Shown here: positions 1-64,000 of the stretch, in pieces | Layout of the letters: the number at the start of each line of letters is the position of its first letter | Position numbering within the stretch: position 1 is the stretch's first letter | DNA from: Sphagnum compactum | Lineage: Eukaryota | DNA: 64,000 nt | Direction: 5' to 3' | NCBI GenBank assembly: GCA_965153455.1 | Contig: OZ234493.1 | Location: forward strand, 3,782,001-3,846,000 | Program-made: the position numbers and the translations under genes | Notes under the pieces: generated by a model | What the model was told of the DNA's origin: nothing | Database searches by the model: none | The model's input: the letters and a program-made list of their open reading frames with translations, nothing else

Positions 1-457
1 GAACCACCTGCTCCGAGAGAAGTTTGTGGAACTCTACAGTAAACCAATTCTTGAAAATGTGAGTTTGAACTTTGTTGGTGAGAAAGCTTAAATGCAGTGT
101 TCTCAAATATCACAGATATCATGCCTAAATGTGCCTGGTCATATGACATTTTCCTTCTTTGGGGCACAGCTGCAAGATTGAACATCTTGGTTGTAGGTGC
201 AATGCTCAGTTCACTATGGTGAATGCCTGAGGGCTGCCTAGGGATATGCATAGGATTTTGTAGTGCTTTCTGTTCAATCCTTTTCTCATCTGGAGAATTC
301 TGATGGAAACTTGCAACTGATTGCATTTTTGTGTTGTGTTGGGCAGCTACTGAGTGATTTCCAAGAACAGATGCCTAATTTGAGTTTCCCTGAGGTTCCA
401 GAGCGAGGCTGCCTTGACCTGGAGGAGGTGTTAAAAGCAACTTATTTTTTCAATTAG
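1..457 (+). CDS. RpoT: Phage-type (T3/T7-like) organellar RNA polymerase, last two exons (<1..58, 347..457); gene starts upstream of the window
   Basis: Spliced translation [55 protein letters not shown] matches the conserved plant RpoT C-terminus ([17 protein letters not shown]....P...FP..PERG..DL.EVL...YFFN). GT donor at 59, AG acceptor at 345-346. Confidence 0.93.
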
Positions 458-1146
458 AAGTTTCAACCTAGTCATTAGCCCCTCCTCCAGTGCATTCTTC
501 AGCAACCCTAATTGCACTTGTTATTTTTTCAAACAAGTCAGTACTGCAGCAGTAGAGCCAGTTCAAGTCATCTTCACCCAGTCAGTGGATCTTGATTACT
601 GCTACATATTGAAGACCTGAGATAACTAGAGGTTAAGGGACTAGAAACTGATTGCTGTTAGATATTGAAGACCTGAGACCAGTAGAGGGAGTTTTATGGG
701 AATGGAGAATTGCCCCTATGCTGCAATCTATAGAGAGCACACCCAATTACAATTTTGGCTTGTGGGTAATGTTCTGTCAGGACATGGTCGATGATCATTC
801 CTTTGTGAGAAAATGATGAATTCATCAATATGCTCTTTTTGAGTTTATGTGGTCAGACATCTGTCGACAATTCTGTTTTTTCTTCTATAGCCTTCACTGT
901 GCAATTTACCAGTTATTGTCTCCTTGCTCTCATTGCTATTGTGTCCCTACACTTTATATATGAATACTGCAAGGTTAACCTGTCCAATTGAAGCCTGTCC
1001 TGGTGCAGATGCACAAAATAAGAGGCAACCAGTTGGGTGTGCCAAGCCTCATTTAATTGATGGATTTAATTGCTGTCTGATGAGATTGGAACATGGATAG
1101 GGTGATGCAAATAATTATTATTGAATACACTTTTTTAAAACACAAA

Positions 1147-4100
1147 TCACCATTGCATGTTACTTGATTGTTGTATGAGGGAGCCACCATCTCGGTGAAC
1201 CCTAGCTTGCTCTGCAAGGGACAGTGCCATTGCTAACATCATTTGCTCATCAAAGCTTTCAGGCACCACCACAGCACCCTTCGCTCCTGCATCCATGCTT
1301 GTACTACTTTCACCATCTCTTCTTTGTCTATTAAGTTGAATATCTGGTGCCTCCCATGCTAAGTCTGATGCAGATGGAATGCTGTGAGAGAAACTTGTCC
1401 CAATTTCCACTTGCTCCAACCTTTGATCACCTGCCCATCTACTCATTGATGGAGCAGCCCTGTATTCCCACTGTCTTGAGCTCACCCAATTGGCTAGTCT
1501 GTCACTGGTATTTGGATTCTCTGAGTCCCTGATTGGGCTTGCACTCTCCCCCTCCCTCTGTGACTTCAAATTCTCTATCTCTGTAGACATCCTTAACATT
1601 CTTTCCCTCTCATCCTTCACCTTTTGCAGCCCTAATTTTCTGACAGCTGACGAACCAATGTGCTGCCTCCTTTGAAGTGGCTCACTTGGGGAGGCAATCT
1701 CAAGTTCCTCCTCCCCATGGAGTAGTACCTCACAGGCTTGATTTGTTCCAGCAACTTCTTTCCTTAGAATGACCACAGCAGCTGGATCAGGTGGCAAAAT
1801 GCTGACAGTTGATTGCTGCGCAGCAGATGTTGTGTCACCCCCAGCAACTTGCCTTTCAGCCAATGCTGCAATGGCACCTGCTAATCCACCAGTAACTGAG
1901 CTACACCTCCGGGGAGCCCGCACTTGGGTTTCAAGAACTGACAGTGGTGGTGATGGCGGTGGCAGAGATGGTAGCAAAGGAGGGGGTCGTGAAGGCATAA
2001 TTGCTCTCACATCCGTGCTGCCTTCAGAGTCAACACCAGAATTGGTCCTCCCTGTTGACAAGCTACCTGCCACTGCTGCTCCTGCTGCTGCTATACATGG
2101 TTCATTATCTGTATATCTGTGCTGAGCCCCTTCCTCCTAAAACACCAGCACATAGAAGAACAGGGTAAAAATTCTTGGTGAAGATTCAACCCAGAGGTAG
2201 ACTGCACAAAATGTCCTCATTAAACACAAGCCTTCCACTGGGATTGCAACAGAACAGACCCATATTTCCATTTACTTTCAGTTGGCAGAATACCTGAATA
2301 GAAAGCCAGATAGCTTCCATCACCATTATGTCCTCCAAATCGAGGTCAAATTCATCGTCCCTGGCATCATTTTGTCACTACTTGTCAATTTTCCAGAATT
2401 ATCCAATTCTCTGCTTTTTTTTCCCTTCACACTTTGTATTAGAGAAAAACAACAGCGAAGTGTTGGGTTAACAGACTGTTGATCACACCTGTTTTGCTGG
2501 GAATATTCAGAGGTTGGTTCTCCGCTTGTTAACTGAGCACCTGGAGGTGATTGTGGTGTTGGGAACTCAACGATAGCATTGTGCCTGAGGGCAGAAGGCA
2601 GTACGTTTGAAACAAAAGCAGGCCTTGCTTGTTGTTGAGCAGCTCTGCCTTCATCCTCCTCCACATCGCTTTGTTGACTGCCTTGTACCCACAATGAGTC
2701 TGCTGGTTCCACTGTTGGAACTGGTCTTCCAACAGGTCTCTGAGACAGCCCCAATGATACTAGATCCTGTCCATCATGCAGAGTGATAAGAAAGCCACTT
2801 CTTGCAGGAAAAGAAAGAAAGCCTCTTTAGGACAAGAGAGGGGAACTCAAATCTTCCCACATCTGCCACCACCACATCCAAGAATCCTACTTTTTCAAAG
2901 CTCTCATATGTCATGGAAGCTGGGAACTTGGAATTACTATATCCCTAGTGCTTCAATGCTGTGATTTGGGTGGGATTGGTAAGAAGGATTCAAATCCAGG
3001 CTTACTCATCTGCTTTTGGTTTATGGGGCCACACAGCACCAACAAAGTTATCAAGCTTTAACATACTGCAAGAGGGTGAGGGGAACTGACCTCTGAAGGA
3101 TGACTGATGGATTCCCATACTACTTGCCAGCTATCCTGCTCCAAATCAGGAGGAGGGAATATGGCAAGAAGACTCGGAGCAGGAGGGGATGGAGGATCAC
3201 CATCTTGGTCATCGTCATGCCATTGTTCACGTTTCTCATCCTCCTCTAGTTCTTTTTGCCGCATTCGTATCTTTGCCTCTATTACTTTTTGCTCTTCCTG
3301 AATTTGCAAACAAAAGATAATATGGGTACAAGACAGGATAGTATGCCAAGAGATTGAAGAAGAAAATTGTAGCCTGCTTTGAAAGTTGTGAACAACCCAG
3401 AACAGCTAAACAAGCTTTGCACACTGTCAAGTTTGCAATGGAAAAAGTATGTTTGCAAGCAAACAGATATGCAAACAAGTAAAAAAACCACATCATCAAG
3501 AAAAGAAACTAATGAGTAAGCAAATAAACATGGAAAAGAGATTTAAGGCCAGACCGCTTGTTCCACGCCTTTCTCTTCCATGCTCTTAGGCCCCCGATAC
3601 TCAACCGAATAGTTTGCCATTTTGCAATACGGGCATCTATCACCACCCTGTTAAGGAATCATCTTGTGGCACATCTTTAGATCAAAGATGTTAGTTATGA
3701 CTCCACCTGAATCACCTCTTTTGGATTTTTCAACAGCAAAAAACACTCCCCTAAAAAGCTTCCCAAAATTCATCAGCAAAAGATGACAAAGACCTAAGGT
3801 GAACGGCTCTTATGCAATGCAAAACCCTGTAATGCACTCACATCCCTGCCAGTAGTTTGTCATATCCACATTGCTGCTGCTTATGAGATAATCTGTCATG
3901 ATAACCTGATTCTCATATACTGTCTTCTAAATTAGATAATGCACTCTGCATTCATACCATCCTGAACTGTTGTAATCATTTTCCAGACATAGCTTGACCA
4001 TGGCAGGGTAATAGTTCAAAAACAACAACAGGGTGGCACCCCAACAACGCTGAATACAAAAGATTATGAGAGCATTCTGGATACTGAGTTGGTCGAGTGA

Positions 4101-4923
4101 CATTTGGGGATTGCATCTGCAAAAAACACTCTGCAAAAAAACCACAAGAATACTATGGCTCAATACATGCTACCCAATAGCTACCCATAATCAAGCACAC
4201 TTCACATGTTACTTGCTTCAACTGTCATGTATATAACACAATCGACATACAAAGATTTGTGGTAAAAGGTGAGAGTTGTTGGCTCATTGGTGCTGCCATC
4301 CCTGCTGTACAATACTGCTATCCACCATGAACCTTGACCTCAGCTGGACATATAAAACCAGCAACCCATTTAAAGCAGAAGTCTCTTTTTACATCTCAAC
4401 TGAATGCCGCGTGAGTCTGCAGCCAACTTATGAAGCTTTTAGGGCATGTGGTTGTAGGAACACAGTACCTGTGCAGATGCCTTTGGTGCAACATTTGGAG
4501 CGATTGAGACTTGGATAATGCTGTCACGCCCAACCAACTGCAGTTAGAGCTACCTGACAAAGTTTTGCATAGAACAGAAAAGACTCTGCAGTCACCTGTC
4601 CAAACAGATAATAATCATGAACACACTTAATAAGAGTGTTGGGTGTAAGAAGAACATCTTGCTTGTGGCTACAATCTAGAATATTATTTTAATTGAAGAG
4701 GAAAAAAAAGGGGAGAAATTGTGAGTTTTACCAGGAAGCAAATTGGACATTCTTCAAGCTCAACTGCAGGCTCTTCTCCTCCAGGATAGCAAGGAGCCAA
4801 CTTGGAATCGAGAATGAGGCGCCGCAGCTTGCGTTGATCAATGTCTCGGGAAGGATATAATCCTTGGGGTCGTGTATGGCGGTCATCAATTGCTGGCCGC
4901 CTACGAGTGATTTTATTGCCCAT
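1147..4923 (-). CDS. DA2: DA2/GW2-like RING-type E3 ubiquitin ligase, 8 exons (4732-4923, 4469-4520, 4085-4130, 3555-3636, 3067-3297, 2489-2766, 2294-2360, 1147-2136), ~645 aa
   Basis: N-terminal MGN...RHTRPQGLY...[50 protein letters not shown]...[36 protein letters not shown]-terminal [19 protein letters not shown]. All introns GT-AG and phases join in frame. The exon 5/6 boundary is the least certain. Confidence 0.92.
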
Positions 4924-6127
4924 AATTGCAAAATCCAAAAAAATGCTAACCAAATGCCACCATGTGCTCCATCAAGCATAGAACTGCTCACCTCCAAGCT
5001 GCAAAATAAAATCATGGCATGTCATAGCATGGCGGGCTTAATCAAGTTGCACTAATTTAGTGTCACCAAGGTGGCCGAGAAATCAACATCCAAGAAATTG
5101 ATTTGCCTAAGATTGATGTTGAGTGTAAACTGTCTTTGGGCATGCACTTTTTCCATCAAAAAAATTGCCCCCAGAATACTGTGCTAGGATTCTTCTTCAC
5201 CACTGCACTTGCCCTAAAACCCTAAAAATCTCAACCAAGAATATTCAAAGATCTGAAGAACAGAGACTGCATGAAGCCTTTCAACATTCTGTTTCCTGAA
5301 AATGCACTACAATCAGAGATGTTGCTTGATTTGATGGTTGGGCTTTTTTCCTGCTGCTAAGGGAAAAAAACAGAAAATTAAAACAGAGCAGGAGGATGAA
5401 GAGCTTGCTGATGATTTCCCCCCCCCCTCAACAAGAACCAACAACCACATCACCAACACAAAAGTAGTAGAAAAACTGCAGATTCAGACACCCATCTCTC
5501 AGACTTCAATTTTCAAGCAGTTTGAGTAAGTTTTCTCTCCCATAAGACAATCCAGCTCCACCCAAATCCAGAGGCACCCAGAAAAAAAAAAACCAACAAC
5601 AACAACAACAACCTGATAGATAAAAAGAAAGAAAGAACTCATTCCACAGTGCCCGACAGCACCTGGGAAAACCACAGAAAAACAAAATAGGGACAAACGA
5701 TCTGAGAGCCCAGAACTCCAGAAGTTAGCTTGTGTTTCCGGTCCTTTCGCATACCTTCAGAGCTGCAAATTGCCGAGAACCCATTATCTCGTTTCCGTCT
5801 GTCTGCGCGCTTGCTTCTTGAGCACCGAAAGATTTCAGACCCTCCCCACAAACAAACAAATGAAGGAGTTCCCCACCCGCCCTCTACCACGCACGCACAC
5901 AAGCAGATTGCTTCACGAGCTTTTTTTTTTCTTTCTATCACCACCACTGCACCATAACCCCCAAAAAAAAAGCTTGAGAAGAGGAAGAAGAAAATGAGTA
6001 GCAACACAGCACCACAACAACAAGAGAGGAGGATCGGCAACAGCGATCGTCAAGGGGAAAACAAAACACGACAGCAGCAGAGCATCAAAAACAAACGCAC
6101 GTACAGAAAGCTCACAGTTTGGGCACT

Positions 6128-7092
6128 GAACCTTCTTCCAGTATTATCCCACGGTTAAATCGTCAGACCTCCGGTCCACCAGTAAATCCTTTTACCAGAA
6201 AAAGGACAATAGCCACGACGCCAACCCCCCCCGGACTGAACCTTTCTCCCGTGTTACCCCACGGTTAAAGAGTCGGATCTCCGGTTCATCCAGTAATCCG
6301 TTTGCCCTAGTGGACAATAACCGACACCAACCCTGCGGACAGAACCTTTCTCCCGTGTTACCCCACAGTTAAAACGTCGGATCTCCGGTCCTTCCAGTAA
6401 TCCGTTTGCCCTAATGCACAATAACCACGACACTAACCCTTCGGATAGAACCTTTCTCCCGTGTTACCCCACGGTTAAAACGTCGGATCTTTGGTCCATC
6501 CAGTACTCAGTCTGCCCTAATGGACAATAACCACGACACTAACCCTTCGGACTGAACCTCTCTCCCGTGTTACCCCGCGGTCAAAAATTCGGATCTCCGG
6601 TCCATTCGGTAATCCTTTTGCCCTAATGGACAATAACCACGACACTAACCCTTCGGACAAAGATTAATTAATTCCTGCGGTCCGAAAAGGTTCTCTTATC
6701 CGGAGGGTAAAAAAATCATGTAGGTATATATCCTTTTTCCCCGAAAGGACAGGAACCACGTTTAACCCTTCGGGCAAAGATTCACTAATTCCTTCAGTCG
6801 GAAAACGTTCTCTTAACCGGAAGGTTAAAAACAAAACAGGTAGTTAATGGATTAAAGGGATTGCTGGATTTGGACCGGAGATCCGACGGTTAAACCGCGG
6901 GTAACATGGGAAGAACCTTCAGTCCGAAGGGTGAGCGCGGCTGAGCTCTCCGGTCCATCCGGTAATCTTTTTCGAGTAAAACTAATAACCAGTTTGATTA
7001 TAATAAGCAATAATAAGCGCACCAACCCTTCGGACAAAGATTCACTATATCCATCGGTCCGAAAACATTCTCGAACCCGACGCAGGGTAAAA
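6128..7092. repeat. Complex tandem array upstream of the DA2-like gene: five ~105-bp units, ~120-bp variant units and one inverted unit
   Basis: Unit GAACCTTTCTCCCGTGTTACCCCACGGTTAAAACGTCGGATCTCCGGTCC...AACCCTTCGGAC starts at ~6128, 6238, 6342, 6448, 6554. AACCCTTCGGACAAAGATT variants at ~6647, 6764, 7025. Inverted copy at ~6861-6933. Confidence 0.9.
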
Positions 7093-7341
7093 CAAATAAT
7101 AAGTATTTTATTTTTATTTTTGAGCCGGGGCTCTTTTTGATACGTGTCATCTTTCAATTGGTTTTTCCTTTCGAGATGAAAAGTAAAAAAGCGTTCTTTT
7201 TCTTTTTCTTTTCTTCTTGTTTCCATTTTAGTGTCTGGCCTTAGATCCAACGGCCCGTATCAAATTCTGCGGATCTTAGCTTTTTTTCTTTCCATTTCTG
7301 TTTTCTTTTCTTTTGTCTTTTTTTTTCTTTTTTTTTCCCTC

Positions 7342-7374
<33 letters not shown>

Positions 7375-8413
7375 ATTTCTTTTTTTTTCTTTCTTTTCTT
7401 TTTTTTCCCCTCCTCTCTCTCTCTCTCTCTTTCTTTTCCCCCCCCCCCTCTTTTAGCCCCAATTATGTGAAAATTCTTACCTAAACAAAAGGCTGTGTCA
7501 CCTAGTTTTTTTCATTTTCCTTTCTAAAAAAGAAATGGGGTTAGCCTAGAGGAGGAGGAGGAGGAGTTGTTTGCCAAATTTGATTTTGAAAAATAGAATA
7601 TAATAAATAAACAATGTGTGGAAGGAAAAGAAAAACATGCACATGTAACCAGGGTCTCTTTTCAACCTGGTAATATAAAAAACTAGGAAATTTTTTTTTC
7701 CAAAATTACCAAATTAGTCAAACTTACACTAGCAAAAAAAAAACAACCAAAATTCCACAACCCTAGAATTGCTCCAACCCATTTTCCATCCTCCTAAGGT
7801 TTGTGTCAACCTTCCATCCGTTTTCCATTCAAATTTCATCCTTCTTCCAATAGTGGCCTATTGGCCATGATCAATTGGAACAACTTTTGGATAAATTGAA
7901 GACATACTTGAGAATTTTGGGGGAAGAAGAAAAAAAAATCGAGATTTTATTTTTCCCAACATTATGATTGGGAGGTTAGTGACCATCAATGAAAAGGGGA
8001 AAGGGCAAAAAAAGAGGGGGGGGGGGGAGAGAGGGAGAAGGAATTTCTTTTTGAAGAAAATAAGAACTTTAACAATCATGTGCAATATCTACCTATAAAG
8101 TTTCAGCTTTTTTTTTAAAATTGTCCATTCATCCACCCTCAAAATACCCAACTGCATCATCTTGCCCTTTTGGTCACCAATAATGCACAAATAGAAGTGG
8201 AAGAAGGATGACTACAAAGTGGTCACTTGACCTCTTTCAACACCAATGAACGGGTAAACTAAGAAAGTGAGAGAGAATGTGGGTTGAATACGTGATCAAT
8301 CAATCCACATGAGAGTAAACCAAAGAGGAATGAATGAAACATGAGCTTTAGAGAGAGAGAGAGACCTAGACATATTACATATATTAAAGGACGTCGGGAT
8401 GAAATGAAGCTTA

Positions 8414-8822
8414 GAGCATCTCCAGCGGGGCTTAGTATGTGATCCTGCACAGTACAATTGGATGAAGAAAAGTCGAAACATGCCAGCAGGCTCAGGAAAA
8501 TGGTTTTTGGCTCAGCAAAAAAATGCACGCACAGTTTGCGGTGGCTGGCTGTTGTTACAGGGCGCAACGACGACGGTGTGCACCTGCAGAAAAGAGTGTA
8601 ATAAGTATGATCTGACTGCTGCTCACTGTTTCTGATTGCCCCATCATAATGATTGGTCCAGGTGGTTTGTTATTAGTAGTCCCCCCACCTATTTGCTATT
8701 TCCAAGTTTCAGTTTTCTTGTCTGGGTTAGGGTTGCAAAAAAACACTCTTATCACTATATAATAACTTGGATGTGAAAAATATTTTTGCAGGGTCACATA
8801 CTGAGCACTGCTGGAGATGCTC
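8414..8822. mobile_element. Tourist-like MITE (PIF/Harbinger), 409 bp
   Basis: Imperfect ~36-bp TIRs GAGCATCTCCAGC...AGTATGTGA.CCTGCA, flanked by TTA on both sides (8411-8413, 8823-8825). Confidence 0.88.
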
Positions 8823-10739
8823 TTACAATGCACCCATTATGCTCTCTCTACAAAGCAAATTAGCACTCAAATGAGAAAGAAAAAAAATGAATAAATCTCT
8901 CTAGTTTGACTAAACCCAAGATTGCAAACTAAATCAAGTTAAAATTTCACCCCAAAAATTAAACTTGGTTGGGTGAGTGAAGAAGAGTCCTGGTTTTTTA
9001 TAACGGGATAATTCCATGACCGGCTGGTATTGGATTTTCAAATTTTAATAACTTACCCAAGTAGGGTTACATGGTTATCATCCAAGTGACTTGGATGAGA
9101 ACCGGCCAACACTCGTAACAGACCAAGAGTTCAAATTTTTACATGGCTTGAAAGTTTGTGGCATAAATATTTTGGAAAATTTTTGGGACGACCAAATGCA
9201 CCACCCATTCATATTTTTTTTTTTTTAAATCCTTTGGGTACTAGAGAGACCAAATACCCCCCCATTTGACCATCATGGCCTACTTCTACAGGCTCAATGT
9301 GAGGCGTCGGTCGGCTCGCCTCGGCTCGGCTAATAATTTCTTCACATTCTACCCCCACTAGGTTGCAACAAAGAGATTGGACAAGCTTTACGAACAAGGC
9401 CAAGGAGCAAACATCCAACAAAACGATCATCATTTTATCTCTCGGTTTTAGAATAAATGATGTGTGTGGGACACGTACCATGCGGAAAAGTGAAAGCGAA
9501 TGATTGAACACAACAATAATACCATGAAAAAAAAAGGGGGGGGGGGGGGGGGGGGTCATCAAAAGTGGCCCCCAAGCCTACGGTCCCCAAAGAGTCTTCA
9601 CTCTTCAACACATTATAACCGTCTAATTTTTGAGAGATTCGAGCAAGTTAGCTCGTCCATGTTGCTCCATTGACACATTGTCCCAAGTCTACTACACCCC
9701 CCCAAGTTTACATAATATCATAGTACCTTGGCGGCTTTGGCATAAATTAAATTAATTTTTTCAATCGAGCCAAAAAAATTTATAAATTTATTTTTTAATT
9801 TATCGTCAATTTTTCAAAAAAGTCGATTATGGTGTAAGAGTTTTGAAAAACTATGGTATTCTTGAAGGGAGGATATTGATTGAGCATTAAAATAAGTCAA
9901 GTTGTTTGAAATAAATGTATATTACAATAATTTATTTATTTTTTATTGTTGAAATTTTCAAAATTTTAAAAAACCCAAGCAAGCATCGAACCAAAAAACT
10001 TTTTTAAGTTAAATTAATTATTGTGTGTGTTGAATCCATGAAGGTACTACGATAACAAACCAAGTTTAAGAGAAAGAGTCTTGACTCTTCACATGTAGGT
10101 CCGTGCATGATCCATCCATCCAATTTGAAAGTGTCATGTCCATGCATCATTCATTCATCCATCCATCCATCCATCCATGATGGTGTGTTCATGGGTGTTC
10201 GTTCACTCTAGCCAAACCATGCCTACACACACCATCATTGCATGTTTTCACGTAATTGGTTCAACTAGAATTGTCCGAATCAGCATATTACAATCTCGTA
10301 ATGATCCATTGAAGAATGAATGAATATATGTGCACAAATCAATGGCTCAGATGTCAACGATCGATATCAAACAATTCCAGAATTAAAACTGGAATAAATA
10401 TATTGGAATGGGCTGAGCCTCACCCATTCCATTGATATACGTCGCCTCCTTTTCAATTTTCCAACCTTTCTTATACATGTGTTTTTACACCTTGTTTTGC
10501 TCCTTGTTTGGGCATTGTCAATTCTATTGCAACTATTTAGAGCTCCACTCCATCCATTATGTAAGCAAACTATGTGTTACTAAACTCATCCTCACACATA
10601 AAATGAAGGTGACTAAAAGATAAGGTTTGTGCTTGAATAAGTGCACCAAGATGGGTGCAAATTTTTGCACCTTGTGTGGATATAAAGATGATTATGCCTA
10701 CCATTGGTGTAGGGAAACATGTGAAGTTATCTATTACAT

Positions 10740-10905
10740 GGGATTTTTATGCTTGGAACTCATTATAGTGTGAATTAGGTTTTCAAGTTTTTTGATGGGA
10801 TTTTATGGTTGGAACTCGTTATAGTGTGAATTAGGTTTCAAGTATTTGATGGGATTTTGTGGTTGGAACTTATTATAGTGTGAATTAGGTTTCAAGTAGT
10901 TTGTG
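10740..10905. repeat. Tandem repeat, ~55 bp x3
   Basis: GGGATTTT.TGGTTGGAACTC.TTATAGTGTGAATTAGGTTTCAAGT at ~10740, 10797, 10851. Confidence 0.9.
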
Positions 10906-12815
10906 TTTAGTGGGTTATCTTTATTGTTTCACCTTTCATGTTTAGAAAATGAAATTCACCTACAATGGGAAAACCAAGATTGTAAACCTCACATGGAAAA
11001 CACAAATTGATGTTCAACATCATGGTGATTAATAAGCACCTTTTGAATCCACTACATAGATGGTGTGGGTATTCTCTAGTCATTGAATCTTCTTGCAAGT
11101 GAACAAACCCAAACTTACCGTTTGGGAATGTTACCATTGCCAATGTCAAATTGACCATGCACCAAACTCATTATAGTAGTCACACAATAACATTGTTGAT
11201 TTACCCTTCTTCTTTTAACACATGATACACTTATGAGTAACCAACACCATTGTTAGCTCATGGTACATAATCTTTCTTTCTTCACATGACTATTGCATTT
11301 GCATCGTCCCCATTTGAAAATGTCACCAAGCTAGTTACTAGGAGTTTGGCCCAATGAACTTTTACTCTTATATTTTCAAATATGTTCAACCCTTAAGGAT
11401 GTCGAAATTTTTGCTTTGTCATTTTTTTGTTGAATTCAAGTTGGTTTTCCATTTTAACCTTTCAATTTTGGCTTGAACTTAAAAACAAGACAAAAAAACT
11501 AAATGAGTTAATAAACGGTCTAACCTTTTGAACTTTAACACCTATGAACCCCCTATCTAAGTCCAAAGTTTCTATAGTTACCTCTTATCCCATCTCCTTA
11601 GTTAAGGCTACTAGCACTCGTTGGCCTTGCAACTTTTCAACTAAAGCCAATCCACAACATTTCAATTCTTCATAGATTTGCATCAAGATTTGCTCTCAAG
11701 CTCTTTGGCTTTCATGCCACATCATGGAGGTGCTATCCTATTCATGTTAGCATACACAACTTTTGGTTATGCATGCTAGCTAATTTAGCATATGCTTTCA
11801 AATGAAGTCCATCGTCAAGAATTTTCATTATATCAAAAATCATTGTTTTTACATTTATAGCATTGTGACTACAATAATTGTAAAGTCAAGGCTACTGTTG
11901 CAAAATGATTGACTTAGTTCATTTTGACTAAGATGAAAATTAAATGTGTCTTTTGTAACTGACTTTGATTTTTTATTTAATGAAATCAAACACAATTGGA
12001 TACACATGGTGAATGTGACACCTACATGGACTTTAGAGCTCTACTTGTGACTAAAATACACTTTTCAAATTGTACCATGGAATAAGATGTTTCATATATG
12101 TGCTTACCATGCTAGTTTTGATGTTACATATGTGCATTGAAATGCAAATATTTATATTAATTATTTAAATTCATGATAATACTATGATTTTCAAATTCTT
12201 AGAAGGTTGAATAACATGTAAACAAAATCAACTATTTCTCACATTCACTCTTTTTTAAAGCCATTGATTTATTTTTAAGATTGGAACTAAATTTCTGATG
12301 TATTTAAATTTAAATAATTTTATTAATTTTATGAAATTATATATTTAAATTAATCCAACTAATATTAATTAAAAATTTTTAATTAAATCAATTTGAAGTT
12401 GATTATATAATTCCACAAATGAAATTAACCACATATTGATGTTCTAAAATATTCAATTAATAGAAATATTATACTTAAATCATAACTTAGGGCCCAAATA
12501 AAAATATTTAAATTATGTATTATTTCGATATTTGGAAATTTTAATTACATGAAAATTTTAAGTAAATGTGAATATTAAATTAATTTCAAATAACATCTGA
12601 GTTTCTAAACCAAAAATACTTCTAATTCGTGAAATAAATATTAAACTACTATAATACATTTACATTTTTAAATTAAAAATTTCAATGTATTTAGGAAGTA
12701 GAAAAATTAATTGAATTTAATAATGAAATTAAAAACATGTGAAATTTTATTATCAAAATAAATAACATTTTTTAATGCATGAGATTTGAAAAAATATGTC
12801 TTTTGTGCTGACAAT

Positions 12816-12960
12816 CATTGTGAGAAAACCATGTCCATTGTAACTAGGCTATCTAATTGTATTCTAGTTTTATCGAACACTTTTTAATGGTAATGTAGTT
12901 CCATCGGACACTTTTTAATTGCAATAGACAAGTTGCAATGGACATAATTTTCTCATAGTG
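12816..12960. mobile_element. Miniature non-autonomous CACTA element, 145 bp
   Basis: Left CATTGTGAGAAAACCATGTCCATTGTAACT versus reverse complement of right end CACTATGAGAAAATTATGTCCATTGCAACT; 3-bp TSD AAT on both sides. Confidence 0.8.
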
Positions 12961-13131
12961 AATATTTGTCACCACATGAAATGGTGGTTGAATGTTCAAG
13001 ATTTTGCATTATGTCCAAAGATGTGAATGTTTGATTTTCACTTCAAGCATATTTTATAGTTATGACTTATATGATTAAAAATAATCATGTGGAGGCATAT
13101 GTATATGTTTATTTATTTATTCACACATATA

Positions 13132-13285
13132 CACTACAACAAAAGGTGTCCCTGTATGCCAAGTGATTTCATTTGATTTTGAGTGAATTCACGGGTTGTA
13201 GTGAACGGGGGACCAATGAAAAACAATGAATTCACTTGTCTAGTGAACAGGGACTAGTGAACTGCAACCACATTTTGTAGTAGTG
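13132..13285. mobile_element. Miniature non-autonomous CACTA element, 154 bp
   Basis: CACTACAACAAAA...TTTTGTAGTAGTG termini; 3-bp TSD ATA; internal AGTGAA/TTCAC subterminal repeats. Confidence 0.85.
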
Positions 13286-13839
13286 ATATAAAATCAAATG
13301 ATGAATATGGGTCTAGCCACCCATCAAAAATATTGCCATCCATCAATAATGTGTTAATTTTTTTAATTTAAAAAAATGTATATTCACATCTATATTGCGA
13401 GTCTAGGCAAAGGTGTGGCAACTTCACCACATTCCAAGCAAAAGCAAAAACTTGTATCATTTACAAACTTTGTTTTAAAAATGGTTTTTCCAAATCACGG
13501 GTTTAGCACACTTTGACCACCTATCCATCAATAATTTGACAATTTTTTTAATTTATATAGGTAAAATATTAGTATAAAATATTTTTTAAAAGTTTGACCA
13601 TGTCAATTAACTACCTAAAACTTGAGTTAATTTAGTAAGCACTCAATCATCATGCACTTAGTCAAGTTTATGCCATAAACAACTAGTCCAATCTAATTAG
13701 ACCCAAATTGTTGATGATGTTTGATATGATTAATTGTTTAATTCAAAAATTAGTACATAAACCATGATTTGTAATAGTGTTTATGTTGTTGAATCATCAA
13801 ACAAACTCTTATGAACAAAACCATGGACAACAAATAGAA

Positions 13840-14690
13840 AAAATCCAAGAATTTGTTGGCAATATTGCATTTGAATAAACCCAATCATGCACATCTATTG
13901 GTAAAAACCCCATGCAACATTCACAATCATTTACAAATGGTTCTCACTGTGTTTATAATATAATCAAATTTCACAATATGCCCATTCTTTAGTTTTTAAA
14001 TGCACATGATCAAGATATTTCATTGAAGTCAACACCACAAGCTTAGGCATCTGAAATATGATCCACAACATGTAAGGTGGAACAATTGGTGTAATTTTGC
14101 AAAGATGTCTTGGCTAGTAGCTAGGTTTGTCCATTTACATCATAAATTGAGGGTATATGAACCAAATGTAACTGCATCAATAATCATTGGTGACTTAATG
14201 TTTAGACACACCATTTGTGTAACATCTTCATGTCGTTCGGGACCTAATTGGGTACATTTCCAAAAAATTACCTTATTGGCATGTTAAGCAATGTTATCAC
14301 CAGCAACAAAATAACCATATAAGCAACCCCCATAAAAGCTTTCATCTTAAATTGACCTTGTCATGTTTCTATTTGTGAATGACCTTTGACAATGCCATCT
14401 TGTCGTGAAGTCAATTTTCCCTACTCTATGGAAGTCTTCAACTCCTATGGGAGAAGCATCTTTGTAAGTAATCAAAACATGCAACGTCAAATTGCAATGC
14501 TTGGGAACTCATGTGAAAATCAAACATGTAACCACATTATGTGGTGTTTCATTGTTAGGTTGGCAAATTGTTGTTGCCAACATACACATATTATACATAT
14601 TAACAACCCATTCTATAGCATAACAAGTTCAATGGCTAATCTTACAATAATTTCCACAAATAATTGGGCCACTATTAAGGGTCTTGTAAT
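13840..14690 (-). pseudogene. Highly decayed C5 DNA methyltransferase domain of a second DNMT-carrying retroelement
   Basis: Minus-strand translation (with stops and frameshifts) gives collinear blocks MKHHIMWLHV*FSHEFPSIAI, RVGKIDFTTRWHCQ-GHSQ, FLE/NVP, PMIIDAVTFGSY....KWTNL, VVDHISD, SCAFKN, EPFVNDCECCMGF, QQILG. Each matches the DNMT at 41010-41965 in the same order. Confidence 0.75.
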
Positions 14691-14989
14691 AGCTTTTGTG
14701 GTGGGGGTTGATTTCTTAGGCTTGCCGACAAATGTATATCAACCCTTAATACTAATGTTTGGAATTATAAAATGAAACTATTCACACCAATCCAAGATGG
14801 TACTGGACATTTGTTCCGCCCATATTAATATTCATGATTAGGAATCAAATGGTGGTGGTGTGTGCAAAGCAAAAAAACTGTTTTCTAACGTCATGTGGTC
14901 AATTACCAACAATTCCAACGTCACAATACATCCATACATTTCTTCTTTGGTAAATATTGTTACCAAATTATGAAAATTAATTGTACCTT

Positions 14990-15300
14990 CTCTTTATGGC
15001 CATCCTTAGAATACTAGCTAGGCTTAAACTAGGGTTTTATTGAAGTATCATGCCCAAATCCTATGGGGTAGAATGTCATAGGTATGAACATTTCATAACA
15101 ATGATAGTGTATGTGATTTTAACCACCAAGTTTTGTAATTGTAGCACATGGATTTAGTGGGGTCATTTTGTCATTCATTATACTTAATAAGGTTACAAGA
15201 TTGAAAGACCATAGTCCATATCTCATATTGCCCAACTCATTCACTAATCACCTATAACCATGACACGTTATGTTCAATTGTCAACCAACATTGTTGAAAG
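14990..15300 (-). pseudogene. Decayed retroviral-type aspartic protease of the same second element
   Basis: MLVDN*T*RVMV (cf. VLFDYGVQPLML) and YEMFIPMTFYPIGFGHD...KPS*YSKDGHK (cf. YDVLIG-VVLYPLRVTINFW...HLGW*T*ISHK), upstream of the DNMT as in the main element. Confidence 0.55.
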
Positions 15301-16514
15301 AACATTCATCCTATAGATCATATAATTTTAATGAAATGCATTAAAAAATATGATTGACATTAACCAAACAAATTACATGTTTCATTTAATTTGCTAATGT
15401 TAAATAATTCTAGATCCTTGTTGACACACTAGCCAAATAAGTCATTGTATTTCCATTAAGAACATTATCAAGTGGGTTAAATGAATGTCCATACAAAACA
15501 AATGAATTGTCATTTGTTATTTTGGATGAAGCAACATCCTTGTTCTAGCCCTTCCATGCAAATAAAAGTTTTTATTATAGTTGTGGGGTGTTCTTAAGTC
15601 ACATCTTCATTTTACAATGTTGGCAAGATCATTTTTTCATATTGTTGTGACATGGCTAGTTGGATGGACTAGCAAAGTAGCCTTGCCATGTATAATCTTG
15701 TCACCATAAAATATAAAATAACACATCAAGGTTGCCATGAATTGTAATTGTTTAGATTTCAAGAACTTGCAACACCTTGGGATGGGAGGTCTTGACCACC
15801 TCATTGCCAATTGCGTTGAATCGCATCATGATGGGCTACATTAGTGATTTTTCCTTCTAGCATTGTCACATTAAACATGTCAAAAGTTAACGGTATCCTT
15901 CATTGTCCAACATTATCAATAGGTCCTTGATGTCTAGTTTTTTCTTAAAACTTACAATTCAATGCTAACAACTGGTTAATTAAGCTTATTGGTGTTTTGG
16001 TTGAAACAGTTAATATTAATTACGTGGGTGTCATTCTCTTTAAACAATTAATTATATCTACAACCTCCCCTAATGATAGTTTGTTTTAGGTGGTGGCATT
16101 TGGTGCACCAAATAGATGTTATTGAAATGCTTTGAGTTGATGTTTGTTTCTAAAATATTTAATTTATTCAAACCTTTGTTATTTGTGCATCCTTAGTAAC
16201 TAATGCCCCTACAAGAGGATGAATCAAAGTTGTTAAGTGTAATCTAAATGAATGGGATCATAGAATAGGGTCCTTGACTAGGCCTTAATGTGCCCATACA
16301 TCCACATAGTGGTTACAAACACTTTCAATCGTAAGTGGTATTGGTGACTTTAGAAATTATAATGTTTGGTTTTGTTTACATTTACTACCCATTCAATTAG
16401 GTCAATCAACTCTTTATGAAGGTGGATTTGCCTAGTATTAACAAGTAATTGCAAGTTATGGTGTGCCTAAATGTACATCACATGGTTTTTGTTTGGTATT
16501 GCTAGTGATTAAAA

Positions 16515-16695
16515 TGGTGAACGATATTAATTGTAGTACCCCTTGCTTTTTCTTTTAAAAATGTATCAATTTCATTGTATTTTTTGGCAGTATATCCATG
16601 CATAACAACTAAAGCCATTATAATGGTTGTTGTTAAAGTAGATTTTCCATGATCTACATGCATGATTGCTTGAATATTTACATGAGGTCGTAATA
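16515..16695 (-). pseudogene. tufA: Elongation factor Tu (bacterial/plastid type) N-terminal fragment
   Basis: [55 protein letters not shown] aligns to EF-Tu [27 protein letters not shown]......AKKYDEID..PEEKARGITIN (G1 and G2 boxes). Truncated and AT-rich. Confidence 0.85.
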
Positions 16696-19600
16696 TTAAG
16701 TTATATTCCCTTTCAGAGCCTAGTCGTAATTTTGTAACCCAATCCCAATTGATTGACCAAATGGCATAAATGAAATGGTTGGAAACAATGAGAAGTGTTG
16801 AGGATGATCCGTTCATAAATAGCTTATGGTATTATCCCAATTGTTCATTAATTTTATTTTTTTGTGATATTCCAAAATGATAATGATTTTTACCAAGAGT
16901 AATGTTCTATTGATATGCCCTTGTTGAATCACAATCAAGTTGTGTGTATAAAGCACATGAAATGGTTTTTAAGATCGCAACATTATTTGTCGTGAAACTT
17001 GTGAATGAACTTTAAACCTTTTGTTGTTACAAAGGATTTGTATACATTTTGTTCTTCAAATCTAGTATGGCTTACTTAACTAAAATAGTGTTTTAAGATT
17101 TCATCAAAAACAATATTAGTGTAATGAACTTTTGAAAACTTTAAAATTGTGAGATATTAAAAATCTTGACACAATTTTTGCAATCTTGTCAATTCAATAA
17201 GCTTTCTATTACATAAGGAAATTTTTAGTTTTTTTTTTTTTGGGAAATAAATTTAGGTGATTCAATTGTGATGAAAAGAGGATGGTGCTAGTGGGGCATA
17301 TGTTTTTAGCACAAAAATTTTGCGAAATTTTGATTCTTCATGTGGGCAAAAAATGAACCATGATGTAAATACCTTAACAATCTCCCCCTTTCAATGACTA
17401 TCCCCTTCATAACACCTTGAAGAATTGGATGTTTATTTCAATGTCAGGTGGATATCACAATTTTTTTATATCCATTGATTCTGGTTTTCAAAATAAGATT
17501 TGAGAACTGGGTTGGATCTTTTGTTTTCTTTTTTTTTTTCATTCAAAATATCTAACAAGGATATAATTTTTATTAAAAAATTGTAATTGATGAGAAGGGC
17601 TACATCAAAGTGAAATGAATTCTTGGGATTCAACTCCCATTTGGGAATCTTGAAATTGCCAATTTAATACTCATTAGACATGTTATTTTTTGAACTCATA
17701 ATTTCGTTATATGAATTCCAATTTGAAAGCTTTTAAAGGAGAATTTAAAGTTGTTGAAAAAAAAATTCCAATTATGTGTCACATGTTTCAATCATGTTTT
17801 GATTCCTCTATCACACATTTTATTCATTAGGATTCAACTTTTAGTTTGACTCCCAACATTATGAAAGAATGGGGTGATTTGCAATTCAATTTGGAACAAA
17901 GTATCTTATATGGAGAAAATAACGCAATGAATCATGTGAAAAGGTTTCTTGGGACTTCATCCATGCACCACTTTTGTTTCAATTTGCACTAACCACCTTT
18001 CTTGGTTTGTACAAATTGATTTCATTTTGAATTCAACTTTGATGAGCTCATTTTAGTCCCTTCTTGAAACTCCCACACCCTTTTTTTCTTTGTGGGAGTT
18101 CAAATACATTCCCTAGGTTTGCATTTCATTCAAGAATCAACATGTTCTTTACCCTCAATACCACTTGACAAACATAGGGGCCCATCATGTATAGGTATCA
18201 ATAATTTTCATGAACCCAATCCAATAAACTTAAACTGAACTTAATTTCATAATGATAGTTACATGTCATTATGAATGTTTAACTATTATAAGTCAATTAC
18301 ATGTGTGGTAATGTTTTGACAACTTTAGTTTAAATTTCCAAAAGACTAAAGGTTTCAAAAGTCATGTTGTCTTAGTTTGTGATATGGAGGAAAAGTCAAC
18401 ATTAAAATACATTTTCACATTTTTAGTTCACAAGAAAACTTTTTTTTTTGGGGAAGAGATAAATTAGTTCACTTGGCCAAACTTCCCATGAAACTTGTTT
18501 TCACTTTGGAGTGTTGTGCTTTGTGAAAAGCACCTTAAAACCAAAGTATTGGAATTTGGTATTGGCCTTTCAACTTCTTTGAAGAAAAAATGTGCATATT
18601 GAAATCAATGATTTTTTGGATAATTTTTTTACTTTTCAACAACACAAGGAAAAATGTTTTTTTTTTCTGACATAAATTTGAGATTCTTTTAAATGAATTT
18701 TTTATATCACTAAGTTGAAAAAATAAACATGTCTGAAATGAAATCCAGTTTATTCACAAATTTTGATTAAAATAAAGTTAAACACAATTTTAAAAGTTAA
18801 TTCATTCTTCCAAGCCCATTCCTTTGGCTACGGATTCATTGAATAGACAATAAGTATATAAGTAAAAGATTACTAATAATTCATGAATGCACATCTAACT
18901 AAATGATGAGGAACTCGGCAACTTTCAACAAGTCATTATTGTACCAATCATTTTACATGTGTTTGGTCAAAGAAAAATTGTTTTAAAGTTCAAAGCATTA
19001 GGTGAAAAAATTGAATTGTGGCAACATGCACTATTTTAGTTAAATAATTTAATTCTTTATTACACAAATATCTTAATAGGTTTTGATGAGTTACATGTTG
19101 TTGAATAACCTATATCCAAATAAAAATATATATGTCAATAATTAAATTAATAAATTTAATATACTTAAGTCATACTTATTTGTTTGCAAGGCCCTCTTCA
19201 TCAAAACATTTAAATAGGAATTCATAAACCGATAAATAATGTAACTTGTATATGTGTGTTGATAAAACATTTGTTCACAACTATTGAGGATGCAATATTG
19301 GATTCACCCATGGGCAATACTCATGTATCATCCATTAGCAAAATTTCCAACCTAATTTTTCAAAAGAAGACAAGTTGAAGAATTATACATGTGTATAATG
19401 CGTGAAATTAATAATATGCGTGTTAATTAATGATAGGTGTGGAGATTGATCCAACTATAAGAAATGGAAAACAAAGGTGTTGATCAATATTGTACTAGCT
19501 TGACATATTTGACAATAATTAATTATTAAAAAATCAATGATTTAAAAAAAAAAATGGTTTAGTGCCAAAATCTTGAAAATAACTTTTAATAATTTACTTG

Positions 19601-22169
19601 GAAATAAGTTACCTTGACAATCAAAATGATTATCAAATAATACATTTGCCAAATATTCTAACAAATTTCTTCAATTTTGTTGATTTTGTATTTGAAAAAT
19701 AATTAAATATTCAATCTACCATGCTATAAGTAGCCATCTTCCTTCTCTCTTTCCCTTTGTTTATCAAATTCCAAGGCTACATAATATGTAAGTGTGGGAC
19801 AATGCACAATGGACGATGACAACTTTCAAGATTGCTCCAAACATATACAAAGGTTGTATGTTATGGAGTGGGAAATCATGAGTTGCCATGCTATATATAC
19901 ATATATAATGGTTCAAGTTGGGTATGGTTATTTAATAATAAAAAACATATAAAATAATGTATATCCACACAACTAACAAACACCACACAATATCATCACC
20001 ATTTCATATATGTACTTACTTGTGTTGTCATGTATACATGGGTAGACTATAATATTAACACCAATATGAGCCTTAGTATTAGAAAAAATATGAATTTAAT
20101 ACAAGGTCTTATCAATACCCATGTTCATAACATACTTGCACTTATTTAAACCTTGGTTCATTGTTAAGGAACAAAATTACTTGAAGAAAAGGGCCAACTG
20201 AAATAGTTGACATAGTGCATAGAAGATAACCAATCTAAAGATAGTCAAAGATAATTGAATTAAGGATAACCAAAGATAGATTACAAAAGAAAGGATAGTC
20301 AATGGATCCTTACTAAGCCCAAAAGGTAATTACATTAATTATAAATGCTTCAAGTTCGAGGAGTATAAAAAGGGTGGAACTAATAAGGAGGGGCTTCTTT
20401 TTTAATGGTGTATTTTATCTTCCTATCTTCATGATTGATGCAAAGTGTGTATATGTGTGTTTGTTTGTCTCTAATTGTTTTAATTGCAATGGAAATGGTC
20501 TAATGTCTTGTAAATCATATTTACAAAACATTAAAATGAACTGAAAATGGTTAATGGCAATAATAACGGCACATTTGTAGGAGAAGGGATTGGTATTCGA
20601 AGTCAAATCTAGATCATCTACATGAAAGTATAGTGTAGAGGTATAGGATACATCTCCAATAATGAAAATTGCCTTATTTACTCCAACACACGGTGTTTGG
20701 GTTAATAAATGGGCAAGAACCCAATAATGATAAAATTTTAGTTAAATTTGTAAAACTTTATTGTTAATGATCATAACATACCAAATCGTTTTTTGCATCT
20801 ATTATACTATGATTGATATTTAAACTTGGGATTTTTCGTAATGTTACACCAAGTGGTTTGGAATATTACCTCTAAAAGCTTTCATTTGTAAGGCACACAT
20901 GGGTCCATGGTATGGTTCATTAGGTTTAGGTAATGAAGAAAGGAGGGGAAGTTCGAAAATGCAAAATGTTGTACCCTGGTAATGAAAATGGAGATTGGAG
21001 TTGCAAAGCAAAAACATTTTGGGAAATGTGTTATATGTTTTGTAATGGCAATGTCAAATGGTGTTCAAGTGTTCACATAAAGGTGCAGGCTTCCTCACAT
21101 TAATTGTTCTTATTTGAATGTTAGTTTAGTTGTTTAATGTTCACAAGTTGTTAGGGCTAAAACTATATTCTATAGCACAAACAAATCACAAAATGAACTT
21201 GGGAAAGACACTTCCAAATTGTGTGTAAAAAAATTGGGTGCAATTGATTGAAAATATTATTTTAATTTACTTAAATGAAAATAGGGCACATTTCAATTGG
21301 TTACACGCAATCATGTGTCCTTGTGCAATTTTTTAAAAGTACACATGATGGTTAATTTCAATAATTTGATTAGTTCATCACTACCCTTGTGGTCATTGCC
21401 GATTTGTTTTATGGATTTAACTATTGATGATTTGCAACTACAATAAACTTAACATTGAATTGTTTTGGGTTTTTGGTTTTAATACATGATTAACATTCAA
21501 CAATAGAAAATCGATGTGCCTAAAAATTGGTGGCATTGTTGCATGTTGAACGTGTGAAAAAAACATTTGGAAAAATATAAAGTCCAAATTAGTTGTAAAC
21601 AACACTTTTAATCATGTCAAACAAGTTGCAAGATGGAGTATTTCTATTAGTGAGTGTTGTTGTTTGCATTGGAAGCCAACAAAAGGTATTGGGTGCATTT
21701 CTACAAACAAAATGCATATTGGGCTTTCTTTTTGCTACATGAAAAAAATATGGCACCTTATGTGGATGCAATCCAAATGATGAGGAGCATTATTTGTCAC
21801 CATGAATCAAATAATTGTGATAGTTCTACATCAAGTTCCCATAACACCACATGCTCCGAAAGGGAATTGTTCAATATAATCCCTCATATAATAACACTAA
21901 TATGAAAAGAAATGGATGCATGAACATTTTGGAAGGTTGTCAAAATACAAGGCCATTGTGAAGGAGGTTAAAGATGGGGATGGTGGAGGTTGGTAGAAGT
22001 GTGAAAAGCGGAAGACCATCACACCATTGGCAATAACAATTGATGTAAACAAGTATATGAAAATATGATGAAAATACAATTGTAATTGGATTTTTTATAA
22101 ATGGATAGAGCACTAATATGTATCAATGTGTTTTAAATTTTCTCGTATCATAATCATAATCTATCAAAA

Positions 22170-22800
22170 TTCTCATATAAAAATATGTTGAAAGTTTTGA
22201 AAACCCATTAGTTTAAAACATATTTTTCATCCATTTTTCTTATATTAAAAATTTTCACATTTTATGTGTAGCTTACCATAAATTCAATGGAGTGCACCAT
22301 TGCATCATAATGAAAATTAAGGAAGTTTTGAATTGGCTTTTTCATGTTTATGCCATAAATGTGACTATGGCTACATATGTGACTATTTTTTGGCATATTT
22401 TACCATGCTTTCACCCAAAGCAATTTTTTTTCCATCATTGAGTTTTGATGCAAAGTCACTTTTACTTTGGTGGAAGGAACACATTAGATTGTATCTGAAT
22501 GTGGCCTTTCTTGCTTAGATAAATCTTCAGAATCTTTGCTTCACAATTATTTTAAAAAAAAATAAATCTATGGTTGGAATCTTGACTAGTTTACATCGTT
22601 GTAAATTTTGGTTCACAAACTTGAATGCTTTGATCATGACATACAAAAATTGGCCAAAAGATGCATGAGTTGATTGTCATTTTGTAAAGAAAGATGTTGA
22701 CGAGCTCTTTACTAATCTTTCATTTGTAGAATGTGCAAACCTTTTTCAAGCCCATTAGGAAGAATTGGACCAATTTGACTACTTTGAAGAGGATTTGTAA
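22170..22800 (+). mobile_element. Decayed hAT transposase, C-terminal dimerisation domain
   Basis: KSLLLWWKEHIRLYLNVAFLA*I...SMVGILTSLHRCKF..TNLNALIMTYKNWPKD resembles the hATC pattern PL.WWK.H...FP.V.FLARQIL...ER.FS..GIL...RR.RL...NL..LI...KNWP. Confidence 0.75.
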
Positions 22801-23749
22801 TTGCCATATTATATTCCTTGTAGATTGCATGGATTTAATTTAAACTTCTCTTTACTAGAAAAAATTCTACCAAGATTCTACCTTCATGCTAGCTTGTGTG
22901 TCAAACTTCAAACTATTTGGATTTTACAAATGGTTTCAACTTTCAATCAAGTTTCAACTTTAAACTTGACCATGTATGCATCATGTGATGTACCACAAGC
23001 TTTTGATATCTAGCAATTGACATCATTCTCATGTTAGTTGTGTTTGTGCATGATTCAATGTGCAATTGGTGCCAATGTTTGTTGTTTGTGTTAATTCAAT
23101 TGTGAAATATATATGTTAGGCATGTTTCAAGTTTCAAGTTTTTCTAACTATCATGAAAACATACTAGAGTTCTAGTTGATACCCCATGGTATCAACTTTT
23201 TCAAAACAAGATTTGTACCAAATCTATATGCAATTTCATGTTTTAGGTTTTGATACCAATTTCATACCTAGTCTAGGCACTTCAGTTACATACCTAGACC
23301 AAATTCATACCTCCCTTCCATGATACTAAACATACTAGGACCAATTTGTTATGTGTAAAATTCCAAGACTCACGCAACACTCTCATGCACCTTGATGTCT
23401 AACACCAAAGACAAGTTCTTTGTTGGCTTGCCCAAATTGAATAAACTTTGCATCCATGTAGGGTTTGAGATCTAATTTTGACTCAAACTAGGAATTAATT
23501 TGTAGGTGATGGTTGGAGACCTGGGTGTATTCTTTAGGTTTTTTTTTTTTTCCGAAATTACCTAATCATGTTATAGGGTTTTATTATTTCTTATGATTTA
23601 GTTTGAACCCATTTTCATTGGAACTGGGACCAATGTGCAAGTAATAGTTGTTGGAGACGTTTGTACTCTAGAGATTGCTTTTTGATCAAATTCAACTTTG
23701 CATTGAAATGACCTAAGCATGTTACATGGATTCCATCCTCTCCCATTAT

Positions 23750-24070
23750 TTTGTTGGCCTTGCTCACCAAGGCAAGGATGTATTGTGTTCGGATTCATTA
23801 TAGAGTATAGTAGCTTAAGGGATTTTGGCCCCTAGGTAATAATAGGTCTATTTTTTATATGAGGATTTTTGAAAGATGATATTTTGGCATGAGTTGAAAC
23901 TTGAGATTAGTTATAGAGTTATAATATCTTCAAGGATTTTGGTTTCTTTTTAGAGGATTTTCTTGAAGATCATATATTTGCATGGTGAAATATTTGAATT
24001 TCCATAACTCTTCTTTTGCCTCAAGATACTTGTTAATGTAAAATGGCAAGGCCACAAATGTGACACACCC
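23750..24070 (-). mobile_element. ~320-bp dispersed non-autonomous element, copy 1
   Basis: Reverse complement of 29397-29717 along its length; ends TTGGCCTTGCTCACCAAGGCAAGG and GGCAAGGCCACAAATGTGACACACCC. Confidence 0.8.
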
Positions 24071-25695
24071 CTTGTTTGAAGTTTAGGGTTTTAGGGTTTA
24101 GAACCTGCTGTAAAGGGCAAGGCTATTTATTCATTACACAAGGAGCTGTTTGGTGGCTGAGAGGGAGAATGACATGGAATAACTTGATAAACCTAAGGAT
24201 GGTGGAATCAAGGGTTTAGGGTTTAGAGATAAGTTGCAAAAGAAGAACATTTAGCCCCTAGGAAATGATATTTCCATTAGTGCCCCTGGCATATTCAGGT
24301 TCATTCATTGATGTAGAAACATTAATGAAGGGTGACAAAATTCATAGCATTTCTTTCATTTTGTGCAGACCATTGTGTTGTTTTGCAGTACTAGTTTTAA
24401 TGGCTGGAAAATGGGCAGCAGCTGTAAACCCTAGTACAAACTTGGACTGTTGTGAGAAACAAGTATTCATTCAATTTCTTAAGTTTTACTCATTGAATTC
24501 AATCAATAGCAGTCAGACTTTTGCTGGAAAAAAAAAACAAAAAAAAACAAAAAATTTAAAAATAAACCAAGTACTGGGTCTCTCCCATGACTGGCAAAAT
24601 TTTCAGCTACAAAACTTTTGATTAATATTTTTTTTCTTTTTTGCTAGGAGAGGAGAAACCCCAGACGGGGAGGGAGGCAGCAGCCCCATCATCATTCAAT
24701 AATTAAATTGGTGAAACTTTTTTTTTTTTTTTTTTTTTGGCTAGATATAAGTAGATAGATTTGGATATTGAATTATAGATTTGGGAAAAAAAAAAAAAAA
24801 AAACTTGGGCAAGTTCTAAACTTTTTTTTTTCTCATCTGATGAGGTTGTTAGTGACTAAAATCATCATGAAAGAAACAAGGTTTATTTCTAGATCTCAAG
24901 ACCCCAACCTCCATTTGAAAGAAAAATTGATGGGTACCCTAAACCCTAAACCCTCATCAAATCCATACTCAAACCTATAAATCAAAGCTTAGATTCAAAT
25001 CCTCATTTCATGCATATATACATGCATAGTATGCTATACCACACCTTACATATGTACCCACCAATGAATTTCCATTTTGGAAGTGATCTGGAGTTACAAT
25101 TCAAGTTTCTTGTTGTTGATGTTCATATGAGCTATACCTAGCTACAAACTTTTGATTGCAAGCAAATTATTGGCAATGCTTTAGTTTCTTGTGGGGAGAG
25201 GGGTGGGGGGGGGGGGGGAGGGGGGGATTTTATAAGGACAGAAAAATAATAGTAATAACAATTAATGCCCTTTTTACTTACTTGTATCCTAATTCAAAAA
25301 ATAAAGATTTTTGCTGTATTGAGCCAAAAACATTAAAAGCCCAATCTAAAATAAGTGATGTATCACTTGTAAAGATGTGAAAGGAACCATAAACCTTGAA
25401 AGAAAAATTAGTGCAAAGTTGATTTTTGCATTGCCACTAGTATAGTGTCCTTGGGAGTGTTTTTTGGAAGGAAAAGATAAAGGAAAAAAAAGAATTAGCA
25501 AAGCTAGTAGTAGAAATGTTGGCTGAGCTAGATTTGTGATTTTGGATGATTTAATGGGTTTAGGTCGATGACCACCAAATGTGAGGCGTGCAATGGATGA
25601 AATCTGAAGAGAATTCGTGGAAAGAGCGAGCGAGGAGTTGCTTGTCGACGGCTAGGGTTCAGGGTTTTAGGGTTTGTTACTAGATTTGTGGTTGC

Positions 25696-27614
<1,919 letters not shown>

Positions 27615-28488
27615 TGTGCCGCAAACGTGGCTGATCTGCTTCGATGATCTGTTGTTCCTCATCAAGCTGTGCAAGCTGCAAGCTGCTGTACACGAAGAAT
27701 GTAGCCCAAAAAAACTCACTTCTCGCCCTAGCTACTAGCTACTGCTCCACCACGTACACTTCAGCTCCTGCTTTACAATATCATTGCAACAGCCACCACA
27801 ACAACAAGCTCACTCATGCATGCACACCTTACTTCCAAAGGGACCAGAGCTTCAAAACAACATCCTGCAGCAGCAGCAGCAGCAAGGATCACCCTCAGAC
27901 TCTCTTTCACAAATGGAATAAGAAGCTGAAAGCTGTGTGCTAATAATGTTACTCAAAAACCAAACTACAAAAGCAGACTTCTTCTTCTGACTTCTTCTTC
28001 TTCTTCTTCCTTGCTAGCAATGTATGTACATAGTGGAGTTTAAAGAAGTTTGGAGGGAAGGGAAGAAGCCAATTGCTGGATGGCCAATATTATTGTCACT
28101 TTCACTGAATGAAAACCAAAGTACCCAACAATATAAATTATTATTTTAATTTTAAAAATACTTGAAATTAATTTAAATTTTTTTAAAGGATCAAATTTTA
28201 AAATACAAAAAAAATACAAATAAATTTTTTATTTTTTTAATTTTGTTTTTCATTAAAAAAACCTACCTAATTAATGTTTTACTAAGTAGTTCTGGTATAC
28301 CTAAAAAGTCGGATGCCAACCAGACCTGAGCAGACACACAGCATGTGGTAAGTTAGTATGAGGAAATACTAAAGAAATTTCCTCCTCCTCATGCCAATAA
28401 ATTGCATTTATGGAACATGCTGCCAAAAATAAATATAAATAAATAAATAAATAAATAAAATAAGGAAGTGATGACAAACCCCCTTGTA

Positions 28489-28710
28489 CCAGTGTGGTCA
28501 GTTACCCGGTTTGGCTAGTTACAAATGGGTCTGAAACCAGTGTGGGTTAACCAGCAGTTAACCACCGATTTCAGACCGAGTTACTTGAAACCCAAGAACC
28601 GGGCCGGACTTCCAGAACCGGAACTGAAACCTGAATTATCGGTTATTAAAAAGTGTTAAGAACCGGACCCGAACTGCTTCCTAAAAGCTGGAAAGAACCG
28701 CCAACACTGG
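28489..28710. mobile_element. Probable hAT-type MITE upstream of the peroxidase
   Basis: Short TIR CCAGTGT...ACACTGG with repeated GAACCGG/CCGGTT motifs; 8-bp TSD not clean. Confidence 0.5.
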
Positions 28711-29396
28711 GTTGGTACTTCTTGTCGTCGTCGTCATCATCATCATCACAGGGGTGGGGGAAGACTTGGGAAACCCTAGATCGTTAAATTTGGAGGTATG
28801 ATGATGAAGAGGCAAAGTTGCATTGATGCGGAAGCAGCTGCAGATACTTTACTTACTTACTTACACAGAGAATCACTGAGTAGTAGTGATGCATTGCCGG
28901 ATGGTTGGATGGATGGATGCAGCGGCTGCTGATGGGGAGTAGTAGTAGGTGGTGAATAATATGTGATCATAATAAATGGGAAGAGAGATCAATCAGGAGG
29001 TGGGGAAGAAGGGGGTCTCATCAGGAGGCAGGAGTCAGGAGGAAGACTCTCAGGAGGGGAGGGGTGGTGGAGAGTGAAACTAGTGGAGAGTGAATGCTGC
29101 TGCAGCAACTGCAGGACTGATTGCTTGCTTGCTTGCTGCAACAGTCACTTGCAGGTTCAAAAAAACACTGATCTGACTAGGCTAAGCTAGAAGGCTCGTG
29201 TGTGTGTGTGTTTTGTGTGGCAGTACGTAGACATCTAGTGCGGTTATTTGATTTTTTAATAACCGGAAGTATCAGTTCGTCCCAAAAAACATTGGAATCA
29301 AAGACCCATCGGTTCCTTTTTTTTGGGCGGGGGGGGGGCGGAGGGAAAGTCAGAATCGGAGGATCATTGGGTTTGGTTATTTCAGAAGCCTCACAT

Positions 29397-29717
29397 GGGT
29401 GTCACACTGTGGCCTTGCCATTTACTTCAACAAGTCTGTTCAGGCAAAAGAAGAATTATAGAGATTCAAATATTTCACCAATGCAAGAATCTAATCTTCA
29501 AAAAAACCCTCTAAAAGAAACCAAAATCCTTCAAGATATCATATTAACTCTCTATAACTAATCCCAAGTTTCAACACAAGCCAACATATCATCTTTCAAA
29601 AATCCTAATATAAAAATAGATCTACTACGTAGGGGCCAAAAAAATCCTTTAAGCTACAATACTCTATAATGAACCTAAAACACAATATCCTTGCCTTGGT
29701 AGGCAAAGGCCAATAAA
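29397..29717 (+). mobile_element. ~320-bp dispersed non-autonomous element, copy 2
   Basis: GGGTGTCACACTGTGGCCTTGCCATTT...CCTTGCCTTGGTAGGCAAAGGCCAATAAA; four copies in the window. Confidence 0.82.
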
Positions 29718-30918
29718 ATGAATAAAACATCACCCTCATTGACTGGGTGAGTGAGGGTAAGACCGGATATGATATCCGGAGGGTATACAAGAGGCCAGAT
29801 GCTGGCAACCGCACGACCACCGGTACGTTGTAGTAGTTCACTGCCTGCCAGGGGAGGTGAGATGATTCAACCCCCTTTTATGACTCCACCAGCAGCAGCA
29901 GTTTAGGAAGCTGCTCATGACTATTCTTCAATGTAATGTACCATCCAATGCAGAAGATGGGACGCTGCTGCAGCTTGCAGTTTTGATTATCATTATTATT
30001 ATGATTTATGATGATGCTTTGGCGTCGGTTTGCTTGGGGAGCTCACGGGTGCTGCCCGCAAGTCGAAAACTCACGCTGGGCCACCTCAAAACGAGGAGCG
30101 ACGCATTACGACTTGTGGTTGAAATAAACGTCGGAGTAAAGATATTATGGCTAGCACCTTGACAACCACACGCTCTACACACGCGTCCATAAAACACCCA
30201 CTTCTAGTTGCCTCTTCCACACTCACGCACTCACTCACTCACTCACTTCTGTTTTCATTGTGTGGAGCCACCAGCTAGCCAGCCAGCCAGCCAGCCAACC
30301 AACCAGCCCATTAATGGGAGTGAGTCTCTCCTGCAGCAACTGTGCTAACTCACATGGGAGTTTCAAAAGTTTTGTTCTTTCCTGGAAGGAAGGAAGGAAG
30401 GAAGGGAGGAAGCAAGAAGAGGAAGCAGCTGTACAAAGTAAAACTACCCTAGACTTTACCTCTTCTGAAAAGCGTTTTTTTTTTTCCTTTTTTTTCTTTT
30501 TTTAAAATTTAATTTTTTAATAAATTTAATTTTAATTTTAATTTTTTAATAAATTTAATTTTAATTTTTTATTTTTATTAATAAATTTAATTTATAATAT
30601 TATTGCCTTTCTTTTCCAAAAAGAAAAGCCAAAATCGAACCCCCAGAAAAATGTAAAATTTCACCATGTTTCTACACATTGGTACAAGCATGTAGCCAGG
30701 ATAATATTAAAAAAAATTGATCAATTTTTATTGTCATAGCTCTGGTCTATGGCTAAATGTGGCTAAATGTGGCTAAACCCTACCAGGGTGAACCAGCAGC
30801 ACCTACACTGGTGGTACCTTCACCTTCTTGAGTGAGACCTTTTAGTGGCCACATTTCATGCACAAAATGTTAAATTTGTTGGACTCAGAGACCCTGCCTG
30901 ACTTAGTCTTATCATGCT

Positions 30919-32087
30919 AGGTTCAGACCTGGTGTTAACTCGGTGTGAATTTGGACAAGTTTGTTTTTCGATTCATATATGAAATGTTAGCTAGCACTAA
31001 ATGTTACATGTCATCCCATGTGGCAAACAATGTTAGCTTGATACTAAGTGGAAGTTTAAGACAAAATTAAATTAGCATTAAGATTTTTTTAATTGAAGAT
31101 TTTATCTCCAAACATACAATGTTAGTTAGCACCTCTCAAAAGGGGTGCTAACCATGAATCCTTACAAGTAAATCTCTTTCTCCTTCTATGAACTATCTAT
31201 GAAGGGGGACAAACCTCTCACATGAGGACAATGACCATTGTGCACGGAGAGAAAGTTACAAAACAAAATAAATTCACAATTTTGCAGAAAAAACACAAAG
31301 AAACAAAGCATGTACAAAATACACACAAAAAACACCACAACGATGTCAATGAAATATGATGAAATGTGAAGATGCAAACCATGATAGAATGTAATGTAGA
31401 CATCAATTAAACATGATGGAATGTGAAGATGCAAAACCACAATAGAATGTAATGTAGACATCAATGAAACATGACGAAATGTGAAGATGCAAAACCACGA
31501 TAGACTGTGGTGCAGCCATTAATGAAACATGACAAAATGTGAAGATGCAAAACCACGATAGAATGTAGTGTAAACATCAATGAAACATGACAAAATACAA
31601 AGATGCAAAATCAATGCAATGGTGTGAAGATGCAAAAATAGGATAGAACACATTGTGTATGAAATGCACAATGTAGTGATGTTAAGATGCAAAAGCATGA
31701 AAGAATGCAAAATTTATGAAGTGCATAGTGTAACAATGTGAAGATGTAAAAGTAGGACCACACAAGGTGTATGAAACATGACTATGGAGCGATGAAAAAA
31801 GGAACGTCAAAAACAAAAATGTTTTTGACACAAAACAAGGACGATGGAAACAAAGTGTGCATGATGGGGACAGAGGTACATTCGCATCATGATGATGTTA
31901 AGTGTGAACCTTTGTGAACAAAGTTATGTTGCCACCACTCTTTAACATCAAAGTCTCCATTAAGTGTGAATAGGTAGTGAAAAAAAAGATGCCATCATGC
32001 ATAATGTTAGCCCACTTGTCAACATCATGGAATTAACGTGGTGTTAGGAATCCTACCACCAGCCACCCTATCACCAGGTGTGAATCT
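30919..32087. mobile_element. Putative non-autonomous TIR element (~1.17 kb) containing a minisatellite
   Basis: Left AGGTTCAGACCTGGTGTTA versus reverse complement of right end AGATTCACACCTGGTGATA; TSD unclear. Confidence 0.5.
31345..31612. repeat. Tandem repeat, ~58 bp x4.5
   Basis: TCAATGAAACATGACGAAATGTGAAGATGCAAAACCACGATAGAATGTAATGTAGACA at ~31346, 31403, 31461, 31519, 31577. Confidence 0.9.
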
Positions 32088-35000
32088 AACATTATGATGA
32101 CATATTTATCATGGTTAAAATGAACTTCCAAAAGATTGGGGTTTCTAATTTTTACCATCATATTAAAGTAGGCACTTATTTACCCAAGGTGGTAACTTGG
32201 GGGTAAGAGTTACATTTTGAATACTTTTGTAATGCTTGTTAAATTATCGATTCATGTAATTGAAATGAACAATGAAAGAAGTGAACCTCATTCAGGGGTG
32301 CAAGTAAAAAAAAAAATGGCAATTGAAATTAAACATAAATCTCAACATCTAACTACTTTGCAAGCAAGATAAAAATATGGCTAGTTATGAAATCCTCAAT
32401 CAAATTCAAACATAAGTTAATAAATTATAACCATATTTTTTGGGTGGGGGTGGGGTTGTCATTCTTTTTTATATTAGATGATTACATGAGTAAAATATAA
32501 GATCCTTTTTATTGGTTGTTGATTAAAATTATAGTTTAATTAAATTTTATAATAAAAGTATACTTATTTTCAAATTTTAAATGTAATTAACATAGGGTAT
32601 GCCTTAATAATAGATATTTAAAATTTTACAATAAAACATATGTACAATAGATTTATAATACATATTAATTGTTAGTAGATTCAATTAGGAAAATGGTGAA
32701 AGTGTGATTTATATTAAAAGTTCAAAATAAAAGAGGTAGCATTCTTAAAGTAATATTTATTTTATCAAGACAATAAGTTGACAAGGGTTCAAATGTAGCA
32801 ACTTGATGGTCCCTTATTTGAGTTGTAACACACATCTTGTTTGCTTTGATTTTGGAACCTCAAAAAAAAAACTTTTATTTTTTTATTTCCTATGGAAACA
32901 AACCAAATGTTCATTGTGTGTACATTGTAATGGCTTTGTGAACATCAAACATGGTCTTCATAATTTCAAATGTGATTTGGTATTGAAATGTTTATTAGTG
33001 TATTTCTCTAACTAAACATTTCGTGCACAATGTTTCTTAGTCACACAAAACCACCCTATTTTCTTCATGAAAACATAAATCTAAATCAATTTTTGGGGCA
33101 TAGTTTAAATGTGTCTATTCAAATTTAATATAATGGGGAATTTTAAAGCTCCTTTTCATAAAAGCCCCCAAAAATACCCTTTTTGATGCATGTAGAGAAA
33201 AAAATTAACACATATTGAACCCCCCAAATAACCATATCGCAATTGTTTTCAATATCTACCACAACCTTTTCCATAGTGGCCAACCATACTCCCACAACAT
33301 TAAGTCCTTATGAATGGCTCCCAAATTTTGCACCAATGTTTGGCCTATAAGCTCAATTGCAGTGGCATACAACTCTACCATCTCCACCACAATGGCAAAC
33401 AAATCCAACACAGGTGCCACTTACTCCTCCATAATGGGTTGTAAATCAACCATTAGTGGAGATGCCATAAGTGCCTCAAAAATGGCCTATAGATCCACCA
33501 CCCATGTCACAACCACACATTATGCATGTAGAATGGCTAACAACAAGCACTCCAACAACCCAAAAAGATCCAATGTGCAATAACCTCTCATTGATAGGCA
33601 AGGATGTTAATGTGGCCTCAATGGGAGATTTTTGGCCCAACTAGATGCCCAAATCATGTCATTTGGGCTTCATTCCAAGCGGAGGCATGGCCTAACACCG
33701 AGAAATGGACAAGGTTACAAGGAGGATGAACATTGAAGTGGATGCATTTTTTGTAAGGATGTTCAACCTATTGTATATTGCAACAAAAATGGGAGACTTG
33801 TAGGTGGGGGGTAGAATCAACGGTTGAGACTACCTTTCAAGGTTATGTGTTGAAGCTCAAACCAATTATAGATGACATTCAAAAACAACTATTTGAACAA
33901 TTAGAGGTAGTAACAACAACTTTGGAAATGCAATTTGAATACCTAGATCACTTTTTTGGTTACAAATGTGTCAAGGATCAAGTTGCCATTGTGTTAAAAG
34001 GAAGACATGGGTCATCGAAAAGAAAGATAAATAAAGGTGAAGACCAGCCACGCAATATTTTAAAGGCACATTGGAATTAATTGATTTAGAAGTTTTGATG
34101 TAAAAGGAAAATGTTAAGTGGGCTACTCAAACACAAGTAGAAATGTCAGTATAGTTCACTAGCAATTTGGGTGAAATCTTCATCAATTCACTAGGCTACA
34201 AATTTAATTAATTCACCATCTTTCTTAGTATTGGCAATGGGTCGATATGGACAAATGAATTCACTAACATGTGATCAAATAGGAAATTGACATATGACTA
34301 TGTAATTAAATTAAAATAATAATATATATATTTTTTATCATCATTATTAATTTCATGTATTTGAAATGCACATATTTTATATGGTCAACAGATGATTTTA
34401 TATGATCAACATACAATTGTTGGTACAAAGGTTTGAACCTTGGTTTGCAAGGACACAATCCATTTTCTTTGTCAACAAACTACCATTTAACATTGTAACA
34501 CAAATTGTCAAAAATTGAATATATCACAATTATGCCCAATTGTTTTACAAACCAAACTTTGAAATATATTATCTTTCTTATAATTGTTCAAATGAAACAA
34601 ATGACAATTCCTTCTTGAATGTTTTTCAAAAGTTTGCACATGTACAAAAAAATAAAATACCAATCATTTGAAGGAAAAGACATTTGAATGTCATTGTTTA
34701 ATGACAATTCAAAACACATTTGTTCACAAACAAAGTGATTTAGTGACATGATTTGTAAATAATTTTTTTTATAATGAACTTTCACAAATTTCATTTTGTT
34801 CATGCAAAATATTTTATGGCTAACATAAATCAAATGTAAATATTTTAATTTCCCAAATTTTAATAATCTATTCTAATTAAAAATTAAGATTTCATTGAAA
34901 TTGTGAATATTATGTTACAAAGTCGAAATTATATTATGTACAAATATAAATTTATTTTATTTTATCCTAATTATATGTAAGAAATTTCATGAAATTAAAT

Positions 35001-36139
35001 TAAATTTGGTTTAAATTATTATGTAATATGTCATATTATAGTTAATTGATACACTAAACGGTTATAATAGGTCATAAATAATTGTATACATTACAAATGA
35101 AATAGATTAATTAATGAATAATTATGAAATTTTTATCAAAGATTGAAACAATAATTTTAATAATACCAAAAATAACATTAGTGAAATACCTCGATTACAA
35201 GTGAACATGACAATTATATGGTGATCTAGTTTTTATTAAGGCCTTTTTGTAAATTAGGCTAGTGAAATAAATGTAGTTTTTGTAATTGAAAAATGACAAA
35301 AATCTGAATGACTTATAAAATCGCAAATCAAATTTGATGAGTTGGTGAATTCAGGTTTAAAGAAAGGATGGTACATTTGATAATGACTTCTCTAATGGTA
35401 AAATTAAATTTCTTTTTTCATTTACTTAGTTTGGTCCTTATCTTGATTGATGTGGATCGTTGGGGGCAGCAAGAGGCTAACCTAAGAAGAATACCCACCT
35501 TGGTAAAGCTCCAAAATGAATGTGATTGGGACAAAGGTTGCAAATGCAAATGAACAAAGGTTGTGAAGCTACATGGACTCATAACATAGTTTAAACCCGA
35601 TAATAGGTCTTGATTTGTGGTTGCAACATAATCATATTTCTTTGGAGTTTATACACATTTGATGCATTCAAAGTTGTGGAAGCTTCAAATTTCATCTATG
35701 ATCATTTGGTTATTTGGTAGGTGTTCTTTCCCTTTAATTTGGTGATTTTTTTAATGGCCTTGATGTATCTGAAGCAACATTTTGAATTTTTTTTTTACAA
35801 GGTTATTTTTCTTATAGATTTAGGCTACATAAGATAACAAGGATGCTTATATGTGTGGGTTACTCTTTAAGTTGAAATATGGTATATTTCACAAAAAAAT
35901 GCAGATGTGAAATTAGATAACACATCATTAGTTCAAAAGTGGGGTGTAATTCATCAGTCTAAATCACTACGGGACTTTTAAAATGAAACATGTTCATCCC
36001 ACCCTAACCATTTCACCTTGCTTATCATTATAGGGTCACTATGTAATCATCATGTTTCAACATAGGTTGACATAATTCATTATTAATTGAAATATTTCAT
36101 TATAGTAAATAGGTTTATTTTAATGTTAATGTTTTAAAT

Positions 36140-36720
36140 ATTTTAGGTTATTGTATCTTAGGCTATTATATCGTAAGTTATTTAAGTTATTATACATTAT
36201 GTTATTATCAATTGTTTTTGGTTATTCCACCCTAATCTATTGTATTTTAGGTTATTATTGGCTATTATATGTTATTCCAACCTAGGTTATTTTAAGATAT
36301 TTTACGTTATTCCACCTTAAGTTATTTTCAATTATTTTACCTAAAGTTATTATGAACATTTTTACTTTAGGTTATTATATGTTATAGCCAAATTATTTTA
36401 AACTAGTTGAAACTATTCTATTGAAGGTTATACCTTACGTTATTATAGCCTAGACCAAACCTAAAATTACATAGGGTTTAATAATTAAAATAATCAAACC
36501 TATAATGAATATTTTAAAATAAAAAATAACCTAAATATACAAAGGTTGAATAACTTAAAATAATTAAAAATAACTTTGGATTGAATAACCTAAAATAATA
36601 AAAAATAACTTAAGGTATAATCATTAAAATAACTAAAATTAATTTAAGGTATAATAACCTAAAATAACCTAGGGTGGAATAATTTAAAGTAAATAAAAGT
36701 AATTTAAGGTGGAATGGCCT
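36140..36720. repeat. AT-rich AAAATAACCTAA/GGTGGAATAA motif array with an orientation flip at ~36450; continues at 50145-50545 and 51745-52030
   Basis: TTAGGTTATT motifs at 36140-36450, then AATAACCTAA motifs at 36460-36720. The same motif resumes immediately after 50143, so the array was split by the insertions. Confidence 0.75.
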
Positions 36721-36957
36721 CATCACAAACTTGCCCCTTCCATTTATTTGTGTTTTTACAACATTTTAACAATGTGTTTAAGGTTAATTGTTAACAAAGT
36801 GTTGATACAACCATTGATATGACGTTGTGATGACATTATAGCACATTGTGATCATTGCGTAAACCCTTATAACATCATATCAATGATTGATCAACACTTC
36901 ATTAGCATTTAACCTTGAACATACTGTTAAAATGTTGTAAAAACACAAATACATGGA
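36721..36957. mobile_element. Small foldback element with ~110-bp TIRs; right TIR interrupted and completed at 50124-50143
   Basis: Left arm CATCACAAACTTGCCCCTTCCATTTATTTGTGTTTTTACAACATTTTAACA. Right arm TGTTAAAATGTTGTAAAAACACAAATACATGGA + [13.2-kb insert] + GAAGGGGCAAGTTTGTGATG. Confidence 0.85.
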
Positions 36958-37417
36958 GCTACCGTGCGTTCTTATGTCACCACAATCACAACACATAACA
37001 TAAAAATACCTTGAATGGTACACCATATCCAAACCAATAGATTGACACACTTGCAACAACGCAAGAATCTAAACCCAAAACATACAAAACGAAAACACTT
37101 ATATAATAAAGAAAACTGCAAAGTAGAAACCATGCTCTAGAATCTCAAATTACCAAAAGTGATTTGAGGTCACATAATATGAGATCATATCCCATGAAAA
37201 ATATCCCGAACCTCATTCACACATGAATTGGTTCGAGATTTACTAATTAGGTTAACTAACCCAGTTTATGTTTAATTAATTAGGATTTAACTAATCAGCT
37301 AAACTAACACACCTAGTAGTTGTTATGCATTCCTATGTTAGCGCCTATAACCATCGTTATCACCACACTCATAACACATAACATAAAAATACCCTAAATG
37401 GTACACCACATCCAAAC
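36958..37417 (-). repeat. 3' terminal repeat block B1-A2-B2 of the retroelement
   Basis: CACCACA.TCA.AACACATAACATAAAAATACC.T.AATGGTACACCA.ATCCAAAC occurs twice, flanking a ~270-bp copy of 49853-50123. PPT-like AGATAGGGGGG (minus strand, ~37420-37430) precedes B1. Confidence 0.88.
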
Positions 37418-37655
37418 GGCCCCCCTATCTAAGGCTGAGATCCCCTTAAACCAAATAATATCATAAAACTATTTATTGAAAATCCACCATGAATGAACAT
37501 TTTGGTTCCAAGGCAAAAGAACCATTAGGCCGGATGCAAATGTGAGCCCCATCGTTAGTCGCCTAGTTGTAATCCTTCAAATCCCCAACTAAATGCAAAT
37601 TACCATGGAAGAAAACTTTAGATTAGTTATACTAAGTGACCCTAAGAACCTAGGT

Positions 37656-37799
37656 CTATTGGGTGCATCAAGGGCAAAACCATTTGCCAATTGCAACTTC
37701 TTCCATTGGTGGCATGAGACATCCCATATGCCAACCTCGAGAACACTTGTCACAAATCAACATAATGGCAGCTCCTAAAGCTTACCCACACAACATACA
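37656..37799 (-). pseudogene. PHD zinc finger at the end of pol
   Basis: CMLCG*ALGAAIMLICDKCSRGWHMGCLMPPMEEVAIGKWFCP*CTQ* fits C4-H-C3 with typical PHD spacing. Confidence 0.9.
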
Positions 37800-38870
37800 T
37801 CATACGCCAACTAGAACCACGGCTAAGGATGGGTCCATTTGGCCATACACTTTGGGAAGATGACATGGTGCGCAATTGCGCACATGCTCCTTCCATGTCT
37901 GACCATCTCGGCCTTCCAACAACAACATTCCATCACGTATAATAACACATCATATAGTCACATCCAAAGTGGTTGGTGTTGTCTACTGCAGGTTAACATA
38001 ATCTCCTTGTTCAAACCTTCAAATCTAAGACCAATAACCACTTCCACATATAGTGCCATAACGCAATGTATCTCGGTGTTGGGCAGTTGCCAAATTTTCC
38101 ATAGCCATGGGCATAACACATCGAAACAAGGTGGCTCATTGCTCACATGCCCGAATCCACACATTAAGATCATCCATGTTGATTACTACGATCGCATCTC
38201 GTCGAATTGAAACTAGTAACTCAGGCTCACGACCAAACAATAATATGAAAGGTGAAAAAGATGAAAGACAAGCTTGTCAATTGAACCTATACCCCATAAC
38301 TAACCATGGTAGCTATAAATCCCAATATGAAGTATGGCCTTTATCAAGACCATACTTTCGCAAACCTTATTTCACCATCTACACCATCCATTCAACTAAC
38401 CCGTTTGCCTCAAGATGGTCTCGTGGATCAATCAATGTTTTTTCACATAGCTTTTGGAATTCCCCACGAAATTTTGTACCTTGGTCAGTGAGAATTTCAA
38501 CTAGAGCCCCAAACCTACTAAGTACCCTGTCCAAAAATGCATACAATGCTCCTTCACTACTACAATCCGACAATGGAACCAACTCTAACCACTTGGAGAA
38601 ATGTTCAATCATAACCAAAACATATTGGTTATGTCAAGGTCAATGGGTCAACAAAATCCAAACTCTATTAATACCTAAGCCCCATAATTGGTAAGGGTTG
38701 TAGGTGAGGTGTAGGTACATTGAAAAATGCCCAAACTCAATTACACACCATACACCTAGAAACAAACTGTTGAACTTCCAATTGCATCCCTCACCACCAG
38801 TATTGTGTTTGGAACAAACTATATGTCGGACAAATCCCAAAATGGCCCAACTCTTCATGAGCATGCCTCA
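37800..38870 (-). pseudogene. DDE integrase (HHCC, rve core and C-terminal region)
   Basis: HEELGHFG...QYWW*GM...CMVC; SLDF; VMIEHFSKWLELVPL; LTDQGTKF; ANGLVE. Confidence 0.9.
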
Positions 38871-39329
38871 CAAGGCTTTCATGTGGTTTTGGGCAAAGCA
38901 CAACCTTCACTTGTCCATCTGCCCACATCTGTAGGAAGGAATTACCTTCCCATTTGAATCATTTGGCCCTATGCACAACACGGTCCCTTTCTTTGGGTGT
39001 TAATCCAGTTGGAACTTCATTTGCCTGCACATATGCAATAATAAGTGCGTCATCATAAATATATAGGGCACCATTACCCTCCAACTCCATGTCCACATAA
39101 TGGGAATCCCCATCATCTACACTAGTTTGAAGTACATCCCCATAACACCCCAATAAGGTACAAAGGTATGCAGAAGCATGCCATCTTGATACCACCTCCA
39201 AATCCACATCACCATGCTAATGAGCCCAAGTGGTATCCTCCGCGTTGCAACTTGGGTTCCGATTCAACCCATCGGCATCTCAATTAACCCTACCAAACCT
39301 GCGAATTATATCAAAGTCATATTCTTATA

Positions 39330-40600
39330 AGATAAGTGCCCACCTGGCCAACTTTCTTGTGAATCAATCTGATTCCATAAGGAATTTCAAAGGCTAGTGA
39401 TCAGTAATCAAAATGAATGGGCTACCATAAATATAACATCAGAATGATGAAACATCCTAAACATTACAAGGCACTCCCCCTCATATGAACTATATTTTGC
39501 CTTCGTTTTGTTGTTAGACTGACTTGCATATGCCACCACAAAATCTTCACCATCATCATCAAGTTGGGTAAGAACGGCTCCTAACCCTAAAGCACCCGAT
39601 CAATGTGTAATTGGAATGGTCGTCTTTGGATGGGTCGCTTCAAAATGGGGGTTGACGAAAGCATGGCTTTTAATTCTTGGAAGGCTTTTTCTTGTGGTTC
39701 ATCCCAAATGAACTCCTGGTCAATCTACGTCAGTCGAATTAAAGGTTTGGTTATGCTACTAAAACCTTTCACAAACCTTTGGTGGTAATTACACAAGCCC
39801 AGAAAAGTTCGTAACTGACTAACATCTATTCGTTGGGGAACTTGTGAAATGGCTTCAACCTTGGCCTTCTGAACCTTCAATCCATTTGGATAAATCATGT
39901 GACCTAGGTACTTTACCTAAGTATGAAAGAACCAGCACTTGCCTAAATGAAGCTTAAGGTTATGTTCCTTAAGTCTTCCAAACACCTTTCGCAAATAATG
40001 CATATGATCTCCTGGGGTCAAGCTAAAAACAATGATGTCATCAATGTAACATTTGGCAAAACCAAAACCCACCAACATTCGATCAACGACCCTTTGAAAT
40101 TTTGCAAGGGCATTTTTCAAACCAAATGGCAAAAACTTCCATTGGTACAAACAATCTTTCCCATGGGGGTCAATTCCCTAAAAAGTTGTCTTGACCATAT
40201 CACCCTCCCTCAATGGCAACTAATGGTAACCAGACCTTAAGTCCAAGGTATTGAAAACCTTGGCCTGCCCAAGGGCATCAAAGGCCTCCTCCGATAAAGG
40301 CATGGCGTATTTGTCTAACCGGGTCCATTTATTCACCAGACGATAATCCCCACACATGCAACGTTCAATCCAATTGCTAAAAATGTCCTTCTTAGTTGGC
40401 ATCACTATTGTTGAAGCATATTCACCCCTAGATAGTTCCACCAAACTAGCATTTAACAACTTTATTGTTTGAGCCTTTGAACCAAGGTTTTTTTCCACCT
40501 CACTAAGCCTATAAGCTCACCTAAAAATTGAATTATCATCCTCCAATATGATTTGGACCTCTTACCCTTTTAACTGACCCAATTCCTTCAAACTAAAGGC
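39330..40600 (-). pseudogene. Reverse transcriptase and RNase H (Ty3/Gypsy type)
   Basis: RCMCGDYRLVN, KYAMPL.EE.FD, FNTLDLRSGYH, YQWKFLPFGLKNA..KFQRVVD, CYIDDIIVFS, LKLHLGKC; RNase H GLGAVLTQLDDDGEDFVVAYAS..N...AKYSSYEGECL. Confidence 0.93.
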
Positions 40601-41009
40601 AAAACATCTAGTGAAATCTCGTATTATTTATCGTGCTTCATGCACCTCATCTCCTGTCATTGTTGGGCCAATTCTTGGTCCCATGTTTTTGCAATTACCT
40701 ATACCTTGGGTTGGGATGATGGAACATCCCCAACACCCGAGGATTGAAAGCATGCCTTGTGATTGCTATGCAAAATGTGGAAAAATGCCATCATGTCTTG
40801 GTGCTCCCACATCACCAATTTCCTGTTCCACACCCATAATGTTGCTTGGCATCCCTGATCCCATAATTGTCAAGGATGTATTTGTCTTGTTGTAACATCA
40901 CCCCCCCTTGCACCGCGATAACATACCCAACAAAAGGTGCAACAAATGAAATATGGGGTGGAATGGGTGGGTGAGATTGGCCAAAACGTAATTGTTTTGC
41001 TAAGACCAA

Positions 41010-41965
41010 GTTGAAAATCCATGTGAGGCAATTGAGATCCATAACTTGCCCCAAAATCCGCTTATGAGCTCCTTCGGAAATGCCTTGCATAGTTGTGGTG
41101 CCGGTGCGGAACCCAGTGGCCCATTCTTTCTCATCTCCATTGGGTTCTTTGGATGAATGGGAGTCCCAAATCATCTTTGGGCCCCCATTCCTAAATGCAT
41201 GAGAATGTGAAAAACTCAAAAATGTTGGTAGGGCTGCTTGTGGAAGGCCAACCCTATTGACCACAACCAAACATGGTCGGTCATCCTGACGAACCATGCA
41301 TGAATGGCATCTTGGATCCAATATGTCATCCACTAAACATGTGGGTGACCTATGAATGAACTCATTTGCTCGTTGGATCACCTTTGGTGGTGCTAGGTTA
41401 GTCCACATCCATCGAAACCAATGAGCTTGTGAACTAATTAAAGTAGCATCCACCTGCACTGGCTTGCTGATCCAAGCCCTAATTTGTTGCCATCCAACCA
41501 AAACAGTTGGCTTAAAATCCCCCAATGGTGGGACATTTTCCAACAAATATGCACATGGGTGCATATGTGACTATTGCAAATGTTGCACAACACAAATTAA
41601 TTCCCAGAATAAATTTGACCTGGGATCGAAAAGTCCATGACCCATACTTGCTTGTGAAAGACCTTGGCATGGCCATCCAAAATGACCAAATCAATTGGCC
41701 CACTCCTTGCCAAATCTAGTGCCCCCAGCAAGGTGATGTTGCTTAGTAAGGAATGTTGATAACCCCATATGGCCGATGTTGGTAACAAATGGGGATACCT
41801 TTGTTGCAACATCATGACATGTCGCATGGAGGCTTGTTTAGCTTGTGGACCCTTCTCCACATAATGGTATTTCCGAACTAAGATGCTCGATTGTAGAACT
41901 ATAGTTAATCCAAAACTAATGACTCCAAATAGCTCAAGTAGGCATATCCCACCCTTGGGAATATC
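41010..41965 (-). pseudogene. C5 cytosine DNA methyltransferase domain inside pol, between protease and RT
   Basis: Motif I LLELFGVISFGL; II YHYVEK; IV PIDLVI-GWPCQGLSQAS (catalytic PCQ, after a frameshift at ~41680); V GLFDPRSNLFWEL; VI YLLENV; VIII VDA...SQAHWFRWMWTNL; IX EPNGDEKEWATGF..GTT; X KRILGQVMD. Confidence 0.9.
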
Positions 41966-42762
41966 CCACTGAATAATCTTAATATCCAATGGGTTTAAAC
42001 CTGAAAGCCCATTACCAAGGTTCATAAGTGATTATGGGCTTGGTGAAAGCAGAATGTGCCAAGCTTGATGAATATAATGACCGATCGATGCCTAAAATCC
42101 AATCAATGTGCCCCATGGTGGCCTAGGATCCAATGGAGAAACTAGAATGATTGGCATCCCATGTGGCCTTGACATCGCCAATTCACCATTTGGAGGTGCA
42201 TCTTGGTCATGGACATTACCTTCCAACAATTCAAGTCCATGTGGAAGGCCTAAAAATTCAGCCAACATAGTTGACTTGTTAGATTTTCATGCTTGCCCCC
42301 CCAATGAATTTCATTGGTAATGAAACCTTGTGGCTAATTCATGTTTACCAGCCTAGATGGTAGTATGCGATTTCCTCCCAAAAATTAATGGTAACCCTTA
42401 GGGGGTACAACACCACACTCCAATCAACACATCATAGAACATAGCATGTGTGACCACTGTGAGGCAACTTTTGTCCCTCTACTCCCGGTTCTACAAGGTG
42501 ACTATACTTGAAAGCATAAATGTTACCGGTGAAAGACGAAGCGAGCGTACTTCTAGATGCTAGATTGCGTTTGTAGTTGAGATTAAATTTCTTTGCCGCC
42601 TATGCATCATTCACAACTTAACATTCATAGCTATATTTTTATTTTATTTTATTTTGTTATTATTATTATTTTTGATCCCCACATTCCCGATCCTAGAACC
42701 TTATACTAAATTGTCATCCCTTTAAACAAACTTTTATGAACTCAACACTTCCTTAAACTTGG

Positions 42763-43305
42763 CTACAACCAGCAATCATTTGAAGAATTGTTTCTCACAC
42801 CCAGATTGTTCAAATTTGGCTTGCTTTAGCTCTTTGAAAAGCTAACTAGTAGACGCACCTTCTTACCAAATCTTAGGATCTGCAGCTAAATAACTAGGAA
42901 ATTATGCTATAAAACCCGAGAGGATTTTGTGGAAGTAGTTGGTCCAACTTGACTGCAGACCACCAGTCACTTGGAGAATTGTTTCTCACACCCAAATTGT
43001 TCAAATTCAGCTTGCTTTAGCTATTTGGAAAGCTAACTAGTAGACGCACCTCCCTACCAAATCTCAGGATCTACAGCTAAATAACTAGGAAACTATGCTA
43101 TAAAACCCGAGAGGATTTTGTGGAAGTAGTTGGTCCAACTTGACTGCAGACCACCAGTCACTTGGAGAATTGTTTCTCACACCCAGATTGTTCAAATTCG
43201 GCTTGCTTTAGCTCTTTGGAAAGCTAACTAGTAGACGCACCTTCCTACCAAATCTCAGGATCTGCAGCTAAATAACTAGGAAGTTATGCTACAAAACCCG
43301 AGAGG
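42763..43305. repeat. Tandem repeat, 191 bp x~2.8, within the solo LTR
   Basis: G.AGAATTGTTTCTCACACCCA at 42782, 42973, 43164. Confidence 0.93.
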
Positions 43306-43543
43306 GTTTATTAACTTTTCCTAGAGTTCCAACTTCCCAATACTATTCTTACTCACCTCCATCCTTCCAAAACTCTTACCAAATCCCCCTTCTACTCTCT
43401 TTCCCTTTCTCCACTCCCAAATTGATCATCCTTTTCCTCCTCAAGAGCTTGTCAGAACTAAAACTCTCGAGATTGAATTAAAGGTCATCTCCCGTCGGAA
43501 AAAAAAGAGCCCCCGAATCACCCAAGTTCGCCTTTTAAAGAAA

Positions 43544-43847
43544 AGGAGAAGGAGAAGGAGAAGGAGAAGAACCCCTTGCTCGGTGGTCAATGGAAGGAGA
43601 AGGAGAAGGTCCCTTTGTTCGGTGGTCAATGGAAGGAGAAGGAGAAGGTCCCTTTGCTCGGTGGTCAATGGAAGGAGAAGGAGAAGGTCCCTTTGTTCGG
43701 TGGTCAATGGAAGGAGAAGGAGAAGGTCCCTTTGCTCGGTGGTCAATGGAAGGAGAAGGAGAAGGTCCCTTTGCTCGGTGGTCAATGGAAGGAGAAGGAG
43801 AAGGTCCCTTTGCTCGGTGGTCAATGGAAGGAGAAGGTTCCTTTGCA
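43544..43847. repeat. Tandem repeat, 39 bp x7, within the solo LTR
   Basis: GGTGGTCAATGGAAGGAGAAGGAGAAGGTCCCTTTG(C/T)TC at 43582, 43621, 43660, 43699, 43738, 43777, 43816. Confidence 0.95.
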
Positions 43848-44064
43848 CTTACTCCCACTTCCCCCCAAGCAAACTTACTTAAACCCTCACTTTTTATCTT
43901 TTGACACAAAGGTTTTACCTTACCATGGTCCTAGGCCATTCTTTACCCACTCCCTTCCTTTCCTTGCGTATAAATTACGATCACATAACTTGATGTCACA
44001 AATCCCCTCCACCTTCATTGCAATTTGATTTTTGTTGAAGATCTTTCCTCTCTTCCTTGCAAGC

Positions 44065-44487
44065 ATGGCGTCGCGCACAGTCACCTCCTACGGGCCCCAA
44101 GCCGCACAAGTGAACGAGGAACCGCCTTCGGAATTGTCTTTAGATTTGACTCTAACGCAGCATCCCCGTGATGAAGAACTCGAACCTCGAGAGGTGCGCG
44201 CTCGTCTCGAAGTTGAACCCCCTCAAGCCTGGTATTATCGCATTTCGCCAAACTCCCGCACCCTGGTGATCTTGTTACAAGTCGATCCTGCTTCCGGTGA
44301 CGAACCCGAAACCGTTTGTGAAGGTTGTTATGAAACCGAAGACACTTCTATCTTTGCTTGGTCTTCAGTTCCCGGCGTTGGACACTATCGTTGGTTGCGC
44401 GGTCCGATTCGTCGCCTACCTCCTAACTGCAAGGCGGACTATCTAGTTCGTACTATTCGACGCATCCTAGACTTCCTACAGCTATGA
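44065..44487 (+). CDS. Intact 140-aa ORF of unknown function carried by the solo LTR
   Basis: ATG in good context (AGCATGGCG); uninterrupted, CpG-rich, protein-like composition; TATAAAT at ~43969 and AATAAA at ~44552. No family recognised. Confidence 0.55.
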   Translation: MASRTVTSYGPQAAQVNEEPPSELSLDLTLTQHPRDEELEPREVRARLEVEPPQAWYYRISPNSRTLVILLQVDPASGDEPETVCEGCYETEDTSIFAWSSVPGVGHYRWLRGPIRRLPPNCKADYLVRTIRRILDFLQL

Positions 44488-45073
44488 ACCATGGCATAGG
44501 CCAGGACTTAACATGTACCCATAGCTCCTTGTCGAGCTTACTCATAATCTAAATAAACGTTTCAGTCCTTATGAGACTCCTATTATCATTGGCACACTAC
44601 CACATCATCTATTAAACCATTAAGCTGATTCGAATTAATCCTTCGTTCCTATGGCTTGAAGATTGCTCTATCTCTATTGGGCCTTTCACTAACCCCCTCC
44701 TCCTGCTTCACAGATTCCCAACATCCTTGCTGCTTGTTAAATACTGATACAAGACTAATGTTTTGTTGCACACCATGAACTCCGGTGTTTGTTTTTCCTT
44801 CCCTCAACTTCCGAGCGATTTCTCGTTCCTTCTTACGCTACTAAGGTTCTAAAACTATAGTTTACCAACTTTTTGCTGAAGAAAAGGACTAACCCAACCA
44901 ATATCGCATTTCGGAAAACAAAACAACCCCCCCACACCCTGTGCGCATTCCTCTACCCTTATTATAACACAAAGTTGTTAAACCCCCCTAAAAACCTCAC
45001 CACACTCGAATATTCCTAACACAATTCTTAAACATTGAGACTATTAGCCATGGCCATGTCGGTATGGCTCACA

Positions 45074-45300
45074 ACCACTGCTCGAGCCTGCACAGTAGTG
45101 TAATCTACAGCTTGTTGGGATTAACCTGGATCGCAATCGCTTGTTTGGTTAACCCTCGTGTTTTTTCTAACCCACCCATGGATATCAAAATGTGATATGG
45201 ACATGGGTCAAGATCAACATTAGTTAATCCAAGACCATCAACAACAACTTTGCCCAACATCAATGGTTGAACACCATAATCAAACAACACCCTAAAGGGT
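45074..45300 (-). pseudogene. Aspartic protease, N-terminal part (C-terminal part at ~42300-42457)
   Basis: RVLFDYGVQPLMLGK (decayed D-S/T-G-A site) ... YDVLIG. Confidence 0.75.
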
Positions 45301-46019
45301 TTATACTATCATGGTGATGCCCCCCTCAACTAAACCATTTCTTCCTCATTATGCACAACCACAACCCCATGAATAACACTTGCTCGATCAATAGTTGGTC
45401 ATGAAGGAAGGTCATGAAGTTTGGCCATAGCCACATGCCAAGATTTAGGTTGAACCTTGGACACCTATGTGTGGTTGGGCTTAGAAATTGGATGGGGAAC
45501 TACAAGAGGCACAAACGTGTCCTCCGACTTAATTTTTGGTGTTCCACCATTTTCACATAATGTTGCCGCCAAGCAAAGCACGATTCCTAGTTGAATACCT
45601 GAAATGGCCAATGTCTCAGTAGAAAATAGTGGCGCCTGACACACTGCTTTGGCCACCCCCATCAAACTTATGGGTGCCTTGGACCTAGGAATGGAATTAG
45701 GCACTTTCCTTGAGATTCTACTTGAAGTTGATGCCCCAATGGGATTGGGAATGGTGTTTGTTAACATAAATGATTATGGGAACTACACTTGACGTTGAGC
45801 CTCACCATGTTAAGGATCCAATCTCTCATTAGCGCCTCATGGTTTTGGCATTCACATACTAGCTCTTGTCACTGGTGCAACTATGGAAATCATCTCACTA
45901 GGATTTGGAACCATAACATGGTTTCCATCATATGTTGCCCATGACTCATGATCTTTTGACATAGGTGACATAATCTCATTTGGTGCCACTGATCCCAAAA
46001 AACCAGCTCCACAAAAGAA

Positions 46020-47400
46020 TTATTGATCCACATCTGACCCATATGATTGGTCATATTCCCTATCTTTAGCCTTCCTTGGCTTAGATGTAGTAGATTTCAC
46101 CTGGGTCGCCATGCTTGTGACTAGGGCCTCCAACCGTGCAAACTTAGCCTCCATGGTGTTGGGTTGGCTTTGAGTTAACTTAGTGGTCGGCCCTTTGTTG
46201 GCTGCACCTTTCCCCTTTTGGCCTTTCCCAGAACCTTGGCCTTTACTAGCATTCATGTTCTATGATTGGCCTTGCCGTAATTTTAGGTGAAATGTGAAAC
46301 AATGATCGGCATCATGCCCATATGCATGATAATGGGAACATGGCAAGTTAGGATTAAGGTTGGAAATTGTGGCTTGTGGTGGATTGGGACAATCCTTCTT
46401 CTTATGAGGCCCACCACATTTCCAACATTTGTCCTCTCCACCTTGTTCTACTAAATAAGATGTGAAACCACCACTTAAATCTAGTGGCACCCTTGGCCTT
46501 AGGTGGTGTAGCTTTAGTGGCCAACTTCATGATTGTTAGTGGGCTAGAAAATTCCTTGGGTTTCCCTTGTTGAACCCAAAGATAACCACTCGTTCCTCCA
46601 CCATGTTCATCTCAATCCTTTTTGACAATTGAAACACATTAGCCAAAGTGGGTTGGGAAAGTTATAATAAAATGGCATCTCGCACCCGATGCTTGAGCTC
46701 TTTGTTCAAGATTCCATACCAAAACTAGACTGCTTGGGCTTCTATGACACCTTGTGTCACCATCATTAACCTACACAATTGTGCATAGGCTTCTCGCAAA
46801 CTCTCATGGGGCTTACGTTGGAAATCTTGCAAACTCCGTAACTTCTCAGTCGTAACCCCTTGATAATTTTGCTGCAATTCACGGAAGAATTCCATAACTA
46901 GGTTAAATACGAGCAATGGACCCCATGTACTAGTGGATGCCCATGCACCACCACCCTTGGTAGTTCCACCACTTCCAATGGTTCCACTTTTAATGGTTCC
47001 ACTACTAGTGGCACTTCCACTCCCACTTGCCAAACTAATGCTAGGAGTTGCCATTGCACCACTTGGGGACATAATTCCCGTAGTGATAGAAACATAATTG
47101 GGAAACCAATATAACCACCACTCCTCAATCTAGATTTCATGGGCACGCCTGAATTCATAATTGTCATCCATAGACGGCCCTTCCAAATGTTGAAACAAAC
47201 CCTTCCATACCATGAAGGGTGTGAATAGCTGGGGATTACACATTTGCTGCATATCACACTAGCTGTTAAATTCCTGGATCAAATCATTTAGCTCAATGGT
47301 GCCAACTGCCCTTGAATATCGATGGGGCCTTTTGGCGGCTCCATACATTTCTTCCATGTCCCACAATAGTGGTGGGGTGACAAACCTTGGAGAAATATTT
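46020..47400 (-). pseudogene. Gag with zinc knuckles
   Basis: FFRELQQNYQG...LRSLQDFQRKPHESLREAYAQL (retrotransposon gag core); CWKCGGPHKKKDC and decayed CSHYHAYGHDADHC knuckles. Confidence 0.8.
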
Positions 47401-49852
47401 GTCACAGAATCTGAAGAATCTCCCCCAGGTGATGATGAAGGTGGTGTGAATGGTTTGAACTACACCTCTCGCCTAGTGAAACCACTAGTAACAGTGTCCT
47501 TGTCCTTAGAATCTTGTGTCACCTCCGTGATGAACCCTAAACCTTAACTTGGGTATCCCCCTTAAAATTCAATTACAAAAAGGTGATACACCTACGATGG
47601 CTCAAACAAGATCTACAAGGATGTTGAACCTATTGCAACTTAACCAAACCCCCATGCATAACATGAACCCAGGGTTGTTGCACCTATATGGCTAGGGCAC
47701 TTGCACCCACAAAAACATTTCATAGGGCTAACAAACTAAGGCACACTATGAACACAGGTGGTCTCCCAGTCACGACAACAAACAATGGGACATCTTGGTG
47801 ATCAAATCCAGACATATTTGCAACTATGCCTCTTAATACAACCTACACCCTAACTGAAACCTAATCAACACGTCCAAGAGAACTAAGAGTCAAGTAGGAC
47901 CTATTTAGTGATCATGATTGAGTGGTAGCCTTATCCAATGCCCGGCCATTAACCACACCAATCACAACCCCTAGGCTCACTGCGACAATAATGACACGCA
48001 TGGGAAGGCACATAAGCTTTCACCTTAAGTTTCACATTAAACAATAAGCACTAATGACCAAGTGGTCAACATGAGAGCATGTGTTCACCTCCAAGTTGTA
48101 GCTGAATGGCACACACCTTGGTAATCCCTTTACCCCTTGAAATCATATGATAATCTGACCAACATGTTAATAGGCAATAGGCACATGCCAACAAACACAA
48201 GTGGAGGTGCACAACTCATGCAACACAAATCTCCACTTTTGTGATCCCCCGCACATGAATCGCAACAAGAATTCAAATCCTCCACATTTGCTGATGGTGC
48301 GGCACTCCACCACCTAAGGTGCAAAAAATATGATTCATTAGCACAATGCTAAATCACCAAATATTTGGTACGAAAAAGTTGGCCACACATTTCGTCTCTT
48401 AGAATAAACCTTCAAAAGTGCATGTCTCCAACTGAGCTGAAAACTCCCACGTTAAAAATGTTCTTCACTAAAAACTAACTGACACAAAAAGCTTTTGATT
48501 CGACTTTTCCGTGGGTGAGAACTGAATTCCCAAAATTGAATGGCAAATAATTCCACAATTGCCAAATCAACCTTTGGCCTTCAAAACTTTTTGTCCCCAA
48601 AACTTTTACAACTTCACATGCATATAATTATCTTCTCCAAGAATTCAATGATGTAGATGGTTTGTCAATCCGACTTCGTATGCAAAAGATATGAATTTCC
48701 AAAAAAATTCAAAATGAAAATATAAATTAATTTTCTGTCCGATCTGAAAAATGGATGAAAAAAACAAAAATAAAAATGTTGGCAGGTTTGGATTGGTGCC
48801 GAACTTGTGCCCTAGGTCCAAGAATTTGGAAAAAATGAAAAACAAAAAAGGAGGTCCAGATTGGACCCCCCCCTTGACCCTTTTTATCCTAAGCCTCCCT
48901 CGAGGTACACGAGCCTCTGCTTGTGCCCAAACCTCGGAGGTTCGGAAGAAAGCTTGAGCTCCCAACAATGTGGTTGGAGCTCAGCTCTCTCCACCGCCAC
49001 CTCTACTTTTTTTTACTTTTTTTCTTCCTTCCTCTTCTTTTCCTTCTCCTTCCTTCCTTCTTCTTCTCCTTGTTTCTTCTCCTTTTCCCTATGGTTGTAT
49101 CTACGAGCTGCAACTCCTCCTCCTTTTTCATTGTTATTTGTTGGCCCTTGCTGCAACTTCAACAAAAGAGGCAATCACGGCGGGGAGCTCCTCTCCCCAC
49201 CTTTTTTTGCTCCCATGTTGCAGCCGCACCTACTCTCCCAACAACAAGATCGACCAAGGGCACCCATCGCCCCAGCTCTCCTTGCGAATTAGCATTGATG
49301 ACCAGGTAGCTAGGAGCTCAAAATATTGGCGATGGTGGTGGTGGTTCATGTCGCCATCGTCACTACTATACCTATAGGATACCAACAAAGAAAGACAAAA
49401 GGAAGGAGAGAGAAAGGGGAGTGAGAAAGAGGGGAAATAAGAAAATAAAAATGAAAAACAACAAAAGGGGGGGCCCTTTGTGATCAAGCTAGGGGCTTTC
49501 CTCTTGTGCTTTTTGAACACCTCCAAATTCTAAGGACTTGGCCCTATTTAGGTTCAACTCCCAAAGGAGTTGTACACAAAAAACAAGTACAAAAACATCA
49601 AAATCATTAAGCGATCTTTGACCATGATCCACGAACAAACGGTATTTGCAGCCTGAGCAAAATTCTTGTGAAACCAACTTGCAATATAAAAACCAAAACA
49701 AACAACACAACACTTACTCCTAACCCAAACTCTTGTGCATAACACACACACAACAAAAAACCAAAAAATAAAATCTCAGTGCTAAAACAATTACAGCCTA
49801 GTTGTAACACAAAAATAATTAGTTGGACTTTTGGTGATTCAAAAGACTAATT

Positions 49853-50123
49853 CACTTGCAATAACGCAAAAATCCAAGCCCAAAACATAGAAAACCAAAA
49901 CACTTGTATAACAAATAAAACTACAAAGTAGAAACCATGTTTTGGAATCTCAAATCACCAAAAGTGATTTGAGGTCACACAAGATGGGATTATATCCCAT
50001 AACAAATATCCCGAACCCCGTTCACACATGAACTAGTTCAAGATTAATTAATTAATTTAACTAACTTAGTTTATTTTTAATTAACTAAAACGTAACTGAA
50101 CAATTAAACTAACACACCTGACA
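49853..50123 (-). repeat. 5' terminal repeat A1 of the retroelement (~270 bp)
   Basis: Collinear with 37048-37318, mostly transition differences; begins TG on the minus strand. Confidence 0.9.
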
Positions 50124-53100
50124 GAAGGGGCAAGTTTGTGATGTTAAAATAACCAAAAATAGCCTAAAGTATAATAATTTAAAATAACCAAAGGTAAATA
50201 ACTTAAATAATCTGAAGTGGAATGGTTTTAAATAATTAATAATGTTTTAAGATAAAATAGCCTAAATAACTTAGGGTGGAATAATTAATAATAGCCACTA
50301 ATAATTTTAAAAACATAACCCAGATAACTTAAAATGGAATATAACCTATAATGACATAGGGTGGAATAATAAAAAATAACGTAGGGTGGAATAACCTAGA
50401 ATGATTAAAAAAATAATTTGAAATGATCAAAAGTAGCTAAAGGTAGATTAACTAGTAATAGTATAAGTAGATTAACTTAAAATAGCCTAAAGCACAATAG
50501 CCTATAATAACCAAAGTTGGATTAACCAATAATATCCTAAAATAGTTGGTAGAAATGAAATTTAAATTCAAGCAGAATATTTCACACTACTATAACAACA
50601 TATTTGCATTTCACATGCATATGTTCACTATTTTTGTCTTAAATCTCAACAAAATTAACACTAGCATCCATTCCAACATCAAATTCATAATTATTGCATA
50701 TAAAAAAAAATTGCACTTCAAAATACATTTTAAAAACTCCAAAAACAATATTACAATTCATTTCATCAAATCTAACATTATAGAAAATTCCCACAAAATG
50801 AACATAAAATTCACTGTAGAAGTTTGTGTTTTTTTGTAATACTAAAAACATGAATCCAAATTACAACGTGATCCCATGTTTTGTTGAAAAAAAATCCATA
50901 ACAACACTTAAAATTTGTGTTATATCAAAACAAAGTCCGTGGTTTTCTACTGGAAGTACCTCTAGCTCCTCCTACTCTTCTCTAAAACTTCTTCGTCTCA
51001 TCTTTTCCTCCTCTTCTCTTGTTCTCCAAAACTTTCCCCTTTTGAACTATCCCAAGTCACATCATCATGATCCAAACAATAAAAATTCAAAATTCAAACT
51101 AAAAAAGTTCCCTAATTAGTCCCTATCCTAACTGCCTTGTTCATCCAAAATCACATATTCATCGTACCCCCTTAACAATAGCTTAAGGTGTCAAGGACAC
51201 AAAGAACCATAAGAACAAAGGCTAAAAGAAATGTGTAAGTATAACTTTCAAATAATTAACAAAACAAGGGTATGTGATTAAAAAATAAGAACAAGAACCT
51301 AAGATGTGCAAGACAAACATGAAAACGGATCTTTAAATTATGTTGACATATGTAAACATGAACATAAAAATAACATGACAAGGTTATGGTGTAAGATTGT
51401 GCTTAAAACTAGTGTTGAATAAACTAAAGGAAATGAAAGGTCCTACTTTTATTTCTACGCCTTTGGGGATTTAGGTCAAGGAAGCTTCCAAGGAGGCTTT
51501 TATGTGTGCATCAAGTAAAGAAACTTCTTAAGAACCTTCATAACTGAAGTTCAATTAGGACTTAACTCAAAGTTGACTGGGAGTTAATTAGGAGTTAATT
51601 ACAACTTAATTGGGAGTTAACTATGAAATAATTTATACTTAATTATAAATTAACAAGAAGTTAATTAGGAGTTAAAGATGAACATTATGGATGAATTCCA
51701 TCCATTAGAAGATGGTGTCTAATGTTCGCATCCATCACATAAGGTAGAATAACCCTAAAACTTATAATAAATATGGGTGGATTAACCAAAAGTAAAATAA
51801 CCTAATATATACTTAAAATAGCCAAGGGTGGTTTAGTTGAAAATAATTTATAATAAAATAAAATAAATAACTTAAGGTGGATAACTTAAAATAATGTAAA
51901 ATAACTTAAGATTAGCCTAAAATCCTAGCCTATGGTAGCTTAGAAATAACTGAAGGTATTTTACACTAACCTAGGAATAACTTATAGTAGCTTACAGTAA
52001 TCTAGGGATAACTTAAGACTAACATAGGAACCAAACCTATAGTAAGTTCTACACATGTTAGGAAAAAAATGTGCATAATAATGTGTGGTGACAAATCATT
52101 TCATGTATTTAAATAATGATCCAATAATCAACAACTTGTTTCTTAGGCATGGAGATGAAAGGAGGTGAAAGGTTCAAACCTTCACACTTACATCTAGGTG
52201 GGTTGGGTGAAAACACATTGAGGTGGCTAAGTTTTGATGGATTATAGACCCTTTTTTAAAGTCCTTTTCTAATGTAGATGAAAATTCGCTTAAAATATGA
52301 ATATTTACATGATATTGAAATTAACAGTTTTTCCATTTCCAAGTTCAAGTCATGATGTTATAAGGCATTAAAAATGTATCCTAAAAAATAATTTTAAAAT
52401 AATTACTTTAAATGCTTAAAAAGATTTTATAGTTTATGGGATTTTGAAAAGTCCATAACATAATAAATTAAAATCACATTCCATTCATTCAATGCATATT
52501 TTATTTTTAAAACATAATTCATTCAATATTCCAAATTTTCAAACACATAAGACTAACACATTATACAATAAAAGTCCATATCCATGAATTTTGTAGGGCG
52601 TTACAAAATTTGTTGCCAACATTCAAAAGTCCATTACTTATTAAATAATTAAAATTTTGATATGTCTTTTTACATTTTTAAAATGCCAATTCTATTAACG
52701 TTACATATGTGAATCCTTTTCTTGATATTTCAATGAAAATATTAATGTTCTATATTTAAGTTTCAAAGACATAGGCAAAAAATTATAAGTATGGCACCTA
52801 AAAGGGACTGTGTACTGTGCTTTCACCCTACAAGGTTCTTGGATGTTTAGCATAATCTAGGTTCCTATCCTAACCTAGCTATGAACTAGGAAGTTAGTAT
52901 AATAAATTAACTATCAATGAATTTGACTAGTTATTAGTGAATTAATTATTAATGAACCAACTAATTATTAGTGAAGTCATTTGTCCATAACCATAAGTTG
53001 GTCCTTGTTCATTAAGGGGTTGACCACTTTCGCCTTGATAAATTTGTCAAATTTCACTCAAAATTTAGTAAAGTACAAACAAAAATGAAACACATATTGA

Positions 53101-53755
53101 TGTAATGAATCAACTAGGAGTGGGTTCACAATATCATTTGAAGTTGAAATTTGACTAGAGGTGATGGAAAATAATCATGAAAGGTTTGATAACGTCACAC
53201 AAAAGTTAAAATCACAACAAAAGTTCATGTCAAGCATGATGAAGGAGTTATTAGCCTTTATGAAATGATTAGGCCCCATTGTTTATCATGGTAGTTTATT
53301 TGATGTAGCCAAAACATATAATGATTATTCAATGGGAATGGTAAGTCAATAGGTTGCATAGAATGTGAAGAAACAATGACAATTCTTTAATAGTTACCAA
53401 TCACATAGAGGTCTATGCATTGTTTTCTTTATTTCGTTTATACATGCACAATTTTATGTGATGAATGCATTTAAACTTCATTTGTGTGGAATTTTGTAGG
53501 GGTATGGTTTAACTTCATTAGAAAAATGCAACCATAAATTAATGGCCAATCACACATCTTTGGAACAAAAGGGGGATGTGGCTATGTTTCCTCCAACTAC
53601 AAAATGTGCCATCACAAATCAAAAGGCTATTAATAAGGAGGTTGTAAAGGTGGTGATGCAAACAACTTCAAATTTGGATGTTGTTGAAAGCATGTGGTCA
53701 GCTTGGATAGGTATACACGAACACATGCACACTTGAAAATGGGGGATGATAGCAA

Positions 53756-55145
53756 CATTAGTAGAAAAAGTGTCGTTTGCAACTAGATTTTAGTCGCAAG
53801 CGGCACAACGACTAAAAATCAACATAGTAGCAAACAACAAGTTGTAGACAACCACCGGTCATAGACAACGAATGAAATATTTTTTCATAGAATACGAGTA
53901 TGGAGATTTTATACATATCTAGGGATGAGTTTTTGCAACTACACTTGTGACTATAATGCACACCAATATGTTCACATGTGGTAGCCTAAAAATGTGACAC
54001 ATGGGCATCATTTTAATTTTTCAAAATATTTTGTTAAATAATTTTTTTTTCAACCATCCGATTAAAACAACTAGATTGTGTCACATGGTGGCCTAAAATT
54101 GTGCCACGTGGCAACTTAAGATTGCATTATAATCTTTTAGGGTTAGTTTAGGGTTGCACCACTTATGATAGGCCACATGGCACCTAGGCTAGGCCTAGGT
54201 TAGGCCACCTATAGCCTAGTTAGGTGCCTAAAGTACCTAGCCTAGTTTCAGGTTAGGCCATTTACAATAGGCCATGTGGCACCTAGGTTAAGCCTAGGCC
54301 ACCTAGCCATGGGTCTACCCTAGGTAGGTAGGTAGGTCGATCTAGGTCTAAAACTTTTACAACAAAATCCTATTTTATTTCAAGTTTAACCTTTTGGGTG
54401 GAGCCTATGTGATTAGCTCCTCCCATATGGCAATTGAAAAAATTGAATGTGTTTTCCACCAAACCAACCTACTTATATATTTTGTAAACTTGAAAGGGGA
54501 GATAAACAATATGGGATAAAATTTTAGTTGCAACCTAGTCGCATAATTGCAATCTAGTTACAACTATTTTTTAACACATACTATTACATAACCTATTTAC
54601 AAAGTAGCATAAGTTCTTACTAGGTACCTATGTAGATAATATTTATTTTAAGTACATATTTAAATAGCCTATACATAATTATTTATTTTAAATACCTATT
54701 TAAATAATATATAAATCGTTATTTATAATTAAATAACCTATTAGGTAGCTAGTGGGTATGTAGGTATATATGTATGTAAGTACCTAATAATTAAGTAGGT
54801 AGGTATTTAGTAGGTAGTATATACATATAGGTATGTATGTATTATTAAATAGTCTATACGTGTAGCTACTAGGTAGCATACGTACCTTATGCAACTATAA
54901 TGTGACTACTTTGGTTGCATGTGCAATTAAACATATATACGATGTTGTAAAAAATACAAGGACATCATGAAAAATCAACCTATTGGGATGATGAAATATG
55001 TCATAGTTACAATGAGTTGGAAGGAAGACCAAAATCCATCCAAATTTGAAAAATAGTCACATTCAACCATTCATAGTCGTAGGCAACATTTAATCACACA
55101 TAGTTGCACATGGAATGGTTGCAAACAACATGATTTCTACTAGTG
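53756..55145. mobile_element. Non-autonomous CACTA element, ~1.39 kb
   Basis: Left CATTAGTAGAAAAAGTGTCGTTTGCAAC versus reverse complement of right end CACTAGTAGAAATCATGTTGTTTGCAAC; flanks CAA/TAA (one transition); TGCAACTA subterminal repeats. Confidence 0.75.
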
Positions 55146-55280
55146 TAAAAAAAATGATGATGCTAAACATTTAAACTTTGGTAACATGGATCAAAATGTG
55201 GTTGGCCCCAACAAGGTGGCTCCAAATTATTGTTAAACACATGCAATTTTGTCCCAAGCAACTTTATAACACATTAGGTA

Positions 55281-55660
55281 CGTTATCTTTTTGTTTTGGA
55301 TGTGAATGTTGTGTGATGTGCAACATTTGAAGTCTTACAAGATATCATGGAAACCACTACTCCTTCAATGAAATGTGGGAGGAAGTTTGTAAGCCCATGT
55401 CCAAATGTGTTCAAGTTTTTGGATCAATTGTGTTTTTCAAGATTTGATGTTGGTATTTGGTCATCAATGACACAACCAAATTTTAAACCCATGGTGAACC
55501 CTAGTGTGTTTTCTAAAATTAGCATGTGATTAAGGAGCTTAAGTCGAAACAATATATTGTTGGTAGATGATTATCCATACAAATGCATGGCCAATCTTCC
55601 TTGTTTTTAGATTTCCCCCCTACCATTTAATTGTGAAGTAGAGGACACATATTGGTTGGG
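55281..55660 (+). pseudogene. Decayed FCP1/NLI-interacting-factor (HAD-like phosphatase) domain
   Basis: One frame: LFVLDVNVV*...PCPNVFKFLDQLCFSRFDVGIWSSM...NNILLVDDYPYKCMANLP...SPLPF, matching LVLDxNG.L / RP....FL..CF..F.VGIWSS / N.LL.DDSPYK...NP. Confidence 0.7.
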
Positions 55661-57794
55661 TAGTCTACACTAAATAGATTACCCAACTGGTAGTTTATAC
55701 TAAGTATGGTTTTTATTTACATCATTGGAATTTGTTACATAATATTGAAAGAATGTTGAACTTATCTGTCTAGCATCTAGAGGTAAGGATATCATGATTA
55801 GAGTTTTGTGAAATTTGGGGATGCGAATGCCATTCATCACAACCAAACAATGTTAGAGGACTATCTTTTTATAACATTACTATGGTTTTTTTTGGTGTTG
55901 CACAATTGCCATGTCTAGAAAGGGATCTTTGATCTTCCACTAATTACAATAACAAATGTATTTGGATACGTTATACTTTGGTCATGGCAATTAATAACCT
56001 CGTATGGGTAAGCATGTGTTTACTAAACATGGTTGTTGTGTGTAGCCTTTCGTCTATGACTTCAGATTTTGTATATAAGTTTTCCAAGTGGAATGCAAAA
56101 AATATTTTCTTGAAATGCAATTTTGACGTGCACATTTTGCCATGTTTTTTGTGTTTTCATTATGTTTTGCAACTCTTATGTGCATGTGCATGAAAAATAA
56201 TGTGCATGTGCAATTAATACCTATTCGTCTATATTTAATGTATACAAGGTTTAAGGATATAAATAGTTATAAAACCTAAACTCGAAACTCATGGTAAGTT
56301 AATTTAGACCTTAGTTTGGTAAGAAAACCAAAAAATAATAATTATACTAAATGGACATGTATCCAATCTTGTATGGCTAGTATAAGAACCACATGTCAAT
56401 ACATATAAGTTTGACAAACATTAGTCATGCCATGTAACCATTAAATAAATAAATAACCATTAATTAGTCATAATAAACATACTGATCTGAATGATATGAC
56501 TAATGGCTTCCACATGCCACCAAAGGCATGAAAGATCTATCATAAAACATTTGACATTTGGCACAAAAGTTAGTCAATTTAATCACAAAGTTTTGACATT
56601 GACACCCATGTCACTAGTCATATTAATCATCTTAGTTGCCAACAATATGATGTTTGACACCCACATCAATTACACATATACTATATTTTAGTCAATATGG
56701 ATTTGACATATGGCATCCTACATCACCTAGTACATCAATCATTTTAGTCAATTTGAACATGTTAGTTTTGAGTCAAAATTTTAATCAAATTGTTGTTTAA
56801 AATGATTTGACCATTTTGATTGAAGCCCAATTTGTCCACTTTCAATTATGATTGAAATTTCAATACAAAAAAACCAATATACAAGCCATGTTTTGTTGTA
56901 GTTTGTTTTGTGTTTGTTTTGCTTCTGCTAGTTTATGTTTTTGTAAGAGTTTTGGTTTTGCTTAATTCTTGTTTGTGTTGCAAGTGAATAGCTTTTTGGT
57001 TATATGCATTGTGATTAGTATTGAACCTAATCACATAATACTATAAATGGTGATTAAAAAACCCCAAAATATCATTGTTAATAGAACAAATCTAGAAAAC
57101 AAGAGGTCCTTGGCATTCACAAAAACCCTAAGCTAGTAGAAAAATTGCAAACACACATGAAGAATTCATATAATACAAAGGTAAGAGTGAGAAATAAATG
57201 TAATAGGGACTCTAGCTTTTAGATTTTGAAACTTTGTTTGAAACCTAACACAATTGGCATTGTGTGTGCTTCAAGATTGAACAATCGATTTCACCTTCAA
57301 AGTTAAACTCCCTTGTAATTTCAAAGAGCTACACAAATCTTAGAGGTTGAAAAAGGTGATGGTAGCGATAGAAACATTATTGCTTGAGGTGGTACTAGCA
57401 CTAGAGGGGATGTTATGAAATGAGCAAAGGCAAATGGGCCAATTGATGAGGTGAAAAAATGTGACCTTGCCACAATTTGCTACATCCAAGGGCTGATTTT
57501 ATATTTGTTAACAACTTATTGTAGCCATGAATTATTCATGTGGATGGCATCCCTCTCAAATGTTGGATTTTGGTGGAAATAATCACATCCTAGGCCCAAA
57601 ATAAACCTAGGAAATGGAACCAATCTTTTTTAAGGTTGAAAAAATGTGAATATTTACACCCAATAGAAACATTGTTATGCAATTTACTTATTTAAAAATT
57701 TGTTAGAATAATGAAAACAAACAACTCATCTACTATTAAGGAAGATAATTTGCTTGTTTTGTTTATTTGTCATGTTGAAATCTTCCAAACCATG

Positions 57795-57837
<43 letters not shown>

Positions 57838-57991
57838 CGCGTGTTCACGCCCACCTCATTTTTTGGTATTGTAAAAAAGCCCTCAAAAAGGCCATGTGCC
57901 CTAAAGTGGTTTTGTAATGTTTAGACTTAGACCTAACTTGCAAGGGTTATTGAATATTGAAAAAAAATGTCAGTTTTTCTTAAAAAAGGTC

Positions 57992-58594
57992 ATTTACCAA
58001 TGGGCAATATTATTGGATTTTTTTTTTGTTGGAAACCTTTTTCATTTTTTCATTATAGATAATAATTACATTCCAACATTACCAAAAGTTTTGACCGGAA
58101 CTAAAATTTAAAAATAAATTGGGGCAATCTCTTGGTACTCTCAATGAGTGAGTCTTTTGGAGGCGATTCCATTATATTTTGACTTACGGTGAATCATTTT
58201 TCTAATTGTAAACTAATTTAAAATAAAAGAATGTATTCACAGTAGGGTTCTATCATTAGGATCATGTTCACACTTGGAATAGTTACATAATTTGAAATTT
58301 AATAAGGGCTATTTACCCATGAGTGATATTATTGGACTTTTTTTTGTTGGAAACATTTTTTTTATCATAGATAATGATTACATTTCAATATTACCAACAA
58401 AATTGACCAAAACTGCATTTTAAAAGAAAATTGGGGCAATCTCTTGGTACTCTTGATGAGTGCGATTTTTTTGGAGGCGATTCCATTATATTTTTACCTA
58501 CGGTGGGTCTTTTTTCTCATTGGAAATAATTTAAATTTTTTAAAAAATGTACTCATAATAAGGCTCTATCATCAGGATCTTGTTCACACTTGGA
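57992..58594. repeat. Tandem duplication, ~320-bp period, two copies
   Basis: TTTACC.ATG.G..ATATTATTGGA...TTGGGGCAATCTCTTGGTACTCT...GGATC.TGTTCACACTTGGA at ~57992-58278 and ~58312-58594. Confidence 0.85.
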
Positions 58595-58618
58595 CCAAGC
58601 GCACATGCTACACTAGCC

Positions 58619-58933
58619 TTTATTGGCGTTGCCTACCAAGGCAAGGATATTGTGTTTAGATTCATTATAGAGGATAGTAACTTAAGGGATTTTGGCCCCT
58701 ACATAATAGGTCTATTTTTATATGAGGATTTTTGGAAGATGATATTTTGGCTTGTGTTGAAACTTGAGATTAGTTACAGAGTTATAATATTTTTTGAAGG
58801 ATTTTGGTTTCTTTTAGACGATTTTTTGAAAGATTATATTTTTTGCATGATGAAGTATTTGAGTTTTCACAATTCTTGGTTTGCATTAAGAGACTTTTTA
58901 ACGTAAATGGCAAGGCCACGGTGTGACGCACCC
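58619..58933 (-). mobile_element. ~320-bp dispersed non-autonomous element, copy 3
   Basis: Reverse complement of 29397-29717. Confidence 0.82.
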
Positions 58934-60902
58934 ACCACCCCTTGTTATACAAGCTCTTGAGCTTTCATTGGAGTATGAACCTCATTGGAGGCAACACATA
59001 CCTACAATTCTGTTTTGTTTTCTCATTTGCTTTTCTCCCCCACCCTCCACCCAACACTTTTGAAACTGCTGATCTGATCTCTTCTGATCTCCATGAGAGA
59101 GAGAGAGAGAGATCCTTTATGGTAAGTTAAGATCATAGGGAAATCTCATTCAGGAACAACCACAAGCAAAAGCAACAAGGCACTTTACATTATGAGATAC
59201 ACATGAGCATACTTGCTACTACTACCAAGTAATCATATTATGACCTTATGAAAGGAGTTCCCCCATTATACTCACAACAACTACTATGACACGAAGGTGT
59301 CAAATACATTATCGTGTTTCACTTGGACACATGCCCATCATGCACAAATATACGTTGGTATAATTACTACTAGGTTAAATCATTTTGCTTGTGAGTGAAG
59401 AGGACGCCCATCATTCTCACACAATCACACTAAGGTAAATTATATATTGTAGTAGCTCTTTTTTCAGGTTCAGTGGTAATTAAATTATTGTTGAAAATGT
59501 TATAAATTTTTTTAGAAATTTTTTGTTTGAAATGTCAAATTTTAAGGAAATAATACAAAGGGAGGGGGGGGAAAAAAAAGAAAAAAGGATACGAAACTTG
59601 GTGGAAACCTAGGAGCTTCTTGATCCACCATTGCAAAGCAAGTATCCAATAAATTGAGAGTTCATTTCTCCATCCTATAATTTTGTGGAACAATGTTATG
59701 TCTCTTTATTGCCAAAATTCCGCAAATTGTTGATTCTAACATTGAAGTGGATTTTGAAAAATATAAATATAATTATTTGACACCCGAGTACCAAACCTGA
59801 AAAGTTACTATGGTATTTTAATTTGCTTATACATCATGCTCTTGGGGAAAATATCATGGGGATACTATTACTAGGTAATAATAATCATTCCCTTTTGGAG
59901 AGGAGGAAGTCCCTTCCATTATTCACACAAAAAAACAACCACATGACCGAAGGTGAAGAATTTGTTTTGTTTTGTTTTGTTTTGCTTCTATATCATGGCT
60001 ATTCATGAGCTATTGAGCTTTGAAGAAATGGAACTAGTATACATATATATATATTCTTCCTATTGAATGGGGTTGCATACAATTCTTCAGAATATAATTC
60101 TTTGGAATGAATCTAGTACTCTCTTGCCAATCAATGAATGCCACCAACTTATTATGAGAGCTACTCCTTGAACAAACCCATAAAGAAGGGTTGTGTTTGG
60201 TAAATATGTAAAGAGGTTGGGGGGAAAGAAAGGGGGTGGGAGGGGGGGAAGGGGGGTTTTTGAGTTGGGTTGTAGGCCCAAAGTTAGGGAGTTTTTAGTG
60301 TTTTCTAATTGATGGGTTTAGGGTTTTAGGGTTTTAGGGTTTAAGTTTGTAGTGTTTTTTTGTAATTTTTAATGTAAACCCTTCACCAACTGGCCAGAGT
60401 GAAGAACCAGCATTCACCTAGATTGGTAAGTAAGTGCCCTTCACCTTCTTGAGTGAAGAAGCCTCTTTAGACCCATCTCCTCTACAAACCCACAGGAGAG
60501 TAAAAATGGCCTGTCTAGGAGGTACTATATTTTGGATGAATGATAGGAGTCAGATAGAATGAAACTCTTTGTTTGGGTCTGTGAAATATGCCCCCCAAAG
60601 ATGGATGATATAACTATGGCTACCTGATGACTGACAAAGAGCAATGACAATGAGTGAGTGAGTGAGTACCTATGTACTAACTTCTTTATAAGTAGACCAA
60701 GTTGGTTGATAATGAGTGTGGGGGGTTCCCACTAGCCAAACTTAATAGTCTACTTGGTCTGACATGTTGACCCTTGTGAACCTTCTAGAATCACTAGTTT
60801 TTTCAACTTTTCTCAAGGTTTTTTTTTTTATAAAATTATTATTATTATTATTTTAAATTTAATTTTTACATTTTTTTAAAATTTAAAATTGTCAAAAAAC
60901 AA

Positions 60903-61280
60903 GGGATGTGTCACACTATGGCCTTGCCATTTTTACATTTAAAAGTATCTTAAGGCAAAAGAAGAATTATGGAAAACTCAAAATATATTTCACCCATGCA
61001 AAAATATAATCTTCAGAAAGAATCATCTAAAATGAAACCAAAAAGCCTTCAAGATATTATAACTCTCTAACTAATCTCAAGTTTTAACACAAGCCAAAAT
61101 ATCATCTTTTCCAAAATCCTCATATAAAAAAATTAGACCTATTATTATTATTATTGTTATTATTATTATTATTATTATTATTTACCTAGCTAGGGGGGGC
61201 CAAACTCCCTTAAGCTACTATACTCTATAATGAAACTAAACACAATATCCTTGCCTACCAAGGTAGGCAAGGCCAATAAA
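60903..61280 (+). mobile_element. ~320-bp dispersed non-autonomous element, copy 4, expanded by a (TTA)n microsatellite at 61141-61183
   Basis: Collinear with 29397-29717. Confidence 0.82.
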
Positions 61281-62269
61281 GTTTGGAATTTGTTGTTGAA
61301 GTAGATGCTCTAATGGAGTAGCACATCAAGCCAAGGGGATGATGGTAAGTGGGTTTGTCCTATTGTACACACCCAAATGACCAAGTCCTTTACAATGGAA
61401 GATGGTGTCAACCCATCAATTGTGTTTGTTGTGAATGGGTTGTATTTAATACCTACAAGTCTTTTAATGGGCCTTTTTCAGGGTTGGTAGGAAGAAAGAT
61501 AGATGGGACCACACAATTGATCTGCTTTGGTCATCACTTTGTAAGTAATTGATCTTGTAGTAGTAGTAGTAGTAGTAGGCTAGTAGCCATCAAAAGGGGA
61601 AGGAAGGGTTGTTCATTGCCAACACTTTTTAACTCTAAGAAAGGACATTGCATAATATTGGGTTGATGAAATACCATGCAAGAAGAAATTGTGCACAATT
61701 TTGGAGAGGTTTCATCATGGAGATCTGATGAATGATTTTCATCATTTTTTTCATTCTTTTTTGGGGACAATCAAGTTATCTGTAAAAGTCCTCCCCAGTT
61801 GGATACCCTACTATCTCATCCTTTATTTCAGTTTCATCCCTTATTGGTTATCTGTCAAGTCCCCAAGACTGGGGATGAAATCTAGAAACTGGGGATCAGA
61901 TTTTAAAATAAGGGGTGAAATTTTTATTTTTATTTTTATTTTTTTTATTTTTTTTTTGACTTTTTGGTCGACTCTTTTGGATTTTTTTGGGACTCCTTGG
62001 ACTGATTTTTTTAATTTTTTTAATTTATGGTTTTCACTTAAGGCACTCCTTCCTTTGGGTATGCACTTTTGTGCATATTTTTGTGGGGTTTTCATCACAA
62101 TATTTTTGCTAGGGTTGCACCATGGACTACATCGGATGTTTTCTAGGGCTTTCACACTTTCACACTTCATTTTTTCTCGCTTAATTTTTTTAGTGTGTTT
62201 TATTTGTTCTTGCATTTTTATTATTAGAGTTTCATTTAGATTTCTTTTGAGGTTTCATTTAATGTGCCA

Positions 62270-63002
62270 TTTAGGATTCATGTGGAATTGGAACAATAGT
62301 GTAGTTTGTGATGATGCAATTTTCATTGCATCCTCCATTAATGAAACCTTAGACCATGAGATCAAGTGGCTTACTATGGAGGAACATGCTACACTTGGTA
62401 TGCATATTCCTGAGTTCCACAATTGTATCGGGTTCATTGATGGGATTTTCATTGAAATCCGCAAGCCCTAGAACAATGATGCATCATGATCCATCAATGA
62501 TGTTGTATAAACAACACATTTGTGATTGACCATTGTGGATTGTTCATTTACCTTGATAGTGAATATCCTTCTTCCATGCATGATGTGACCATCTTGTGCG
62601 AATATGATTTGTGCAAAACTTGGCTTGAATGTATTATGCATACAAATGACTATTTCAAATATCTATCGGGTGACCTAGGTTATATGGATGAAGAGATGTT
62701 TGTGATGGGCAGCTTGAGAGGCATGAACTTGCCCCTAGCCATGACCTAATGTAGTGCATGCATATCATAAAATGCATGTGGGGTATAAAGTGCAAATGGA
62801 ATGGGGAATTAGTGGATTGAAGCGGAAATGGAAAATATTCATGAAGCATTTCAATTCCACAAAACCCAAGTACAATCATTTGTTCAAAACTACAACTATT
62901 TTGATTAATTTCTTACATAAACATCACATAAACTTCACATATGAAGTTATTGGGGAGCACATAGACAATCTAGTTTATTATGATTGGGATGAAAACTTTT
63001 AG
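62270..63002 (+). mobile_element. Decayed PIF/Harbinger (HARBI1-like, DDE_Tnp_4) transposase
   Basis: EIKW...IPEFHNCIGFIDGIFIEIRKP, IDHCGLFIYLDSEYPSSMHDVTIL, YLSGDLGY, YHKMHVGYKVQMEWGISGLKRKWK; stops and frameshifts. Possible N-terminal remnants at ~61300-61700. Confidence 0.87.
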
Positions 63003-64000
63003 TTACAAGTTTAACATTTCCTTAATCTGAGCCTTAAATTTTTCATCTATCAAAACTCTTAGGTTTTTAGTTGTTTTGATATTACTGAGCCTAACCTACT
63101 TCTTCTTTTTTATATTAACCTCCATTTTGAAAATAAAAAAATAAAAAATCTCAAAAATTTCATGAGAATTTTGATGAATTGAATAAAAAACTTGTATTAA
63201 TCATTTAGATGAATAAATACTAAAACATTTAAAATCAGAACAATGAAAATATGAAAATTGATACATATTACTAAATGTGAATTACAGTTCACATTTCATA
63301 TCATATATAGGAAGAGAAGGAAATCTTTGTGGAAGAAAGGAAGGAACTTTTGTAACTAAAAAATAATGAAGACGTATAAATAATGGATGAAAATAAAATT
63401 ATATATATACATATACTAGACTGAAATATTTGAAAACCCCATGTACCAAACTTTAAAAACTTGAATTGCCAAAATATTCTTGTAACCTATAATTAATTGA
63501 TTCAACATTTGCTTATTGAAACTTAGATCATCCATACCATGGATAACATCATCGTAACATTTTATTTTTCTTCTTGGTTGAGCAAGGAACTAATTGCAAT
63601 TGGAATTAATTAATCTCAAATCCAAATAATTGGGGCTAGTTTTTTACAAGTTTTCTAGAGTTTAATTTTTTGCAAACATGCTACCAATTAATGCTAAATA
63701 TTTTTTGAAAAAATTGCTAATGATTTTTTTTATATAAAATGTTTTAAAAAAACTAGTTTGCACAACCCAAATGAGAAATTGAAGTTGAAATTGGTACCTT
63801 CTTGATATAAATATATTATAATCTTCCAAAAATAGATGCAATGACATGTATATATAGTCTATAATTCTTGTTATGGTGGAAGATAAATTTGATGAACTCC
63901 TAATAGCCACTTGACTTCTTACCTTCATCCAAAAACTAAATCAAAAGACTAGTCAATCCAATTACGTTAATTGTTAATGTGATATAGGTAGTGTGACCAC

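Follow-up and report, generated by a model that had tools for sequence, protein, structure and literature searches.

LTR retrotransposons and retroviruses as a rule make two equal LTRs by reverse transcription, and their integrase acts on the tips of those LTRs. Retroviral att sites likewise lie at LTR tips, and retroviral tandem-LTR circles are held to be dead ends. Split direct repeats are thought to be linked to tyrosine recombinases and circular intermediates, and to our knowledge the DIRS order (PAT-like and Ngaro elements) makes no target-site duplication (TSD). PAT and Ngaro elements are described as carrying split direct repeats in the order A1-B1-A2-B2 (PMC4157794, PMC7192593). Self-priming has been predicted for the Tcn1 elements of moss and club-moss (PMC6317226).

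The closest known element to the one analyzed here is KnitGypsy-Dnmt3 of Klebsormidium nitens, described in a figure legend as combining DIRS-like repeats with Gypsy domains (de Mendoza et al. 2018, PMC5890265, Fig. 4c). The passages on KnitGypsy-Dnmt3 considered here do not give its TSD, terminal dinucleotides, primer-binding site (PBS), polypurine tract (PPT) or mechanism, and the capture of a DNA methyltransferase (DNMT) is taken there as specific to the K. nitens lineage. We assign the family described here from Sphagnum compactum to the same kind. It has in common with KnitGypsy-Dnmt3 a Gypsy-type pol, a C5 DNMT inside the polyprotein and, as far as the legend describes them, A-coding-B-A-B repeats together with Gypsy domains, and K. 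nitens proteins are 46–48% identical to the RT-integrase ORF of L112, an intact relative. The host is a different one, and the present copy, unlike KnitGypsy-Dnmt3, is decayed and expanded to 13 kb.

Results

The window, a 64-kb stretch of S. compactum DNA, contains the element on its minus strand from 50123 to 36960 (13164 nt), with no second copy within the 64 kb. It is an old, long-dead and decayed Ty3/Gypsy-type copy of a plant lineage, seated within a MITE-like foldback. Its 5' end is formed by repeat A1 (49840–50123, 284 nt, beginning TGTCAGG). The 3' end comprises B1 (37321–37417, 97 nt, T/G-rich and ending ...ATAACA), a 2-nt spacer AC (37319–37320) from the B1 end (...ACA) to the A2 start (T followed by G>A), the internal A copy A2 (37035–37318) and the terminal B2 (36960–37034). 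A1 and A2 are 83.6% identical over 280 nt (blastn, 49840–50119 vs. 37035–37314), and B1 and B2 are 91% identical over 58 nt (37360–37417 vs. 36977–37034). The family alignment indicates that B2 has lost ∼22 nt internally relative to full B and that its end ...CACGGTA is the decayed form of the family's ...CACAACA. The A...B-A-B ends on the minus strand agree with the original prediction to within 0–13 nt at each boundary, and the internal deletion explains why B had been given there as 99 nt in one copy and 77 nt in the other.

Coding remnants on the minus strand are recognizable between the repeats, much of them in broken frames. A weakly identified gag remnant with a CCHC-like knuckle (46263–47129; Retrotrans_gag at E 0.15 and zf-CCHC at E 0.79, neither reaching its Pfam cut-off) lies upstream of an aspartic protease (PR) remnant (45129–45299) that matches residues 701–757 of L112 ORF1 (tblastn, 46% identity, E 4e-11). 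Next comes a ∼3-kb PR-DNMT stretch, holding tandem arrays of 191 bp × 2.9 and 39 bp × 7.3 (42756–43837), which is absent from intact L112, where the PR and DNMT matches stand ∼125 residues apart. The C5 cytosine DNMT domain itself (40968–42130) is in broken frames and was identified by PF00145 (41574–41690; E 9.6e-6, 25.7 bits, cut-off 22) and by 36–44% identity to L112 ORF1; homologues with PF00145 stand at 41–46% identity, and homologous gag-PR-DNMT polyproteins were also found. The pol region (37659–40672, broken frames) has Pfam matches to RVT_1, RT_RNaseH(_2), Integrase_H2C2 and rve, in that order, plus a C-terminal PHD finger, and is colinear with L112 ORF2 at 47–67% identity.

L112 has only two ORFs, gag-PR-DNMT and RT-RNaseH-integrase(H2C2/DDE)-PHD, with PF00145 in the former and intact RVT_1, RNase H, H2C2 and rve domains in the latter. 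A search for a tyrosine recombinase (Phage_integrase, PF00589) gave no Pfam match at E ≤ 1 across 104 translated pieces. Together with the two-ORF structure of L112, this bears out the earlier statement that the element has an H2C2-DDE integrase and no tyrosine recombinase. The order of the predicted pol domains and the H2C2/DDE-core integrase would place the element in the Ty3/Gypsy group (Metaviridae), of which it lacks one defining trait, two equal LTRs, the 5' end being A alone and the 3' end B-A-B.

The layout proved to be a property of the family, which is present in moss-metagenome runs and contigs. A 21-mer in A retrieved 111 contigs, from which 72 distinct A copies were scored: 27 (25+2) showed flank followed by A and the internal region, 15 were B-A-B 3' ends and 5 were solo A-B units. 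Neither B-A-internal (including among the 27 A copies entering the 5' internal region) nor A-B-A occurred among the 72. Integrated members of the family always have the form TG-A-internal-B-A-B-CA, with the 4-bp target duplication at their flanks, and a second subfamily has the identical repeat layout. The family A start TGTCAAGTGTG comes after unrelated flanks, and the B|A junction reads ...ACA AC/AT/GT TGTCAAG, an internal CA-NN-TG whose 2-nt spacer is present only there and missing from the outer ends. Small indel variants are somewhat commoner at the A|B junction (about 5/21 distinct copies) than at the other junctions. All 111 copies are decayed, with a longest ORF of ≤317 aa.

No fixed differences were found between 5' and 3' A copies or between B1 and B2 (best p 0.002 over 316 columns), as expected if one template remakes both copies every cycle. 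Mean identities in the 5'/3' A-copy and B1/B2 comparison were 0.82/0.83/0.81. Repeats are as similar between elements as within them, so that the direction of templating among B copies cannot be read.

The host foldback that had been proposed to be interrupted by the element is confirmed by 20-nt outer inverted repeats (50143–50124, minus strand, and its reverse complement at 36740–36721) and by inner arms (36957–36890 and 36806–36739) that are 88% complementary. The 5' flank holds one outer repeat (50124–50143) and the 3' flank the remainder of this MITE-like foldback (36721–36955, minus strand). Its outer end coincides with a family boundary in contigs of other genomes, with loose ends at 36721/36722 in 4/4 runs. 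The empty site of the window copy, reconstructed from the symmetry of the foldback, places the 5' target copy CTTC at 50124–50127, the last 4 nt of the outer inverted repeat, and the decayed 3' copy GCTC at 36956–36959 (2/4 match; in an alternative register CTTC vs. CTCC, 3/4). This imperfect match fits decay, the A repeats of the same copy being 16% diverged. Across the family the TSD is 4 bp: at nine independent sites with both ends available, the match was 4/4 at five, 3/4 at two and 2/4 at two, and 0 of 100 shifted control comparisons reached 4/4. The family termini are TG...CA (start TGTCAAG..., end ...ACAACA). The view that the element made no TSD, with only 2 nt (GA) duplicated, is therefore incorrect, and a 4-bp TSD with TG...CA ends is the mark left by a DDE integrase that joins two CA-3'OH ends.

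Candidate signals for reverse transcription lie at the repeat borders, all on the minus strand. Within A1, a putative TATA box (TATAAT, 49989–49994) stands 29 nt upstream of ACTTTTGGTGATT (49953–49965), the loop and 3' arm of a hairpin and the putative first 13 nt, or self-primer, of the transcript. This 13-mer is the exact reverse complement of 49839–49827, where AATCACCAAAAGT (49827–49839), a putative self-priming PBS, adjoins the 3' end of A1, and the centroid RNA fold pairs the two. The complementarity is 13/13 in 15 of 26 5' copies, 12/13 in 7, 11/13 in 2 and 10/13 in 2, with 8/13 of the paired PBS bases fixed by the retrieval 21-mer, so that covariation within the family is uninformative; no PBS-like complement better than 8/13 follows a 3' or solo A copy. 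At the other border a family-conserved polypurine tract, AGATAGGGGGG(CC) (37418–37430), adjoins the start of B1, and an AAATAGGGGGG-like tract directly precedes B1 in the window and in 16/16 distinct loci that show the internal-to-B1 junction. L112, a collapsed circular contig in which the A|B junction is not visible, has a G-run PPT (GCTAGGGGGGG) followed by a ∼105-nt T/G-rich B, an ACA GC TGT junction and a hairpin, with a 13-nt exact complement as putative PBS ∼160 nt downstream; the sequence is unrelated to that of the window family, the layout alike.

A PPT abutting B1 and a PBS abutting A1 should lead reverse transcription to yield an LTR of B+A. The earlier proposal that the LTR is B+A, with a PPT-like tract before B1, is in this respect strengthened by the conserved G-run and by the self-priming PBS directly after A1. 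In their putative roles, a PBS and a PPT at the repeat borders are what would be expected of a Gypsy LTR element.

Discussion

The present family combines features of several systems. With PAT-like and Ngaro elements of the DIRS order it shares the split direct repeats A1...B1-A2-B2, differing from them in its H2C2-DDE integrase in place of a tyrosine recombinase, its TG...CA ends and 4-bp TSDs, the canonical PPT and PBS bordering its repeats and a methyltransferase that is C5-type rather than Dam-like. As in Tf1 and sushi-Tcn1, the site after the 5' repeat is complementary to repeat-internal sequence where the transcript probably starts; paired LTRs of the ordinary type and a chromodomain mark those elements, whereas the present family has split repeats and an integrase ending in a PHD finger. 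The A2|B2 junction resembles that of a retroviral 2-LTR circle, in that two predicted cDNA termini are joined head to tail, and the palindrome-like CA-NN-TG at the B|A junction is comparable to the retroviral tandem-LTR circle junction. Unlike in retroviruses, the att-like site lies 97 nt inside the LTR defined by reverse transcription, and the joined-end junction is found in every integrated copy.

The repeat borders fit an LTR of B+A exactly, B starting at the expected plus-strand start and A ending at the expected minus-strand start. A2|B2 would then be the two predicted cDNA ends abutted, and the presumed integrase recognition ends (TGT... and ...ACA) would lie side by side at the B|A junction within the LTR, 2 nt apart. 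We infer that reverse-transcription ends and integration ends are out of step in this family. On balance we are inclined to regard the window element as a dead ∼13.2-kb copy of the Gypsy-DNMT3 kind (a DNMT-carrying, PHD-integrase lineage) that inserts via joined cDNA ends opened at CA-NN-TG. Transcription would start inside A, ∼30 nt past the TATA box; the RNA would pair its first 13 nt with the site adjoining A1 and so prime the minus strand, as in Tf1; and the G-rich tract directly before B1 would prime the plus strand, so that ordinary reverse transcription would give a linear cDNA, [B-A]-internal-[B-A]. Its ends could then become connected in a tandem-LTR circle, through a template switch from one end to the other, or through end joining once strand transfer has taken place. 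Of the two LTRs, the integrase would open the PBS-proximal one by nicking each strand at its CA-NN-TG junction, creating two ready-processed ends and hence an A...B-A-B insert. All reverse-transcription signals in this scheme are read from DNA, from sequence conserved in two diverged lineages. One might also speculate that the terminal B supplies a U/G-rich 3'-end-formation signal downstream of A2.

The original prediction had left a choice between a non-canonical circle-integration route and a one-off insertion of a 2-LTR circle. The former seems the best reading when framed as passage through joined cDNA ends: it accords with the family-wide A...B-A-B layout, although its premise of a missing TSD was mistaken and the joining is a step that we infer. 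If a symmetric tandem-LTR circle could be opened at either B|A junction, inserts of the form A-B-A-internal-B would be expected as well; given that no A-B-A was seen among the 27 A copies entering the internal region, the joined-end route needs an unexplained directionality. It also counts against the joined-end route that, were the two internal sites used directly on a linear cDNA, the product would be A-internal-B, a form for which a survey anchored in A gives no fair count; one such element of 816 bp (L008) has a perfect TSD.

Other routes to the same insert have to be weighed. The element might replicate in the style of DIRS, PAT and Ngaro elements with a borrowed integrase, from a transcript without the outer parts of A1 and B2, the B1|A2 template restoring the ends and the DDE integrase opening a closed circle. 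The layout is exactly the A1-B1-A2-B2 arrangement described for PAT and Ngaro (PMC4157794, PMC7192593), the internal junction equals both element ends abutted with a 2-nt spacer, and the promoter part of A1 cannot occur in an RNA beginning at the predicted start. We nevertheless think this unlikely, as it would not lead one to expect B to start exactly at a conserved PPT or A to end exactly at a self-priming site, nor does it sit well with a canonical R/PBS/PPT set conserved across two lineages or with the lack of fixed 5'/3' differences in the stretch of A that should be inherited independently; it also faces the same directionality problem, given the absence of A-B-A forms. About equally improbable is an unconventional reverse transcription that makes a linear A-internal-B-A-B cDNA with no joined-end or circular stage, for example by a second plus-strand primer at the B end for the left end and, for the right end, a template switch of the finishing plus strand onto a B copy, with integrase acting on true termini. 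Canonical TG...CA ends with 4-bp TSDs are in its favor, as are the somewhat commoner small indels at the A|B junction and the single orientation of the layout, explicable by a directional polymerase step. However, the L112 B end is not purine-rich, the element has no sequence complementary to the A start that could prime a strand from the B end, and no concrete scheme that we devised places B on the right-hand side of A unless it includes an end-to-end jump.

Two further explanations can practically be dismissed. An event or artefact confined to this copy (insertion of one 2-LTR circle, subsequent duplication of B in place, or misassembly) would suit the window's lone copy, whose target duplication is imperfect, but 15 B-A-B ends, 27 flank|A junctions and 5 solo A-B units lie on independent contigs from other assemblies, and a second subfamily has the same layout. 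Many loci thus have A...B-A-B termini, and none shows canonical paired LTRs, so that the one-off insertion is rejected on the family-wide pattern. A true tyrosine-recombinase (Ngaro/PAT) element harboring the Gypsy genes as a nested insertion is equally far-fetched; the repeat layout alone speaks for it, and against it stand the lack of Phage_integrase matches (E ≤ 1, 104 translated pieces), the mere two ORFs of L112, the 4-bp TSDs with TG...CA ends, and the PPT and PBS of the Gypsy genes, which adjoin B1 and A1.

Should insertion via joined cDNA ends hold, a broader proposition follows that we put forward with less confidence: it is possible, if doubtful, that this lineage uncouples reverse-transcriptase ends from integrase ends, using the internal CA-NN-TG as att and joined-end cDNA for productive integration, and that split repeats arose in a Gypsy element with a DDE integrase. 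With the att site at that internal junction, productive integration would require cDNA in a joined-end form, whether tandem-LTR or circle-like. In that case the transition from LTR elements to DIRS/Ngaro-type elements would have in this lineage a living model, or even its ancestor type. Gypsy genes with split repeats occur throughout the family and, according to the literature, in an algal relative; the present family adds TG...CA ends and TSDs. An A...B-A-B layout with Gypsy domains was already remarked for KnitGypsy-Dnmt3 in a legend (PMC5890265, Fig. 4c); found here are the candidate PPT at the B start, the putative self-priming PBS at the A end, the CA-NN-TG inside the LTR and the 4-bp TSD. 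These signals make of a one-line remark a testable proposal, integration from joined cDNA ends, which bears on the origin of DIRS/Ngaro termini. On the practical side, LTR-finding software, being built around paired LTRs, will overlook such elements or set their borders wrongly. PF00145-carrying relatives occur also in Marchantia and Closterium, and the known spread of methyltransferase-carrying Gypsy elements is widened from charophyte algae to bryophytes.

Layout of the Repeats Across the Family

The minus-strand element extends over 13,164 nt, from 50123 (TGTCAGG...) to 36960, and its ends carry the A...B-A-B repeats recognized in the original prediction. The two A copies (49840-50119 and 37035-37314, minus strand) are 84% identical over 280 nt and the two B copies (37360-37417 and 36977-37034, minus strand) 91% identical over 58 nt. 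Compared with family copies, B2 is a complete B with an internal deletion of ~22 nt, which explains the unequal lengths of 99 and 77 nt first assigned to B1 and B2. The insertion splits a MITE-like foldback, the outer 20-nt inverted repeats of which lie at 50143-50124 and 36740-36721 and the inner arms at 36957-36890 and 36806-36739. The outer foldback end is a repeat boundary, with loose ends at 36721/36722 in contigs from four sequencing runs. The sequence flanking the foldback (36139-36710 and 50145-50540) is AT-rich and comprises degenerate 25/35-nt units (AATAACC-TAAAATAAC-like), present in both orientations on each side of the element. No second copy of the element was found within the 64-kb window.

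Other copies were sampled from 111 metagenome contigs fetched by a 21-mer from A; in a sequencing-run look-up, element matches included "moss metagenome" runs as a small share. When segments of the window were mapped on these contigs, 111 A copies were recovered, and their ends distinguish 72 of these. Twenty-five of the 72 have unrelated flank joined to A followed by 5' internal sequence, as do two more with a small border deletion; 15 have B-A-B, preceded by 3' internal sequence wherever the contig is long enough; five are solo units (flank/A-B/flank), and the remainder are interrupted by contig ends or insertions. Neither B-A followed by 5' internal sequence, equivalent to an ordinary B+A 5' LTR, nor A-B-A was observed (0/72 each). 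Grouped by flank similarity, the copies represent ~26 independent flank/A sites, counting both 5' ends and solo units, and ~12 independent 3' ends. Contigs L023 and L033, considered as alternative 3' ends, were rejected as merely truncated or rearranged. A second subfamily, with another 3' half of A, has the identical layout.

The recurrence of A...B-A-B across family copies indicates that it is a family property and not an accident or assembly error of the window copy. Of the two explanations originally offered, a family mechanism is supported by the 15 B-A-B and 27 flank/A-internal copies and the lack of any paired-LTR form among them, and a one-off circle insertion is refuted by the family-wide layout among the 72 distinct A copies. 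Suspicion that B2 was an assembly error is likewise dispelled by B-A-B on other contigs.

Termini and Target-Site Duplication

In every copy A starts with TGTCAAGTG... after unrelated flanks and the terminal B ends with ...GCACACAACA before unrelated flanks. The internal B1/A2 junction brings together both of these outer ends with a 2-nt spacer between them (...ACA-AC/AT/GT-TGT...). We compared the 4 nt preceding TG with the 4 nt following CA at nine independent sites showing both ends. These sites are the window copy, a single short A-internal-B element and otherwise solo units. All four positions match at five of the nine sites (L001 AACT, L003 GACA, L008 ACTA, L109 ACCA and L047 ATGT), three at L028 and L076, and two at L017 and the window copy (CTTC vs GCTC). 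In 100 shifted control comparisons a 4/4 match never occurred, and a 5-bp duplication was found at none of the nine sites. Together with the TG...CA ends, the 4/4 matches indicate that the family makes 4-bp target-site duplications (TSDs), such as a DDE integrase leaves. The element had been described as lacking a TSD, with only 2 nt duplicated; the repeats and the DDE integrase without a recombinase are real, but this part of the description does not hold, the 2-nt duplication in the window being the decayed TSD of an old copy. In one type of solo A-B unit (L003 11176-11522, also L021 and L083), which has the perfect TSD GACA, A positions ~196-282 are inverted; one breakpoint falls at the self-primer hairpin and the other at the A end.

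Coding Capacity and Relatives

Minus-strand translated pieces of the element contain, in order, the Pfam domains RVT_1, RT_RNaseH_2, Integrase_H2C2, rve and a C-terminal PHD finger (E 1e-8), with a match to C-5 cytosine DNA methylase upstream of the reverse transcriptase (PF00145, E 9.6e-6, over the curated cut-off). Every reading frame is broken. No tyrosine-recombinase domain was detected at E<=1 in a Pfam search of 104 translated pieces spanning 37472-49954. Homologues of the DNA methyltransferase (DNMT)-like ORF are 41-46% identical and lie within gag-protease-DNMT polyproteins of 1250-1430 aa; the identification as DNMT is based on these homologues and on the Pfam match of the neighbouring piece. 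A PDB sequence search with the 252-aa ORF gave chance matches only (E at least 0.25).

None of the 111 loci holds an intact family member (no ORF exceeds 317 aa). An intact relative is provided by L112, a 9285-bp contig from a bin labelled cyanobacterium, of which it is clearly a eukaryotic contaminant. Its 127-nt end overlap indicates a collapsed or circular assembly with a 9158-bp unit, which has two ORFs only, encoding gag-PR-DNMT and RT-RNaseH-integrase(H2C2, rve)-PHD. The window element is colinear with L112, at 36-67% identity over segments. The interval between protease and DNMT is only ~125 codons in L112 vs ~3 kb in the window copy, where it includes tandem arrays at 42756-43309 (191 bp x 2.9) and 43554-43837 (39 bp x 7.3), and may be a copy-specific expansion or a nested insertion. 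A separate reverse-transcriptase fragment at 11270-11566 belongs to another element and is 35% identical to residues 22-118 of L112 ORF2.

Relatives of the RT-integrase-PHD protein occur, by source names, in Klebsormidium nitens (46-48% identity), Closterium, Marchantia, Calypogeia, Riccia and Haematococcus, and some carry PF00145. Three of these proteins (P0112, P0120 and P0122) have a Dam-type adenine methyltransferase (PF05869) replacing or beside the C5 DNMT, echoing a 2026 preprint on DAM-LTR elements. A related DNMT fragment (P0001) is named as an Obscuribacterales protein; it and L112 look like binning contamination. Viral contigs scanned with L112 ORF2 gave no match, and those scanned with the gag-PR-DNMT protein gave two distant DNMT matches only (28% identity).

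Reverse-Transcription Signals

A polypurine tract (PPT)-like sequence had been noted before B1, and we found this conserved AAATAGGGGGG(CG) tract abutting B1 upstream in 16/16 distinct loci showing the junction and in the window (37430-37418). Directly downstream of A1 lies AATCACCAAAAGT, the exact reverse complement of ACTTTTGGTGATT in a hairpin within A, where it covers the loop and the 3' arm. Complementarity to this putative self-priming primer-binding site (PBS) is 13/13 in 15 of 26 5' copies, 12/13 in seven, 11/13 in two and 10/13 in two, compared with at best 8/13 in the sequence downstream of 3' or solo A copies. A TATAAT motif lies 29 nt upstream of the 13-mer, the centroid RNA fold has the 13-mer and PBS segments paired, and no tRNA-type TGG site follows A1. 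The noncoding DNA of L112 is not alignable by eye to the moss family and nonetheless has the identical layout: a G-run (GCTAGGGGGGG); a ~105-nt T/G-rich segment ending in ACACGACA, then GC, then TGTCACGG; and a hairpin with a 12-bp stem followed ~160 nt on by a 13-nt exact complement of the hairpin loop and 3' arm. The arrangement is the same as in self-primed elements of the Tf1/sushi group, and self-priming has been predicted for Tcn1 elements of mosses and club mosses (Neumann et al., PMC6317226).

Three other placements of these signals were dropped. Nothing complementary to the A start was found in the element outside A1 (7 matches vs 2.9 expected by chance), as a PBS at the A2 start with LTR = A+B would need; a second polypurine tract at the B end matches the moss family poorly and L112 not at all; and a likeness of the B end plus polyA to the PBS, as a second priming site, was too weak and found after many looks.

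A Proposed Route of Integration

With a start in A, a PBS at the A1 end and a PPT at the B1 start, ordinary reverse transcription would yield (B-A)-internal-(B-A). B would begin at the expected start of plus-strand DNA and A end at the expected start of minus-strand DNA, and the A2/B2 junction (...CTTTTG/GTTTGG...) would be these two cDNA ends abutted. The fit of the repeat borders to the cDNA ends predicted at PPT and PBS supports the earlier reading of the LTR as B+A. The integrase-type ends TGT... and ...ACA lie together at the B/A junction inside this LTR, away from the cDNA tips. If both strands were nicked just after their CAs, the duplex would come apart into two ends, each like a processed retroviral end in having a recessed CA-3'OH with a 2-nt 5' overhang. 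If the cDNA tips were joined and the PBS-proximal B/A junction opened, the product would be A-internal-B-A-B. We therefore propose a non-canonical mechanism in which a joined-end intermediate is the most likely route of insertion. The tips may be joined in a tandem-LTR circle, by an end-to-end switch of template as the plus strand is finished, or through end joining that follows strand transfer.

The main rival is a DIRS-like restoration (models in PMC7192593, definitions in PMC4157794), in which the ends are rebuilt from the internal B1/A2 template. This accounts for the repeat layout but gives no reason for the repeat borders to coincide with PPT and PBS. In family alignments no fixed difference separates the 5' A from the 3' A or B1 from B2, as expected if both copies are remade from one template per cycle, a weak test given the star-like decay, with within-element B1-B2 identity (~0.82) equal to the between-element value. 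The joined-end route leaves its directionality unexplained, because a symmetric circle predicts A-B-A-internal-B, found in 0/27 internal-reaching A copies. Use of two internal sites on linear cDNA would give A-internal-B, of which there is one 816-bp case with a perfect 4-bp TSD (L008 1672-2487, also L037 and L104); full-length forms without A2 fall outside the count of our A-anchored scan. This short element has ~430 nt of internal sequence, no PPT and no second A, and arose either through deletion or recombination or along the A-internal-B route.

Place Among Known Elements

The closest known relative is KnitGypsy-Dnmt3 of Klebsormidium nitens (de Mendoza et al., PMC5890265), the DIRS arrangement being stated in the legend of Fig. 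4c of that paper as "A-coding region-B-A-B". On the evidence of that part of the paper, DIRS-like repeats combined with Gypsy domains are already published, and the moss family adds a member from a host group new to this kind of element. The searched text of that paper contains no 4-bp TSD, TG...CA ends, 2-nt spacer, self-priming PBS, PPT position or out-of-register reading. Within the literature collection searched, the names "KnitGypsy-Dnmt3" and "Gypsy-DNMT3" occur in full text only in this paper and the 2026 preprint, which refers in passing to "streptophytes (Gypsy-DNMT3)", and none of the titles and abstracts listed for split-repeat Gypsy elements treats their termini. The family falls outside the DIRS order, as it makes TSDs and lacks a recombinase, and it departs from ordinary Gypsy elements in one defining feature, paired equal LTRs.

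Decay of the Family

Reads and contigs aligned at 80% likeness to window positions 36700-42740 (runs X21, X1, X9 and X14) reveal a highly repeated, transition-decayed family. Among the differences that separate copies, C>T (~573-696 places) and G>A (~470-552) predominate, a pattern that long-methylated repeats would be expected to show. The loose ends listed were too few for a count of junction types, and an apparent boundary at 37417 arises because A/B junction contigs map on B1. Contig depth at 42458-42533 is ~3-fold above neighbouring bins, with loose ends clustered on both sides in several runs, which suggests an embedded, separate short high-copy repeat. Internal copies have the first G of the repeat changed to adenine more often than outer copies do: TGT>TAT at the A start in 7/16 A2 vs 2/28 A1 copies, and GTTTGG>ATTTGG at the B start in 10/20 B1 vs 1/21 B2 copies. 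This bias may reflect context-dependent deamination after C or CG.

Follow-up and report, generated by a model that had tools for sequence, protein, structure and literature searches.

A broken Dnmt3-like methyltransferase domain in a probable Ty3/gypsy-type relic of a Sphagnum-like moss

The methyltransferase domain and the element around it

The window, by which we mean the whole 64,000-nucleotide stretch that was analysed, carries on its minus strand a broken cytosine DNA methyltransferase (DNMT) domain within a Ty3/gypsy-type element of about 13 kb (36977-50119) that comprises gag, protease (PR), DNMT, reverse transcriptase (RT), RNase H, DDE integrase and a PHD finger (Table 1). A preliminary description of this DNA had noted an ordered set of C5 methyltransferase motifs at 41010-41965; all of them were found in the minus-strand translation in the same order and within those limits, and the full domain is slightly wider. 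The catalytic motifs follow the canonical order I, IV, VI, VIII, IX and X, with the PCQ cysteine and ENV present. The Pfam comparison proposed in that description gave a match to DNA_methylase (PF00145) for the piece 40815-41690 with the stop read as X (E 2.7e-7; 30.8 bits, where the cutoff is 22), the match spanning motifs IV-VI only; the three separate raw ORF pieces of the domain matched no Pfam family at E<=1. The piece 40992-41690 matches 853 representative proteins at E<=1e-3, 418 of them at E<=1e-10, and PF00145 is present in all 21 of its listed relatives (E 1.8e-70 to 3.3e-37), at 38-52% identity and 97-98% coverage. With X at both breaks, the whole domain aligns to positions 60-392 of the 456-position family profile with a score of 347 bits and retains 24 of the 27 family-invariant positions, the three lost ones including the motif I glycine. 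The region is confirmed at the sequence level as a true C5 cytosine methyltransferase domain, far beyond chance.

The domain had been placed on the pol strand between protease and RT, and tblastn and Pfam bear this out: it is colinear on the minus strand with gag-PR upstream and with RT, RNase H, integrase and PHD finger downstream. In tblastn alignments of the gag-PR region, residues 2-601 of the Marchantia protein P0250 match 47183-45129 at 32% identity, residues 84-626 of P0253 match 47360-45120, and the protease part of P0005, P0028 and P0245 aligns to 45126-45434. The CCHC zinc knuckle of gag (CWKCGGPHKKKDC) lies in the ORF 46260-46526, and Pfam returned zero matches on both the gag-PR piece and the pre-DNMT piece. 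The nested insertion between protease and DNMT is bounded by residues 168 and 180 of P0001, which align to 45114 and 42460 (tblastn); it contains two tandem arrays, one with a 191-nt unit (42768-43340) and one with a 39-nt unit (43515-43876), and contig depth spikes and numerous loose ends are seen at 42457-42473. Downstream of the domain, RT is read in a frame different from that of the DNMT C-terminal part, and the PHD-finger end of the integrase is matched by residues 2013-2346 of P0245 at 38633-37659 with 46% identity (tblastn).

The repeats of the element are laid out as A-coding-B-A-B, an arrangement that recurs in two related metagenome loci, L003 and L011. In these two loci B is about 175 nt long, a G-run lies immediately 5' of B1 and the element ends are TG..CA-like; B2 of the window is recognisable over 58 nt only. 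By eye, no target-site duplication was recognised in the window, L003 or L011, and no tRNA primer-binding site was recognised either. The element does not have the plain pair of LTRs with a target-site duplication that characterises Ty3/gypsy elements, but it does have their order of protease, RT, RNase H and DDE integrase with gag upstream. A DIRS/Ngaro-type identity was considered and rejected, as the integrase domains that Pfam recognised in the window pieces and in 15 relatives were rve and Integrase_H2C2, and a phage-integrase domain was absent from all of them.

Table 1. Features of the methyltransferase-bearing element and of a second relic in the window (positions of the whole stretch)
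Feature	Position	Strand	Evidence
Terminal repeat A1, 5' end of element	49840-50119	-	234/280 positions (84%) identical to A2, gapless; K2P 0.19
gag and aspartic protease region, 18 in-frame stops	45120-47360	-	tblastn with Marchantia proteins
Insertion (about 2.6 kb) nested between protease and DNMT, made up of unrelated repeats	42459-45113		Gap in P0001 alignment
Dnmt3-type C5 cytosine methyltransferase domain, broken	40992-41998	-	PF00145, family profile, motifs, relatives
Motif I, ELFGVISFG	41909-41935	-	Minus-strand translation, motif mapping
Frameshift just before motif IV	41679-41680	-	Translations; frame switch between 41681 and 41678 in all tblastn alignments
Motif IV, GWPCQ	41664-41678	-	Minus-strand translation, motif mapping
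DPRSNLFWE	41601-41627	-	Minus-strand translation, motif mapping
TAG stop in frame, after motifs IV/V and before motif VI	41571-41573	-	Translation
Motif VI, ENV	41532-41540	-	Minus-strand translation, motif mapping
Motif VIII, AHWFRWMWTNL	41394-41426	-	Minus-strand translation, motif mapping
Motif IX, DEKEWATGF	41109-41135	-	Minus-strand translation, motif mapping
Motif X, ILGQVMD	41037-41057	-	Minus-strand translation, motif mapping
Reverse transcriptase, 7 in-frame stops	39599-40675	-	Pfam RVT_1 E 2.5e-23; P0021 residues 478-833, 40% identity (tblastn)
RNase H region, 2 frame changes	38881-39596	-	Pfam RT_RNaseH E 1e-8, RT_RNaseH_2 E 6.2e-6
Integrase: H2C2 zinc domain 38740-38880, DDE core 38424-38624 (subdomain coordinates calculated from matched residues)	38424-38880	-	Pfam Integrase_H2C2 E 7.8e-13, rve E 1.1e-7
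PHD finger, integrase C-terminus	37665-37799	-	Pfam PHD E 1.7e-8
Repeat B1, after G-rich polypurine-like run	37360-37417	-	53/58 positions (91%) identical to B2
Repeat A2	37035-37314	-	84% identical to A1 over 280 nt
Repeat B2, 3' end of element	36977-37034	-	Matches B1; directly adjoins A2, an adjacency shared by L003 and L011
Second, more decayed gag-PR-DNMT relic, same superfamily	13777-15944	-	Colinear tblastn matches of P0028, P0005; segments gag 15813-15944, PR 14972-15571, DNMT 14083-14460 (E 1.3e-8 to 3.6e-9)

Decay of the copy and host of the stretch

The window copy is a dead relic that is no longer functional: it has many stops, several frame changes, the nested insertion and A repeats that are 16% diverged. 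Its inactivation by stops and a frameshift had been recognised beforehand, and one break of each kind falls within the DNMT domain itself. Stops occur once in 335 codons in the DNMT domain and seven times in 359 codons in RT. A later exaptation of the DNMT domain, which its fewer stops might suggest, was rejected because the difference from RT is small, the frameshift is present and three invariant residues are gone. No RNA run was listed for the stretch, and in the one RNA run with the same species label, of which about 12% was sampled, there were 0 reads, an outcome that speaks neither for nor against expression. The second relic shows decayed motifs IV and VIII in translation, and its DNMT remnant has zero matches in Pfam.

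A class III peroxidase exon lies in the same contiguous window, its gene 10 kb from the element; the best match of the exon is a JGI protein (94% identity), followed by one of Sphagnum compactum (85%), and the next match falls to 41%. DNA runs from several studies of one species contain the stretch, those of a second species contain it at 1-3% divergence, and a dispersed 320-nt repeat of the window also flanks related elements in the loci L001 and L003. This one exon assigns the stretch to a Sphagnum-like moss, which supports the earlier attribution to a land-plant genome. Since most relatives of the element come from metagenomes and one of them (P0003) is filed under a bacterial metagenome-assembled genome (MAG), one might suspect that the assembly was contaminated here with DNA of an alga or another non-moss source; the nearby peroxidase gene, the recurrence of the stretch across studies and species and the shared flanking repeat all argue against contamination, which we find hardly credible. 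In runs labelled 'moss metagenome' the share of the stretch was 0.13, a figure from which we draw no inference.

Enzyme class and relatives

Compared with the PDB by phmmer, the single broken DNMT piece returned only noise at E>=0.3 (HaeIII methylase, 0.41), and a family profile was therefore needed to obtain matches in the structure database. The profile was built from 18 relatives at 32-45% identity that share 27 invariant columns, including PCQ and ENV. Among solved structures it matched DNMT3A (8.8e-21), DNMT3C (1.4e-19) and DNMT3B (1.1e-18), and more weakly tobacco DRM (4e-13), HhaI (4.7e-9) and DRM2 (4.8e-9); no chain named DNMT1 was among the 56 profile matches. When an AlphaFold model of the relative P0059 (pLDDT 91.5) was compared by Foldseek, every one of the top ranks listed was a DNMT3A, DNMT3B or DNMT3C chain, with 6w89_A as the best fold match (E 2.3e-20, TM 0.80). 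By profile and by the predicted fold of this relative, the element enzyme is Dnmt3-like. It shares with the cellular DNMT3A/3B/3C the order of the motifs and a Dnmt3-like motif VIII (AH.R..W.NL), but differs from them in sequence, as identity to DNMT3A/B is 22-24% in fold alignments and identity among family members 30-54%, and in setting, as the domain has no PWWP or ADD, is embedded in a retroelement polyprotein and is accompanied by a PHD finger on the integrase. The plant DRM enzymes are likewise Dnmt3-derived de novo methyltransferases, but their motifs are circularly rearranged whereas those of the element are in canonical order, and the profile matches DRM far more weakly and only in part.

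Domain order divides the 138 non-redundant relatives into 31 with PR-DNMT-RT, 83 with RT-RH-DNMT-INT-PHD, where the domain sits between RNase H (RH) and integrase (INT), an order found in chlorophytes, and 24 DNMT-only fragments. One relative, P0245, has PR-DNMT-RT-RH-INT-PHD without interruption in a protein of 2358 aa (Pfam). The domain was claimed from the outset to be borne by a retrotransposon, and both its colinearity with the flanking gag and pol domains and the shared PR-DNMT-RT order agree with this. Because that order recurs in 31 relatives, we do not regard the domain as a one-off host-gene insertion, the case that had been held up against the claim. Nothing was found in favour of a single landing, by which only this gypsy copy would have received a DNMT3 gene or pseudogene of its host, though the nested insertion does lie directly upstream of the domain; against it, the PR-DNMT junction occurs in uninterrupted ORFs among these relatives, P0001 and P0022 are colinear across PR and DNMT (tblastn), the second relic in the window also has a DNMT domain, and the DNA runs of three related organisms hold 1013, 1122 and 1944 contig pieces at least 90% identical to the DNMT region. 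We give a single landing almost no weight.

Named relatives come from the liverworts Marchantia polymorpha and Calypogeia fissa and from the streptophyte alga Closterium, which falls in the same PR-DNMT architecture group as the bryophyte copies. DNMT trees were made by quick IQ-TREE runs with bacterial or phage-like methyltransferases as the only outgroups and without host DNMT1, DNMT3, DRM or CMT rows; in one of them the window copy is placed in a seven-row clade with three Marchantia polymorpha, one Calypogeia fissa and two metagenome proteins at an SH-aLRT support of 99 (not a bootstrap value), and the same clade minus Calypogeia was recovered in two other DNMT trees. Most relatives are unnamed metagenome proteins and the sampling of named genomes is thin; no vascular plant is among the named matches, and no Klebsormidium protein is among the 70 matches listed or in the 20 clusters looked up. 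In a protein atlas the top clusters were generic PF00145 and mostly viral, and one cluster was 100% eukaryotic and commonest in Streptophyta, which we note as a lead only. From these comparisons the element appears to be a member of a large superfamily of gypsy elements that carry a DNMT3 in the green lineage, and its nearest named relatives are in liverworts.

Descent of the elements and their possible role

An element of this kind has been described from Klebsormidium nitens as KnitGypsy-Dnmt3, a Gypsy element whose Pol contains a non-rearranged Dnmt3 and whose repeats have the DIRS-like A-coding-B-A-B layout (de Mendoza et al. 2018, PMC5890265). We consider it very probable that the region studied here is the methyltransferase domain of a dead Ty3/gypsy-type copy from a DNMT3-carrying green-lineage superfamily of that kind. 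As far as the published description goes, both elements combine a non-rearranged Dnmt3 in a gypsy-composition polyprotein with A-coding-B-A-B repeats and a streptophyte host, the likeness being one of Dnmt3 type, of placement within Pol and of repeat arrangement; they differ in that the moss element is found in an embryophyte and has liverwort relatives, and in that the moss copy is dead. SymbioDIRS-Dnmt3 of Symbiodinium, in the account of the same paper, likewise carries a domain of the Dnmt3 type within Pol, has A-coding-B-A-B repeats and shows a domain order that varies within the family, but it is a DIRS element with a tyrosine recombinase in dinoflagellate hosts, whereas the moss element has a DDE integrase and a gypsy-type protease. 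Chromoviruses, the Ty3/gypsy elements with an integrase chromodomain, share the gypsy backbone and a chromatin-reader module at the integrase C-terminus; the moss element differs from them in having a PHD finger instead of a chromodomain, repeats that are not plain LTRs, and a DNMT. The kind is already known, and what is new is its extension to land plants: our literature searches turned up no account of them from an embryophyte, although the supplements of PMC5890265 and PMC12344493 may list bryophyte sequences.

The suggestion that a streptophyte-algal lineage of these elements survived into bryophytes is supported by the moss-liverwort clade, by the placement of Closterium in the same architecture group and by the Dnmt3 type and repeats that the published account gives for KnitGypsy-Dnmt3, with which we infer common descent. 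The authors of PMC5890265 read the K. nitens element as an acquisition in that lineage, and bryophyte gypsy elements could have taken up a host DNMT3 in an event of their own, separate from that in Klebsormidium, so that the resemblance would be convergent. Such an origin would suit the recurrent capture of DNMTs by retroelements that is described there and in a preprint (10.64898/2026.05.21.726589), as well as the two distinct domain orders within the superfamily, and the K. nitens element is known here from its published description, not from sequence. Independent capture accounts poorly for the A-coding-B-A-B repeats, which are unusual for a gypsy element with an integrase and which K. nitens shares according to PMC5890265, for the grouping of Closterium with the bryophyte copies in the PR-DNMT group and for the higher identity of family members to one another than to DNMT3A/B; we regard it as quite unlikely. 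Transfer from algae into mosses and liverworts, instead of vertical descent from a streptophyte ancestor, is also unlikely, if less so. Mosses live in close contact with algae, and the host range is patchy, taking in bryophytes, Closterium and several chlorophytes and, among the named matches, no vascular plant, but that range is drawn from the thin sampling of named genomes; moreover, the moss and liverwort copies form one clade apart from Closterium and the chlorophytes, as vertical descent predicts, and divergent lineages occur together in Sphagnum-like DNA (the two window copies, L001 and L003).

There is also a wider reading, which we hold with slightly less than even confidence: the superfamily may be ancient and Viridiplantae-wide rather than a Klebsormidium oddity, with PR-DNMT-RT elements in streptophytes and RT-RH-DNMT-INT-PHD elements in chlorophytes, all equipped with A-B-A-B repeats, a PHD reader and a methyltransferase that acts de novo. 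On this view land plants would have inherited the superfamily by descent, and its activity in the genomes of mosses and liverworts would have lasted until many copies had accumulated.

In intact elements the DNMT would be translated within the polyprotein and then freed by the element's own protease. Dnmt3 enzymes carry out CG methylation, and the freed enzyme would perform de novo cytosine methylation, most likely at CG, on the new cDNA or the fresh insertion of the element, while the PHD finger of the integrase would read histone tails and thereby steer integration. The net effect might be a self-imposed methylated state that damps both the transcription of the element and the cost to the host, a proposal that we make tentatively. 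For the known systems, SymbioDIRS-Dnmt3 domains are described as establishing de novo CG methylation in yeast, and the K. nitens domain gave no methylation in the yeast assay, an outcome that the authors call inconclusive (PMC5890265).

That retrotransposons carry the class of enzyme used by their hosts to silence them is a puzzle in the arms race between transposon and host. The sole plant-lineage example that we found in print is from one charophyte alga; the occurrence of such elements in a Sphagnum-like moss, two liverworts, Closterium and, with the other domain order, several chlorophytes points to a much deeper origin and places the system in experimentally tractable land plants such as Marchantia. 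If the Viridiplantae-wide reading is true, transposon-encoded DNMT3 activity would have belonged to the methylation landscape of early land plants. Transposon domains can hide behind the annotations 'hypothetical protein' and 'DNA cytosine methyltransferase' in bryophyte genomes and even in a bacterial MAG, and DNMT gene counts in plant genomes need to be checked for them.

Reading and type of the methyltransferase domain

All parts of copy 1, the dead gypsy-type element of the window, lie on the minus strand, as read by tblastn with relatives and by Pfam searches of read-through pieces. In a three-frame translation of the minus strand of 40600-42400 the methyltransferase-like reading is divided between two frames. 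The three raw ORF pieces of the DNMT region gave no Pfam match; PF00145 matched the piece 40815-41690, with the stop written as X, at E 2.7e-7 (30.8 bits, cutoff 22). The preliminary description had recognized C5-methyltransferase motifs broken by stops and a frameshift and had proposed the Pfam model as a check; that observation is borne out by the translation, by the significant PF00145 match, by the relatives and by the family profile. The query 40992-41690 matched 21 longer proteins (E 1.8e-70 to 3.3e-37, 38-52% identity), all 21 containing PF00145. Among representative proteins, searched exhaustively with HMMER, 853 reached E<=1e-3, 418 of them E<=1e-10 and 24 E<=1e-30. When both breaks are bridged with X, the complete domain scores 347 bits on a profile built from 18 relatives. 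It retains 24 of the 27 positions invariant in their alignment, having lost the motif I glycine, a glycine ahead of motif VIII and that motif's first arginine.

The same profile places the domain nearest to Dnmt3 among solved chains, with DNMT3A at 8.8e-21, DNMT3C at 1.4e-19 and DNMT3B at 1.1e-18, and more weakly tobacco DRM (4e-13), M.HhaI (4.7e-9), DRM2 (4.8e-9) and DNMT2 (about 2e-3); none of its 56 matches is a chain named DNMT1. The motif order is canonical, unlike that of DRM. An AlphaFold model of the relative P0059 (pLDDT 91.5, pTM 0.90) retrieved with Foldseek, among the top ranks listed, DNMT3A, DNMT3B and DNMT3C chains only, the best at E 2.3e-20, TM 0.80 and 24% identity.

Features of the window in forward-strand numbering
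Feature	Position	Strand	Basis or content
Repeat A1	50119-49840		280 nt
A1-to-gag interval	47461-49839		low-complexity plus-strand ORFs at 48816-49377
gag with CCHC knuckle, protease	47360-45120	-	tblastn with relatives
Foreign block	45113-42459		nested insertion between protease and DNMT
ORF in foreign block	44029-44487	+	152 aa
Linker	42460-41999	-	between foreign block and DNMT
DNMT domain	41998-40992	-	tblastn and Pfam
DNMT N-terminal part	41998-41681	-	motif I ELFGVISFG
Frame change in DNMT	41679-41680	-	translation
DNMT C-terminal part	41678-40992	-	GWPCQ, DPRSNLFWE, ENV, AHWFRWMWTNL, DEKEWATGF, ILGQVMD, in that order
In-frame TAG	41571-41573	-	between DPRSNLFWE and ENV
RT	40675-39599	-	RVT_1, E 2.5e-23
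RNase H	between RT and integrase	-	Pfam on read-through pieces
Integrase	after RNase H	-	Pfam, zinc domain E 7.8e-13, DDE core E 1.1e-7
PHD finger, C-terminal	37799-37665	-	Pfam, E 1.7e-8
Repeat B1	37417-37360		58 nt
Repeat A2	37314-37035		280 nt
Repeat B2	37034-36977		58 nt
Second gag-PR-DNMT relic	13777-15944	-	aligns colinearly with P0028 and P0005 over gag, PR and DNMT
Class III peroxidase gene	25696-27731	-	at least three exons
Dispersed repeat, about 320 nt	23749-24076, 29399-29718, 58619-58933, 60893-61280		both orientations, 72-85% identical between copies

Decay, terminal repeats and other copies

Copy 1 is thoroughly decayed and dead. Besides several frame changes, in-frame stops occupy 18 of 747 codons in gag-PR, 7 of 359 in RT, and 13 of 289 and 12 of 325 in the RNase H-integrase-PHD pieces. 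The DNMT domain has a single stop in 335 codons, against the 7 of RT and 56 of 1917 in all other coding pieces; this low count may be due to chance or to frameshifts missed in the other pieces, and set against RT alone the contrast is unconvincing. The foreign block was inserted into the element: P0001 and P0022, the closest uninterrupted relatives, continue from protease to DNMT with only 11 residues in place of the window's 2.65 kb, and contigs of other copies stop at 42457-42473. The edge of the block near 42458 is part of a very high-copy repeat seen as a depth spike in the DNA runs. The block also contains tandem arrays of 191 nt (three units) and 39 nt (seven units). The A1-to-gag interval, about 2.4 kb, is longer than the matching leader in the metagenome locus L003 and may hold further insertions.

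A, whose copies are 84% identical, is the only long direct repeat to surround the element. Since the second repeat, B (91% identity), lies on either side of the downstream A, the layout is A-coding-B-A-B. Two metagenome loci, in which the B repeats are longer, share it: L003 (A 159-439 and 8271-8550; B 8092-8269 and 8551-8728) and L011 (A 733-1022 and 11357-11650; B 11183-11355 and 11652-11824). In both, B1 directly follows a G-run, and TG opens A while CA closes B; a G-rich run also precedes B1 in the window. No target-site duplication was recognized in the window, L003 or L011. Such an arrangement, in an element that bears a DDE integrase of gypsy type, is DIRS/Ngaro-like. Between A1 and A2, 46 of 280 sites are changed, 34 of them by transitions (K2P 0.19). 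At a moss substitution rate near 1e-8 per site per year, this divergence would correspond to an age of the order of ten million years.

A multicopy family is indicated by contigs of three DNA runs, which matched 37600-42700 in 1013, 1122 and 1944 pieces of >=90% identity, most at 90-95%. The DNMT stretch is present in DNA runs of one organism, from several studies, and at a lower share in those of a second, whose pieces diverge from copy 1 by about 1-3%, which would fit either one and the same old insertion or a copy very close to it. Transitions dominate the differences. In a third organism the length at the frameshift site differs among some copies, and the DNMT frameshift is thus not common to the family. 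The second relic of the window, heavily decayed and of the same superfamily, shows no similarity to copy 1 at the nucleotide level and is nearer to the metagenome proteins P0005 and P0028; its DNMT part is detected at E 1.3e-8 to 3.6e-9, with motifs IV and VIII decayed. The dispersed repeat of about 320 nt also occurs in the flanks of the metagenome loci L001 and L003 at 81-85%, a level found between the window's own copies, so these contigs are probably Sphagnum-like DNA. Judged from these sequences, several divergent element lineages probably co-occur in Sphagnum-like genomes. As a marker of the host, the window also carries a class III peroxidase gene. Its exon 25699-26148 shares 94% identity with a JGI protein and 85% with one from Sphagnum compactum, and the match after these reaches 41%.

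Architectures and members of the family

Among 15 relatives, Pfam recognized gag-PR-DNMT proteins, DNMT-RT-RH-INT proteins and one uninterrupted PR-DNMT-RT-RH-INT-PHD protein (P0245, 2358 aa). The 165 complete-domain sequences were reduced to 139 by removal at >80% identity, 138 without the window row. The DNMT stands before RT in 31 of these 138 relatives and between RNase H and integrase in 83, and 24 are DNMT-only fragments; the second architecture, RT-RNaseH-DNMT-integrase-PHD (P0249, P0251, P0256, P0142 and the locus L008), dominates the superfamily. A PHD finger, not a chromodomain, ends the integrase in the window, in P0245 and in many relatives, and phmmer similarity to the P0245 segment labels it in most integrase-bearing relatives of both architectures.

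The DNMT tree splits by architecture, with local support of 89-91 in FastTree (143 rows including four bacterial or phage-like outgroups) and SH-aLRT 98 in a quick IQ-TREE of 51 rows, all supports being SH-type only; the second architecture is the sister group of the PR-DNMT-RT type. Copy 1 groups with P0001, P0234 and three Marchantia proteins at 99 in both trees, and a partial Calypogeia protein, when added, joins this clade (7 rows at 99). Named members are Marchantia polymorpha (three proteins), Calypogeia fissa and Closterium NIES-68 and NIES-53, with the chlorophytes Chlamydomonas eustigma, Cymbomonas tetramitiformis and Scenedesmus sp. in the second architecture; no vascular plant or Klebsormidium protein is among the named matches. 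P0003 (NCBI HEY9806811.1), which in a 'Candidatus Obscuribacterales' MAG is annotated as a DNA cytosine methyltransferase, is a member of this eukaryotic retrotransposon family. A gag-PR-DNMT protein of 1359 aa falls into its 90% cluster, and P0003 probably stems from plant DNA that was assigned to a bacterial bin.

Possible role and host range

For the family, the anatomy, the Dnmt3 type, the catalytic motifs conserved across relatives and the uninterrupted polyproteins elsewhere are direct observations. We propose that the DNMT domain is made within the polyprotein, from which the protease would release it. In the window and in 22 of 138 relatives the frame closes directly behind the domain, which in 9 is fused to RT. 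Once free, the enzyme could methylate de novo, with cDNA or a new insertion of the element itself as its target, and the PHD finger may guide integration. According to the text of de Mendoza et al. 2018 (PMC5890265), DIRS-Dnmt3 domains of Symbiodinium carried out de novo CG methylation in yeast, and for the K. nitens domain no methylation was found in yeast, a result its authors call 'inconclusive'. Self-methylation is put forward tentatively, at less than even chances; alternatively, the enzyme would act on host or competitor loci, or serve mimicry of gene-body methylation.

The closest known system is KnitGypsy-Dnmt3 of Klebsormidium nitens, which by description likewise has A-B-A-B repeats and a methyltransferase of Dnmt3 type embedded in a gypsy polyprotein; the same text gives 'A-coding region-B-A-B' as the DIRS arrangement and ascribes to the K. 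nitens element this repeat structure with a Gypsy domain composition. Later papers, where they cite that study, name 'streptophytes (Gypsy-DNMT3)'. Full-text searches of the literature gave no report of a DNMT3-carrying gypsy element in an embryophyte; supplements may contain such sequences. The window element is a real, well-supported dead copy, and the host range of DNMT3-carrying gypsy elements now includes land plants. Taken with its relatives, it points to a family much older and wider than described.
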